A stretch of DNA of 64,000 nucleotides, taken from Massalongia carnosa. Taxonomy: Eukaryota. Shown piece by piece: positions 1-64,000 of this stretch; the stretch's first letter is position 1, and every line of letters begins with the position of its first letter. Below the pieces are notes generated by a model, which was not told the origin of the DNA, did no database searches, and saw only the letters and a program-made list of their open reading frames with translations. Position numbers and translations under genes: made by a program. The DNA lies in assembly GCA_965645245.1 (NCBI GenBank), contig OZ287084.1, positions 1,364,001 to 1,428,000 of the forward strand, read 5' to 3'.

Positions 1-187
1 CACTCACCCAGGAAACTCAGCCCGTCTCTGGTAGCGCTCCAAACGCTTTTCCCCCTTGAAGTAATCTTGCACCTAGGAATTACGATCTAGGTTGAAGGGC
101 TCTGTTCTTGTAATCACACTACTGATAATAAATCCTCGAGTAAGTTTCATCTCATCTTTTATCGATTTGACGATCATGACACGTTGT

Positions 188-319
188 TCGACACCGCAAA
201 GCTCGACACTGCAAAGCTCGACATTGCAAAGCTCGACACTGCAAAGCTCGACACTGCAAAGCTCGACACTGCAAATATCAAAACGACAAGCTTCGACATA
301 GCAAGCTTCGACACAGCAA
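188..319. repeat. 15-bp tandem repeat (GCAAAGCTCGACACT)n, about 5 near-perfect copies plus degenerate copies
   Basis: Directly visible; it produces the repetitive short ORFs at 92-429. Confidence 0.9.
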
Positions 320-723
320 GGTCTCTAAATAGCAATGAATCAATTCTATCTGTCTTCAACAAGTTCTCACGTCTGAAGGACCCCCGGGGGAAGAGCAGGA
401 TGACAACGACTTTAATGCCATCATGTTAAAGGGTTGCGGAACTCATTCGAGTATCCTAGGATAACCTGGGCTCGATGTGCTCTCATGGCATATCCGGCTC
501 GGAGCGTGCGAATTGACGATAAGTTCTGTAGGCAGAAGTAGTCTTACCATACTTGAATGAAAAACCCTGCCACTTCGTGAGCCTCTTGATTGAGAGCGGA
601 CTTTTCTCAAAGAGAAAAAGACCCACTTCGCTCAACTGTCTTCCAAATTTCTTGGAATGAATGACTTCGGTCTGATCCTTAGCCTCATCTTGATTCTCTG
701 GCAAACCGTCAATCCCACTCGTA

Positions 724-1890
724 TTATTCCTTCCTTAATTTCGCCAGCGCAGCCATCATGCCCTCGGTTATGCCTTCGCCTGTTGACGAGTCCGGCTTTG
801 TAGGCTTGGATCTTCCTATATCTGTCGTGCTCTTCGTGTTTTCTCTTAACAGAGCTTTTCCACCTTGGTCCATCGCAGCAAGCAGCAAAGCCTCCTCTTC
901 CTCCTCGCCCGGCTCCCACACCGAAGCTTCCTCTGCGGGTCTTTTCGGTAGTCGTGGCGTTGGGTTTTGAACAGCGCATGTGGGTTGAATAGTGGATGAG
1001 TTTGATTTTGACCCCATAGGGGTATCCTTTTCTACGCGTTCGGGATCTTCAGACACGAATAAATCATCATCCGCCCGCAAGCTCTCTTCTCGCCGTAGCT
1101 CCACCCGGCTTGCTCCCCGCTCCCCCAGTCCCCTTCTCGCGGCCTTTCTCACCCGAAACGGCTCTCTCACCGTCCCACACCACCGCTGTACCTTTTTTTC
1201 TCCCCATCCCGCAATTCCCGCCACCTCTTCCGGCCGCGCATTGACCGCCGCCCGTACGCTCCCAAACGCGGACACAAGCCCCACCGCATCGGTCTTGTTG
1301 ACGCTCCTCGGCACCGTAATGAACTCGACCAACTTCTCGCTATACGACGTCGCCTGGTGTGCTCGTATCGATGCCGGCGACGCATGCTCAAAGGACTTGT
1401 ATGTTTCCAAGTATCGCCCCGCTTCGGCCGCGCTCCAGCATAGGATTAACGTCAGGTTATTCACCAGCGAGGTCTTGGCTAGTTCCTTTAGCGGCTCCTC
1501 GTGGTTCTGGATATCCACCATCGTGAGCAAGATGCGAAGGTTGTACTTGCCCCCCAACGATCGGATTCGCGCGTAAATGTATTCTGGGTGTAGGCGGTGG
1601 TATTTCAAGCTGAGGAATAGCGCGCAGGTCGTGGCCCCAAGGACGTAGTCAGCGGGGATATCGCTGTATTCCCACGGGAGCGCGCGGATGGAATTAAGGA
1701 TTGGGTTTCCCTTTTGTCGTGTGGAGACAAGGATAGCCGAGGGACCGGAGCGACTTGGGAGGGCTTGAGGCGTGGGTTGTTGGATTTTGGGACGGGCGGG
1801 GGCAGGGTTGCTTTGGGGGTGAGGACCGGAGGGTTTCGGGGGGGCTGATAAGGAGGAGAAGTCGATGTCGGGCCCATATTCATCGTCCAT
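724..1890 (-). CDS. RAD10: ERCC1/Rad10/Swi10 nucleotide-excision-repair endonuclease non-catalytic subunit
   Basis: Single-exon 388-aa ORF with ILVSTRQKGNPIL, DYVLGATTCALFLSLKYHRLHPEYI, LILCWSAAEAGRYLETYK and the HhH region VNKTDAVGLVSAFGS...GWGEKK. Confidence 0.95.
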   Translation of the reverse strand: MDDEYGPDIDFSSLSAPPKPSGPHPQSNPAPARPKIQQPTPQALPSRSGPSAILVSTRQKGNPILNSIRALPWEYSDIPADYVLGATTCALFLSLKYHRLHPEYIYARIRSLGGKYNLRILLTMVDIQNHEEPLKELAKTSLVNNLTLILCWSAAEAGRYLETYKSFEHASPASIRAHQATSYSEKLVEFITVPRSVNKTDAVGLVSAFGSVRAAVNARPEEVAGIAGWGEKKVQRWCGTVREPFRVRKAARRGLGERGASRVELRREESLRADDDLFVSEDPERVEKDTPMGSKSNSSTIQPTCAVQNPTPRLPKRPAEEASVWEPGEEEEEALLLAAMDQGGKALLRENTKSTTDIGRSKPTKPDSSTGEGITEGMMAALAKLRKE

Positions 1891-4800
1891 CTTTATTGGG
1901 GGTGTTGATATCGGAGTTTGGTACTCTACACCCTATTATCGCGATATTTCTATCAAGAAATAGCTCACTGCAATTGCTCGCCACCGTCCTAGAAGGTGTT
2001 TGAGATTATACTTCATTCATCAAGCTTGGAATAAAAGAAAGAACAGAGAGAAAAATAAATATAACGACAGAGTAGAGCTCTGGAGAGAGGAAACAATTGG
2101 CGTAGTCCGTCAACAGCTTAGTGCTTCAAATACAACTAAATCATAAACCCAGATACAAGGGTAAGGCTGATTCACTGAAACAACAACGAAACGACCAATT
2201 CTCTACGACTCTCCATCCATGAACTCCGAATCGAAAGTTCAGTCATGATTCGACATGAATTCATACTGTGCAGACCACTAACATTATCATCATGAGCATC
2301 ATGGGGTGTTACTTGTTTATAGGTTGTAAGGTTTCAACCATGAGCCCTGTACTATCTCTACTCAAATCTTTTCTCTTTCCCTTTCCTTTTCTCTCTTCTT
2401 CCGAGTTGCTATGATACTTTAACCAAGAGCCAAATGGGTCGCGTAATCACACCGTCTCGCCATATCATCTTACTTTTGCTGCTCTTTCTCTCATTTATTC
2501 TTTCGTTCCCAACATGACCCCTTTCCTTGGATTTGGACAGTGGGAGTCTTTTAATAAGTTGGCCATTCATGATTATAATCTACAATCCATTACAAGGGTA
2601 GAACTAAACCTTAAATTTATCTTACCATCTATCTCGCCACTTGTCTCGCCCTTGTCGGTGTTGCCTTCACTAGCCCCCGCTCTACGCTGACTAGGGTCTA
2701 CGCCGCCACCTTCGCAAAATATATTACGACCTTCCAACAAAGAAGAAGGGCTGCATGGATACGTTGCTCGAGAGAGGACGAAATGGATTTTCCGTCCCAG
2801 ACAGCGGACCCTGTTCCGTGAATGGTCACTAGACTCCTCAGTCTCACTGCGATGAACCAGATTCCATCATAAAGGTAGCGAGTTGGATGGCTCTGACTTT
2901 AGAGGCCATGAACGTGCATTTTGGCTTACGGTCTTTACCTCTCCAATAAGGCCTTTATACCCAAACTTTCTTTCCAGCCATCATCCGAAAACTCCGCAAT
3001 TTGAACGTCTGGCTGGTCTTGGGAGCCGAATGTGGTTTGCTTGAGGCACGCTATGGGTTCCGTACTGTGTTGGATAATACGGGTTGAGGTTCAAACCTGA
3101 CATGAACTCAAGTTCTACTTTAGCAAGACATTGAACGAACTGGCTTGCTCGGCCGGACCTCAGCGCTGGAAATATTGTTGGTATGAACACATGGTTGTGG
3201 GAAATACACAAATGCACCCCCCTTTTGTTCGACATATTGTCCCTTTAGAATGATGGTACAACCCCAGAATGCGTCAGAGAGCCGGCCGGTAGGTTAAGAG
3301 CGGTGTCCAATAAGCAAGTTCACTTTAAGAAGTATTCGGATGTGTCATAAAATAGTTTAGACATGAGAGGATCCACACAACACAGGAGTCAGTATGGATT
3401 TCTTCAGGCGAAAAGTCCATTTGGACCTGAACGCTTCGTCTTTCTCTATTCGGAGATGATAATGTCCCGTGGAACCTTTGGGGTGTCTAACGGCTGTGTG
3501 GGAGAATGAGAAGGGGAAACTGTTGGTAGGCCATACAAATTTCTAAGTTTGTTCAGCACTCTCAATCCTGCCTACTTGTACCCCAGTTTCCTTCCCTCTC
3601 CCCAAATCACACTATCTTCAAGAGCAACCCTCTAGAACGAGTTTTTCATCGCGCACATCGAGACCAAAAGCAGTCTCCGTAATAAATTGCGTCGTCTCGA
3701 AAGCAAGTTTCCTCAACCGGTATGTTCTCATTTCTACAGAACGCTTTCCTTTTCCCCATCCCCGCATTATTTCCTTTTTTTGGATACAATCCCAGCACCG
3801 ACATAACCAGTAGGGTGAGCTAGCCGGGTGGGTTATTCTCGACCAATGTTCTTCTGCACGTTTAGTGGAGAAATCAGTCATCTAGCTCAATCGGAGATTT
3901 CTCCGCTTGGATAAGAAGTGATTTGTCTTGAGAGGGACACCCTCGCCCCCCCCTAAAACCAGAGACAAGGGGCGAAAACTTTCTACGCTTAAACCCGCGC
4001 TTATTTTTCCTATTAAGCTACTTGACCTTATGGTTGGCCTAAGATCAACACCCATACACTCCAAGAACCGGGATTCTGTATGCTTGGCACGTGGAAGGAA
4101 GCCTCTAAAGCTCCACCGCCGATGCAGCGGATGTATGTGGGAGGGACGCTGAGCTGATGCTTTTACATTAAGATTCTGGATTGCGTGGTAACGATAAGGA
4201 TTAGTCCCCTGTGAGCAAAGGGTTTGGATGAGATGGTTTGTTCTGCAGGTTGACAGTATAGATTGACATCAAGAAGCTGCATCTAGATTTTAGTGATTTA
4301 CTATAGCGGTCATGATAGGAAGAGTCTTTGAATGGAGTTCTTCACGGCGTTTTGGTCGTTTCAAATTAGCTCAAGTCCAAGACACATGGTGTTCTGATGC
4401 TGAACGGCTGGTATATATTACAATTGAACCTAGAAAATCCGAGGGGGTTGCACAGAATGTCAAATTCGCTTGCAACAAATTTACAAAATCCACCAAATGG
4501 TTGATTTATTTTGACTCTTGCTTTTATCTAAAGAACCATGCCCCGTGAAAGAACCGACTACCATAACCAGACTCAAGCTTAGGTTCATTCATCGACTTTC
4601 GTACGAATACACGTGTTCCCGTTGATCAAAAGAACTCAAGGTGAATTACAACACGAGGCTGATAGGGTTCCTAGAGTAGCGAAAGGCGACCAATGCAAGA
4701 AGCCGAACTTGGGAACGGAACAGTTACGGCAGGCGTAGTCCTGCGAGTTTGGACCGAGAGTGAATTGAGGCTTGAGGAAAAGAAGAAGCAGACGTAAAGG

Positions 4801-6597
4801 AAAATACATGTAGGTGTGAACAGTTCATGGAGAACTATGGACTGACAGCGGGGCCTGAGTCGATCATATCTTGAGCTGCGTATGAGTGATGCTGAAGCAT
4901 GTATCCGACGCGCGCGGGAAATGGTGCTGCTGGAAATATGACCACCGCAAGCGTTCTGCTTCTCACCGTCTCAGCCTGTAGGGCTAGGAGTTGGCTTTCG
5001 TTCCAGCGTTTGAAGCCTGCATTCCCTGCCAATAAGTAACTATGTAGCGGCATACCTACTCCCCATATAACGGTCCTCCCGATGCCTCCCGCTCCCGCCC
5101 AGGTACAGGCTTCAGCCCGAAGATCCATCTAGAACGCTTCAAGGTAGGGCTGAAGAGTGGCGGCATCGTGGCCAGCAAAAGAAATCACAGAAACGTACAT
5201 AGGCAGAAACATCCTCTTTATCGTGCATGGCCTTCGGACTACGGGAGTGAAGTCAGCGTATGGGACGACGGAAGCCAAGCCTGCCCAATCGTTATCGTCG
5301 TTTCTCCTCTGGTGTCAAGAGAATGAAGTGCAACCTGGCAGGATTGGAGTTAAAAAGTCGTGAACGAGACATATGATATTTTTCGGAATTTAGAGAGACA
5401 CGCAATAGAGAATCTATTTGATATCACTCCCTTTGTGCGATGTGTTCGCCTCGCATTACCGGCGTCCTTACAAGCAGGCGAAAACCCGTTGTTGCTGCTG
5501 TCCACCGTTACAGGGCGCGATACAGACCGAGGTGCGAAACAACTGTACTGCTCGACGGAATAGCATTAATAAGCTGTGGGGCCATTGTAACCACGCAACA
5601 CGGTACATGCTCGTATCAATCCATCCTCACGCGTCCGTAGCAAGGAAGCTCCTCAGACGCCTTATGTATGCCAAGAGCATGGCCGAAATCCCGTAACTAG
5701 CACATACCCGACCGTAACGGCTTAAACCTTCTCATCCTCATGGCCTTCCCACTTCCACCATTCAGGCCAAGACCCAAACGCCAGCAACACAAGCTCGATC
5801 ACTCATGACACACGACTCCTATTCAAAGATTCCCGGCCTTTGCGTACCTGGCGGCATTGATCTCGTGTTGCACTCTCAAGGCGAAAGGCGCAACGGAATG
5901 ATCAAACGTCGGAGTTGAACCAGCGATCTCTTCTCTGCAGCACTGAAGGCAACGATCAATCCGCTCGTTGGCACATATTCATGGCGCGTTAACCAAGAGT
6001 GGAAAACTCGATCATGACCAGCAGGGAGGGTTGAGAGCGATTTGCTTCCAAGTACGAAGTCGTCGTGTTTTGCTGCATTCCTGTCGAGTGAGACCAATGA
6101 TCCGCACTTTGCGGGCTTGACCAGTTTTCCGTGTAAACGGTTCACAGTCATCGTTGTTCCCTTTGGCTCTGAGAGTAAAAGTACCGCGCTTGAGGTCATC
6201 GTTAAAGGGGGCAAATGTACGCTGTACCGAATGACACATTGGAAAAGGGACCTTGCTTATATTCGCGACGTTCTGATTGGTCGAGATGAATGATGCTTTC
6301 AATCCTTTTCCAGTTGTGTGGCCTTGATTCAATCACTCGCGGGAGAGAATACAGAAGCAGAATGGAGTTTGTTTTCTATGGCTTCTTTTTTCACCTTCGC
6401 CTGTACTCGAGAGATAAGGGTTCAACGGACAGACTCAAGAAAGTCCAGCTATTTCCCCGGATTCCACCGTTGTGACCTGCTTTCTCCCCCAAGGTCTTTC
6501 CATCGTTTTCCTCCGGCTTCTCTCTTGTTGCGTGTTGTAACCCCCAGATTTCGTGTTTCATCTGCTCATTAACGTCGACCGATAAACCGCGTCAAGC

Positions 6598-7799
6598 ATG
6601 TCGCTCGCCTTGTTGAAAACCGTTCTATTCCCGGCGGAGAGGCGGCTGTCCACCCCGAAGCCCATCCCTAGCATCCACGGCCCCGCAGGCTCCGCTTCAC
6701 GTATGCATTCCCACTTCCAGCTCAAGCTTCCAGCTAGATAGTAACACATCCTTCCCTCACCCAGAATCAGACCCCGCTCCTGCATTATTGAACCGTAGCC
6801 ACAAGGACAGTGAGGTCAGCTGGCTCAGTTGCGAGAGCTCCGTCGACCTGGACCATCGGTACAAGCGCTCCGGCTCTTTCGCACCCCCGCCGCTCGCGGA
6901 GAAAGACCTTGCCGGCGTCCCGTCGACGAACAGCAGTACGGAAGCCGACCTCGAAGCCCAGAAACCGCCCGGCTCCGATGCCCCCCCGGAGCAGCCTCCT
7001 GCAAAGCGCTGGGGCTTCAAAGTCAGCCCCCGCATGATCTCCGACGCCATCATTGGCGTATCGGATGGCATGACAGTGCCGTTCGCCCTCACCGCAGGCT
7101 TGGCCTCCATCGGCGACACGAAACTCGTGGTCCTCGGTGGCCTGGCTGAACTCATCGCCGGCGCCCTTTCCATGGGCCTAGGCGGCTTCATCGGCGCCAA
7201 GAGTGAAGCGTAAGCCCCTCCACTCAACCCCATCATTCTCACTCTCCGTCCCGTTTCAGCAACTGGTTCTCACTGTCTCGTTTTCAACCAGAGAATCCTA
7301 CCGCGCCACCGTTACCTCCACTCAGAAACAAATCAGGCAGTTTTCCCCGCTCCAAACTTCCGCCCTCATCCACGCTGTCTTCACGCCGTACAACCTCCCT
7401 CCTGCCACCACCACCGCCATCGCCACCGCGCTGCACGACTCCCCCGCCGCCCTCCTCGACTTCCTCGTGCGCTTCCACCACCAGCACGCCGAGCCCGACG
7501 CCGCGCGGCCCTTCGTGTGCGCCTTGACCATCAGCCTCGGCTACTTCCTCGGCGGCCTCGTCCCGCTCATCCCCTACTTCTGCGTGCACCGCCACCAGGT
7601 CTACACCGCGCTGTGGTGGAGCATCGGCGTCATGGCCGCGGCCTTGTTCGCTTTCGGCTGGGTGAAGACGGGGGTGGTGGTCGGGTGGCGGGGCAAGGGC
7701 AACGTTGTGGCGGGGCTGAGGGGCGCCTTGCAGATGGTGATGATTGGGGGCACGGCGGCGGGGGCGGCGGTTGGGCTGGTGAGGGCTATCAATCATTGA
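6598..7799 (+). CDS. CCC1: VIT1/CCC1-family vacuolar Fe/Mn transporter (3 exons: 6598-6700, 6765 or 6771-7209, 7292-7799)
   Basis: DAIIGVSDGMTVPFALTAGL, GLAELIAGALSMGLGGFIGAKSEAESY (joined across GTAAGC..CAG intron 7210-7291), YFLGGLVPLIPYF. First intron starts GTATGC at 6701; either CAG acceptor (6764 or 6770) keeps the frame. Confidence 0.92.
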
Positions 7800-8245
7800 G
7801 AATAGGAGAACATGGTGGTGAGGGGAGGCGTGGGTGGGTGATGATCTACCATGCGGCCAGCGACTACCATCGGGGCGAAATATGTCGAGATCCCGAAAGG
7901 CCGCTAGACTGGCTGTGAATGAGAACATGAGTCCAAGATTCGGGATCGGCACTACGTGTATGTATGTATGTATGTAGTTATGTATGTATATTTCCCACAA
8001 TTGACTGATTGAATGGATGAACTCGACTCGACTCGACTCCACCCGACCATCACGCGAACATGCATAAATGCGGAATACCTACCTACCTACCTATCAATCA
8101 ATCAACAAACAATCCAACATGACCTAATCACCATGCATAATCTAACCCCCCCCCCCCTATATACCAATCCGGGTAAACGAACAGGAAAAATCCACCCAAG
8201 AAATCCTGGCGCCGGGGGTTGGTTAGTCCGTTTCATGGATGGATT

Positions 8246-8517
8246 AATAAATGAATAAATGAATAAATGAATAAATGAATAAATGAATAAATGAATAAAT
8301 GAATAAATGAATAAATGAATAAATGAATAAATGAATAAATGAATAAATGAATAAATGAATAAATGAATAAATGAATAAATGAATAAATGAATAAATGAAT
8401 AAATGAATAAATGAATAAATGAATAAATGAATAAATGAATAAATGAATAAATGAATAAATGAATAAATGAATAAATGAATAAATGAATAAATGAATAAAT
8501 GAATAAATGAATAAATG
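8246..8517. repeat. Perfect octamer tandem array (AATAAATG) x34
   Basis: 272 bp of uninterrupted 8-bp units; the FIYSFIHL ORF is its translation. Confidence 0.97.
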
Positions 8518-8880
8518 AGAACCCGAGACTTTTTTGGGGGGGGGGGGGGCCAATTGGAGTCGGTTTTGTATATATGTGGAAAACTAGATACGGGTGTAGG
8601 ACTTCTGGATGGGATTACAGGATAGGGGGGGGGGGGGTGGTTGATAAAGCTGGATTGTTCTGGGTATGTATGGTATGATAGGGGTGGGGATTGTATGTTG
8701 AGGATTTAAAGAAATAAATGATAAAACTCAAACCAACTAACTAAAAAGCAATCGTGCTGTAATCGGCGAAAATCAATCTACCTTAAAAACAACTTAGATT
8801 CATCAGTCTCTTCTCCTGACTAGGTTCACGGTTTCCGGTAAAGATCTCGGCAAAGATTGGGGTTTGGGGGACGGTAGTTA

Positions 8881-9127
8881 GCACACGAGTGACAAAATTA
8901 AATTTACACCGAACCCTTTTCCTCACCAAAATCACCGGATTTTCTATCATAAACCGTAGCGTTTTTTTAGTTAATTTCATGATTTTTTGAACTTCAATAA
9001 TTAAATCAGTAATCTGCCATTCTGCCTTCATCATCAGTCACTGCTTGCAAACTTTTAGGCATTAAATCACGATGATTTTGGTGGGGGGAAAATTTTGGTG
9101 TATTTTTAATTTTGTCACCTGCGTGGG
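8881..9127. mobile_element. MITE-like element with about 60-bp imperfect terminal inverted repeats and TA flanks
   Basis: Left end GTGACAAAATTAAATTTACACC...CACCAAAATCA; right end TGATTTTGGTG...GGTGTATTTTTAATTTTGTCAC (inverted copy); TA at 8879-8880 and 9128-9129; AT-rich non-coding interior. Confidence 0.7.
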
Positions 9128-9360
9128 TAGGTAGGGAGGTAGTTTACAGGCAAGAATGATAGGGAACGATAACTAGACGTGTTTCGTGGTAGTGTTGGGA
9201 GGTGTTGGATATTTAGGAGTTCATTTCATTTCATATCATTTCATTTCATTCATTTTCGGTATTATATTCCTCCATTCATCAATCATCAACCTCTTCTTTC
9301 CCTCGCCCCATCCCACGATTTCCAAGGGGATCCCGAGACACCGGGTTTTTTCGTCATCAC

Positions 9361-10153
9361 TCACGACCCCTTTCCCTTCCCCTCACCCTCACCCACCATC
9401 TCCCTCGCCACCTCCACGGTATGCCCCACCACCCCCCGCGCCACCCCCCATAGCGTCTCTTCCCGCTCGCGCGCCTCGCTGCTGCCGGCCTCTAGCTCGG
9501 GGAAATGCCACTCGAAGTAAAAGGTCAGGTAGAGGTCCGTTACGTGCGCGCCTTGCGAGACGAGGTTGCTGATGAACGCCCCGTGCGGGCCTTCGTTTTG
9601 GAAATCGACCTGGTGGGCGTTAGTTGGGTTGGGGTTTATAAGGCTGAAGGGGTGGGAGGAGGGCAGGGGATAATGGATCAGGTATCTACCTTCCATGGTT
9701 TCGTCATCGTGATGTTCTCGATTGATTTTCCGCCCGGTGGACCCATGCCCTAGTTAATACTTCTTGTCAAATCCCTCATTTTCCTAACAGCTGACTAAAA
9801 CTGCAAGAAAAGGAGTTAAAACTTAGAGAAAGTGGGGGAAAGATAGGTAGCGGGAAACAACAACATTCAGATACAGTCTCCTTTCTCTTTTCTTATTTTT
9901 ATTTTAATTTTGATTTTAAAAAGGGGGGATTAAAAAAAAGAACCAGAAGACATACCTCGTGAAACACCACTTCGCGCTTCACGAACTTGTCGTCGTCCTC
10001 CTCCAGCACGTTTGCCGACAGGATCAGCTTGACGAACAATTGCGGCTGGCGGACCTTGACGACGAGTGTGTGCCAAAGCTGGTCCAGGGTGAGAACCGGG
10101 TGGGCGCCGGGGGGGTTGACGGTGACGGTGTGTGATAGCGTGATGGTGAGCAT
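9361..10153 (-). CDS. DUF1857/AtaL-like SRPBCC (Bet v1-fold) protein (exons 10153-9956, 9749-9690, 9609-9361)
   Basis: VNPPGAHPVLTLDQLWHTLVVKVRQPQLFV, REVVF, VDF...ISNLVSQG...DLYLTFYFEW; both introns are GT..AG and phase 0. Confidence 0.8.
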
Positions 10154-11725
10154 GATTGTTTGGTTTAGGTCAGTTATCTGGGAATTGGTGGATTGGTGGC
10201 TTAATTTTTGTTTGGTGATGAGATTGATGGATGATTGGGAGCGACGGGAGATCTGAGAATAGATGGAGTTAAAGGATAGAAAGGGCTGAATATATAGGCT
10301 AGATCTATCTATTCTTTATGAGGAGATTCCATTGAGAATTAATCAAGGCAGAGTCGGGTTTATATTTCAGTGCCCGAACTAGTTATCCATATTCCAAAAC
10401 CGACGATTGTCAATCCGCCGGCGGCTTTTGGTCGTAGATACTTTGGTGTGAACGTACTAATCGCCCGCGTCGGGGCTTCGGCTAACAGTCAAGTTTAGCC
10501 ACTAGTATGTAATTGTAAGTTATCGTTGCGAAAAATACATAGAGATGACGTCGTTGGAAGGTTTCGTGGAAGATTCCGGGAGTAGTTAGTTGATTAACTA
10601 ATTTATTAGTAAACACTCTTGATAGATATCGGCAATTTTTTATTATTAATTCATTAAGCGTAAACAACAGTCAAGAAGTGGAAACCTAGCCCCCAGGGTA
10701 AAACCACTCCCTTATTCCATATTGAACGCAACGAAGTCGTTCTTCTACCACGCGGTGCATACACCCAGATCTTCAAGCGCTAGAAATCCTGTAGGCTCGA
10801 TGAACTAGACAGTGTATCTTCACACGTTCGACGAACGTTCTCTCTCTTTAATCGTTTTGACTCAATGAAGGAAAGACTGATCGTGATCGAGGGCAGATCG
10901 TGATGTCGTATAAATGAAGATGTGGAAATGTGGCCATTCCGAATGAATGAGCTTTTTCGATGTGATGAAAGCCTTCCGCCTGAGGAGTGTGGTCATTCCG
11001 AATGAATGGGCTTTGTATGCCTTCGAAGTGGTGAATGATCAGTAGAGACGTTGATCATTCAAACGGCCACCAAGGTGGGCTTCCGCGTTGGCGATGATCA
11101 GATATTGGCCACCTCCGAGGAGATGTTGATAGCCTGCACCACGTAGAGGTTTCCGACCCAGCAGGCCGATATCGGCAATTGGAAATCCTTCTCCTTGGAT
11201 GTTATATTAATTGGAACGATAACACGTTGGTTTTGTTGCCAGGCTCGCTCATCGCATAATATGTATGAATAACTTCGTTTTTTAGGGGGGAGGGGGATTC
11301 GTACATCGACGACCCTCCTGCATTAACGAGGAAATCCTGGTCGAGAGGAGCAGTAAGTAAGTACAGAGAGTAGTTATGGTGGTTAAGGATCCGCTGCTGC
11401 GATGCTACGTTGCTAGGATAACTAGATCTAATATTCCGAAGGGTTTTAGAAAGAAAACAGACCCCCTGACCCTTGAATGCGTAGGATGATCAGGGACATT
11501 CGTAATCAATCGTTATAGGTTGAAGTGATTATCAAGTATCTTTGACCAACAAAAACTTTAGAATACCTCGAGTAGATAACTTTCGTCCAACTACTAGCAT
11601 CAAGTGGAAATGCCATGTCACATCCAAAATATACTTCCTTTGCGTGATGCTAAGGTCCCTATAACCTAAAGCAAAGGCAGGATGCATGGGGAACGCCTAT
11701 GAAGACAGACCAAGGCTGGGACGAA

Positions 11726-12289
11726 TCACCACAAAAACTCCACCATGGACTTCCCTATCATAGCCGGCTTAAAAACCCTCTGAAAGCGCCCCAGATCAAA
11801 CCGGCCGTCCCCCAGCTGCATCGAGTCCGGATCCTCAGCCCAGCAAAACGCCCCGCCCCGCACCAGCACGCCGCCATCGTCCAGCTCGATCTCGCAGACC
11901 CGCCACCCGTACGCGCGCGTTTCGTACTGCTGTAGCCGCCGAAACCGCGCCGCCATCTCCACCTCGTACACCATCCCCCTCTCCGCGGCGAAACCCTCGC
12001 GTTCGATCAGCGCGGGATACTGGCCCCACATTTTGCATTTGAACCCGGAGATCTTGCCTCGGCGGAGAACTGGAGTTCGCCGGAGCCCGAGGATCAGCTG
12101 AAGGATTTCTGGGTCCAACAGACTGCCGTAGAAGAAGCAGAATGTGGGCTTCCGTGGGGTTTTCGGGTTTAGGGATTCTTCTGCCGTTGCGGCCGGAGTG
12201 GATTTTTGTTACGTCGCGGAACCGGTCAGTGTGGGCCTGTTAGTACCTGCTGATGGTAGGGGTGGTGGAAGTGGAGGGGGGGATGACAT
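11726..12289 (-). CDS. Gamma-glutamylcyclotransferase (AIG2/GGCT-like) protein; 5' end needs a weak intron or the gene is a pseudogene
   Basis: FFYGSL.DP signature just upstream of the 12118 ORF, GQYPAL, LQQYE..AY. The ATG at 12289 is in frame but a TAA lies at 12209-12211. Confidence 0.72.
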
Positions 12290-12981
12290 GCTGATCAGCC
12301 TGTTGGCTGTTTTCTTTGTATCTCTTTTCTAACATACATGTAGGTGCCCTATTTCGCGTGGAAGGCTTACTTAAGTACTCGATGTGTATAATGGATTGAG
12401 TGCAATGCTCTTATTCGCTATGCTGATGTTGATGCTTCCTTTGATGGAATGCTTCATGGACTTGAAAGATATATCAACGGCCTTGTATTGTTAACTTGGG
12501 GTAGGTAGTAAAGCGGAACTTCTCGATTCGCTTTAACTCTACCAGGTTCAGATTTCGCGGCTAACGCTCTTAAACCAGCGTCTAATCTTATTTCTATCAT
12601 TTCTCCCAAGCGTCACATGTTAAGTGTCGAAGTTTGACCAAGTGAATCTGAGGGCGTGAATTTTCTTGAGGGGACGAGGAACGTATATAAGGGATAGATG
12701 TGCGATATATTGTGGTTGTTTCCGATAGGGAACTGAATTCTTGAAAAGGAAAGGAGAAAATATTGAAGGAAATCAAATGGCACGCAAATCCTTTTGGGGG
12801 GAGGATGGCGGCTGAAGCCTTTCATTTGGTTGGAAATGCCAGCAGCGATACATAGTCCAGGCTGAAGAACGCCACAAGAAAGATAGATACAATGGGGATA
12901 CAATGAAACCCCCTCCTACCTTCCCTTGTTGAACCCACTCACGCTGAAGTCAAGAATTCCTTTCCCCCATGTTCCTACAAC

Positions 12982-13958
12982 CTAAACAACGCGCTTAACC
13001 TACCGCACCAAGGTCAAAAAATCAGCAAAAAGATCTTTTATCACAAGCTTCCGCTCTCATGCAAGAAAAATCTCTACAATCATACCTCGAAAAACCGCTT
13101 CAGCCACCACACCTGAAAGATGCCTTCCCCAATTAACACGCCTAGCTGGAAAATGCTCCACCATTTAACACGACCATTGGTGCTCTCGGCCGTATTGCGG
13201 TGCGTGCGCTCGCGCATCACGATGTAGGACTGCTCATCCTTCACTTGGGAGACGAGATCGAGGAGTTGTTTCACTGTATTTAGGATGAGCGGTAGGTTTT
13301 GTTAGCATGCTGTTCTTGGAAATATCGTAGCTCCTCTTGTTCAAGCTGGAATATATGGTCCTTGTCCAACGACTTAATATCAAAAGCCATCTCCTCTTCT
13401 CTTTGAATCCTAACTGCTGCACAAGAACAGAAACTGTAAACTTACCCTCCGACTCCAACGGATCTGATGGCGCCTCCGACTCAGGTACGTAAACAATGCC
13501 GTGGACATTGAAAGACACCTCCTTGGTCGCCACGGACGAATGCTCATTGCTAAAACAATATATGTATTTCCCATCCGCATGCGCCTCGAACGAGTGATCC
13601 CCCGACGAGACCCCCCGCTCATGCACCTGGAAGCCATTTGTAGGATCCTGAATCTGTTGATTGACCCCTAAAATTAGCAGTGAAATATTGATGAGAGGCT
13701 TGGTAGGCAGGGTCGTAGTAGCTAACTCAACGGATGCCAAAAGAGATAACATACCCAGAAATCCACCTCCAGATTCCCCGCCCCGCCGAATTCCCGATCG
13801 CCCACTTGAAAGGTGACCGTCATCTTATCATCTTTGTGTAGCTGCTCGTGAAAACACTCCCGCGCGTGCGGGCCCATTTGGATATTGTGCGCCTGGACCA
13901 GCAGCGCGCTGGGCAAGAACGCTGCGAAAGCGAGAGCAAGGGAGATGGAGGTGTGCAT
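12982..13958 (-). CDS. EMP24: p24/Emp24 (GOLD domain) ER-Golgi cargo receptor (exons 13958-13755, 13653-13446, 13273-13086, 12999-12982)
   Basis: Signal peptide, RECFHEQL, DGKYIYCFSN, KDEQSYIVMRERTHRNTAESTN.RVKWWS, C-terminus LKRFFEVKRVV*; the splice phases are consistent. Confidence 0.95.
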
Positions 13959-14609
13959 TATGGTTGAGACGGGATTTTAAGAGGGATGGGCGAGAGGGTG
14001 TAATACGATGATAGTAGGGTTGCTCAAGCCCTGGGAGAGAATGAAGGTTAGGTTGAAAGGACGTAGGAAAATGGACGTGCGATGGGGAATCTGATGATGG
14101 GAATTCGGAATTAAAGATTTTAGATTGCGACAAAGTATAGTTCGGTGAGGACACTGCTATTCTGTACGGTGTGCTGCAAGAGCAGGAGCATGCAAAACTC
14201 TTGAGTAAGCGTGGTAAGATCAGCCAAAAGGGGTTCAGATATAGGAATATGGAATATCTTCAATTTGTAGAAATCGCTGTTCACTTCTGACCTCAGCGAA
14301 AGCACGCATGAAAAATTTAGAGGTGAACGAGTGAATTGAATCTAATCCATAATCTGTCGCAGCGGGTTATGTGATACTGGCAATGTCCCGCTTCGACTCA
14401 CCATGCAAGAAAGAAGCTATTCAAACCTCAACACCTACTATGCAACCCCCAGATGTAGAATCCGACACTAATCAGCGGGGTCCGCAACACATAGTCGCCG
14501 TTGCCCAACGCTTTTATTTCAACATTCACAATCGTGATCTTGTTGTTTTCATTCGCACCTTACGTTGTATTGACGGAATCAAACATCATTGACGCAGGAA
14601 ATCGTAATC

Positions 14610-15660
14610 ATGCCTATTCAATACGAAAAAGACGGCAAACTGAAGGAGATCAGCTTCACGCGTCTGTTCTTCGGTGTCGATCCTGTCCCCCAGCTAAGAA
14701 AAACCATGAAGGTAACCATCATCATCAGACCACTTCTGTGTGTCTGGAGGATCTGCCCTCGCAACAAGACCACTTGCTCCCCTTCTTTAAATGCCAATGA
14801 GAGCTCCGAGTTCCTGTCTGACGTACTGGTGTTGAAGAAGGCTGCCACAGTTACGCCTCCACTACCTCCGCCGCCTCCCCCTCCTCCACCGCCACCGCTT
14901 CTAATGCTAGAACCTGTCGCCGATGCCGAGCCCACTATAGTCGCAGATTCAACTCCCATTGAGGAAGTCAAAGATACTGAGAAAGTTCCTGGCTGGACCG
15001 AAGTGCAAGATGCGCTCCTGATTGGCCTCAAGGCTCAAAACAAAACTTGGAAGGAGATCGGTGCTCTCATCGAAGGCAAAGATACCGAGGATCTAAGGGA
15101 CAGATATAAAGAGCTCATTCCTAAGGCGGAGGAAAAGATTGAGGAAAAGAGTGCCGACAATAGTGAGGAGATCGCTCCTGTGGAGAGCGGGGGGGAAGAA
15201 GAGAAACAGGAAAAGGGGAAGAAGGGCAAGAACAAGAAAGAAGGAAAGCGTGAGGAGGCTGGAGAGAAACAAGGGAAGAACAAGGAGGGAAAGCAGAAAC
15301 AGGGAAAGGAAAAGCAAGTGAAAGGGAACCTAGACAGCGACTTGGACGCCGCAGGCATCTTGAAGAATGACGAAGATGGTTCAGAGGCCCAAGAACACAA
15401 GAAGGGACGGCGATCTCATAAAGGGCATTCAGTCATTCAGCTAGATGAGGACGAACGATTTTCGGTTGAAGAGGTGAGTACATAAAGCCTAATGTACTCG
15501 GAAAACTACGCTGACCCCTCTATGGCAGCTCATGTACCTCTGTCGTATCAAGATGGACCTTGAGACCAAGAACTGGATCGAGCTGGCTTCTAGATTCTTT
15601 GACAAGACAGGAAAGCGGGTGTCTCCGGAGGAACTTCAAGCCAAATTAAAGTACTGCTAG
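14610..15660 (+). CDS. Hypothetical protein with Myb/SANT-like segments, a poly-Pro tract and a Lys/Glu-rich linker (intron 15474-15528; 5' end uncertain)
   Basis: WTEVQDALLIGLKAQNKTWKEIG...LRDRYKEL; the last exon encodes KNWIELASRFFDKTGKRVSPEELQAKL. Confidence 0.7.
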
Positions 15661-18600
15661 GCTGAGTAGGGGCTAGTATGGTGAAGATTTGCTCTAAGTC
15701 GGGTTTAGGCGTGAAATTGCTGCATCATGTCCAAATAGATGCGATACCAGCGATGGGTTACCTGTTGATAGCTGATTCAGGAAATCATTCAAGGTCGCGA
15801 ACCCCGAATCATAGTTGCACGGACTTTCTTTGCTTGTCCATTACCTGATATCTGATACCAACGTGGCAAGGCGCCTAAGATGTTCTTAATTAACTGCATT
15901 AACAAGTACCTCTCCGGTTCACTAAGGGCCAAGCAAGCTACAATGATCCGCTTGCGAACATAACCACTCACCATAGCCTGGCACAGGACGGGAGCCATCA
16001 CCAATAATACCAAGTTCCAGACAAAAAGGTCCAGCGTTGCGATATTTATTGGAACATCCTTAATCTGAGATCTAAGCGTACTAACGAGGGGATGCAATGT
16101 TATCACTTTTGGATTCTCAAAGGCCGAAAATATAAACTAACCTGTGCCCCTAGTTCAATAGCTTCTCTCTTCTGACGAGCAAAGATCGAAGCCCAAGGTG
16201 AACCAGCAATTGGTTTATGCGGTCGTTAACGAAAAGATCCCCCGAGCCATAGCTTCCAACCCGGCCTTGTTGGTTGATGAGCTTCAAGAAAGCCTGTACT
16301 ATGCAATGACCCAGCCAAAACGTCCAGTGCGCCTTGTGCAAATACAATTGCATTAACAATATTCAAGGACTTAATGGTAGGTAGGACGTTCAATGTAGAA
16401 TATTTGGTATGTGCACGAGTTTACCATGCACCTCCCGAGTTGCTAGTTGATCATGTGGTCAAGGAAGGGCGTAATGAACTTTTCGTCGGCCCTCTGGATT
16501 TCTTTGGTTACCTACATTATCTTGAGGTTGGAAGCCGGTCCTGAGAACCATCAGCTATCAACTTTGAATACTTCCGACAAGCAAATTCAATATCTTATCT
16601 GATAAGTGTACATGGATAAGTCTAACGAAGAATCGCTGCTATTGCATCTCATTCAAATAAAACAAAAGGCTTCCATGGAAATGACGCCGGGCGCAAAGGA
16701 GGAACAGATTAGGCATGCTCTCTCAATCTCCCTTTGGTCACGACGATACAATGAAGATTGCTTTTGATCCAAACTTGAATTTGTACGGCCCACGCAGCTT
16801 GTTAGCTAAAAAATAGACCCGGTCGAGAGAGACATATCCCTCTCTCGTAGGCGATTCAGTCTTCTAGGTAAATAAATCTAATCCACTCCCATACTCACGC
16901 CAGAGTCAAACAAGGAACTCTTCCAAGTATGGCTTGTAAACTCTACTGCTCTTATCGCATTTATCACGAGAATGGTGATGTTCCCCATGAGATGTAGAAG
17001 ACTTTTCAGCGCCCCTAAGTGGCTAAAGGGTAGCATTTACTCTTTGAATAAAAGATCCAATGGAAAGCAGAGCACACAGGCTCTGTCTATTGAACACCGC
17101 TGATAAAAAGGGCCAAGCTCTATTTTAGCACGTCTGTTCACGTCCATGTCTAGATGCTGGTTCATAATCTTTTGGACACGGCTGGTCGTACTCGCGATAG
17201 CATCATTGGGTGAGACGGTGTAGAGGGCCAAAAAGATAGCTTTCACCGCCATTTACTATTGGGCGCAAAGTAAAAGCCTGTCGTGCCGGATTGCATTCCA
17301 AAATAGGTTGAAGGCTAAGGAATATTAAACATACTGTTAATTGCTACCTGGATCAGAATAGTATCGTGATGGCTGGAGATGCGTTGTCAACATGATAGCA
17401 AGTTGATTTCTGATTTGAGAAGTTGGAATAGCTTAGGTTGAGAGAACGATTGATATTTCATAATTACTACAGTATTACTCCGTGACACTAGCTTCAAAGT
17501 TGTTCCTGTGCCGCGCTTCCTCTTCCTGTTTTACCCTGGCTCTTCGGTTAACTACTTCGGTTATTCCCTTCTGTTCCTGGATAAACCTCAAGCCGGGAAG
17601 ATGTCTCAAACCGCCACTCAGCCCTGGATTTCCCGGCTCTTCGCCTCGATTGCTGCCCTACGTTCTTGAGATTGACTGTAGGGCAATTTGTACGGGGTAT
17701 GGAATCATAGATTAGATACCGACTAGAGAGTAGAGAATACAGAGTACCTGCCTACCTCACCTCTGATCTCTAGGTACTGTACTCCGTAGCCGAAAGAGAG
17801 CCATTTCACTGAAAACCCACATGCCTAAGCCCATTGCCCCGCTTCTGCCCTATTGCGACCACACGCCTGAATGCTTCTGCTTGGGACTTGGCAGTATTCT
17901 TCACTCTCATATCTCGCATTCTTTACCCGAAGAACCAACGCCACAGTCCTCAAAATGGATAGTATGTCGCCAGTCGCTAGCTGCCTCTCTTCTCCCGTGC
18001 AAGTAAAATTGTCACCCTGAAGCTACGGGCCTTCTGGCAAGCCACCCGAACATTCATCCCCCATCGACGGCAGACACTCAAACTGTGTCGGTTTTGTTCT
18101 CACCTCGCAGGCCCGCCCTCTCCGACAAGACTGGAAGGCTGGAACTTATCTTCGCTTAAAATGCCACACATGCCGGGATCTGAATCGAAGGAAATGAAGC
18201 CCGAAGCGTTCGAAAAGGATGGAAGGGGGCTTCTCCGGCTGACACGTAGCCAGCATGCAAGCTTCATGCAGGACAAGGCAGGACCAGGGAGGACCAGCTC
18301 AATGAGCTCAACGAACAATCACCCACGTAAGAAGACGATGGAAAGTCATTGTGAGTCTGTTAATCAGCTTATGTATTATCTCTGCACACGCACGGAGCCG
18401 TTTACACGCTGCGATTGCATCATCTCGCAAACGTTGCGCTCCGCTGCATCTCTCCAGTCTCGTGCTTCTCCCCACGATTAAAAATCTGCGACGTTACTCT
18501 CAACGCAAACTCAGTTCGGTCAAGGAGCCAACCCGATTGCATCTTCGCCTCAATTTTTCCATTGGCGCACCCTTTCCGTGTAAAACACCGACGAATTGGG

Positions 18601-19575
18601 GTTTAGCCTGCGGCTCTCCAAGTCCCCTGCCGATCTGCGACCAGGAAGCCCAAGAAATTTCCCAATGCGCATGGACCATTGGGCTCTCTCACCGCAGCTT
18701 CAAAATCAAAGCACCTTCCATCTTTGCACGTCAACTGCTGAGAGTTAACTTGGTATCTCGTGGTCTCTTTGCGGGAATTTGTATTTACAGAACAGAGTAC
18801 CCTTTGTGAGCTAATCTGAGAAGCGGCTATATTTTGTGGGTGGATCCTTGACGTGAGCATAGCCCAAAGCCGAGCCATTGAAGCTGCTAATCATCTTCTA
18901 GCGGAAAAACTTATGATGCGACGTTGACGTAGTAATGATCTCGTTGTGTCGCCTGTACAAAATCATCGCATCGGACATATTACCTTCAGCGAACATCAAG
19001 TCCGTCCTACATACCAATCGGAGAATCCACCTCTAGTCGTCAATCCTACTGGGGCCCTTACACCAATCATCCATAATATAACCAAGGCAAATGATGCATC
19101 ATCTTTGATCCTTGATAGAAACCAAGCTTTGTGACAGGCAAAAATTGAAACGCTGGCGTTACCACGGCCGCTTGGGAAACTCTACAGAAAGCTATAAAAC
19201 TATGAATACTTTGGCTTGGACACATAACATCATCAACCGAAAGAACCACGACAGGAGGGTTCGGCGTAAGAAAGAAACTTGGCATACTTATCTCTTCATG
19301 AGTAGGGCGCGTAGTAATCGGTGAGTCCATACAGCAGCTTATGTTCCGTGTTTCAGATACCCGTCGGTGTCTGAAATGTATTTTGGTCTGCCTCAAGCAT
19401 GTCTCGCCAACACTAGCTTATTTAAGGAGCAATCGAGAGTATCTTGCACATTCAAGTTAACATATCAGCTTCTGAGACATCTCTCAATACTCCTTCATAG
19501 CTGTTTGTTCAAGAAGTCAACGCTAATTCAATGCCACCTTTTCAGTTCCTCGATAGCTTGTGTTTCTCTACTTTG

Positions 19576-20523
19576 ATGGCCTCTTCGGAGGTAGATCAGA
19601 AGTTCCTTGGGCGATTCGCGAAATCCACAAGCGATGCAAACCCTTTCCTCTCCGCGATGCTCTACAAAGTTCTTGGTCTTTCAGTCATACTCTCCAAAAA
19701 GCTTGTCCGTGCCCGGCGCCTACGAAAACTAGATACCACCAGAGACACCAAATCATTGCAGCTCTATCATCATATTATCTGGCTGTCGAGGGAAGGCTTG
19801 GTTATTATTGAACAATACATCCTCCCCATGGTCCCCGACTATGTTGAACTCAAAGTCCTCTCCTTCAAATTGCGCGCCAGCTTCTATCACATCTTTGTCC
19901 TCTTCCACAACCAGCCGAGTATCAACCAAACTGCGATCCCCAGCTTTACACCTAACTCAAACAAAGGCAAAGCGCCAGACCGGGGCTCAATCCGACATTC
20001 ACCAAATCCCCTGGAAGGCGGTCCCATACGAAATCCCGGCTCGCTACCTCCTGGGCTGGCACCGGTATCAATTCCTAAACCCTCGGCGAGTTTTCTTCTC
20101 CCTGCGATCAATTACATCCCCACCGCATCATCCTGTTTCAGCATCGCCGCAGCCCTCTCTGACGACCTACTGTCTGGCTCTCACCCAATCCGGCTTTCTG
20201 TAAAAACAGAGTACGCCGCCTACCTTTACGATTGTCTTCACGATGGTGAAGGGTCACGAAAACTAGCTCAGCAGACTATCAAGGATGTTTACAATGCGCA
20301 AGAGGGCATGGATGATGACATGTTTGAGGATGCAGCGGAACTGGTGGGCACACTGGGAAAGATGATGAAGAGGGGTCTGGCTTCGAGTGGTACATCGGGT
20401 AGTACGCCGCGGGTGGGTAGCTCGGGTACTCCAAGCACCCCGAGAGCGCGGACCAATCCAAAAGACGATCCGGACACGATCCCTCCAACCGTCCCCAGCC
20501 CGGGTATGCAGAACCCGATCTAA
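19576..20523 (+). CDS. Divergent fungal 14-3-3-domain-like protein
   Basis: Intronless ORF from MASSEVDQK; helical segments IIEQYILP, KLRASFYHI and L.GSHPIRLS align by eye to 14-3-3 helices (canonical L.PTHPIRLGLALN). Confidence 0.8.
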   Translation: MASSEVDQKFLGRFAKSTSDANPFLSAMLYKVLGLSVILSKKLVRARRLRKLDTTRDTKSLQLYHHIIWLSREGLVIIEQYILPMVPDYVELKVLSFKLRASFYHIFVLFHNQPSINQTAIPSFTPNSNKGKAPDRGSIRHSPNPLEGGPIRNPGSLPPGLAPVSIPKPSASFLLPAINYIPTASSCFSIAAALSDDLLSGSHPIRLSVKTEYAAYLYDCLHDGEGSRKLAQQTIKDVYNAQEGMDDDMFEDAAELVGTLGKMMKRGLASSGTSGSTPRVGSSGTPSTPRARTNPKDDPDTIPPTVPSPGMQNPI

Positions 20524-23500
20524 ACATCTGTATTCCATAGGGCGCCATTCAAAAAGCGTCAAATCCCATGATGTATGTTCAAGCGACGGAGTTTTAAAAA
20601 AGACTGGAACAGGCAGTCTGTACCCCCAGAAGGTGGGCAGGTTGGGCGACTCACGACCAACAGGTTCATGCTGTAAGGCGAGCCCAGCCTGAGCCATTAG
20701 AATGTACATTACAGTGTTTTCTTTGGTACAATAGCAAGAGCGAAAAGTGTGAGCGCTTTCCAGCGAGCAATAATAGAGAACTCTGATACCCCTGAGATAA
20801 CAATCGTGTTTTACAGCCCCATTGAACGTGCTCGATAGTAATGGTCCAAACCCTAAAGTCGAAACTCGTCGTTTGACCTTGTGATTCTTCATAGTGTACT
20901 CCGCTATCAAACAGTGATTGATAAACACCAAAAGCAAAAGGCTACGAAGGCAATCAAGAATCCTATAACCAAGCGACTCCTGCTGCGCCAACGCCCCCCT
21001 ATGACAGGAACAGCTCTTTCGATTCTTCGAAATGTAACACCTACTACACGACTGACCAAGTTGATTAAATTATCTCATAGAAGTGACAAAACCTACTGTG
21101 ACGTGAAAGTATCAAACACAGCGTACCGCACAGTACCGATAGGTAGTGAACTGCTGCCGGCCCATCCATAGCCCTGCAGAGTAGCACAGGAGGTGATGGT
21201 AAGTGGTCTGTAGGAATTGGAGCTTGTTCAGTTGAAATATTGTATCCCTATATGCCCCTCCCTATTTGCGTCATCCACAGTCTGGGAGTCCCTTTTTCGT
21301 TAAAGTTCTAGCAATTCTGCCAGCCATGACTTACAGACTGCTCTGAACACCTTTGTATCTGGAGTCCTGACCGGGGGGGGGGGGGGGGGGGGGGGGTGGT
21401 TGGAAGTATATAGCTGGTCTGACGCTTTGCCTAAACACCTGAGTAGTCATCTACCTACGTTGTCTTCCATTACTTTTCTTTCGGCCACTTGTCTCACTTG
21501 TTCCGCCTCTTCTTATCTCCCCAGCTGGCTTCTGCTTTGTCGTGGGTGCTTCCGCGCTTAGGTAGAGAGATGGGAAGGGTTGTAGAAGAGAAGGTAGAGA
21601 GGCAACTTGGAGTTAGGATTTAGGGTTTATACATATGAGTAGGTTACTGGTAGTCATGTAGTAGAGGGCCCGTGACGCGACGGATATATGAATAGATCAA
21701 TATAATTCATTCGGTTGCCGCGGCAAACCTTGCCGATATCTAGCAAGGCGAAAGCATTCATTCGATACGCATCTTCTCATCTTCGTAGACAGCATGACGG
21801 AGAGTAAAGGTTTTACCACCAGTTCATGGTATTTTCTACCGTTTTACTAGCATTGAGGTTGTTCGAGATTTTTAGATCGCCATTTTCCGGGGGCACTGGA
21901 AGGACTAGTATCCAGACGAAAAGCATCCATTTAAGAATCGGTAGGACCAGATGGGGGTTGTCATGGTTGTCCAAGCGCTGGGAAACGGATTCGGATATGC
22001 AGTCCTGACATCCTCGGGTAGGACCTCATCTTTGGTGTCAAGCAATGTCATAGGTATCCTGTTCACGCGATCTCATTGATCCTGAGCGTATGGAAGAGGT
22101 CCGGGAGGGAGAGAGGTCCGCTATGCCCCTTAAGGTGGTATGGATTTGGTTTTTTGGACCTCGCCGTTGTGAGGCTGACAATATGCACTGTTTGGAAAAC
22201 CCTATTTCAAAACCAGTAGAGTATTTCAACATGGTTCTCGTGTTAAAATACTTTACTTCTATCGTTTCCATCGGTGAGACACATCTTGTCTTTGAAATAT
22301 CTAAACTGCAGTTTGCCGGTTGGGTTGTCAAAAAACTCACTCGAGATGCTGTCACACGCCGGTCCTGTTTCCGCTTATGACTGCAAAGCGGAAATCATCT
22401 GCTTGACAAAAGGCCTTTTCGTTGATCGTGATACAGCCTGTAGAACAATACTAAATAATAAGTTAGATCTGAGAGCGTTCAGGATCCTCATCATTTTCAG
22501 CAATGGTTCTGGTTTATGTTAGTCTGGCACCGATGAGCCATACGATGTCAGTCGCTTCCAACTCACCCCCTGGAGGAGCTTGCGGGTTGGGAGATATATA
22601 GTCGTCAGGTGTGGCTTGCAAGCCGAACCTAATGAGTCCTCCCACACTATGTTGCATAACACAGCCTCACAAAACTCTGAACGCCATGTTTCGAATCTGA
22701 TCATGCGCGACATGGATAAGCAAAGGCCTCATACTTCGGAGAGCTCCAGGGGGGGTGCCAACCGTGACTTGACAGGGCAGACTGTTCCCGGTTAATGAGT
22801 TTATCAAAGTAAACCATTGCTCAGGAAGAGTTTTCTGTTGGTTTTGAGTAAATATAAGAGCATTAATCACCTCATTTGGAGTACTCCAATGGTAGAACGA
22901 AGCTTTCCGGGGGCTTGTATAGTCATGGATATCCACCTTTCCAGTACAGGGTATTCGGATTGGATCCTCTAGTTATTGAGTTCCATGTCATAATGCGGGC
23001 ATGCTTTCTGAGTTCACTTCCCCACACTTGTGGGCGCACGCTGCTATATCTGGTGGTACAGGCCATAGTTGTCCAAATACCGCTCGAAACGCAATGAAGA
23101 TGAAGAACAATGGTTTGGAGGCAGAAAATATGAGCGCGGTAGTCATTTTTATCAGGTAGTTAAGCCTTGGTGTTATCACTATGAGGCTCCAGATTTGAGA
23201 TACATTGATATATACGGAGAAAAGAGGTAAATGGTCGAATGTTACTCTGCATCTCAGTAATGACAACCACTTTCAACCATCCATGTTATGCGGAACGATG
23301 AAATAGCATTCAAATCTACATTCCCTAGACAAAGGCAGCCGGGTAGGTATCTTTTTGCTGCAAAATATAGGTAAGCGAGCCGACCGAGCGAAAGTGCATG
23401 GCACGAATAATAGATTTCTATCCAACCATTGTCATCAATCCCTGTCGTTAGAATTATATGTACTTCGTATACTCCGTACATACATCTAAGACATACACAT

Positions 23501-24773
23501 AGATATGCATACTATCGCTCATCTACCTATATTCATTCGTACATAGTAACTCTACCTACCACCTATCACTTAACCCTCATCTAACTATTCTAGATCAGCA
23601 ATCAGGCGTACAAGGGCTGGCTGATTCGTCTCCTGATCGCGCGATCACCACATCCATCCACTTCCTCTCTAACTCCGCCATCGACCGCACAACGCTCCAA
23701 GAGCAAACTAGACTCTAGTGACGTTTACTCTCGGATGGTAACTTAACCGAAGCGAACTGTTCGTTAACTTACGGCCAGTTTGAATCGCGCCTTTTTGGCT
23801 GTACTTCGTAGGACGAAAGAAAAAGTCGTGGCTTACTCCGTTCAGCGCTGATAGATCGAGGGGTCAGGACCTGATTGGGCAGTCTTCGTTTAAAAGCACC
23901 AGGGCGCTTTCCTTGTCTCAGCCCAAATCCTCCTTTTCTCACGCTATATCCCATCTCCAAAGGATGAGACTGAATGACCTTCAGGTTGTGAAGTACGGAG
24001 TAGATACCCTAAAGAATAGTATTTTAGATTCGCGCGTGACGAGACCATGCATGTGGAAGACGAACCGAAATAGCAGTACAGCGTAGGTATTTCTTGCATG
24101 TGATGACTGTCGCTTTCTGCTCATGCTTGCATCAAATACGCAAGCAGCGACGAAATGAAGCACACACCACTGGGCCAAAGAGCTGAGCTGAACATGTCAG
24201 TCGACACACGTGGTAGCATACACGCGATTACATTGGTCGGTCACTCGGGGAAATTCCAAGAGAAAGGGGGGTATGGTGATCCCTCTGTTCGGTGGAAATG
24301 GTTGCGTTGCGTCCTCGAAATCCCACTGCGTCAGCCCACAAAAGCGGTCGCGTGTTCCCCAGCAGGCCCAGCAGGGGGGATCAGGAGCTGATGATACGAT
24401 CTCCTCTCTGGATATCTCCTCTCTGGAGTATATCATCGAACACTCTTTCATAATTACCCTCTTTCACCCGCTCTCCTATTTTTGCGTCATCCTGCCCTCC
24501 AGAAAACGAGAGAACTGCTTCCAGTCGAAGGGAAGGCCGTGGCCATCAAAAGAGGCGTTTTTGTCCCACCTATCACAAGCCGTCCCGCCGTCGGGATCCT
24601 CTAGGATTGAAGTCCCCGATTTTCCCACCGCATATGCATTAGGTTGTACCTTGCCGATCACATTGGGGAAAATAATACAAGAAGCAAGGTCGGAATGAGA
24701 CATATCTTGGTGCAGTACTCGTTGTCATAATTCGTGGATAGCTTGGTTGAGATTGTAGAAGTACCCGCTCAAG

Positions 24774-26963
24774 ATGCGTTGGGGAGCCTCAGTTGTCTTT
24801 TCGTGCGTCATAAGCTTCAGCCACGCGGCTCCGGGGGAGCAAGCACCTTTGCTGGCAACCTCGGTGGGGAGGGACGGAGAAACAGGATCAGAGGTTTTCG
24901 CAACAAATAGGAATCTACATGGAAGGTTTCTGCACATTACAGGTATCTACTCCTCGATGCGTTGTGTGCGAGAACCTTGGGCTTATATATCCCCACTCCT
25001 AGATATACACCCCGACCCGTATTACAAGATCTACTCTTCAACCGAGGAGGAAGATGCCTGCCACTGGGGCATTGGACCAGCAGGGGCGTTCGGCGCCGAA
25101 ACAACCGATTGTGACTCCCCCATCGCACTGGTCAATGCGACCTTCAGGTGGATCGACGAGAACCTGAAAGATTCCATAGATTTCATCATCTGGGGCGGGG
25201 ACTCGGCGAGACATGATAACGACGAGGAGCTGCCCCGGACGGTGCGGCAGGTGGAGGATACGAATGAAATGCTGGTGAATAAGTTCGTTGAGGTGTTTGG
25301 GAAAAAGGACCGGACCAACGACACCGACCCCTTGAATGATTTCATCATCCCCATCGTGCCGACATTTGGAAACAACGACATCCTCCCACACAACATCATG
25401 GATCCGGGTCCGAACACATGGACGAAGGCCTTTCTACGGATATGGAGGCAGTTTATACCCGAGGAGCAAAGGCATGCCTTTGGGCGGGGAGGGTGGTTCT
25501 CGGTAGAGGTGATACCCAATCGACTCGCCGTCTTTAGCCTGAACACCCTTTATTTTTACGGCCACAACGCTGCAGTGAATGGATGTGCCAAAAAATCGGA
25601 AATAGGCTACGAGCAAATGGACTGGCTGCGGATTCAACTGCAGTTTATCCGGCAGCGGGGAATGAAGGCGATCATAATGGGGCACGTTCCACCTGGCAGG
25701 ACCGACACCAAACGCAGCTGGGATGAAACGTGTTGGCATAAGTATACCTTTTGGATGCAGCAGTATCGGGATTTGGTGGTGGGGTCGATATTTGGTCATA
25801 TGAATTTTGAGCATTTTATGTTGCAGGATTGGGAGACTATCGACGACGGGGCAATGAATGGGGACCTGGATCGATTTCAACGGACTGCATTGGACGAGGA
25901 GTTGACCGTACAATCGACTACGGACTATCTTACCCAATTACGCAAAGAATGGTCGCGAATTCCAGACCCAGAGAAGTTCGGACTAAATCCGACGAGCAAT
26001 GGAGATTTGGAGTTCATTGCTGCAAGTAAGAACAAGAAGCAGGAAAAGTCCAAAGCAGAAAGATATTACGACAAGATTGGAGGAGAATGGGCCGAACGCT
26101 ACAGCGTCACCCTTGTCACGGCCAGTGTCGTCCCGAACTATTTTCCTACTTTGCGGGTCGTTGAATATAATATCACCGGTCTCAATTCTCCATCCTTCGT
26201 CCAGGAAACGTGGGGAAGTGACCGTGACATTGCTCCTGCTGCCGCCCAACCAGAACATCCAGGTGAGGATGAAACGCCGATCGGCATTCAACACCACAGC
26301 GCCACAAAGCTCCGTAAAGCTAAGAAACCAAAATTCACCCCCCCGCTTCCTCCGTCGAAAACGGCTCCCCCAGGCCCAGCGTACTCGCCCCAAACCCTCA
26401 CATGGCTCAGCTACACCCAGTACTACGCTAACATCACCACGATTAATAACGATTTCTCCGCCGGCTCGGAGCTCGTCGAAGGCGAGGGCTGGCACAACGG
26501 CAAACATTCAGGCAAGCGCCCATCCGAAGGCAGCATCCCCAAACCACATTCCAAAAAGTTTGTTTTCGAGGTCGAATACGATACCAAAACCGACAAGGCG
26601 TATACGCTGAAGGACCTTACAGCGAGGAGCTGGCTGGGCCTGGCGGGTCGGATTGGGCGGTATCGATCTTGCGGGGACGTTGTTTCTGCTCGGGGGCAAA
26701 AGGCCGTCGATGATGACAACGGCGACTTAGGCGAGGACTGGAAAGCCGAAAGGGGAGTTGCTGTGGAGCAGAACAACAATGAAATGACGCTTTCATCCTC
26801 GAAAAAGGAGACGAGCAAGAAGCCGAAGAAGGACAAGAAGAAACATGACAGGCAAAGGAGACGCGAACGGCGCAAATCGATTCACAAAGCTTGGTTCTCC
26901 TTTGTGCGCCGTGCATATGTGGGCACTCGCGACGAAGACGACCTTTGGGAAGATTTTGCTTAA
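24774..26963 (+). CDS. PPN1: Endopolyphosphatase Ppn1 (calcineurin-like metallophosphoesterase); in-frame intron 24943-25002
   Basis: GRFLHITDIHPD (after splicing), DCDSP, WGGDSARHDND, PTFGNND, GHVPP, FGHMNFEHF, SVVPNYFPTLRVVEYN, YTQYYAN, FEVEYDT. Confidence 0.93.
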   Translation: MRWGASVVFSCVISFSHAAPGEQAPLLATSVGRDGETGSEVFATNRNLHGRFLHITGIYSSMRCVREPWAYISPLLDIHPDPYYKIYSSTEEEDACHWGIGPAGAFGAETTDCDSPIALVNATFRWIDENLKDSIDFIIWGGDSARHDNDEELPRTVRQVEDTNEMLVNKFVEVFGKKDRTNDTDPLNDFIIPIVPTFGNNDILPHNIMDPGPNTWTKAFLRIWRQFIPEEQRHAFGRGGWFSVEVIPNRLAVFSLNTLYFYGHNAAVNGCAKKSEIGYEQMDWLRIQLQFIRQRGMKAIIMGHVPPGRTDTKRSWDETCWHKYTFWMQQYRDLVVGSIFGHMNFEHFMLQDWETIDDGAMNGDLDRFQRTALDEELTVQSTTDYLTQLRKEWSRIPDPEKFGLNPTSNGDLEFIAASKNKKQEKSKAERYYDKIGGEWAERYSVTLVTASVVPNYFPTLRVVEYNITGLNSPSFVQETWGSDRDIAPAAAQPEHPGEDETPIGIQHHSATKLRKAKKPKFTPPLPPSKTAPPGPAYSPQTLTWLSYTQYYANITTINNDFSAGSELVEGEGWHNGKHSGKRPSEGSIPKPHSKKFVFEVEYDTKTDKAYTLKDLTARSWLGLAGRIGRYRSCGDVVSARGQKAVDDDNGDLGEDWKAERGVAVEQNNNEMTLSSSKKETSKKPKKDKKKHDRQRRRERRKSIHKAWFSFVRRAYVGTRDEDDLWEDFA

Positions 26964-29028
26964 GTGGAGCAAGTTCCTCTCTTGCAAAGGAATAAGCTTT
27001 TCCTGGTCTACAACGAACCTCGGAGACTGCTGAGAATCCGGCGCTGAGTTTTGCTTGAGTTTTGCTCCTCCATTTCGAAATCCCTATACCTGCTCCATAA
27101 CCCACGAGTGAGACGAAGTGAGACAAAGTAACGAACGAGAAAAAGGCATTGCGTCTTGTTCTTAGCTCTCGACATCTCTGCTATCTTGGATCCCTGAAGC
27201 TCCACCGCCGCGATGTGAATCGTGGAACCACTCTCCAACTTCTTGGTGAGCATCGAGGCTGATGCGTAGAAAGCAGTTTGGTAAACCACGTTAAAACTTA
27301 AACGAGGAACAGCTAAAGGCATTCGCATGGGGAAGATTTGTTGACGCGAGAGGCTCAAAGTCGGTATCTTTTAGTGATACATATTTATTTAAACCACATG
27401 GCTCAGTCTCTCGGTTCTCGGGTATCATTACGGAAACAGCACAAGCCCAGCGGCTAGGCGGCTCGGTTCAGCGGAGTTTTGGGCTCTTAGATGGGTATCT
27501 CAGTATCACAGGTGACCCGATCGATAAGGGAAAAGGAAAAGGGGGGGTTGGTGTTTTGCTTCGGAACCACGTCTCTGGAATGTAGACATATATCCATGGC
27601 TATAAAGTCGTTTAGTTTAGTTTAATGTATTATTTACTACTGATACACGTTCCGCATAAAAGCGATCCTTTTCCCTCAATCTTTTTATTTCGCCTCTTAT
27701 CAGTTAATCCCCCTTCATTTCATGTTCAATTCAATTCGGCCCCGTCCGTCTTTTCCTTCTTCGTCTATGCATACGTGCATATATAGACGCGAGCGGTTTG
27801 GTTAATTATGTACGAAGGAAGATGATGAACGCGGCGGAGACGGTTGGGTTGGTGAGCGAGGAAGGGAAGAATGATCATTTGCCATACATGAGAGAAAGAG
27901 ACAAAGAGGTAAAGAGAAACAAGAGTTCCGGATGATCAAAAGCGAGATTCAAAAAAATTATATATTTTTATTCTTCCATTCTCCTGTTCCATCCAGCTAT
28001 CTATCTATCTCCACATGTCCAGAGAACTGTGAGAAAGAAAGCGAGAGAGAGAGAGAGAGTGTGTGTGTGTCCACAGTCTCCTCCAACCATATCGTCCAGG
28101 ATGGATATGAAAGAAAGGGCAAAGAGCAATCGACCGGTGAACCGACATTTCTGTGGGGTTTCTCAAAAATGTTGAGATGCCAGCAACAGGATGTGACATC
28201 GCGTTCAAAAGCCGAAAGCCCATGAAATGGCCATCTCGGAACCAACTGCACGACTTAAACTCCAATGGGTGTCAGAAAGTACGAGTACCTATTGAAAACT
28301 ATCTGTGTGATCGCTCGGTTGGGATTTCGAATAACAACTGATCTCGACGAGTTTTAGGCAGGGCTCTCAAAAGCCTACCCAGCGTCAAAGGAGCGGTTAC
28401 AACCCATCATGACATTATCTAGGATTGGGGTTGTATTCGAGCGAAAGGCCCAAGGGCAGGGGGTTGACAATTGCTCAATGGTTTCCCGGGGCTTGATTGC
28501 GGTGCTTGGACGGAGTGTCCACTCCTCCAAATTTCGTCCTTGAGCTACCTGCTCTCAAAAGTGATGCGGCCGTAATCAATCTGCAGTCAACCTATCGCTT
28601 CCACTCCTGTTCCTGGAGAAAACCCTCCTTGAGACACAACGCGCGATGAGGTCCGCAGTCCAAGAGAATCCTTCCCCGATCGACGGTGGATGCGGTCGAG
28701 TTGGATCAGGAGAACGGAAGGTTCCGTTGCGGGAATAACGTCCAGTGGGATGGCTGTCGCCTACGATTTTGGCTCGCGCTTGGGGTTTATATGAATGGAC
28801 GAGGGAGAAATCTGGTTGGGTCTCGCCATCAGCCACGTTTTCACTTCAATCATCCTCTCTCAATTTCTTAAGAATGCGGGATATCTGGGATTGATTGTGA
28901 GCTATCGATATATCACTTACAGGTGCAGTTTAATGGATGCGACCGAAACGAGACGCCAAATTGTTCTGCCCTCTTCGATCATTGTCCCCTGCTTGCTCAT
29001 GGCCAATGATTGATATACAGCATGGCCT

Positions 29029-29991
29029 TCAATTACCGTCATCAAAAGGAAAGAAGCATTCCATCGGGTCTATGCTAAATGCAAGAGCAAGTTCTCTCAT
29101 GTCTAAGAGATCACCTGTTTGCATACTTTCAGAAATTTCGTCAGATGTTAAATGGAGCTGGTTGCCCAATGGGGATACATCCTCGGTTGGGAGAGTATAC
29201 GCTAGACTCCCCAGCGTAGGGGTTTTGGCTTCTAATATGTCCCAATATGGTTGAGGGGGTGGATCTAGTGGGTCTAACGAATTCGAGTTATACAACAGGT
29301 GTGCATAGTCTTGAGAGGCACTATTGAAGGAATCTAACCAGTTTAGGTCGAACCGCTTGGCCAGACACTGTATATTCCTTGGATCTACCTGGCTGTGCGG
29401 GGATACAATAGTGATACACACCGGCTGCTCGACGTCGTAGGGAGGGACCCTAATCGATATCGAGGTGGTTGAGGCGCGACCCGAGTTGTCATGCATCAAT
29501 GGACCTCTCGACACTTGCGGTGCATCTGCTTGAAGGCTTGAGTATTCAAGACTCATCGGATCCCCATCCTCGTTTGGACGCAGCACTTCTCCAACGCAGT
29601 CCGAGAAATTACCTATAGTTAGAGGAGCGGTATTGTACGCAACCAACTGGTCGAGCTCGTCGAAAGGTCTGCGGGGACTGGAACATGCTGCTCCTGTTCC
29701 GGATCAGCCGGCGGTGTTGATTCTATAGGTACTGAGGTTTCATGGTCGGGCCCGGTGCTTCTTGGACGGATTGGAGGCGATAACGGCGAAGGAACATTTG
29801 CTGCCTCTGCTATTCTGCGAGTGGCAAGCCTTTTCAAGACCTGATCGCGTGCTCGGGCTGGAGTTGAGTTTTCCACCACTCGACGTGGCCTATGGGTCTG
29901 ATTGCTTATCAGCCTCTCCATAGTGCTCTGGGTTGCCAAGCTATGGCTCTGGCTGCATGTGCACATACCCGCCGTTCTTCCAATAGCCATG
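29029..29991 (-). other. Possible hypothetical or frameshifted gene (two overlapping low-complexity ORFs)
   Basis: ORFs 29619-30014 and 29029-29646 overlap in different frames and have protein-like composition (basic RRVVENSTPARARDQVLKRLATRR, then acidic/Ser/Pro-rich). I found no intron that joins them and recognised no domain. Confidence 0.3.
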
Positions 29992-31467
29992 GGGTATTGC
30001 TGGAGATTGCACAAGAATATATTATCTATTCAATGTCCTTTACGGGGCAGAAGCGTGAAGTTGTTTGAGCTCGCGGAAGAGGCTGTGAAGGAGTTGTGAT
30101 TGAAGATGTATGATACGAGAACTCTACAAGAACGATAGCTCTTAAGTAGCCGAAACTTCCTGCCCAAGTCTCGTACATTTGTGTCGACACCGAAGCATAT
30201 ACTGACAGTGTGTGCCGAGAACCAGCACCAAGGCCAGCGCCAGCGGTCAACCGACATTGTTGCTGAGGGTTCACAAACTCCTTTGTTAGGCTTTGGCTGT
30301 GCTTCGTCATGCTTCGTCCGGCTTCTTCGAGTAGGTTTAGCGACGGGCCATCACATGATGGATTCGAGCGATAAAGTTGGAGTGCGTTGCGCGTGACGCG
30401 TCCAGCGTGCTGGATAGAGTAGGTGAGTAGGTACTCTGTACCGAGTACGGAGTACTTCGCCGAGTACGCTGAACAAGTACTCTGAACCGAGCACTGTATC
30501 GTATCTGGCCTTTTCGGCGTTCGTTATCGTTTCGGCGATTGCAGAAGGTCATTGAATTGGGGTAAGAAAAGCACCTGCCGCTGCTGACTCAGGTTTAGTT
30601 CACGATAACCGAGCGTCGAAGAGTGCCGAAACCGGCTTAGCGGACCCCCCTCCAGCGCAGGGTTCCTCTACCTGAAACACGCAGGGCGCAGCCAGTCCGT
30701 ATGGCCCGACCAATCCGAGACGTGCAACGACTGATGACATCAATGAAGTAGCTTCGCAACTGCCATGATGCGAGACCCCTGTGCGTATCTGATGATCCTC
30801 TTGGCTGGGCTAATGCAGATGACTGCAAATGATTGGAAGCATGGCACATGTACTCTGTACTCTTTATTGCATGTAACGTGAACAAGGTTTGAAAGAAACC
30901 AGAAACCGGACACCAGGTGCAAGATACTTGGGACAATCCTAGGGACAAAGGGCGATAGACAGGGGGGCACAAGCGGAGACCGAAGCTGCAGCCGGGGACA
31001 AGAAAGGGCTGGCTGAATGGAAACCCTGAATGGAAAACCCTGAATGGGAAACCCTGAATGGAAGGGAAGGAAGGAAGGCTCCGCTGACGTTCAGTGCAAA
31101 ACCGTGAATAGTTAACTCGGCACGGAAAAGAGAGACCGGAAGACGATCCTCCGTCCGTACACAAGTACACTAAGAACACCGTACGAGAGAGCTAACACCT
31201 CGTGGCCTTTTCGCTTCCTTTCCTCCTCCCATTGACTGTCAAACTCCGCCTTCAACAAAGCTCAGCTCATCGAAGAAGCGAAGCTGCGAAAACAATCACG
31301 AATGAATCCACACCACCAAGCACCAGCGAAGCATCATTCGTGCACCACTCTGTAACCCCAACCCCGAACCCCCCCCCCCCCACACCATCACCTTCTACCG
31401 CGACACAAGGTATCTGCCAGGAAACAAAGAAAGAACGAAAAATAAAGAAATAGACGCCGCTTTCACA

Positions 31468-31902
31468 ATGCGACCATGGATGGTAATACCGTGTCACATC
31501 CTCCTTCTCTCGTTCGCCTTGCGGATCCTCGCACAAACAGCCACCGACTATCCCCAATGCTGGCACGCCTGTCTCGTAACCAACAAAATCAACTGCCAGG
31601 ATGCAGACTTTGACTGTTCGTCTCCCCTCGTCTTCCCCGCCACGCCCCTACTTACACGGCTGCTGCAGGTGTCTGCCAATCGACCACCTCGCTCTCCACC
31701 CTAATCACTTGCGTCACCACCTCGTGCCCCTCGCCTCCGGTCCTCGTGGCACCTCTCCAGCTCGCCTGCCCCGTCCTATCCTCCACCCAACTCCCCGGCG
31801 CCCACTCCGCTTTCACCGTTGAACGTCCAACCTTGCTGCTCGCCTCGCCCGCCTCGCTGACGGTCGTCAGCACCAGGACCGCCACCGGAAACCACGCCAC
31901 CA

Positions 31903-31933
<31 letters not shown>

Positions 31934-32051
31934 GAAGGCGAAGCAAGGGGGAGGGACCCTGTTGGACCTCTCGAACGTGGGCGCGAGGAGGCAAACGGGA
32001 AGCTTGCTGGGCTTAACCGTGGGGTTGTTGGCGGGAATCGCGTGGTTCTGA
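31468..32051 (+). CDS. Secreted, probably GPI-anchored CFEM-domain protein (intron 31616-31668)
   Basis: Signal peptide; the spliced product PQCWHACLVTNKINCQDADFDCVCQSTTSLSTLITCVTTSCPSPPVLVAPLQLAC has 8 Cys in CFEM-like spacing; Thr/Ala stalk; hydrophobic tail GLTVGLLAGIAWF. Confidence 0.82.
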
Positions 32052-34451
32052 TGAGGAAAACGCGCGATACAGCGGTAACGATTTGGGCGGGCCAGGACGT
32101 AATGGGCCACGAAGTCACGAGTGTGTTTATGTTCTTGGTTCGGCGATACCTAACTAGACCTGCGGTTTCACGGGGCGTGATGGGGGGGGGGAAAAGCATA
32201 CCTTTTGTGCGTGGCGTATACAGTTCTGCATGGGGATATATACCTATCTGGAAGGTTCGGTCCCGAGGTCCCAAAAGAAGATGTTGAGAGGGGGGGAAAT
32301 AAACTAATTATAAAAAAAACTTTTGTACCTTTCTAGCATTCATCCAACCCAACCATTCTCCCCTCCCGCCATCCCCCCATTCCTTCCTTTCTTCCCCTGT
32401 ATTTGCTCCGCTCCACTCTTCTCCGGTTTCATCCGGGGAAACGAAGAGGGAGACAACGAAGCTAGACCACGGAGGGAAAATATAAAAACCAAAATCCGGG
32501 AGAAAGGGAGAAAGAACACTGGAGATTGGCAGGCAGGCAGGCAGACAGGTAAGTAGTCTAACCCAGCCCAGCCATCGAGAAAAACACCCCCCTTACAGTA
32601 GAACCCCCCTATTCCTCCTTTCCTCCATTCATATACATTCCTATAATTTTGTTTATTTATCTACTTATTCGTAAGTTTGTTCGTACATACGATTCGGTAA
32701 GGAATATTACGCTATGCTATGCTATGTTTTTCGGAATGGGGATCGGGTGGGGTTGTGTTGTGTGGGGAGTGGGATGGGAAGGGAAGGGTGGTGTGAAAGA
32801 TGTCGGGGGGGGGAATGATAGGAAAGTACCCCGTTGCCACAATCGATCAGTCTGCTAAATCTTTCCCTGCAGCGCCGATGATGGCGGCGCCCATTCGAGC
32901 CTTGCACTTTCCGGGAGGCGGTGGGATGGGATTTGCTCTTGCCGGGATTTCTTTGGGGCAGGAAGAGAGGAAACATTTTGAATCGTAATTCATTTCGGTC
33001 GTTAAGAGAGGGAGATGAAGGAGCAGGTGAATCGATCGTCGTACTTCACTCTGTAGAGTGTCGAAAGATGAATGATGTGAGATCGACGACTGGATAAAGG
33101 GAGGTGGTAGTTAGGAATCGAGAGGATTATGCTCCTACATAACTATCCGTGTTTTTTTGTGAGATTTTTGGAGATGAATGATAACCGACTCTTGATGTTT
33201 TCCTTGATGGGTGAGTTAGGACTAACCCTCTCGTCGAACGTGGAAGTGATGATTCACGTACGTTATGTTTTTATCGAGGTTTGATACATCACTATTGCTC
33301 TGACTTGTTAATTTTTCAGACAGAATGTCAAAGACTTTGATATTAGTCACCTCACGCATTGAAGATTGATGAATCGCAAAAGTCCCCGTCGATGATCGAT
33401 CAAAACGTTACTCTTCATATTTTTTCCTCGTCGAGTGCGGAGGGATAGACAGAGCCAGCCATTGTTTACGGAGTAGTTAGCGGCAATAGATGCAGCTCCA
33501 ACCCTTGGGGAAAGTGAATAGAATAGTACTAGCAGTGAAAAAACATGGAGAGGACTTGACCAATTCGTCTTTCCTCGCCCCACGCTTCAAAGACTCTTCC
33601 ATATGCTTCAGCGAATAATTTGCGAGGCCCGGATTGGGATCATTTATCACGTTTAGCCATGAACGCCCCCCCGAGTCTTCTTCTTCGAGCCGTTCAGGGC
33701 ACCGACTTCATTCAATCGCTCCCGCTTCAACGCTTGATTAAATGCCTTAACCATCCCTCTCACCGTCATTCCCATTTCGGGCGGCCTGAAAATGTAACGG
33801 ATTGACCTGCAATGTCGGCGCCAGTTATGTCTCGATTGTTGCTCTATGGGTCAGCATTATGGAACAGTCAACGTTTCAGGAGTTTCGTGGTTGCATGCAT
33901 AACAAATCCTACTTCCAGGATGTTTTAATTCTGCGACGTTACACTGATCTTCGTGTGTTAATATGAACAGTTGACGGCATAATGACGAAGTTGCTACGGA
34001 GGTGACTGCGTGCAGGGCTGAGTTAATTAATACAAATGGGGTTAAGCGAGTATGTACTCCATAAAAATTGTGAAAATTCTTCAAATTTATATTTTTCAGA
34101 TCTGTTTATGATTTCGAAGACATCATATCATCATCTGCGAAGTGTACAGATATAGCGAACGCCCTGGAACTCTTGCGTTGGTCGTAGATATTCCGTGATC
34201 GTCGAAGAAAAATGACTCATATTTTCTCGCGGTCTGCTCTCGAGTGGTCGAACAGTCAATAACTGTTTAATCTCTTGACATTGGTCTTATATCTTTACGT
34301 TCATCTTCAAGCGCTACATCTTTGTTCAATAGATTTTCTAGGATTCTCTCATTTTGTTGTCTTGTGCCTTAAAAAATCTAGACGTTTTAGGTCTGGCAAT
34401 CCCACTTCAAACCGTTCATTTATCAAGTTCATAAAGAAGGCATTACGAGAG

Positions 34452-35891
34452 ATGGCAGACATTATGGAAGTCTATATTAGCGATGATGGCGTTGCAGGAC
34501 AAATCCCCGCCCTTTCACCCCTCGATCAGATCATGCCGCGGGTCTACACGCGCCTCGTTCTCTGTCTTCCAACCCCTCCAGCCTCTAAAGAAACCGATCA
34601 AACCATCTTTTCTGCTCTCAAGAAAGGCTTGCAGCAAACTCTGACGGAGATTCCATTGTTAGGCGGCCTATTAGATGGAGACAATGAAGATAGCGATAAA
34701 GTTCACATCACCCCCGGGCCTGGCGTCTTGCTGCGTTTGAAAAAGCTAACCGGTGACCCAAACTGGTCTTATCAAACGCTGAAGGATAAAAATTTCCCGC
34801 CTTCTAGCCTAGACGGCGATGTATTGGCTCCCGTTGCATGGATGCCATCTGGGCTTAAGCCCCCAGTCATGGCTGCCCAAGTCAATGTTCTCGATGGAGG
34901 TGTCCTCCTTGCAGTCTGTATTCATCACAGCGCAATGGATGCTGCAGGCTTCTCGACTGTTGTAAAGACCTGGGCCAAGCACACCATGTTGAGCTTCGAT
35001 GAAGACGTTCTAGAAAGCGTTGTGCCAGTTGGCTCAAGTTCGTTGGATAGAACTCCGCTTTGCGGAGAATCGGACGTGGGCCAGGTGGATCCAAAAATCA
35101 AAATCAAGCACCATCCCCAGTACAAGCTTGAGAGCTCTGCACCTCCACCCCCTCCTTCGAAACTGCCGGAAGAACCTGATCCTCTACCGCCCGCGCTCAC
35201 CCTTCCTGCCATGACAGCCACAATCTTCCATTTCTCTGCTGACCAGCTTGCGGCCCTCAAGTCATCAGTCAATCCCCCTACTTCCTTCGTGTCAACAAAC
35301 GACGCCCTCTGCGCACTCCTCTGGAGCTCTATTACCCGCGCTCGCAGCCTTCCCGACATCATAAAAGGATCTCAAGAGCCTGCATCGTCGCTGCTAGGCT
35401 TCGCAGTCGACGGCCGCCACCGGCTCAATCCCGCCCTCCCGCAATCTTATATCGGCAACGTGAACCTCTACGCCTCGACTCGCCTTCCAATCCCAACCCT
35501 CACCGACCCTTCCAAACTCAGCGCCGCCGCAACTGCCATTCGCGCAGCCATCACCGAAGTCGACAACAACCGCATCCGGGACGTCATCGCGCTCATCAAC
35601 TCCCTCTCCACCGTCACAGACCTGAAACCCGGCTTCAACTCCTTCCTCGGCCCGGACCTGGCCATCACTTCCTGGCGCGACATGGGCATCATGGGCCTGC
35701 ACTGGGGCGCTGGCCTCGGCGCCGTGGAAGCGGCGAGAGTCCCGAAGGCGGCCTTTGACGGTCTCTGCATCGTGCTGCCGGCGCTGGCGGATAGGGGGTT
35801 GGACGTTCTGGTCGGGTTGCAGGAGGGGGCGATGCGGAGGTTGGCGGCCGATGAGACGTTCTCGAAGTACGCTGAGGTGAGGTGTAGCTGA
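34452..35891 (+). CDS. CoA-dependent acyltransferase, Tri101/BAHD-like transferase family
   Basis: LSPLDQIMPRVY, PVMAAQVN..DGGVLL, catalytic HHSAMD (HxxxD), VSTNDALCALLW, YIGNV, TSWRD...WG.GLG. Confidence 0.9.
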   Translation: MADIMEVYISDDGVAGQIPALSPLDQIMPRVYTRLVLCLPTPPASKETDQTIFSALKKGLQQTLTEIPLLGGLLDGDNEDSDKVHITPGPGVLLRLKKLTGDPNWSYQTLKDKNFPPSSLDGDVLAPVAWMPSGLKPPVMAAQVNVLDGGVLLAVCIHHSAMDAAGFSTVVKTWAKHTMLSFDEDVLESVVPVGSSSLDRTPLCGESDVGQVDPKIKIKHHPQYKLESSAPPPPPSKLPEEPDPLPPALTLPAMTATIFHFSADQLAALKSSVNPPTSFVSTNDALCALLWSSITRARSLPDIIKGSQEPASSLLGFAVDGRHRLNPALPQSYIGNVNLYASTRLPIPTLTDPSKLSAAATAIRAAITEVDNNRIRDVIALINSLSTVTDLKPGFNSFLGPDLAITSWRDMGIMGLHWGAGLGAVEAARVPKAAFDGLCIVLPALADRGLDVLVGLQEGAMRRLAADETFSKYAEVRCS

Positions 35892-36716
35892 GCGGAAGCG
35901 GGGAGTTGAGATGAAACGACGAGGTTATCTTGTTCGGGCTTCAAGAACGACGGTGAAAAAGCGATAAACGGAGACGTTTAGGAAAGTCGTTTAGCCCCCC
36001 CCCCGGGTCAAGCGTGAAATACAACAGGAGCAAAATCCTCAGTCGTCCATTACTTCATTCATTCATTCATTCCACCAAGACAACAGAAAAACCGCAACCC
36101 ATAAGTTCCCTCGCCGATCACCTCCACTATCCATGACCCCGGGTTAGGCATAAATACCCACAAACACCATGCCCGCGCCACTTCCAGCAAGATTTATGTA
36201 TTCGTCCTCTTCCAAAACTGGTTGCGGGGACGATTTACATATCCAAATATCTACTTTTACCTATCTATCGAGTCAGTTAGCTAGCTAGCGACGCTAAAGC
36301 TATAATAAACACTCGGGTCCTGTGGCCCTATTCTCCCCCTAGAGTACTTCCCTATTTCCTATATCTCCAAAAAAAAACAAAAAAAAAACAAAACGTGAAA
36401 CTTCCTGAGGATATCTCTACGTTTAGATCTACGGCTTTCATTCAGATCAGGGATACATAGATAAATTCCTTGTTATACGATCCTTCGATGGATCTTGCGA
36501 GAGAAATATCCGAGCTCGTATTATATATAAACTATAAAAGAGGAGTCGGAAAAGCTTAGCTAATAGTCGTATCCAACGATCCCGGATCCAAGACTTTGTG
36601 TCCTTCAGTAATACGCTTACGCCAAAGCCCCTTGTCGGGAAAGTCAGTCAATCATCTCCTGAGCCAGCTATGTAACAGGAGACGTTATGTTGTCATCGAG
36701 CCGGGGATCTTGAATG

Positions 36717-37375
36717 CTAGTCCAAACAATGAGATGCCGGATGTTCAACTATCTCGTCATGAGTTGCATCTGCCATGGTCCCGTCTCCGCTCGTTCCATC
36801 CCTCCTGTTCTTGTCCCTGCGAGATTTGGCTCTCCTATCCTGTCCGGTTGGGCAAGTCGAAGGTTCTGATACGGGACCAGGATGGGGTTGAGGGTTGGGC
36901 CAGGGATGCTCAAGCTCGGGGAAATGTTTGAATGCAGAATCGAGAAGCGAGAATGGCTCTGTCTTACAGACATGTCCTTCTTGCCAGTGATTCTGATCAT
37001 GACGACGTATTCATATCAGTATTGCATACCAGTATTACCAAAACTTGGGCTTCTCGCCAGGCTTACGTCGAAGGCGGCACAACACCAGATTATATCTTCT
37101 ACATCCGGACATGGCTCGTCCCCCAATTCTGCGCAACTGTTAGCCGCATGCAACGTGAAATATATATAAATGGATGACATTTGAACATATCTGACCGAAC
37201 CATGAACGGGTAGAACCTTACTTTCGGTGCAAAATAGCACGATATCATCGGGAGCCTCATAGGCGTCTTGGGGGCAGCACAAGATAAATTCCAAAAGCGA
37301 GCAGGCTTGAGCGAAGGAAAGAAAGTTGGCTAAAAGTGTGGCAAGAATCGCAATGCAAGACAAAAGGAACCGCAT
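36717..37375 (-). CDS. Small secreted hydrophobin-like 8-Cys protein with a C-terminal extension (exons 37375-37222, 37128-37067, 36992-36717; 163 aa)
   Basis: Signal peptide MRFLLSCIAILATLLANFLSFAQA. Introns GTAAGG..GCTAAC..CAG and GTAAGC..CTGAT..CAG. The spliced mature protein has C-X7-CC-X14-C-X8-C-X8-CC-X12-C. Confidence 0.7.
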
Positions 37376-37565
37376 GTTATGATGATAGAGTCAGAATGCC
37401 TCTCTGTTCTTCTTGCTTTCTAAAAACCCTTGACCTCAACTTGAAATCAGAGGGACGATTTAAGTAAATGAAAAATGAGCAAAGCCAAAACAAAAGAAAC
37501 ACAAAAACCATGAACACTCATGAAATGCCGCATAGCGAAATTAGCCATCATCAAACTTTTTTCCC

Positions 37566-37635
37566 GACACGGCTTCATCGAGATCTTTCTGACACGGCTC
37601 ATCAAGATCTTTCTGACACGGCTCATCAAGATCTT
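37566..37635. repeat. About 24-bp tandem repeat (GACACGGCTCATCAAGATCTTTCT) x3
   Basis: Directly visible, about 190 bp upstream of the ATG at 37375. Confidence 0.85.
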
Positions 37636-39052
37636 CCCGAGAAAAACACGTCCGTGCAACTTTTGTTTTCTTTTGTTGGTGGAGAAAAAAGGACCCGGCA
37701 ATATGGGTGATATAAGGGTCCACGAACATCGAACCAATGATCCCTTGCGACGCGAGCCTCACGGCCGATTGTGCATTGACACCGGCTCGCAACATGCCTC
37801 GACGAATCAGAGCGTTCCCATGCTAACGAGATTCCCTTTTCCGGGGAAGCGAGGACGATGTATATCCCGAGGTCAACTCTCGAAAAAAAAAGACACATAA
37901 CATGCCTTTTCCGCTGTTCGAGTTATAAGGCCTGAGCCACTCTAGTCCGGCACAAATAATGGATGAAACAAAGTAAGCTTGAAGAAACGTGCGTGCGCAG
38001 ATGACAGTTGCAAGCGAGCATTCTGGTTGCGCCTAGAACGCCCTGTATACATGGGTATGTGGGAATAGGATGAGGGTAAAATCCGCATCATGTTAATAAT
38101 CTCCAGTAACGTAGGAACACGCGAAAGGGAGTTGACCTGTTTCAGACATGTTTGCGCATGAGGATTCTTGCCTTCTTCTTGCATAGTGATTGAATATCAA
38201 TGATGTAAAAAGAAAGAAGAAACGTCAGGCTAAATATCACTCTTCGTCTGGAGAGCATTTTGCGAGTTGATTCTCGATACCTAGGAAACATATTCTACCT
38301 CTCTTCTCTCGTAAACAATACATTTCCTTAGCTTCCAAAGAGTCAAATTTATGAGGACATTCAACGTAAATGAACATATCGAAAGTCGTAGGCGTTATAG
38401 AGAACTCTATTCAATCCTTTAGAATAGTTATCCTTTGTTTCCTTTATGCATCTGCTTGAGCTGTTGGAGAGGTATTCTAAGCAACCTAGAACTTTATAAG
38501 TAGCTTATCGATTAGAACAGCCCTTTCAAAGGTCTTCTCAGCAAAAAATGGGTTCCACTTTGATCCTATCGGCTAGATCTATCGTCTGCTTCCGAGATAA
38601 AAATGCACGTTGTAGAGAGAGAGAACGCCTACATTATCAAGTACGGTATATTTCTTGATTGAGAGCTAAGGTCAAGCTTCAATTTGATCATCAGGGTATT
38701 AAAACCGTGATGATGTCCACACAAAGTCAGTAAAAAATCAACAACAATCAACATCTTGGCCCGACTTTAACTGGAGAATAATCTTGAGTATACTACCTTT
38801 AAAATTTACACGAAGTCGTCAACCTGTCGCATGTATGGTGGCCGTGAGTATTTCCTTACTCATCATTTTAGTCTTATTGCAGAGTTGCGTCTCCAAAAGA
38901 ATCGCGAAGGAAGTTGTTGGTAGAGGCGGCGATGACATCATCTCGTATCTCGTGTCTCGTATCTCGTCATGATTTTGGTATTCGACGAACAAGTTAGATC
39001 TCCTATTCTATTCCTTCTGCTGTTCAAGTATATCCAATATTCTATGAGCTAG

Positions 39053-40227
39053 ATGACAATGTGGTCAACAACAATTCCTGTATTCGCGCTTTGCTTTGTA
39101 AGGTTGAGCTATTGCAAAGATAGCCAAATCCCGCTAGCACTGGACAATCATGTCTACATCCCCTCTCTAGGATTCGGGACATGGAATCTGGACAAATCGA
39201 ATGTCTCCGAAGTGGTTTCTGTGGCCATTCAGACTGGTTATCGTCACCTAGACTGTGCTGCGGCTTACGGCAATGAGAAGGAGGTTGGTCGAGGCATTGC
39301 GGAAGGCATTCGGAAGGCTGGAATTGACCGCCTAGACCTATGGGTAACGTCAAAGCTGTGGAATAATCAGTAGGTCCCTTCTAAAGATTTATGTTTCTCA
39401 ATCATGAACTGCGGTGGCTTTTCCGGCCGCTCCCATTAACTCACTATACCACTCTAGTCATCGACCAGACCAAGTTGAAGCAGCTTTGGATCAGACGTTG
39501 TCTGACTTAGGCTTGGACTATATCGACCTTTACCTCATGCACTGGCCTGTGGCATCTACTCCTCATGGTAATGTGATCAATTACCTTGATGTGAGTCCCT
39601 TGCTTTTGTTGAGATAGCGTGACAAAATAGAGCTTAACCCTTCGAAAACAGACCTGGAACGCCATGGGGAAAATCTCTCGCCACAAAGCTCGTAACATTG
39701 GCGTCTGCAACTTTGCTCCGGACCAGCTAAAGCGTTTGGTTTTTGGATCGTATTTCAAGCCTGCGGTCCATCAAATGGAAGCCCACCCTTATCTTCAACA
39801 GGTCGATTACTTGGAGTGGCACAAGAAGCATGATATTACTTTCACGGCGTATTCCCCATTGGCTGGCACAAATCCTACATACCATTCTCCCGATTCTCAT
39901 GAGAACCTGCCCCCTCCCTTACTTAAAAACCCAACCGTTTCGCTGATTGCAAAAAAACGAGGATGTACACCTGCCCAGGTTGCAGTGGCGTGGGGAATTG
40001 GTAGAGGAACCATTGTGATACCAAAGAGCTCTCACGCTGCGCACATCAAGGAAAATTTCGACGCTTTGAATTGCGAACTGCACGAGGAAGATTTTCAAAC
40101 AATAGGAGAGCTTCGAGAGAAATATTTAAAGCGGTATAACAATCCTTCGAAGAGATGGGGCGTAGACCTTTTCAAAGGGTTGGAAGATGTAGACTATGCA
40201 TCTAAATGCGGATTATTGTGTGACTAA
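39053..40227 (+). CDS. Aldo-keto reductase (AKR1/Gcy1-like) with an N-terminal hydrophobic extension (introns 39370-39457, 39591-39651)
   Basis: IPSLGFGTW, GYRHLDCAAAYGNEKEVG, VTSKLWN, YIDLYLMHWP, IGVCNF, QMEAHPYLQQ, AYSPL, VIPKS; catalytic D/Y/K/H residues are present. Confidence 0.92.
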
Positions 40228-40887
40228 AAAGGAACTGCGAGATGTGCATCAGAAAAGGCAACGAACCAATCAAATTACCTTAAGGAGTTACAAAAGAAGC
40301 CCATGATAAGGCAAATCGCCTTTGAAGATAGGCAATAAAGTAGTAGAATAAATTTATTTTCTTTGCTGCGTTTAGCAACTTACCGAGGACCTTTCTGCGT
40401 GCTGCAATTGCTATTGTCTTCGTCATGGTTTAACGTAGTATATAAGAAACTTTTTTTTATGTTCAGAATTCTCAGAAATTCCACACAACTTTTGAAGCAA
40501 TTATGCTGGCTCTGAACACCCTTGCTAACGTCTTCAGAGTTGAGCTTGCCTTGATGGTTGAAGTACCACGAGTAAGAGAAGGAAGACAAGCATTCTCGAC
40601 GTTCGACCTAACCGCAAGCTTGAATATTAAATGTCCAATTAGTGTGAATGATAAAGCAAGGTTAAACTCTTTTGCGACGTTGCTTTTGAGCGATGCGCGT
40701 GTTATAGTCTTTTTAGAAATTGCTACTTCAGTCCATGCCTAAAACCAAACTTTCTTAAATCGATAGCTTGGGTAGGATGACTTCTTTGTCAGCTTCTCCT
40801 ACTACAGAATCAGCAGCTTTGTTCACTCTAGTATCCAAGAGAGATCGGCTGACATCATGGAACACTTCCTTCAATGGTGTGAATCCT

Positions 40888-42415
40888 ATGAATCCATCTC
40901 TACTGTCATTTGAATTTGCAGTCATCTGCATGTCTCTAATCAGCGGATTATTTGCATTTATAGCCCGGCTTTTATTCTACTTTTTATTGATTTTTGCGTT
41001 GATGGTATGCGCGTTACTCTCTACATTAATATGCCGTCTTCGAGCTACTATTCTTAGGCTTGTTCCCATCTATGGCTTTCTAATGGGGCATTGGCTTCAG
41101 CAATGATCTATTCGTAAGTCCTGTTTACTGCCGCCCTCGCTTAGAAGTTAATGGTCCGGTACAGTGGATTTGCTTCCGTTTACGCTCTCATACTAGTCAG
41201 ATATACCGCTTTGCAAAAGTATGACGATGATCCTTATCTCACAGGAGACATTGATATGCAAGCCATTTGGTGTATATTGAGCGCTGGATGGTTCACCATC
41301 GTCCCTTTACTAAGCTAGTCTTCGACCTTGCGACAGGTTAAGGCTAGGTCTATCTTCATGTATTGGACGATTTTTATTGGTTTTGGGGTCATTTGTGCTG
41401 TAATAAAAACCGGAACTATTAAATTATTTCAGCATTTATTGGGCCAGAGTAGTAGCAATTTGTGATCGCGATCCTAATAGTGGTCTCCTGGGCTGGATGG
41501 GGGCTAGCTCGTTCCCATTCTGGCCTTCATGGTCTTGTCGAAACTGCCAGCCAATACGGGGGCCTAAACACAAATCTCAAACTTCCAACTGGCATGTAGA
41601 TGGTTCCATATTTCCAAAGGGAAGTTTTCCGCGGATATTTGGTGTATGCCCTTAACAAAAAAAAATCTGTGAACCAGGTTTCGACATATTTTCTTCCATT
41701 TGTTTTCCTTCAATGGCTATACGCTTATTGAAGCGGTAGCCGGATTCCGAGCGAGGCAAGAGACTATATCTTTCTTGTTATTCGAGGGGGACAAAAGTCG
41801 ATGTATCAATCGACAAGATTCGTAGTTGCGTTATCGATCGCCGATGGGATTTATAGTTCTGTGTTGATACATCTTGTGATTTGTCTTCTTTTATTCATCT
41901 TCAATATTATCTTCAACGAGATTGATATGCTATATTGGCCTTAGGATGAGCCACATACAGCCGTGGGCTAGTGGTCTTAAATCGTTATGAGTTCGCTCTG
42001 CTTTGCAGCTCTCATTTTAAACAATTTTCACTATCGTTGGCGAAAGAAAGTGAAGAAATGTTGGGCACTTGCGATTACGAAGATTTTCAGGCGTCGAAAG
42101 CAACCTTCTTCAGACCCTTCCAATCTTGAGAGCGCATTCACGCAAAAAGTACCGCTCGCCGCGATTCACAGTCACAAGACTTTCGGATTCGAGAAGCTAC
42201 AAACTTTACAATCCATTGAATATCTGCATGCCGCCTTTTCCAAAAATGTTCTCTCGACTGCATCAAGTGCTACCACAAGCTCGACAAGGATGGCAGGATT
42301 TCCGCCCTTGGCTCAAAGATCTAATTGCAGTCTTAATCTAATGCCGCTTCTTCCAAAGTCAAGGAGCGGCAAAGAAGCATTTGCGGTGCCTGGCCGGAAC
42401 CGTCCGGGGGCGTAG
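40888..42415 (+). pseudogene. Degenerate multi-pass membrane protein gene (uncharacterised fungal family)
   Basis: ISGLFAFIARLLFYFLLIFALM, intron GTATGC..TAG, then HLWLSNGALASAMIYS, intron GTAAGT. Later DIDMQAIWCILSAGWFTIVPLLS*SSTLR has an in-frame TAG at 41316-41318; further hydrophobic segments run to about 42.4 kb. Confidence 0.55.
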
Positions 42416-43599
42416 TCGGTTCGCTAACAACAAATTATAGTTTTAGGGTTTCCCAACCTGGCAATCGGCCAAGGCCTAAATCTTTGTGATATTCCGAGGT
42501 GTCGGGGAGGGAAGAAATGAAGACTTAGAGGTTAGAATATTACATGTACGGGTATCGCATATCTAGGCTGAGCCTTGAATCGTGGTTATTTTCCGGCTTT
42601 CCTGTCGTTTCAGTCCGAGGCGTCGTTTTCTTCTTCTACATTCCAATTCGAGCCTTTTCCAAAGACCCCGAACAGACACGAAAGAGACAAGGATGGAGCT
42701 GAAGATAAGATTAAGAAAGGGGTTGGGAGTTGAGATGGGAATAGGTATGGGAATGAGACTTATTTCTTTCCAATATTTGGCATTTCTCGAGTGTACCTAA
42801 CTGAAAGGATTCATCGGTCATGTCCTTTTCCTGCCTCGATCTCGACCCTGATCTTCTTCTCCGTCTCGCTCAATCCTCCGTCCTTTATAACGTAACCATC
42901 ATGATCCACTCCGAGGCCTCAGCCCGACCAGTCAACCGTTCTTGTAATCAACCGTTCTTGTAACATTGAGATATCACCATATAACGGTCTTTATCTATCT
43001 GTTTGTTCGGTAAGTTTCCAAGTCATTGTGAGCCCGCCTTGATTATATATAGCTAGATCACCCAAGACGCAAATCTCCTCGATTTTTGCACTACTTCTGA
43101 TGGAGATGAACGCGGTTGAATAGCTGGGTTATCTGTAATAAAATTTTCGAGATGTTGACTGCTTAAAACGATAAATCGGGGTCATCCACTATTAATTAAT
43201 AACCTACAGTTTCGAGATTTAAGTTATGGGCGTCAATCGCACGTAGATGTCTCGAGACTACTTTATGTGCTGCCTACTCTCTCTTTGTGCGCTTTCATTC
43301 AAAATCTTTCATGCTCGGTTTGTCCAGTGTAGGTGTTCCTTGCATAACATTAAAATCTCTATCAATTTCCGCATGCATATCTCTAAGACAATCATACCAA
43401 CAAAAGAGCTGTTAACATGATCATAAACGCGATGTGAACAAAATCGTGAGTAACCGAATTTATTCGACAACTTACACTGATTGAATAATCAACTAAAACA
43501 GAACCTTGCAATCAGAAATAGATATCTTCCGTCCATTCAAGATCTGCTTGGAACTTTAAAGGATTTCTTAACCAGACCGCTAAATTTTGCTTCAATTTC

Positions 43600-44582
43600 A
43601 TGGCTCAAAAGTCATCAAATTTACATGATTTATTTTCTGAGCTTGTGCAAGTCCACGGTGCTAAGTACGGGAAAATACGAGACCAAACCTATCTATACCC
43701 TTCACTTGGTAGATGTGTGGCTGCTTTATCTTCTGAAAGGATCCAAGGGCGCGATATTGTGACATACATGTATGAAGACGGCCAATGTGTTCGCATAGTC
43801 GAAAACCACGGTACCCTCTCTGGTGACGTTCCCCGACTTCGTCAAAATTTGCCGCCATTGGAAGGGCATTATGAAGTCGACGGCAACAATATCCGCGCTA
43901 TTTCGAGTTTGCCATTACCTCCCCCGCTCGATGACAACTCTGAAGACATCAGTGCCGAGTTTACCTTGCTGTGTTCAATTTGGGTGAATCCGGCGAACCA
44001 TTTCGTCAAGAAAGACAAATATAGGAGTAAAATACCTATTCTGCTCAAGTGCCAGGGAGGCGTATGTTTAGGAAAACCACTCTCCCCTTATATCGTTTAG
44101 CTCCTCGTTAACTCTTCAAATGGTGAACTGTTTTCGAGAAACTAATTCCACGATACTTCATCCTTTACCGATTCTCCTCTGTTGCCATTTATAAGCGTTG
44201 GGCTCTCCACATTGTTGCTGCTCTGCAATGTCATCACTTCCTAGGTCTGGTCTATCATGACCTCCGCATTGAAAACCCGCTCTTCTCGGAAGATAGCGTT
44301 TGGCAGTTTGTGACCTTTGAGTGCTGCTGGGGATTGCGTTATACCCCCGAGTCATCCCTGATCATGGGTTGGATTCTAGTTAGGCAGAGAAATCAGATAT
44401 TTACTACCTTAGCACATGCATTGAGGGTTTGATTTACGCTAACAATTCCCTTACAGACTAAGTCGAGTGGCCTGTCCCGCTGCCATTTGATGCTATTGAT
44501 GAAGCGTGTAAGCGTGCGTCACCTCGAGAACGGCCCCTCGTTGGACGACTTGATTACCATGATGGAGGCGATAGAGGAGTGA
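43600..44582 (+). pseudogene. Protein kinase-like pseudogene
   Basis: HFVKK.KY.S.I..LLKCQGG, SPYIV* (stop where a Q is expected), then fragments HDLRIEN (catalytic-loop-like), VCDL*, EKSDIY and ERPLV, interrupted by stops and frameshifts. Confidence 0.65.
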
Positions 44583-46215
44583 GATTAATTGGTAAAAATG
44601 AAGGTAGACAGATAATCCATCAAGTGCGAGGTATTTATAATTTAACAACATCCCAAGTCAACGAATTATCCTAAATATTGGATAGGTAGAACTTTATCGA
44701 ATCGTGGAATCCGTGAGACACTATTATATGATCTAACAATATACTTGATGATCTATAGATTAAAATAGCGAGCTAGCTGCGAATAAAGATTACCAGAGCA
44801 TGCTGTGGGCAGAAAAAATCGTACGCAAAACTTTTTGACAACATACCATGACAACGCTCCAAATTGCTCCATTAAGACAAGATCTCCCTCCCTCCAAGAT
44901 ATGTCTGGCGAGTTGTTGTCATCCGCAAAGACATAATAGCCTATAAACCAGAATTCTCCTTGCGGTCGAGTTGGTTGGTGCAAGCGGAACTAAAGATCTA
45001 TAATTAGCTACCGCGGCGTCAACGCCTCTTACAAAAAAGAACGGCCTACGTTATTCCAGCTGCGTCAAACTGTCTTAATACTCGCTATTGTGCCGTTCGA
45101 TTCGACTATCAGGACAACAACTTTCTCGCTGATAAGTGTTGCTTCTGGAAAAGGTTGGTTTGCACGAGCACGAAATGGTGTTTTCGGGATAGGGGCAGTA
45201 GCGGCGTGGATTTCCGCCCCTGCAAGTTCTATCATATTTGTCTTTGTCAGTTGAAGAGTCTTGCGTAAAGTTACGTATCTGACAACTACTCGATAGTTGA
45301 AAGAGCTATCGATATCATAGTAGAATAATGTTATGTTACATCCAGTTTTTCAAGACTCAATGATTATACCAAAGAATTGAACTATTCTGAAGGAACTGGA
45401 AACTTTCTCCAAGCGCTTAGTAGACATTAAATCTGTGTAGATATCGAGATATTATCCAAACCATCGATATCGCAGCCACTACTTTGATACCCGCGATTAT
45501 TTATATCATACTGTATTTAAGCCCTCATAACAATAAGCAAACTCTCTTGCCACTACCATTGGGGTTTTCCGATACACCCCTCGGTAGTATGTAGCACGTT
45601 TCATCAGGTTCAACGGACAGGACAGGATTACCTTTACATCCGTCTTCTTCGTAGATGTACACATTGCGGAGAAGTGATGGAGGTTCCAACGTAAATTTCA
45701 CGCTCCCAAAGACCTTTCGAGGTTCAGAATTATCGGGACTAGAGATATAGGGATCCTGATGCAGTCATCCTTATTGAAATAGTGTGTTTGCTCATTCGGG
45801 AAGTACTCGTTGGGTTGATTTAGTGTCTCGCAATCGCTTCATTGGAAAAACATCCCGTTGATATCTGGAGGATCAATGTAAAGCTGCGGGACCGCCATTG
45901 CAGCTATACACAAGACTGTTAGTATGGAAAGAACCTAATTCTCGTTAGAATGAAATAATTGATAGTGCTTAGGTTAGTGTTCTTGCCTGCATGGTTGTCA
46001 AAGTTGTCGATGGTCAATCGGAAAGTTGATGAAGTTGAACCTAGCAAGTGATGAGCCGTTGATTCAAATTATCAACAGTGTGAACAAAGGCAGGGCGGGT
46101 GACTGACTTTGACTCTAGCTATACTTTAAGCGGGAGAGAGGGTGCTTTACGGCGAGAGTTAATAGATCTTTATATGTTCGAGTTCACTGGAATGCCACAA
46201 AAATCGGACTAACTA

Positions 46216-46321
46216 GTTGAACTCATGGTTCCCTCAACCGTTGAACTCATGGTTCCCTCAACCGTTGAACCCATGGTTCCCTCAACCGTTGAACTCATGG
46301 TTCCCTCAACCGTTGAACTCA
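46216..46321. repeat. 24-bp tandem repeat (GTTGAACTCATGGTTCCCTCAACC) x4.4
   Basis: Directly visible; one substitution in copy 3. Confidence 0.92.
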
Positions 46322-47327
46322 AGAAAGTCCCTGTTCCTTCGATCTAGAACCAAATCGAAATATACGACATCGCTTGACGAATGTAGACGTAATATGGCTA
46401 GCTGTCTTGGGAGCTGTAACTCTTTTCGCTGCATTCTAGAGAACTGCTGGGTTTTGAGCAGCTGTGGCGCTTTTCGGCCGAAGTAAATACATGAGGAAGC
46501 CAATCATAACCAGCGAGCGAAGAAATCGTATTTGATATATTTATTTTTCAGGCCCTGAGGCTGTATGGGTGATTGAAGAGTTTTCGATGATTGCCTGCCA
46601 TTTCATTTGTTCTGTGCTTCGGGCGGCCCAGTTCGGAAAATTGCTTAAATCCAGTCCAGTCTGGTTAGCGTAGGAGATGCACAAGCCATTGACAAACTCT
46701 AAGCAAGCAATCTACTCGTTTGAGCAATGATGGTAGTAAGAGCATGCATCTTGACGATTTCCGAGCGGTGCTACATCGTGACAGAGTCAGCTGGTTGCAC
46801 GGAGAGGTATCAATCAAAGCTCGGTATCGGAGCTGTACGGCCGCAAGCCACTGGTCATCAGGTTACATATCTCCGCCGCCTGGATTCGATGATATAAGAG
46901 GCGAAAGAACTCCGGAGTAAGATGCGAATGCACCGAACCAGGATATGGCATCAGAGATCTGGACCGGCCCGAAAAATGTTGCTCTTCCATAGCCGATTAA
47001 TTTTTTAATAGAAAAAGTCAAGTTGTTACGAGATGGCATAAAAGGACACTCAACGTTTGAATCATGCAGATTTGTTCCTGTAGCATCATGGTAGTCAGGC
47101 CTGGGGTTCCGGTAAGTAGGAGGAAGGAGACGAAAGGGTCCGTGGGTGGAGTAGGTGGGTGATTCTAATAATTGATGGAGGGAGATAGTAAAGCGTATTA
47201 AAGGAGTGATGACGGGGTTAGCGGGATAGCTAGAAAGGAGTACACAGCAAATTTCCCTTTTGATTATTTTACATGCGTCGCAGCCCTCCCAACGGTGCGA
47301 AAAGAATAACCATCGCTGTCTACAGGT

Positions 47328-48947
47328 TTAGACAACTTCCAACCCAGAACTGCCGTGCCCTGCAATCTCGTTGTTTAAGAGCTTCGCCTGGGCCGAGTAC
47401 TTGCAGCGCTCACGAATTGCAGCGCCGTACCTGCTGAAGATGAATGGGAACGGAAGACAAAGCAAAGACAAAAAAGCAGGGACGCTGGTTCCCCAATGAA
47501 TACCAAGCCTGGCATATAGCGCCGTGGTGAAGAGCGGGAACGCGGCGCCGAAGATGGAGCGTAAGATGGAACAGGATGCCAGCGCTGAGGCGGCATAGAC
47601 GGTGTAAGAGTCGATAAGGTAGTTCATCGAGCCGAGGAATATGAGAACCATACCAAAGCCGAAGGGGGCTGCGAGCACAATGCAAGCCATAAAGTGGATG
47701 GAGGGAAAGTTGGTCCAGGCGAAGGCGAAAATACCGACTGGAAGCACGACAGCGCCGATCATGGCCGGCGGGAGCCTGGACTCGGGAGGCGCGAAGCCGT
47801 GGTGTTCTTTGGATACTTTCTCGTATCGCCAGTTGTCGATGACTGCATACACAACAGCAAGCATCATTCCGACCAAGACACCGAGAAATGCAAGCCCACC
47901 GACCCCTTCAGACCAGCCATAGGTTTCTTGAAAGATAAATGGGAAGCCGGCAAACATTAGATATAACATTCCATAAACTAGGACATATATTAGTGATGGT
48001 TTCAAGACCTGTCGAGATCATAGCTATGTACCGATAGCCATGAAGATGGAAAGTAGAAGTACAATCGGCTCGAACGCCAAGAGAGCCCACGGTCTTGTCA
48101 AGGAAACTTTCAGCGTATGTCCCAAAGTCTTGGTGCCATGATCCGCCTCTAGCTTGCTGATATAAACCTTACCGGTAATCTTGCTCAGTTTCGCTGCACG
48201 CTTTCTCAATAGTACGGGCGCGTACGTCTCAGGAACTAGGAGGATACCCAGGATCCAGAGAGCTCCAGTTATGATAGCCATCAGCCCTTGCATCCATCTC
48301 CAACCTTTATTCTGAGTGAAGAAGCCTCCTACCAAGGGACCCAGGGTAGGGCCGAAGAAAGGCGCACAGGAAAATATTGATAAAGCTAACCCACGCTCAA
48401 CTGGAGGAAACATGTCGGCAATCACGCCACCAGCATTGGTCAACGGCGAGCAACCAAAAAATCCGGCTAGAAATCGTAGGAGAAGAAGCGTTATTATATT
48501 CCGGGAGCCAGCACAGCCAGTGTTGAAGGCCGTTAGTGCCATGAAGGTGACGAAGAAAATTATCTGCCGGCCAAACATCTCAGAAAGAGGGGCCCATAAC
48601 AACGCCCCAACGCCAAAGCCCAGGACGAAAAGCGAAATCCCTGCCGTCACAACCTCTGTGCGAGCGCTAAACTCCTGCTCAATCTCTTTTAATCCACCAG
48701 TATATGCCGACGAGACAAGTGTAGCACCCAGAGTTGCAAAGGTAACCAGAAGAGTTATGATCCACTTCTTCGACTTGTCGAAACTCATAGGATTACGAGG
48801 GTCATCACGGATCCATTCGACCGCGAAAGGGTCCTCTGTAGTTCCAGACCCACGATAATGACTCTTGAGGACATCCTTGGTGACAAGGGACTGAGAGGCC
48901 ACAAGCTGCCAGTGTTTGATAGGAATGCTATAAAATGATTTTACCAT
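47328..48947 (-). CDS. MFS drug:H+ antiporter (DHA1, Tpo1/Flr1-like); intron 48031-47978
   Basis: W..DDPRNPMSF, SLFVLGFGVGALLWAPLSEMFGR, RFLAGFFG, GGVIADMF, GPTLGP, GWRW, PETYAP, PESRL, YLIDSY..YAASA. Confidence 0.93.
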
Positions 48948-50135
48948 CTTGGACCTAAAACCACCAAGCTAAAAAAGCGATATACAACAGGCAAGATTAA
49001 AACCTCTCAGCAACTACAAGGACCACACAGCGACTTTCTTGCTGGACTTGGGCTGAACTCTACCAAGAAGAATGCCAAGACTTCCCGTTGGCGGTTGTGT
49101 GAAGAGGGATGAGATTAAGGAGTAGTTTGATCCAATACACAAGGAATAGCGGTTAGTGTGCTGGATTGGGCGTTTTTTTCCTGGAGTATGGCGTGCTGTT
49201 GACCAAGTGCAGGAACTATCGTTAGCTCGCTCTCCTTGACACAGACCGCTCTGGTGCTTTCCCGAAGGGTCCCTCAGAAACATGAGCCCATCCTCTAAAG
49301 ACGAAACGACCATGTTGGCCGGTGGGACGAAGCCGGAGATAGTATAACCTTTGGGTATAATCCGATAGAGTTTCATGCGGTTCCTAACAACATACAGACG
49401 AGTGAGAAGGACAATGACGTGAGACGGCAGCGGCCTTCGGGGTTCGGGCTAGGGACTATCCGCAAATATCAAGGAACCAATCTCGCATCAAAGTTGAAGT
49501 ATGTTGCCCGATCGAGGCTTATGGAGCACATATTATTTCTGTCATCCGATTGTTGAAGACCAGTGAAGATGAACGTGAAGAACAATGAAAGACAAGACGA
49601 AGGAGCGACGATTAAATTATTGGTGGGTTCGCAGCCAGGATGCGTTAGGATGACGATGAAGACGTTAAAGGCGGTCAATGACGCGACTTAGACATGGATC
49701 GATAAAACCATGTACGCGAGAAGGAGTTGCCGTTAAGCGTAAGCAAGAGAATGAAAATCCGCCGTTAATACTATTACATAAGTTGTGCGATCTAATGTGA
49801 GCATAGGATGATAACGATGGATCATGACAGCGTTATCTTGGATTCCTTCAGGTAGGATGACTGCTTGAACTCAAGGGATAGGCGCGTTAGACCGTTTCCG
49901 CTTACTTTGCGCTCTCAATAAGACTATTTGAGCAGTAAGCGAAAAAAAGACGCGAGTTCTGAAGTCAATAAACACTAGATTAAAGTTTGTACAACTTATT
50001 CTCGGCTTGATGACTATTCATGTGAACGTATTTTAAGACCAAAGCGATCTGCAATCCCTGTAATCAAGGACACTACCATCCGCCGACTAAGGCAAATTGC
50101 TTTATCAATGAGTTATCACAAACTGGTTGAGATAA

Positions 50136-51617
50136 CTACTCAAACCTCCACTCAATGATAGCCATGCAGCAGCCTATTGGCCGCTTGAGTCCTACGTATT
50201 TAAAACGCGGCTGTGCGGCTGTGATAATCCGATCGTAGTTAGCCACAGTTCGCTCGCGAGCTCCCATGAAAATCATCATTTGTATGTCTCGTCGTCTGAG
50301 TTTCGTAGGTATAAACGTCAGTATTTGAGCTGGTCCAAAGAGCCATGACGGGATATGAGATAGAGTAGCGGATTTTACTTACTTAAATAGCCTTTCCTCA
50401 AATTCGCTCATATTGCTGTCATCGGGGCTAATTGTTTCGTTGATAAGCAAGCGCGCCCCTGGTCGCAAAGCCGGATGAAGTGCGGCGATGATTTTTATGC
50501 AATCATCGTCTGACCAGTTGTGAAGAATGTAGCGAAGGAAGTATGCGTCAGCTACGGTAGGCTGAGGCTGGAAAAAATCGTGTTCTTGGAATTCGATTCG
50601 CGAATTTAGATCTGTGGGCAATTGATCTTTGGACACTTTAATCGTTTTTGGAAGATCTTGAACGATGAAGCTGATTGCTGGAAAAGCAGTAGCTACGATC
50701 TGGCTGACATGACCGCTGGAACCGCCAAGCTGCATGAGAGCCAGAGGTGAGCCTAACTCAAATACGTTCGCCATAGAGAAGAATAGCGGGGTTGTCTCAC
50801 ATCAACGACTAGTTTTCCTTCAAGCTGCTGCCAATCATAACTTGTTAGAGCGTTCTGAGCAGATGAACGCCTTTCCGCAAATTCAGAGGCCATATAATTG
50901 CTAAAAAGCTTCGAAGCTTCCTTGTTGCTGTTGTGATATTCATAAAATGTTTCGTTCGTTGAGTATGCAACGTTGAAAGCAGATTTGTGAGGGCTATCGC
51001 AGACTGAGAACTTCTGTAACGCATCGTACAGTCTGGGGCCTGTGAGTGCTGGCAGATTGACATCCCAATGGATTGTGTTTGCAAACGGACCATGTGCGAG
51101 AACGGCTGAAGCTGCAGTATGTCCCACGAAGCTTGAGTCGATAATCTGAAAAATACCAGCACTGGTGCAATATGATACAAGTCGATGAAGCATATCAAGA
51201 TCAAGCCCAGTCTTTTCCGCTAAATGCTCAAAAGAGATTTCTCCCGTAAGAGGAACGGCTTTCGCAACGTTATAGTTGACTATAACTCGCATCGCACCCG
51301 AGTTGACAGGCTGCATTGAAGAAATCAGAGTTCAAAGTACTCGTAGAAGATAGCCTGCAATTGATACTCACGGCGCCACTGGTGAGGTCTTTAATGACTT
51401 CGATGGGACCGCATAACAATCGATTCATGTTATTCAGCGCATCTATCATTTCAAATCTCAGTGTCTGAATAGTATCATAGTGCTGTCCAAACACTACAAA
51501 ATCGGGCGGTGCGTCGGCCTTCCAGGATGGCATAGGCACCCCGCTCTCGATCATGATGTGCTCAAGCTGTTCACTCCTTGACTTCAAATCATTAGCTAAT
51601 GCAAGTAGGGAAGTCAT
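50136..51617 (-). CDS. SAM-dependent O-methyltransferase of the fungal secondary-metabolite type (OmtA-like, Methyltransf_2); exons 51617-51372, 51310-50801, 50729-50383, 50295-50136
   Basis: Spliced VVDLGGSSGH SAM motif, IVQDL, HDFF.PQP, YFLRYILHNWSD (catalytic His), RRDIQMM...ARERT; N-terminal winged-helix dimerisation region. Confidence 0.92.
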
Positions 51618-52625
51618 TGTCTAAAACCAATGAAATGTAGGTAGAAAAATAGAATTGTGTTCTTAATGATGAAGTCGGCGAGGTGACTTGTAGAAGCGGA
51701 CGTACGAAGGAATAAAATTGAGCTTTTAGGTAAACCTTGAATGAATCTAACTCAATTTTTCGTAAAAGGAAAAACACAGCAGCTTGCTGGGGACTCGTAA
51801 GGTTGTTACCGTGACGATCGGCATTCACCGTGTAAGCGGGAGGGGATCGGACGCTAGCAGCAGGGAAATGAAGACTCGGAACAACGCAGGACGCCGACCC
51901 ATCGCGGCAAGGACCTAATGAGATATGCCCGAATCATGAAGTCTGGACCTCGGCACGGGGAAGATATAAAGTACAAGGTCTGTTTTAGTCATTTGATTCA
52001 TTTTTACATAATCGGTCGCTGAAATAAATGAAACATGTCTTGATCTCAAGATTCGCAGTTACTCATCGAGTCACGTGCTTGGAGGACATGACGACCGAGC
52101 GTCGATAGAAACGTATGATGAAGACAAAACTTTCAGCAGGGCGGCTGGAGGTACGAAAACGAGGCATTCGAATCCTTTAATGTCAAATCTAACCATAGAC
52201 CTTCGGTGAATAAGAGTAAAGTTGTCCCACATCTTATTGCGTATCTTGCTAGATAGATTACTGTCCAACCGGTAGCTACCTGGTAAGTCGACCTGCATGG
52301 ATTACTTGTTTCTGTCCAAGCGTGATCTTATATGCAGAATCGACCTAAACATTAAGAGACGAACCCGAAACATTTTTGAGGTTTGATACGTCTGCACCTA
52401 ACACACCGCTACTTTGAATGATGAATCAAGAGAGCAAGTGGCAATGCAGACTTTATATGATAGAATGCCGAATATGGAGGACGTAATAGCTTATGATACA
52501 TATTTGAATATGAGTTATGACCTCGGGCCCGGTCAAGCACTCTTAGGTCTTATCATTGACAATATTTTGTCGTCGAGAATCCGGGTGATCGCACATTGAT
52601 CATGATTGACATTAAATAGTCGAAG

Positions 52626-54267
52626 ATGCATAAAACAATTGTTGTGGGAGCTGGCCCGGTCGGTATCATTGCCGCCATATATGCGGCCGCACGTGGTGAC
52701 CAGGTAGAGGTATACGAGAAACGAAAAGGTTCGTTGCCGATGATGAAGATTCTGGAAAAAATACATCATGGTAAAAGGTTTTGGCTGATCAATATCCAGA
52801 CCCTCGTTCCAACCCGGAGACGGCGTTAGGTGCACTTGAATCAGTAAACTTAACCCTTTCCGAGAGAGGTATCAAAGCATTGGAGAAAACCGACCGTCCA
52901 GCATTGGTCAAGAACATAGTACAAGAGACATGTGCACTGCAAGGCCGTGTGCTCCATCTGCATGACGACAAGCATCGAACTTGGACGCACTCAGTTCGTT
53001 ATGATGCAGAAGACAAGGTAACTCTTTAAATTCTTAAAGCTTCTGTAACTTAGTGTTGGGTTAATTTCTAAGATTAGACTCTGTTGGCTATTGATCGCAT
53101 GCGACTTGTCACAATTCTACTTGATGAAGTAGACAAGATCAGTAACATTTGTGTGTACTTTGAACATTGTCTCGAGCGCGTGGATCTTTTGAACAACACC
53201 GTATCTGTTTGTCGATCGAAAACGTTGAAACCTCGGCCATCGGATGTATCAGGAAAAACACCAATGAAAAACAATATGGCATACCAGATCGACTTCGATT
53301 TTTTACTGGGTACGGACGGGATCAATTCTTCAACAAGATCCTTTATGATGAGATCTGTGGATCTAAACTTCCAGCAGGAGTACTCGGATACACTCTGGTG
53401 CGGTTTCCATGTCGAATCCCTGGAAAAGAATCAAGCGAATTGGGTTCTGGATCCTACACACATACATATATGGCCTGGTGGTACTAGTATGTTGACTGCG
53501 ATTCCGAGCATTGTGGGTTTTTTCACTGTAGATATCACGGCCCAATAGATTAACCCTAAACCTAATAGAACGGATCGTATACCTTCACCTTGTTCGGCTC
53601 AGTAGCAATCTTCGCTGACCTTTCGTCGTCTCCAAGTTCCAAGATCCCGGATTTTTTTGAAAAGACCTTTCCTGGCGTGATGGGAACACTGATCCCTCAA
53701 GAATCTCTGATATTCCAATATCAAAAGCACGTCAAAAGTCGGCTTAGGACCGTTAAATGCTCCCCATACCACCATAGAGCAAATTGTGCGCTGGCTGGCG
53801 ATGCAGCCCATGCCATGGTCCCGTTTTACGGCCAAGGCACCAACGCCGGGTTTGAGGATATCACAACACTATACCTACACCTCGATGCTGAGATGCAACG
53901 AGTCGGCGGGTATCGAGTCATCGATAAAGAGCAAAGGGTACAGGCCTATACTATCGCGCTCCAGGAATATTCGGACAAACGGGCCGCTGATGGAGCGGCG
54001 ATTTGCGACATGGCAGTTGAGCATTACAAGGAGCTTAACCCGAGCGCAGTGACTTTGCTCGGCCGCGCGAGGAGAGGAATGGATAACATGCTCATGAAGC
54101 TGCTGTCTCGCCGGGTATGGATCGCGGAGTACCCGCGCGTGGCATTCTCGACCGATCGGTACAGTGACATCGCGGCTAGAATCAGAAAACAGTATCAAAT
54201 TATAATGATTTTAGAGTGCATGATAATTGCGATATTATTGCTGGTATTGCGATATTTCAAAATTTAA
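52626..54267 (+). CDS. Kynurenine 3-monooxygenase-like FAD-dependent monooxygenase (introns 52729-52799, 53018-53077, 53513-53568)
   Basis: [96 protein letters not shown] and a hydrophobic C-terminus: KMO/Bna4 family signatures. Confidence 0.9.
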
Positions 54268-54791
54268 ATCATATATAAATCAGCTCAAATTAAAAAAAAT
54301 TTTCTGATATTTTTCCTTGTAATAAAAAAATCAATTGAACTTAAACATTTGATGATGATGTATTCATACTCCGATATGTCACCGGCCGTAGGCCGGCCCA
54401 TGCAGGCAAAGCTATCTAAGTTATGTTACACGGAAAAACTTTTTCAGGTGTAAAAACCATATCCCTTGATACCTGACACCGGGTCGACGTCGGACAGGAG
54501 ACACAAAGCGAAAATATTATGAGAACTGTAACGCCTTGTGAGATGAAAAGGAAAAGAGAAGTGAAATTACTGTTAATTGTACAATAGTGTAGCTGCCAGT
54601 GAGAATTGAGTCAGTAGACCTGTTTTCATTAGTCAAGCAGTTAATATCTTTAGAGTTTTTGATGTTTCAATTAGCTGTTGATAGTTGTTCGTGTCAGCGG
54701 CGCGAAACATCTATTCTCTATTGTCAATAAGTCTACAGATCATGATTACGTGTTCTGGAGTTTGTCTGTGTCAGTCACATGGACAGGCCGG

Positions 54792-54955
54792 TGTAGAAGT
54801 ATGAGGTTATTCGTTTTATTATATTCATGATTCTATGACTCTCTACTTCTAAGGTCTAAAATCATCCAAGTCCAGGATGCGTGCCGCTTACCGGAATAGG
54901 TCTACTGTTATACGTGACCATAATAATGTCTAGCGCCATAGGTTGGTATCCAACA
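54792..54955. mobile_element. Solo LTR (164 bp) with 5-bp TSD GCCGG
   Basis: TGTAGAAG...TCCAACA flanked by GCCGG at 54787-54791 and 54956-54960; removing it restores LINE TSPACPC. Confidence 0.85.
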
Positions 54956-55506
54956 GCCGGTGAGGTGACGGCGGAGACCCGTCGCTGATAGAGAAAGTCA
55001 GCGAGATCGATCTTACCGATGCGGATTTGTGTTGTCAGGGCGCTTTCTGCCTTTTTAGCAGCTTGTATATTTTCAGTCGTTTTTTGCTTAGTGAGACTGA
55101 TTGCGCTATGGAGAGTTCGGTGACGCGATTTTGATATGCGCTCCACGAGTCGTTCCAGACTTTCAGCTGTCGTGCTTTAATTGTCTGCATTTATTTTGAC
55201 GAGCCAACGCTGCTACGGAGACTTCGCGAAGATGCGCTGAAGGGGGATCGGATCATGATGAGTGTGCTTTGAGTGGTTGAACGATTTTTGCGTCGATCAG
55301 TAGGTTTTTGGCTTAGGTGTGCTTCAGCTTTCCCGGAGTGGATTTTTGAAGGCGTTTGCGATCTGCCTTGCCTCGGAATTTGTTAACTATTTTGCTGCAT
55401 GCGAAAGAAATGACCTTCGATTGACCTCCGGCTCGGAGTCGATCTATATATGTCTCTGCTTCAAGAACTGAAATGAAAGTGACTTTAAAGGCATCGATTA
55501 TGATGC

Positions 55507-55884
55507 TGTGAAAGGATGAACTGGGTGGTGTGCGTGGTCCACTACTGTAGGAGTGCAAGAGAACAAACGAACAAGAGAAGAACAGAACAATAGAATATAA
55601 ACAATAGCTAGACTGATCACTGTATGCCTCGCACCTCGTGCCTCGTGCCTCGTGCCTCGTGCCTCGTGCCTCGTGCCTCGTGCCTCGTGCCTGTGAACTG
55701 TATGTGTTAAAGCTATGTGTTGTAGCTATTGCTACGAGCATGCTTGCTCTATGTCTAAAAGGAAAAGAACTATCTTTAACTAAAAGAGAGACTGTCACCT
55801 GACTTCCCCGCTACCTTTACCGGAAAAGAACCAACTCCCGAACCGCTAGCAATTTGAATTTAGAGTATCACCGCTCCACCTACA
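55507..55884. mobile_element. Solo-LTR-like insert (378 bp) with TSD ATGC and an internal (CCTCGTG)n heptamer array
   Basis: TGTGAAAGG...CACCTACA flanked by ATGC at 55503-55506 and 55885-55888; removing it restores LINE QNNCLRIIIDAF; heptamer repeat at about 55627-55692. Confidence 0.7.
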
Positions 55885-56043
55885 ATGCGAAGGCAGTTGT
55901 TTTGCATAACGAAGAGCTTACTCGTTGACGTTTTTGACTTTTTTGGCCATGTGTAATACGGTTGATTCGTATGGCATGACCGGACGCACTACGGCGCTGT
56001 AAACTTGCCTTGCTTTGATGAAAGTGATATCCCAGGTCGATGT

Positions 56044-56299
56044 TGTCACGATTCTACTCGGCACGACCTCGGCACTCGGATAAATTCGGCACCAAACCGT
56101 AGATGGAACGCGCAGTAACTTTTTCGATTTTGTTCCTGCAGTCACGAGAAGATTCTATCACGACTATACCACATGGATACTAGCGCAGTAGAGGATATAT
56201 AGGGACAGGTTCGGGATGTCGATTGTCTTTTTCTTTTTCTTCTTTATCTTTATTGTATTCGTTTCTAGCATCCCTATGACTTGTCTCTAGATCATAACA
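56044..56299. mobile_element. Solo LTR (256 bp) with 5-bp TSD GATGT
   Basis: TGTCACGA...TCATAACA flanked by GATGT at 56039-56043 and 56300-56304; removing it restores LINE KISTSTWD. Confidence 0.87.
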
Positions 56300-57297
56300 G
56301 ATGTGGAGATTTTTGTCAATGTCATGAATTGTTTAATCATTTTCTTTTGAGTTTTGCAAACGTGTGCGATCCTTATTTTAATTTGATGTCAATTTGTAAG
56401 CCTAAGACTCTAATATTCGTTTTAGGTTCAATTTGGGTGCTTGCATTGTTGATAAATGCAGTTATATTGAATCTTTTGGAATTTCTGAACCAGTAAATGA
56501 GTTCGTACTTCGTCGGAGCGAATAAGTTATCGTGGTGTGAACATGAGACGTGGAGGTTCATTGAACAGGTCAATCTACGGCTGCCCTAGATGGACTTGAT
56601 GATCGTTGTGGTTAGACTGCGAGCTTACCGAGTTTGGTTTAGTGTCCCTTTTCAGGAGTTAAAGGAAAGCAGTTACTGTTTTCCTCCTTGTGTTTGTTTC
56701 GTCAGATTATCATGTAGTATAGTCGATAGCGAAACACTGTTCCACCACATGGATAGGATCATTGGCCTCCTACCGTGACATTACAAACACCCTCCCATAC
56801 TCCAGTGTGGTTCTTGTTCCCTATTAGCAATCATGTCCTCAGCTTCTCCAGCTCTCGACACTCCAGGATCTACCTCTCAGCCCCTTCGAGTCCCGATACT
56901 CGGAGGAGCCTCACAGCAATAGCAGCCTCTTAGGAAGGATGGGCCTAGTCGGCCTCGGCTTATCCGAGAGAGTGGTATCGTTACACGCATCGTCTCATCA
57001 GTTTTGCTTCCGGAGCCGTGGAAGCTATTGAGGAGAAGAATCGACAATACAATTTCCTCGAAACGGAACTCAACAACCTTCGCGCCCAGCTGCAGGCCTC
57101 CAATGACGAGCTCATAGCCGCTCGTGGGATGATATCTGTCTTTCGTCAGCAGAGTCAAGAATATCAGAAATACTAGCAACAGAGAACCCCGTTCTGAAAA
57201 GCTTCCCGACATTCAGAAATTCTCGGGAAACAAGGATGAGCTTCGATCATGAACGACTCAACTGCATCTCAAACTCTTTGTCAATGCCGATCGGTTC

Positions 57298-58053
57298 ATG
57301 GGTCCCAAGTCCGGCCTCATCTACGCTATTAGTCGACTCGAGGGACTCGCCCTTTCACAAGTACAACCATACGTCAGATCGGAACAAGAAATTCTTCTGG
57401 ATGATGTGGCCGCCTTGTTAAAAATGTTGGAGAGAGCTTTTGGGGATCCCGACAAGAAGGCCACTGCACAACGAGAGCTTCGGTCCCTTCGACAGAAGAA
57501 TCGGGAGTTTCACGTGTACTTGTCGGACTTTCAGCGACTGATCCCGGACACTAACTTCGATTCTGAGGCTCAGCGCTCGGCTCTGTTGAATGGTGTCAGC
57601 GACGAACTAAAGCAGCTAATGGTAACCCAGGAGTTACCCAGCGATTTGGACGGGTTAATTACCCTGTTGCAGAGACTCGACACCCGACAACGCAACGTCA
57701 ATGCTTCGCTTCGTAAGCCTTTCTCGTCTCGTTCCTCTTCGCCTGCTACTGTTGGAGCCTTGCCCCGTAATCCGCAGTCCGGAGGAGTGACCCTACCCCG
57801 CGCCGCGTCCCCCGTCCCCTTGTCTTCATCCTCCGCACCCGACCCCATGGATCTCTCGACTACTAGTCGTGGTAAGTTGCCCTCAGCGGAGGTCACTCGC
57901 CAGATGACGGAAGGTCTGTGTCGGTATTGTGGGGAGTCGGGACATTTTGCGTTAAATTGTCCCAGGTTAACAAAGGGCCCGAGTAGGCCCAAGAATTCAC
58001 GTCTTAACGAGACCTCTTTTGCTTCTCCGGAAAATGCGGAGTCTTCGGGATAA
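57298..58053 (+). pseudogene. Gypsy gag (intact C-terminal part; the 5' part from about 56833 is interrupted)
   Basis: Retrotrans_gag-like LERAFGDPD...LRSLRQ; CCHC knuckle CRYCGESGHFALNC. Confidence 0.85.
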
Positions 58054-58167
58054 GTCGCGTAGATTGACCGGTTCAATGAACCTCCACGTCTCATGTTCAC
58101 ACCACGACAGTAGCTCCCCCCTTCGAGGCCTGAGACCACGCAGGCTATAGTGCCTAGTCGGTGTGAA

Positions 58168-60373
58168 TCAGCGAGGCTTGTCAGAGTAGCGTTTATGGAA
58201 TTCCTGTACTCGTTCGAGAGCGTTGGTGACGTACTCCGCGTACTCCCAGGTAGGGTCGTTCCAGCCTATCCACTGGACCAGATACTTCAGACGATTGCGT
58301 ATCTTCTTCGAGTCTAAAATCTCTTCGACTTCGTATTCTTCAGTTTCATCAACTAGCACGGGTGGTGGAGGGGGAGCGATATGACCAGGGTGAGGATCTT
58401 GTGGCACAGGAGTCAAGAGCGAAACATGGAACACTCGATGGATCTTCATGCCTGGTGGCAGGGCCAGCTGGTATGCGTATTTGCTGACGACCTTGGAGAT
58501 GACGAATGGGCCCAGATTCTTCCAATCGAACTTTCGGGCAGGTCTCTGAGTGCGTATGTTCTTAGCATTTAGCCATATCCTATCTCCTACTTGCTAAACC
58601 GGGGCAGGGACTCTGTGTCTATTAGCATCGAACTCGTACCTTGCCTAAGCAAACTTCATCTCTTCCTGCAGTACGTCATTGATTTGCTGCATCTTGTTGG
58701 CAAAACCTTCTGCATTCAAACTGGCGGGCGACCGGGAGAATTCTATTGATTCAAATCCCATTCGAGGATGAAATCCCGTCTCCGCGAAGAAGGGGCTACA
58801 CCCAGTGGTTTCCGAGGTCATGTTGTTTCCCGTGAATTCTGCCAGCGGTAACCAGTCTACCCAGTCGTCCTGCAAGTAGTCGGTATACATACGGATGTAC
58901 TGCTCCATTGAAGAATTTACTCTTTCAGTCTGCCCGTCGGTTTCGGGGTGAAATGCAGTGGACAAGAGACTCTTTATTCCCAGACGTTGACATAAGATTT
59001 TCCAAAATTCTGCGACGAAAAGCACTCCACGATCGGATACAATGGTCTGAGGCAATCCATGTAGCCTCCAAATCTCCTTTAGAAACAGCCTCGCGAGGCC
59101 CTCAACGTCTAGAGTAGTATGACAAGGCAGGAAGTGACGTCGCTTTGACAGACGATGCACAACAACTAGTACAGCGTCGAATCCTTGACTAACAGGGAGA
59201 CCAGTAACAAAGTCCATGGAGATGTCCTGCCAGCGTTGCTCAGGTACGGGTAATGGTCGAAGCACTCCCAGCTTTCCTTGACGAGAAGACTTGCTTCGAG
59301 AGCACACCTGACAATGTTTCACATACTTCGCTATGAACTGATAGAACTGAGGCCAATAGTAATGTCGCTGAACTAGATCGAAGGTTTTTGCTCTCCCTGG
59401 ATGTCCGGCTACGGGACTGTCGTGCATTTCTCTGCAAAGTCTCATTCTCAGTGCATGCGAGTCTGGAACATACATCTTTTCTCGATAGTGTAGTCGTCCC
59501 TGAATTTCTTTGCATTCTGCCAAAGAGATTTCCTTAGAATGACTGATCTTATTTCGCAGGAGTTCGAGAATCTTGCTCGGAAAAGGATCATTCTCTAGAC
59601 CCTCTTTCCAGAGTTCTTCCAGAGTCTTTTCGACTTCTTCTCGCTCGGTTTGACGATCGTCCGCTTGACTAGGAATGTTTAAATCATTGCTCAGAAGTTC
59701 TAAATTTCGAGGTTTCAAGACCACTTGATGCTGAATTTTCAATCGTGGATCATCCTCTCCTTCAGATAGGTCTTGAGACCTTCTGGTCAATGCATCAGGT
59801 TTTCCTCCGCTTTTGCCTGGACGATACACTATCTTGAAGTCGAAACGAGAAAGATATTGGGCCTGGCGACGACTCAACTGCTTGGTTGTCATGAAGTACT
59901 CTAAGTTCTTATGATCAGAAATTACTTGTATGGGAAAAGCAGCTCCTTCAAGCTCGGCTCTCCATTCTTCAAAGCACGAACAATGGCCATGAGTTCCTTG
60001 TCGTAGATTTCGTAGTTAATCTCCGCTGGTGAGTGTTTTTTGGAGAAGAAGGCCACCGGCCTAAGCGTTCCCTCGTCGTCATATTGCGAAAGTACTCCTC
60101 CTACTACCCAGTCCGAAGCGTCGACTTCCACTATTATTTTCTTTTCAGGATCGAAATGCATTAATACTGTATCGCTAAGAAAGGCGTCCTTCAAGGCTTG
60201 AAAGGCCTTCTCGCATTTTTCATCCCAGGCAAAGACTGTATTCTTTTTGGTTAACTTGATCAGGGGCGAGGCTATTTCGGAAAACCCTCGAACAAAACGG
60301 CGGTAGAAGTTCGCAAACCCCACAAAAGCTTGTATATCTCGAACTTTCTTTGGTGAAAGCCATTCCTTAATTG
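58168..60373 (-). pseudogene. Gypsy pol remnant: RT thumb/RNase H, integrase and chromodomain
   Basis: GFANFYRRF, EVDASD, NYEIYDKELMAIV, HDSPVAGHPG..C..C, ISMDFVTGLP, IVSDRG, FHPETDGQTER, HRVFHVSLL, EYEVEEILD..YLVQW.GW; frameshift near 59.95 kb and stops near 58.6 kb. Confidence 0.9.
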
Positions 60374-60690
60374 CTGCGAGCTTACCGAGTTTGGTTTAGT
60401 GTCCCTTTTCAGGAGTTAAAGGAAAGCAGTTACTGTTTTCCTCCTTGTGTTTATTTCGTCAGATTATAATGTAGTATAGTCGATAGCGAAACACTGTTCC
60501 ACCACATGGATAGGATCATTGGACTCCTACCGTGACATAAGGATTTGTGTCGAAAAGCTCACTTTTCGCATTGTCTGTGTATTGACTTTAGAGTCTTGCA
60601 ATTCTCTTCGAAGCTTTTTCCGTATGTCAAAATATTTAAACTGTTTACAAATCCTACGACACTTGTGTTTGTGCCTGCCTGATCGCTCAC

Positions 60691-60858
60691 TGTAACGGTT
60701 CGACCAAGCGTGGTGCGGACGGCAGGACCTACAGCGAACATAGCAGGAGACCCAGTTATAGTAGAATAGATTGTTCTGCGGACTAAGTATTGTGCCTTTT
60801 GGTCGGGAGGACAGGTGGCGCAATGGTAGAAATCTATTCACTATCTCGCTTCGTCACA
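60691..60858. mobile_element. Solo LTR (168 bp) with 5-bp TSD CTCAC
   Basis: TGTAACGG...TCGTCACA flanked by CTCAC at 60686-60690 and 60859-60863. Confidence 0.87.
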
Positions 60859-60866
60859 CTCACATA

Positions 60867-62298
60867 ACGTAATTCACCGCAATTCGGAACACCCGCTTAT
60901 TCGGAACTAACAAATTTGATACCAACCTTCGTAATTTTTTAGCACCGCCGCATCCACAAAATTTCTAGCACGTATACTCGGGAATTGATCAACAGGTTCT
61001 AGTGAATATATATAGCTAGGCATAAGCTTGTAGAGCTACATTTTACGAGTGTTACAGATGACACGACCGCGCGAGCTAACCCGAACCTCTAAAACTTCCT
61101 ACTTCTCCCCCTTTCCTACCATTTCCACATCACCTTGTACCAACCTAGTGATATATTTCTTTCTTGCTATACCTTTTCCTTTATTTTGAGCAGTTTTTTT
61201 AAACCCTAGGTCACCCTCAACTGTCTCCTTAAAAATATAAGGTGTAATCTGAATAAGATCGTGAAAGCGGTTTGAAAGAAAGAATCGTCTCGTTTCTTAT
61301 TTTTAAGTAAAGATCAAGATGTTACAAGATCAGGCACGTATATTAGGTCGGGTTCAAATCGCATTAGGTCTTTAGATACCTGAAAAAATAGTCGATCGTT
61401 CTGTTTTTTCTTTCCTTACCTGTGATCTAACCTCTTTCTCCTTTTTCTTATTTTCAGCTGGTTGTCTTCTTTTCTCCACATCTTCTAAACTCAATACGCA
61501 ATCCCCTTGAAAATCATATTGAGTGCCCGTACGTTGAGCTCGTTGTGTTTTTTCGTGTATTGGCTGCTAAAAGCTCCGTATTAGTACGATTCAAGACAAT
61601 ACGATCAGTCATAGCAAGCCCAGCTGCTTTAACGGTTTTTTGTAGAAGAGTAAGCTTAGAGGAATCAAGATTCTGATGGCGAAATAGTATATAAACTCCT
61701 CAACCTTTGAGACTTGTTCTATGTTTCCTGATATTGGTGATATTTGGCCTGAAAGATAACGCGTTTGAATAAGAGTACTAGCGCTAGGTAGAGTGTCATC
61801 GTCCGTATAAGGCTTAGCTGATATTTTGTCAAATGGCGGAGTCTAGTAGCTCTAGTTAACCTAGCTCTGAAGAGATCCATCCTCCTCGGGCGTTAACCTC
61901 TGCATTGAAGTAACGTACGATACCTGGTCCTGGCGACCGTTTATCCTGTAATACAATGTTGTTTTCGGTAGCGCATGAAGTTAAGCAGCTTGCGTAATAG
62001 ACAACGACCCTTCTGCCTTCTCGTAAACCTTAATTGCCTATTTTAAACGTTCTCTAACCTCGTCTTTCAAGGTAGTACGCAATCCCGATTTTGTAACTCG
62101 AAACTGCCGAGAAGAAGCCATTTCAGCGGTGTAATTTATCGATAATCAGCTATTATGATAATTATAATACCCTTTACCTTATTAAATCAGTTTTAGGGTT
62201 TTCTTCAATAAGTTGTAGAAGAGATAACGGTTGAAAGTAAGTTTCGTGGTTTTGTTAGTTCCGAATAAGCGGGTGTTCCGAATACAGGTGAATTACGT
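60867..62298 (-). mobile_element. Fot1/pogo (Tc1-mariner superfamily) DNA transposon, internally deleted and non-autonomous
   Basis: 48-bp TIRs ACGTAATTCACC...TTCGGAACTAACAAA (60867-60914 and 62251-62298, 3 mismatches), TA on both sides. The minus-strand transposase starts at 62121 with an HTH_psq-like SITQAA*LHALPKTTLYYRINGR...QRLTPEED; there are stop codons and no DDE core is visible. Confidence 0.9.
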
Positions 62299-62697
62299 TA
62301 TTTTCAATTGGTCTGCGTTATAGAATAATAAAGAATTAATGAAAAAGAAAAATCTTGTGATATTTTAATTTTCATCGCGAATCGTTAGATTGCTTTTCGA
62401 TTTATAACTAAATTGTGCAACGATTATTTAAAAAGTTTTTTAATTAATTAGTAATTTATCTCGAGATTTTTCTTTACGTAAATTGTGCGTTAGTCTTTGA
62501 TATAAAACTGTATCCAACGCATCGACGACGTTTATGCTGAAAAGTATGACTACTTTATCTTTTTCTTGTCATTAAATCGCGTGAACCTGTTCGATTAATA
62601 ACTTTAGAGCTGATTCTGAAAATTTGTTATTTCTCGCTCTTATCTGTGTGTCGGGTAGAAGTCGATGTGATTTCGCTACATAGATTATTTTTGATCT

Positions 62698-62874
62698 AGT
62701 TTAAAGAAGTATCTCATCGCAGGTGATCGCATTGACTATATTGTCTAGTTACACAGTAAGGGGTTTATTGAAATTATCTCTCCGTGTTCAATGAACCCGG
62801 CTTAGCACCGATTGAGTGATACCCCCCCGTGACGCTAAATGTCGGGGGTATCAAGGAGCAGCCGCCAACTAACA
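62698..62874. mobile_element. Probable solo LTR (177 bp) with 5-bp TSD GATCT
   Basis: GATCT at 62693-62697 and 62875-62879; right end ...CTAACA, left end AGTTT (not canonical TG); LINE remnants lie on both sides. Confidence 0.62.
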
Positions 62875-63182
62875 GATCTTATAATAGATTTTATTACTTT
62901 GTTGAATAATGCAATTAATCGATAAGTCTTCGGCGTAATATAATTTCCTTTGTCTATACGCACGTCTGAAACAAAGATATTAATAATTCAATAAGTTTTT
63001 CCGCGCATGTCTTGAATACTCTATTAAATATGTCGTCCGGACTCGATGCTTTATCGAGTTTGAGTCTATGTAGGATCTTCGATACTTCTGATCTGATGAT
63101 GACAATGCGACAATGCTGAATAAAAGAATTCTTTTTTGGCTCTTAAGTCGATCGATAATAATGCTCCAAAGAAAATGCTTCT

Positions 63183-64000
63183 TGTTACGGTCTACCTAGA
63201 GGCTAGTCATAGGGACGCCATGAACGAGGGCGGTGAAGATAAAGAGGAAAGAAAGACTCGAAAATTTGGACTCGTTCCCTATAAAGCAACGCGCTCTATA
63301 GTCCCCATTTGTCAAGGACTGGGTTGGGAATTGAACTAATGTTCCTAGGAATTGGATTGGATGATCAAGATGTCTTTATTAATGAGGCTATAGCTAGGAG
63401 GTGGTTTGCTATACAAGACGTCGGACGAGGAGTCAGCTATCTACTGGATATGTCCTCTTTTTATACCTGAGCCAGCCCCTTCTTTCTCATGTTTACCTTC
63501 ACCCTAGATGAGAGATTTGGGTGATGGTGGCGGCGATAAGGTGGAGCGATAAGTGGGCCAGTGGATGTGATCGTTCTAGCGATAAGAGGGTGTAGTGGAG
63601 TGAGGAGATTGGTGGAGTGGAGTAAGGGGTTTATTCAGACTCATACCGAGGATGAATCTGAATAGGCTTTCAGGTGGCTTTTACCTCGATCGCCGCTTGG
63701 CGGTTCGGGGTAATCAATTGGGTTTTAACTCAAACTTTACTTCATGACAGTAGCTCCCCCTTCGAAGGCTGAGCTCCTGCGATGCTGGTTCAGTCATGAC
63801 ACTGACATCGAGGAATGAGACAAGGGATTATGTGAGGCCCTATGGCATGAGGGTAAGCTTCATGAAATTCATCGATTGCTTGCTGACAATTGGTTAGCAG
63901 GTTAAAAGGTTCCCATGTCATAGGATGTCCTTCCCAATTCACAAGATATTTGAGGAGCGGTGGTTGATAACGTCGATCCGTCTTTGAGTTGAGAATACTG
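63183..64000 (-). mobile_element. 3' end of a second gypsy chromovirus (chromodomain, PPT, 567-bp 3' LTR), truncated by the window edge
   Basis: Minus strand ILNSK...KYLVNWEG...TWEPF..LTNC..AIDEFH..YP, stop at 63790-63792; PPT GAAGGGGGAGCTAC abuts LTR TGTCATGA...CCGTAACA (63749-63183). Confidence 0.85.

Follow-up and report, generated by a model that had tools for sequence, protein, structure and literature searches.

We find that the window, by which we mean the whole 64,000-nucleotide stretch of Massalongia carnosa DNA analysed here, carries a strongly diverged KMO-like gene beside genes for an O-methyltransferase (OMT) and a DHA1-type MFS transporter. All three genes are intact, the KMO-like protein belongs to its family and keeps the FAD and carboxylate residues while some pocket residues are altered, and its divergence is exceptional. 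That a diverged, functional KMO, the OMT and the DHA1 pump make up a small pathway is plausible, and we hold this reading tentatively. The earlier note had interpreted the three genes in this way, as a kynurenine-derived secondary-metabolite cassette; its observation is confirmed and its interpretation partly supported, in that the divergent KMO paralogue, the kynurenine-type residues and the atypical neighbourhood speak for it, whereas the MFS gene turned out to be no specific cluster marker. The features are as follows.

43522..44432, plus strand: possible decayed kinase-like gene on the left flank (sub-threshold Pkinase match only)
47328..47977, minus strand: MFS exon 2, stop codon included (reading frame and CCTAG acceptor; MFS_1 profile positions 198-347, 29.2 bits)
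48032..48947, minus strand: MFS exon 1, ATG at 48947 (Pfam MFS_1 99.3 bits, Sugar_tr 42.3 bits)
50136..51617, minus strand: family-2 SAM-dependent OMT (exons 51617-51372, 51310-50801, 50729-50383 and 50295-50136; Methyltransf_2 87.9 bits)
51618..52625, no strand: OMT-KMO divergent intergenic region (1008 bp between start codons)
52626..54267, plus strand: KMO-like flavin monooxygenase (exons 52626-52728, 52800-53017, 53078-53512 and 53569-54267)
54378..60395, no strand: high-copy repeat and Ty3/gypsy-type retroelement remains forming the right bound (depth rise and Pfam domains)

The three gene models lie where the earlier note had placed them and translate without stops into predicted products of 521 aa (MFS), 420 aa (OMT) and 484 aa (KMO-like). 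Among the Pfam matches, that to Dimerisation reached 23.1 bits, just below its cut-off of 25.6. Splice sites are intact in all seven introns, which measure 71, 60 and 56 nt in the KMO-like gene (all GT..AG), 61, 71 and 87 nt in the OMT gene and 54 nt in the single MFS intron. The described arrangement likewise holds: the OMT and KMO-like genes are head-to-head, and a gap of 1188 bp separates the OMT gene from the MFS gene that follows it on the same strand. Head-to-head genes about 1 kb apart are a common layout of co-regulated cluster genes. The OMT-KMO intergenic region contains a short repeated piece at about 51740-51910, where the X4 contigs break and the depth is slightly raised. As the earlier note had also claimed, a backbone enzyme is missing: across the whole window, none of the 67 stop-to-stop ORFs with a length of 130 aa or more matched a PKS, NRPS, terpene synthase, prenyltransferase, IDO or kynureninase family, and neither TDO nor an aminotransferase was found in the window. 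Other tailoring-type genes are scattered through it, namely those for a BAHD acyltransferase (34263-35891), an AKR (39053-40227), an AtaL-like protein (9361-10315) and a GGACT protein (11726-12208).

Several lines of evidence tie the KMO-like protein to housekeeping KMO/Bna4. On exon 4, Pfam FAD_binding_3 scored 31.4 bits (cut-off 22). When compared with solved housekeeping KMOs (yeast 4J2W-4J36, rat 6LKD, human 5X68, Pseudomonas fluorescens 5FN0 and others), exon 4 matched best to the rat (E 2.4e-22), yeast (8e-18), human (1.7e-17) and Pseudomonas (8e-14) enzymes. The protein falls within the Pezizomycotina KMO clade with a support of 100 in a 92-row tree and 100/100 in a 37-row tree. Its three introns follow residues 34, 107 and 252, and it is at these positions that tblastn alignments to 80 other fungal KMO loci tend to be interrupted. 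In addition, it keeps the FAD motifs GAGPVG, DG and GDAAH...GQGxN, a C-terminal hydrophobic anchor (residues 461-479) and the four carboxylate anchors R84, Y102, N344 and Y405, which occupy near-invariant columns and correspond to residues described as carboxylate-binding in yeast (R83/Y97; PMC8747024) and Pseudomonas (R84/Y98/N369/Y404; PMC6376250). Moreover, it retains 31 of 33 columns with a conservation of 95% or more, 51/59 with 90% or more and 95/105 class-conserved columns; at an overall identity of at most 41%, this pattern is not one of neutral decay. By its four carboxylate anchors, the protein has kept the look of an enzyme acting on kynurenine-type substrates.

Unlike typical housekeeping Bna4, however, the KMO-like protein sits on a very long terminal branch, with 2.61 changes per column against a median of 0.49 in the 92-row tree and 4.01 against 0.39 in the 37-row tree, which is 5-10 times the median. 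In two lichen-forming fungi, Bacidia gigantensis and Coniocarpon cinnabarinum, the KMOs are of canonical type and sit on branches of 0.6-1.1. Canonical Pezizomycotina Bna4 proteins of four classes, among them that of the lichen fungus B. gigantensis, share 54-64% identity with one another, whereas the window protein shares 35-38% with them. The motifs SVNLTLS and GQGTNAG, quoted in the earlier note, are indeed present where canonical Pezizomycotina proteins have SINLALS and GQGMNAG, and further conserved columns are changed (L236I, N404H and others given below). These comparisons suggest that the gene behaves as a divergent paralogue, as had been proposed.

The surroundings of the KMO-like gene are also unusual. 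We looked for OMT and DHA1 homologues at 80 fungal KMO loci from metagenomes, which together span 887 kb and of which 45 exceed 10 kb, and found one at none of them (0/80). The earlier note had stated that housekeeping KMO does not need such partners. The neighbourhood of the window KMO is thus atypical for a fungal KMO gene, and its pairing is no usual accident of KMO loci.

On the cassette reading, the KMO-like gene would be a lineage-specific, strongly diverged and functional copy, most likely derived by duplication of an intron-containing BNA4, with a secondary-metabolism type OMT transcribed divergently from it and a generic DHA1 efflux pump encoded alongside. The membrane-anchored NADPH/FAD enzyme, held by its C-terminal helix, would introduce a hydroxyl group ortho to the amine of L-kynurenine or of a substituted, kynurenine-like aryl-keto acid, the methyltransferase would cap the new phenol, and the product would leave via the MFS transporter. 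We infer that the KMO-like gene is a second copy, that it and the OMT act on one substrate and that the pump serves the same pathway.

Bacteria offer a precedent. The class-I methyltransferases SibL, AcmI and AcmL are described as acting on 3-hydroxykynurenine (PMC4426599). In contrast to the window OMT, which keeps the His typical of O-methyltransferases, SibL (sibiromycin) and AcmI/AcmL (actinomycin) C-methylate C4 via a Tyr base, and they belong to large NRPS clusters that also encode kynureninase and dioxygenase, partners that the window does not have. The KMO of the sibiromycin cluster is named SibC. A further bacterial parallel to the proposed cassette is the quinolobactin pathway of Pseudomonas fluorescens, which pairs a KMO with O-methylation (from xanthurenic acid to 8-hydroxy-4-methoxyquinaldic acid) and whose methoxylated, kynurenine-derived product is exported. 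Quinolobactin is, however, made by a bacterial operon that also includes an aminotransferase, a dioxygenase and a formamidase, and the window is without these three.

In weighing the cassette reading, we counted in its favour the intactness of the genes, the column constraint, ancestry, divergence, substrate anchors and pocket change of the KMO-like protein, the 0/80 neighbourhood result, the OMT motifs and the bacterial precedent. Against it we counted the confinement of the trio to near-identical DNA, the polyketide/pyridone kin of the OMT, the common MFS, the lack of shared upstream words, the KMO without an orthologue, the absence of a kynurenine-pathway or NRPS gene from the window and the differences from a conspecific contig. 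The trio was found solely in near-identical DNA of organism A, one lichen metagenome and organism B. Between the window and the conspecific contig there are 11 differing letters and 16 gap letters in the interval 51910-54355, and the conspecific sample may hold a broken allele.

The main alternative is that the three genes are accidental neighbours in an eroded, transposon-rich region, the KMO being a functional or drifting duplicate for kynurenine/NAD metabolism and the OMT and MFS genes belonging to another pathway, such as a polyketide pathway, or being leftovers; we consider this possible, if somewhat doubtful. The OMT fits such a view, as its nearest solved relatives are polyketide or pyridone-pathway enzymes. 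Its Methyltransf_2 score far exceeds the cut-off of 22.3. The SAM motif and the catalytic His are kept, since both the glycine-rich LGGSSG and the LHNW histidine can be aligned with the emodin OMT GedA (7WH9) and with 8PHA. In its SAM domain it resembles these fungal family-2 OMTs (8PHA E 1e-16, GedA 2e-16) and also DnrK, and in its N-terminal part the OMT-fold proteins ApiI (E 4e-7) and HpiI (E 6e-6). The substrate-binding exon gave no match at E <=0.001 in a word-based search of proteins of 299-2000 aa. The substrate of the OMT cannot be inferred from these relatives, and its polyketide/pyridone kinship is silent on 3-hydroxykynurenine. The MFS protein, with about 12 hydrophobic segments and an MFS_1 score well over the cut-off of 33.4, is an ordinary, household-type pump of a very widespread and well-conserved DHA1 group, and is therefore not a specific cluster marker. 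Window ORF P0121 matched it at 100%; the next matches, over 305 residues, were DHA1-type proteins of many Pezizomycotina at 55-66% identity (66% in Umbilicaria vellea). Among fungal DHA1 drug:H+ antiporters, which their sources name "fluconazole resistance protein 1", "mfs2" or "multidrug resistance protein", it has nothing distinctive. No word of at least 10 bases is shared between the OMT-KMO intergenic region and the region upstream of the MFS gene, and both the scattered tailoring-type genes and the lack of a backbone or other kynurenine-pathway gene in the window would suit chance proximity.

The flanks point the same way. The transposon nest that the earlier note had seen on the right was borne out: X1 and X3 single-copy contigs stop at 54377, and in these two runs of organism A the contigs from 54284 on are about 100- to 560-fold deeper. 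The interval 57253-60395 contains ORFs of gag, integrase, RNase H and chromodomain type, with matches to Retrotrans_gag, zf-CCHC, Integrase_H2C2, rve, RT_RNaseH_2, SH3_Tf2-1 and Chromo. The decayed genes on the left fared less well, as nothing was recognised between 40.3 and 47.3 kb, about 7 kb, apart from the Pkinase match (E 0.067, 13 bits, 44127-44432), the only suggestive one among 42 scanned ORFs, 35 of them in this interval. Against an accident stand the 0/80 loci, the head-to-head layout and the KMO pocket residues, which are changed and not plainly conserved.

These same changes would also fit a switch of the KMO-like enzyme to another carboxylate-bearing aromatic, such as a lichen polyketide acid, as a tailoring step of a cluster whose backbone gene lies beyond the retroelement nest or is lost. 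Ten of the 105 class-conserved columns are changed, mostly from bulky hydrophobic to small or polar residues (I79C, I210S, E216G, I247T, M343T, Y/F417G). T247 replaces the yeast pocket residue mapped as I232 (PMC8747024), a position that holds I in 80, L in 5, M in 2 and V in 2 of the other 91 sequences. Repeats also form the edge of the window, which leaves room for further genes outside it, and the OMT resembles GedA. However, all four amino-acid-carboxylate-binding residues and 4/7 yeast pocket residues are kept, the window holds no PKS fragment, and a literature search of limited coverage found no KMO-family enzyme with a non-kynurenine substrate. We regard a substrate switch as unlikely.

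It is distinctly unlikely, too, that the gene is the sole housekeeping KMO/Bna4, unusually fast-evolved in this lineage, with irrelevant neighbours, even though its protein has every catalytic and substrate-binding hallmark as well as the membrane anchor. Its low identity to canonical Bna4 argues against this, and lineage-wide acceleration predicts intermediate relatives. An exhaustive HMMER search of 1.84 billion representatives (about 15 billion proteins, including many lichen metagenome assemblies) returned the window's own ORF as the sole 100% match, a next best match by E-value of 39% identity and a maximum of 44% among the matches listed; the 90% cluster of the window KMO has one member. 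The copy is thus without an orthologue among these matches, as a new function would explain, but equally a duplicate that is young or drifting. Filamentous ascomycetes can have additional KMO copies, and Botrytis cinerea is reported to possess both BcKMO and BcKMOL (PMC12237254). A second-KMO-type clade (Aspergillus avenaceus P0248, Elasticomyces P0263, Saxophila P0274, Pyricularia P0032/P0040; support 100/98 in the 37-row tree) excludes the window protein in the best tree, and its members are 32-33% identical to it; an AU test did not reject placement with this clade (p 0.134), so that more than one position inside the Pezizomycotina clade would fit, which counts in favour of a sole housekeeping gene.

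That the genes are recently inactivated relics, unexpressed or encoding a dead enzyme despite open frames, is very improbable: their position between unrecognisable sequence and transposons, the lower GC3 of the KMO (0.51) and OMT (0.46) genes relative to MFS (0.57), BAHD (0.59) and Rad10 (0.62), and the loss of near-invariant KMO residues (E216G, P432S, D253N) would fit, but frames and splice sites are intact, 31 of the 33 invariant KMO columns are kept and all three genes are free of a RIP signature.

If the cassette reading is true, the three genes may represent a small pathway to a new metabolite in a lichen-associated fungus.

The analysis centres on the KMO copy, a kynurenine 3-monooxygenase-type gene. 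Judged from its sequence, it is very probably a paralogue that has diverged while still binding an acid of the kynurenine kind, and its neighbourhood is atypical. Models for this gene and its two neighbours were derived from stop-to-stop frames plus direct reading of the DNA, which gave the following structures (window positions):

48947-48032 and 47977-47328, minus strand: MFS gene (DHA1 pump), two exons; intron of 54 nt, product of 521 aa
51617-51372, 51310-50801, 50729-50383 and 50295-50136, minus strand: O-methyltransferase (OMT) gene, four exons; introns of 61, 71 and 87 nt, product of 420 aa
52626-52728, 52800-53017, 53078-53512 and 53569-54267, plus strand: KMO-like gene, four exons; introns of 71, 60 and 56 nt, product of 484 aa

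Each of the seven introns begins with GT and ends with AG, splicing leaves an open frame in all three genes, and the products score 99.3 bits for MFS_1, 87.9 bits for Methyltransf_2 (PF00891; cut-off 22.3) and 31.4 bits for FAD_binding_3 (cut-off 22); two of the nine exon pieces in the Pfam scan were without a family and one had a sub-threshold, unrelated match alone. The start codons of the OMT and KMO genes lie face to face with 1008 bp between them, and the MFS gene lies 1188 bp beyond the OMT gene. These gene models, spliced frames and Pfam matches bear out the coordinates, the gene order and the motifs that the earlier note had quoted for the trio. Short GT..AG introns and elements of the Ty3/gypsy type give the window as a whole a eukaryotic, fungal character. 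Among nine public runs listed, no RNA run contains the stretch; those that do are DNA-type records of organism A, organism B and one lichen metagenome, so the source is a lichen-associated ascomycete.

The trio had been described as a block lacking a backbone enzyme and bounded by decayed genes on the left and a transposon nest on the right. The nest is real: single-copy contigs of X1 and X3, two sequencing runs of organism A, stop at 54377, the depth then becomes about 100- to 560-fold higher, and 57253-60395 carries ORFs for gag, zinc knuckle, integrase, RNase H and chromodomain. Within the 64-kb window, which ends inside repeats, the statement on backbone enzymes also holds, with no PKS, NRPS, terpene synthase, prenyltransferase, IDO or kynureninase in any of the 67 ORFs of at least 130 aa and 71 shorter ones scanned. 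The decayed genes, by comparison, are weakly supported, because the flank at 40.3-47.3 kb yields a single recognisable item, at 44127-44432, where a protein-kinase match stays below threshold (E 0.067); permissive Pfam scans of the left flank gave no remnants of IDO, kynureninase, NRPS or PKS. About four tandem copies of LNSWFPQP are encoded at 46217-46300, and since the contigs of every run compared break at 46245/46292 and the depth is raised in that bin, a repeated element lies just left of the MFS gene. On the other side, an ORF at 55313-55810 (minus strand), within the high-copy repeat, has a tandem ARGTRHE motif, and the many contig joints and indels around it reflect numerous diverged copies. 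The stretch 60001-63000 is the only one with a RIP-like composition (TpA/ApT 0.99-1.25, (CA+TG)/(AC+GT) 0.81-0.91, GC 34-44%), from which the trio and the bulk of the window differ. Further genes were recognised to the left of the trio:

9361-10315, minus strand: AtaL-family gene (PF08982), two exons, both halves at about 64 bits
11726-12208, minus strand: gamma-glutamyl cyclotransferase/AIG2-like ORF (PF06094), 47.6 bits
34263-35891, plus strand: BAHD/TRI-like acyltransferase, uninterrupted 542-aa ORF, Transferase 103.6 bits
39053-40227, plus strand: aldo-keto reductase, at least two exons

The acyltransferase and the aldo-keto reductase are of the tailoring type and lie 7-13 kb to the left of the MFS gene. 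The AtaL and gamma-glutamyl cyclotransferase/AIG2-like families occur in epidithiodioxopiperazine-type clusters; their members here lie 35-40 kb left of the trio, with housekeeping genes between. For the longest ORF of the window (24759-26963, plus strand, 734 aa), Pfam gave nothing at E <=0.001.

As a control for the neighbourhood, a metagenomic set of 80 fungal KMO loci (together 887,177 bases, 45 loci longer than 10 kb) was searched by tblastn at E <=1e-5. The KMO matched in all 80 and a homologue of the window's OMT or MFS in none, so KMO loci do not in general pair a KMO with such an OMT or DHA1 gene. Co-location of KMO, OMT and DHA1 genes elsewhere, which the earlier note had proposed to search for, was thus absent from these fungal loci, and the trio recurs only in near-identical DNA from organism A, organism B and one lichen metagenome. 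The run of this metagenome contains 84% of the window's sampled words, and its contigs, which are conspecific, differ from the window by 21 substitutions and 1 gap letter over 46292-51740 and by 11 substitutions and 16 gap letters over 51910-54355; among the differences listed, the best supported lie in repeats and at 43.2-43.6 kb. At 51740-51910, inside the OMT-KMO intergenic region, the same contigs end and restart, with a depth of 526 versus 482 in X1, and this stretch may represent a short repeat within the promoter that the two genes share. The upstream regions 48948-50135 and 51618-52625 have no word of at least 10 bases in common, and their four CGG..CCG sites are unrelated. GC3 is 0.51 in the KMO copy and 0.46 in the OMT gene versus 0.57-0.62 in the MFS, BAHD and Rad10 genes, a weak hint at most. 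In the open-access literature searched we found no fungal or lichen cluster of a KMO with a methyltransferase and no 3-methoxykynurenine or 3-methoxyanthranilate products, which is no proof of unpublished status.

The interpretation given to the trio by the earlier note is upheld in part: a diverged KMO copy with its carboxylate anchors and an atypical neighbourhood stand, and co-location was seen only in near-identical DNA. That all three genes would act in one pathway, with the KMO copy hydroxylating a kynurenine-type substrate, the OMT methylating the new phenol and the MFS exporting the product, is possible, and as the reading of highest weight we put it forward tentatively. The alternative that the genes are neighbours by accident is only slightly less probable.

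Of the two neighbours of the KMO copy, the OMT is assigned by its domain to the family-2 (class I) SAM-dependent O-methyltransferases. Its N-terminal dimerisation domain PF08100 scores 23.1 bits, just below the cut-off of 25.6, and in its protein-atlas look-alikes, which are ascomycete clusters, 11-39% of members carry this domain. The SAM motif LGGSSG aligns with LGGGNG of 8PHA, and YILHNWSDD aligns with HNWGDE of 8PHA and LHDWSDD of GedA; the His of LHNW we take to be the catalytic base. The SAM domain is nearest to 8PHA, GedA and DnrK (~1e-16), and the N-terminal part to the OMT-fold proteins ApiI (4e-7) and HpiI (6e-6). A word-based search of longer proteins with the substrate-binding exon gave 719 candidates, none at E <=0.001, which is weak evidence, and in the protein atlas the same exon matched only unnamed ascomycete OMT-like clusters. 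The relatives of the predicted OMT point neither toward nor away from a 3-hydroxykynurenine acceptor. In bacteria, SibL, a relative of AcmI and AcmL, is described as C-methylating 3-hydroxykynurenine with the same fold (PMC4426599). The predicted MFS protein is a DHA1 pump of ordinary type: it has about 12 hydrophobic segments, and its relatives across Pezizomycotina, 55-66% identical, carry source names including FLR1-type, mfs2 and multidrug resistance proteins.

The KMO copy has the FAD fold and the fingerprints of a group A flavoprotein hydroxylase (EC 1.14.13.9), namely GAGPVG, GTDGINS and [21 protein letters not shown], and it also matches NAD_binding_8 at 24.2 bits (cut-off 21.9). Its exon 4 matches the solved structures of the rat (2.4e-22), yeast (~1e-17), human (1.7e-17) and Pseudomonas (8e-14) enzymes, and all of the best 10 solved-structure matches are KMOs. 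The Pezizomycotina KMO clade contains the KMO copy with a support of 100 (starred) in the 92-row tree and 100/100 (starred) in the 37-row tree, and its residues 461-479 form a C-terminal hydrophobic segment (Kyte-Doolittle mean 2.63) that corresponds to the membrane anchor of eukaryotic KMO. Moreover, when the spliced protein was compared by tblastn with the 80 control loci and the alignment breaks were counted, these coincided with its own intron positions: at intron 1, 33 HSPs end at residues 33-35 and 35 start at 34-35; at intron 2, 45 start at residues 107-111; and at intron 3, 13 end at residues 251-252 and 12 start at 253. These shared positions indicate descent from an intron-containing fungal KMO, as opposed to a retrocopy or a transfer from bacteria.

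The substrate site of the KMO copy is kept in one part and altered in another. The carboxylate of L-kynurenine is described as bound by R84, Y98, N369 and Y404 in the Pseudomonas enzyme (PMC6376250), and in the yeast enzyme R83 and Y97 contact the carboxylate of an inhibitor (PMC8747024); we mapped the yeast residues via yeast alignments and the Pseudomonas residues by motif equivalence only. Their equivalents R84, Y102, N344 and Y405 are all kept in the KMO copy, at columns that are near-invariant in the other 91 sequences (R 88, Y 88, N 91, Y 76). The yeast residues described as flanking the aromatic ring, L221, M230, I232, L234, F246, P321 and F322 (PMC8747024), correspond to I236, M245, T247, I249, F261, P337 and F338, of which four are identical and two conservative; the seventh replaces I232 by threonine, an unusual residue for a column in which the other 91 sequences read I 80, L 5, M 2 and V 2. 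The Glu of LESVNLTLS was considered as a replacement for the substrate Arg and rejected, as yeast has Lys there (NLKSINLAIS); the true substrate Arg sits in the later GRMIH motif of yeast, which the KMO copy retains as GRVLH. A changed, non-kynurenine substrate for the KMO copy, in a larger or lost cluster, seems unlikely.

The divergence of the KMO copy is pronounced. Its terminal branch measures 2.61 changes per column versus a median of 0.49 in the 92-row tree, and 4.01 versus 0.39 in the 37-row tree. Over its full length it is 35-38% identical to the canonical, ordinary Bna4-type proteins of Xylaria, Rutstroemia, Elsinoe and the lichen fungus Bacidia gigantensis, which are mutually 54-64% identical, and canonical Pezizomycotina proteins are no closer to it than a Mucoromycota KMO (35%). 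A word-based protein search gave 270 matches, the best at 37-42% identity, and an exhaustive HMMER search over 1.84 billion representatives gave 1599, the sole close one being the window's own ORF (100%), whose 90% cluster has 1 member; the next match by E-value was 39% identical, and none of the matches listed exceeded 44%. Both similarity and branch length are atypical for a housekeeping Bna4 orthologue of the same subphylum. The best trees group the KMO copy with the canonical set (support 92 and 88/84, not starred), and an AU test on the 37-row set did not reject joining it (p 0.134) to an older, separate Pezizomycotina paralogue clade (100/98, starred) that includes Aspergillus avenaceus, Elasticomyces, Saxophila and Pyricularia (proteins P0248, P0263, P0274, P0032, P0040 and P0042). 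The divergence that had been ascribed to this gene is therefore confirmed, in that it is an outlier by identity and by branch inside the Pezizomycotina KMO clade. The reading that the KMO copy is the organism's sole, housekeeping KMO is distinctly unlikely. Two KMO-type genes are reported in Botrytis cinerea (PMC12237254), and in Cordyceps javanica one 90% cluster contains two proteins (P0288 and P0401), both listed with a longest contig of the same length (3.5 Mb). KMO duplication may be commoner in filamentous ascomycetes than the single-copy textbook picture.

The KMO copy is constrained, though less than typical KMOs, because its column retention is high yet under the median of the other rows: it keeps 31 of 33 columns conserved at >=95%, 51 of 59 at >=90% (median retention in other rows 97%), 80 of 96 at >=80% and 95 of 105 class-conserved columns. 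At class level, ten columns are changed: I79C, I210S, E216G, I247T, D253N, L/I328A, M343T, N404H, Y/F417G and P432S. We infer that catalysis would be under sustained purifying selection and parts of the pocket under relaxed or redirected selection. RIP was rejected as the source of the divergence, since its indices are normal on all three genes (TpA/ApT 0.65-0.76, (CA+TG)/(AC+GT) 1.22-1.47). That the trio consists of relic genes is very improbable.

Returning to the tentative reading in which the three genes share a pathway, its more specific form is that a lichen-associated ascomycete drew a remodelled KMO duplicate and a dedicated OMT into a backbone-free, two-enzyme route from free or substituted kynurenine to an O-methylated 3-hydroxykynurenine- or methoxy-quinoline-type metabolite, exported by the adjacent pump; in this full form we consider it rather unlikely. 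The closest working analogues of such a cassette are bacterial, the quinolobactin pathway being one. If the route exists, it would be the first fungal counterpart of bacterial 3-hydroxykynurenine-methylating modules, and it could yield a nitrogen compound, UV-absorbing or redox-active, of a sort that has not been described from lichens.

If the KMO copy is the organism's only KMO, or is unlinked to its neighbours, the locus is ordinary. If instead the KMO copy and the OMT cooperate, they would form a fungal path, free of PKS and NRPS, that takes tryptophan breakdown in primary metabolism on to a specialised metabolite; this path would be invisible to backbone-centred genome mining and would lead to a nitrogen-containing product class unknown in lichen chemistry. 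Regardless of the cassette, the KMO copy stands at an extreme of the natural variation in an enzyme family that is a drug target, and since its carboxylate anchors are kept and the surroundings of its aromatic pocket are changed, it is a useful test case for the substrate specificity of KMO.
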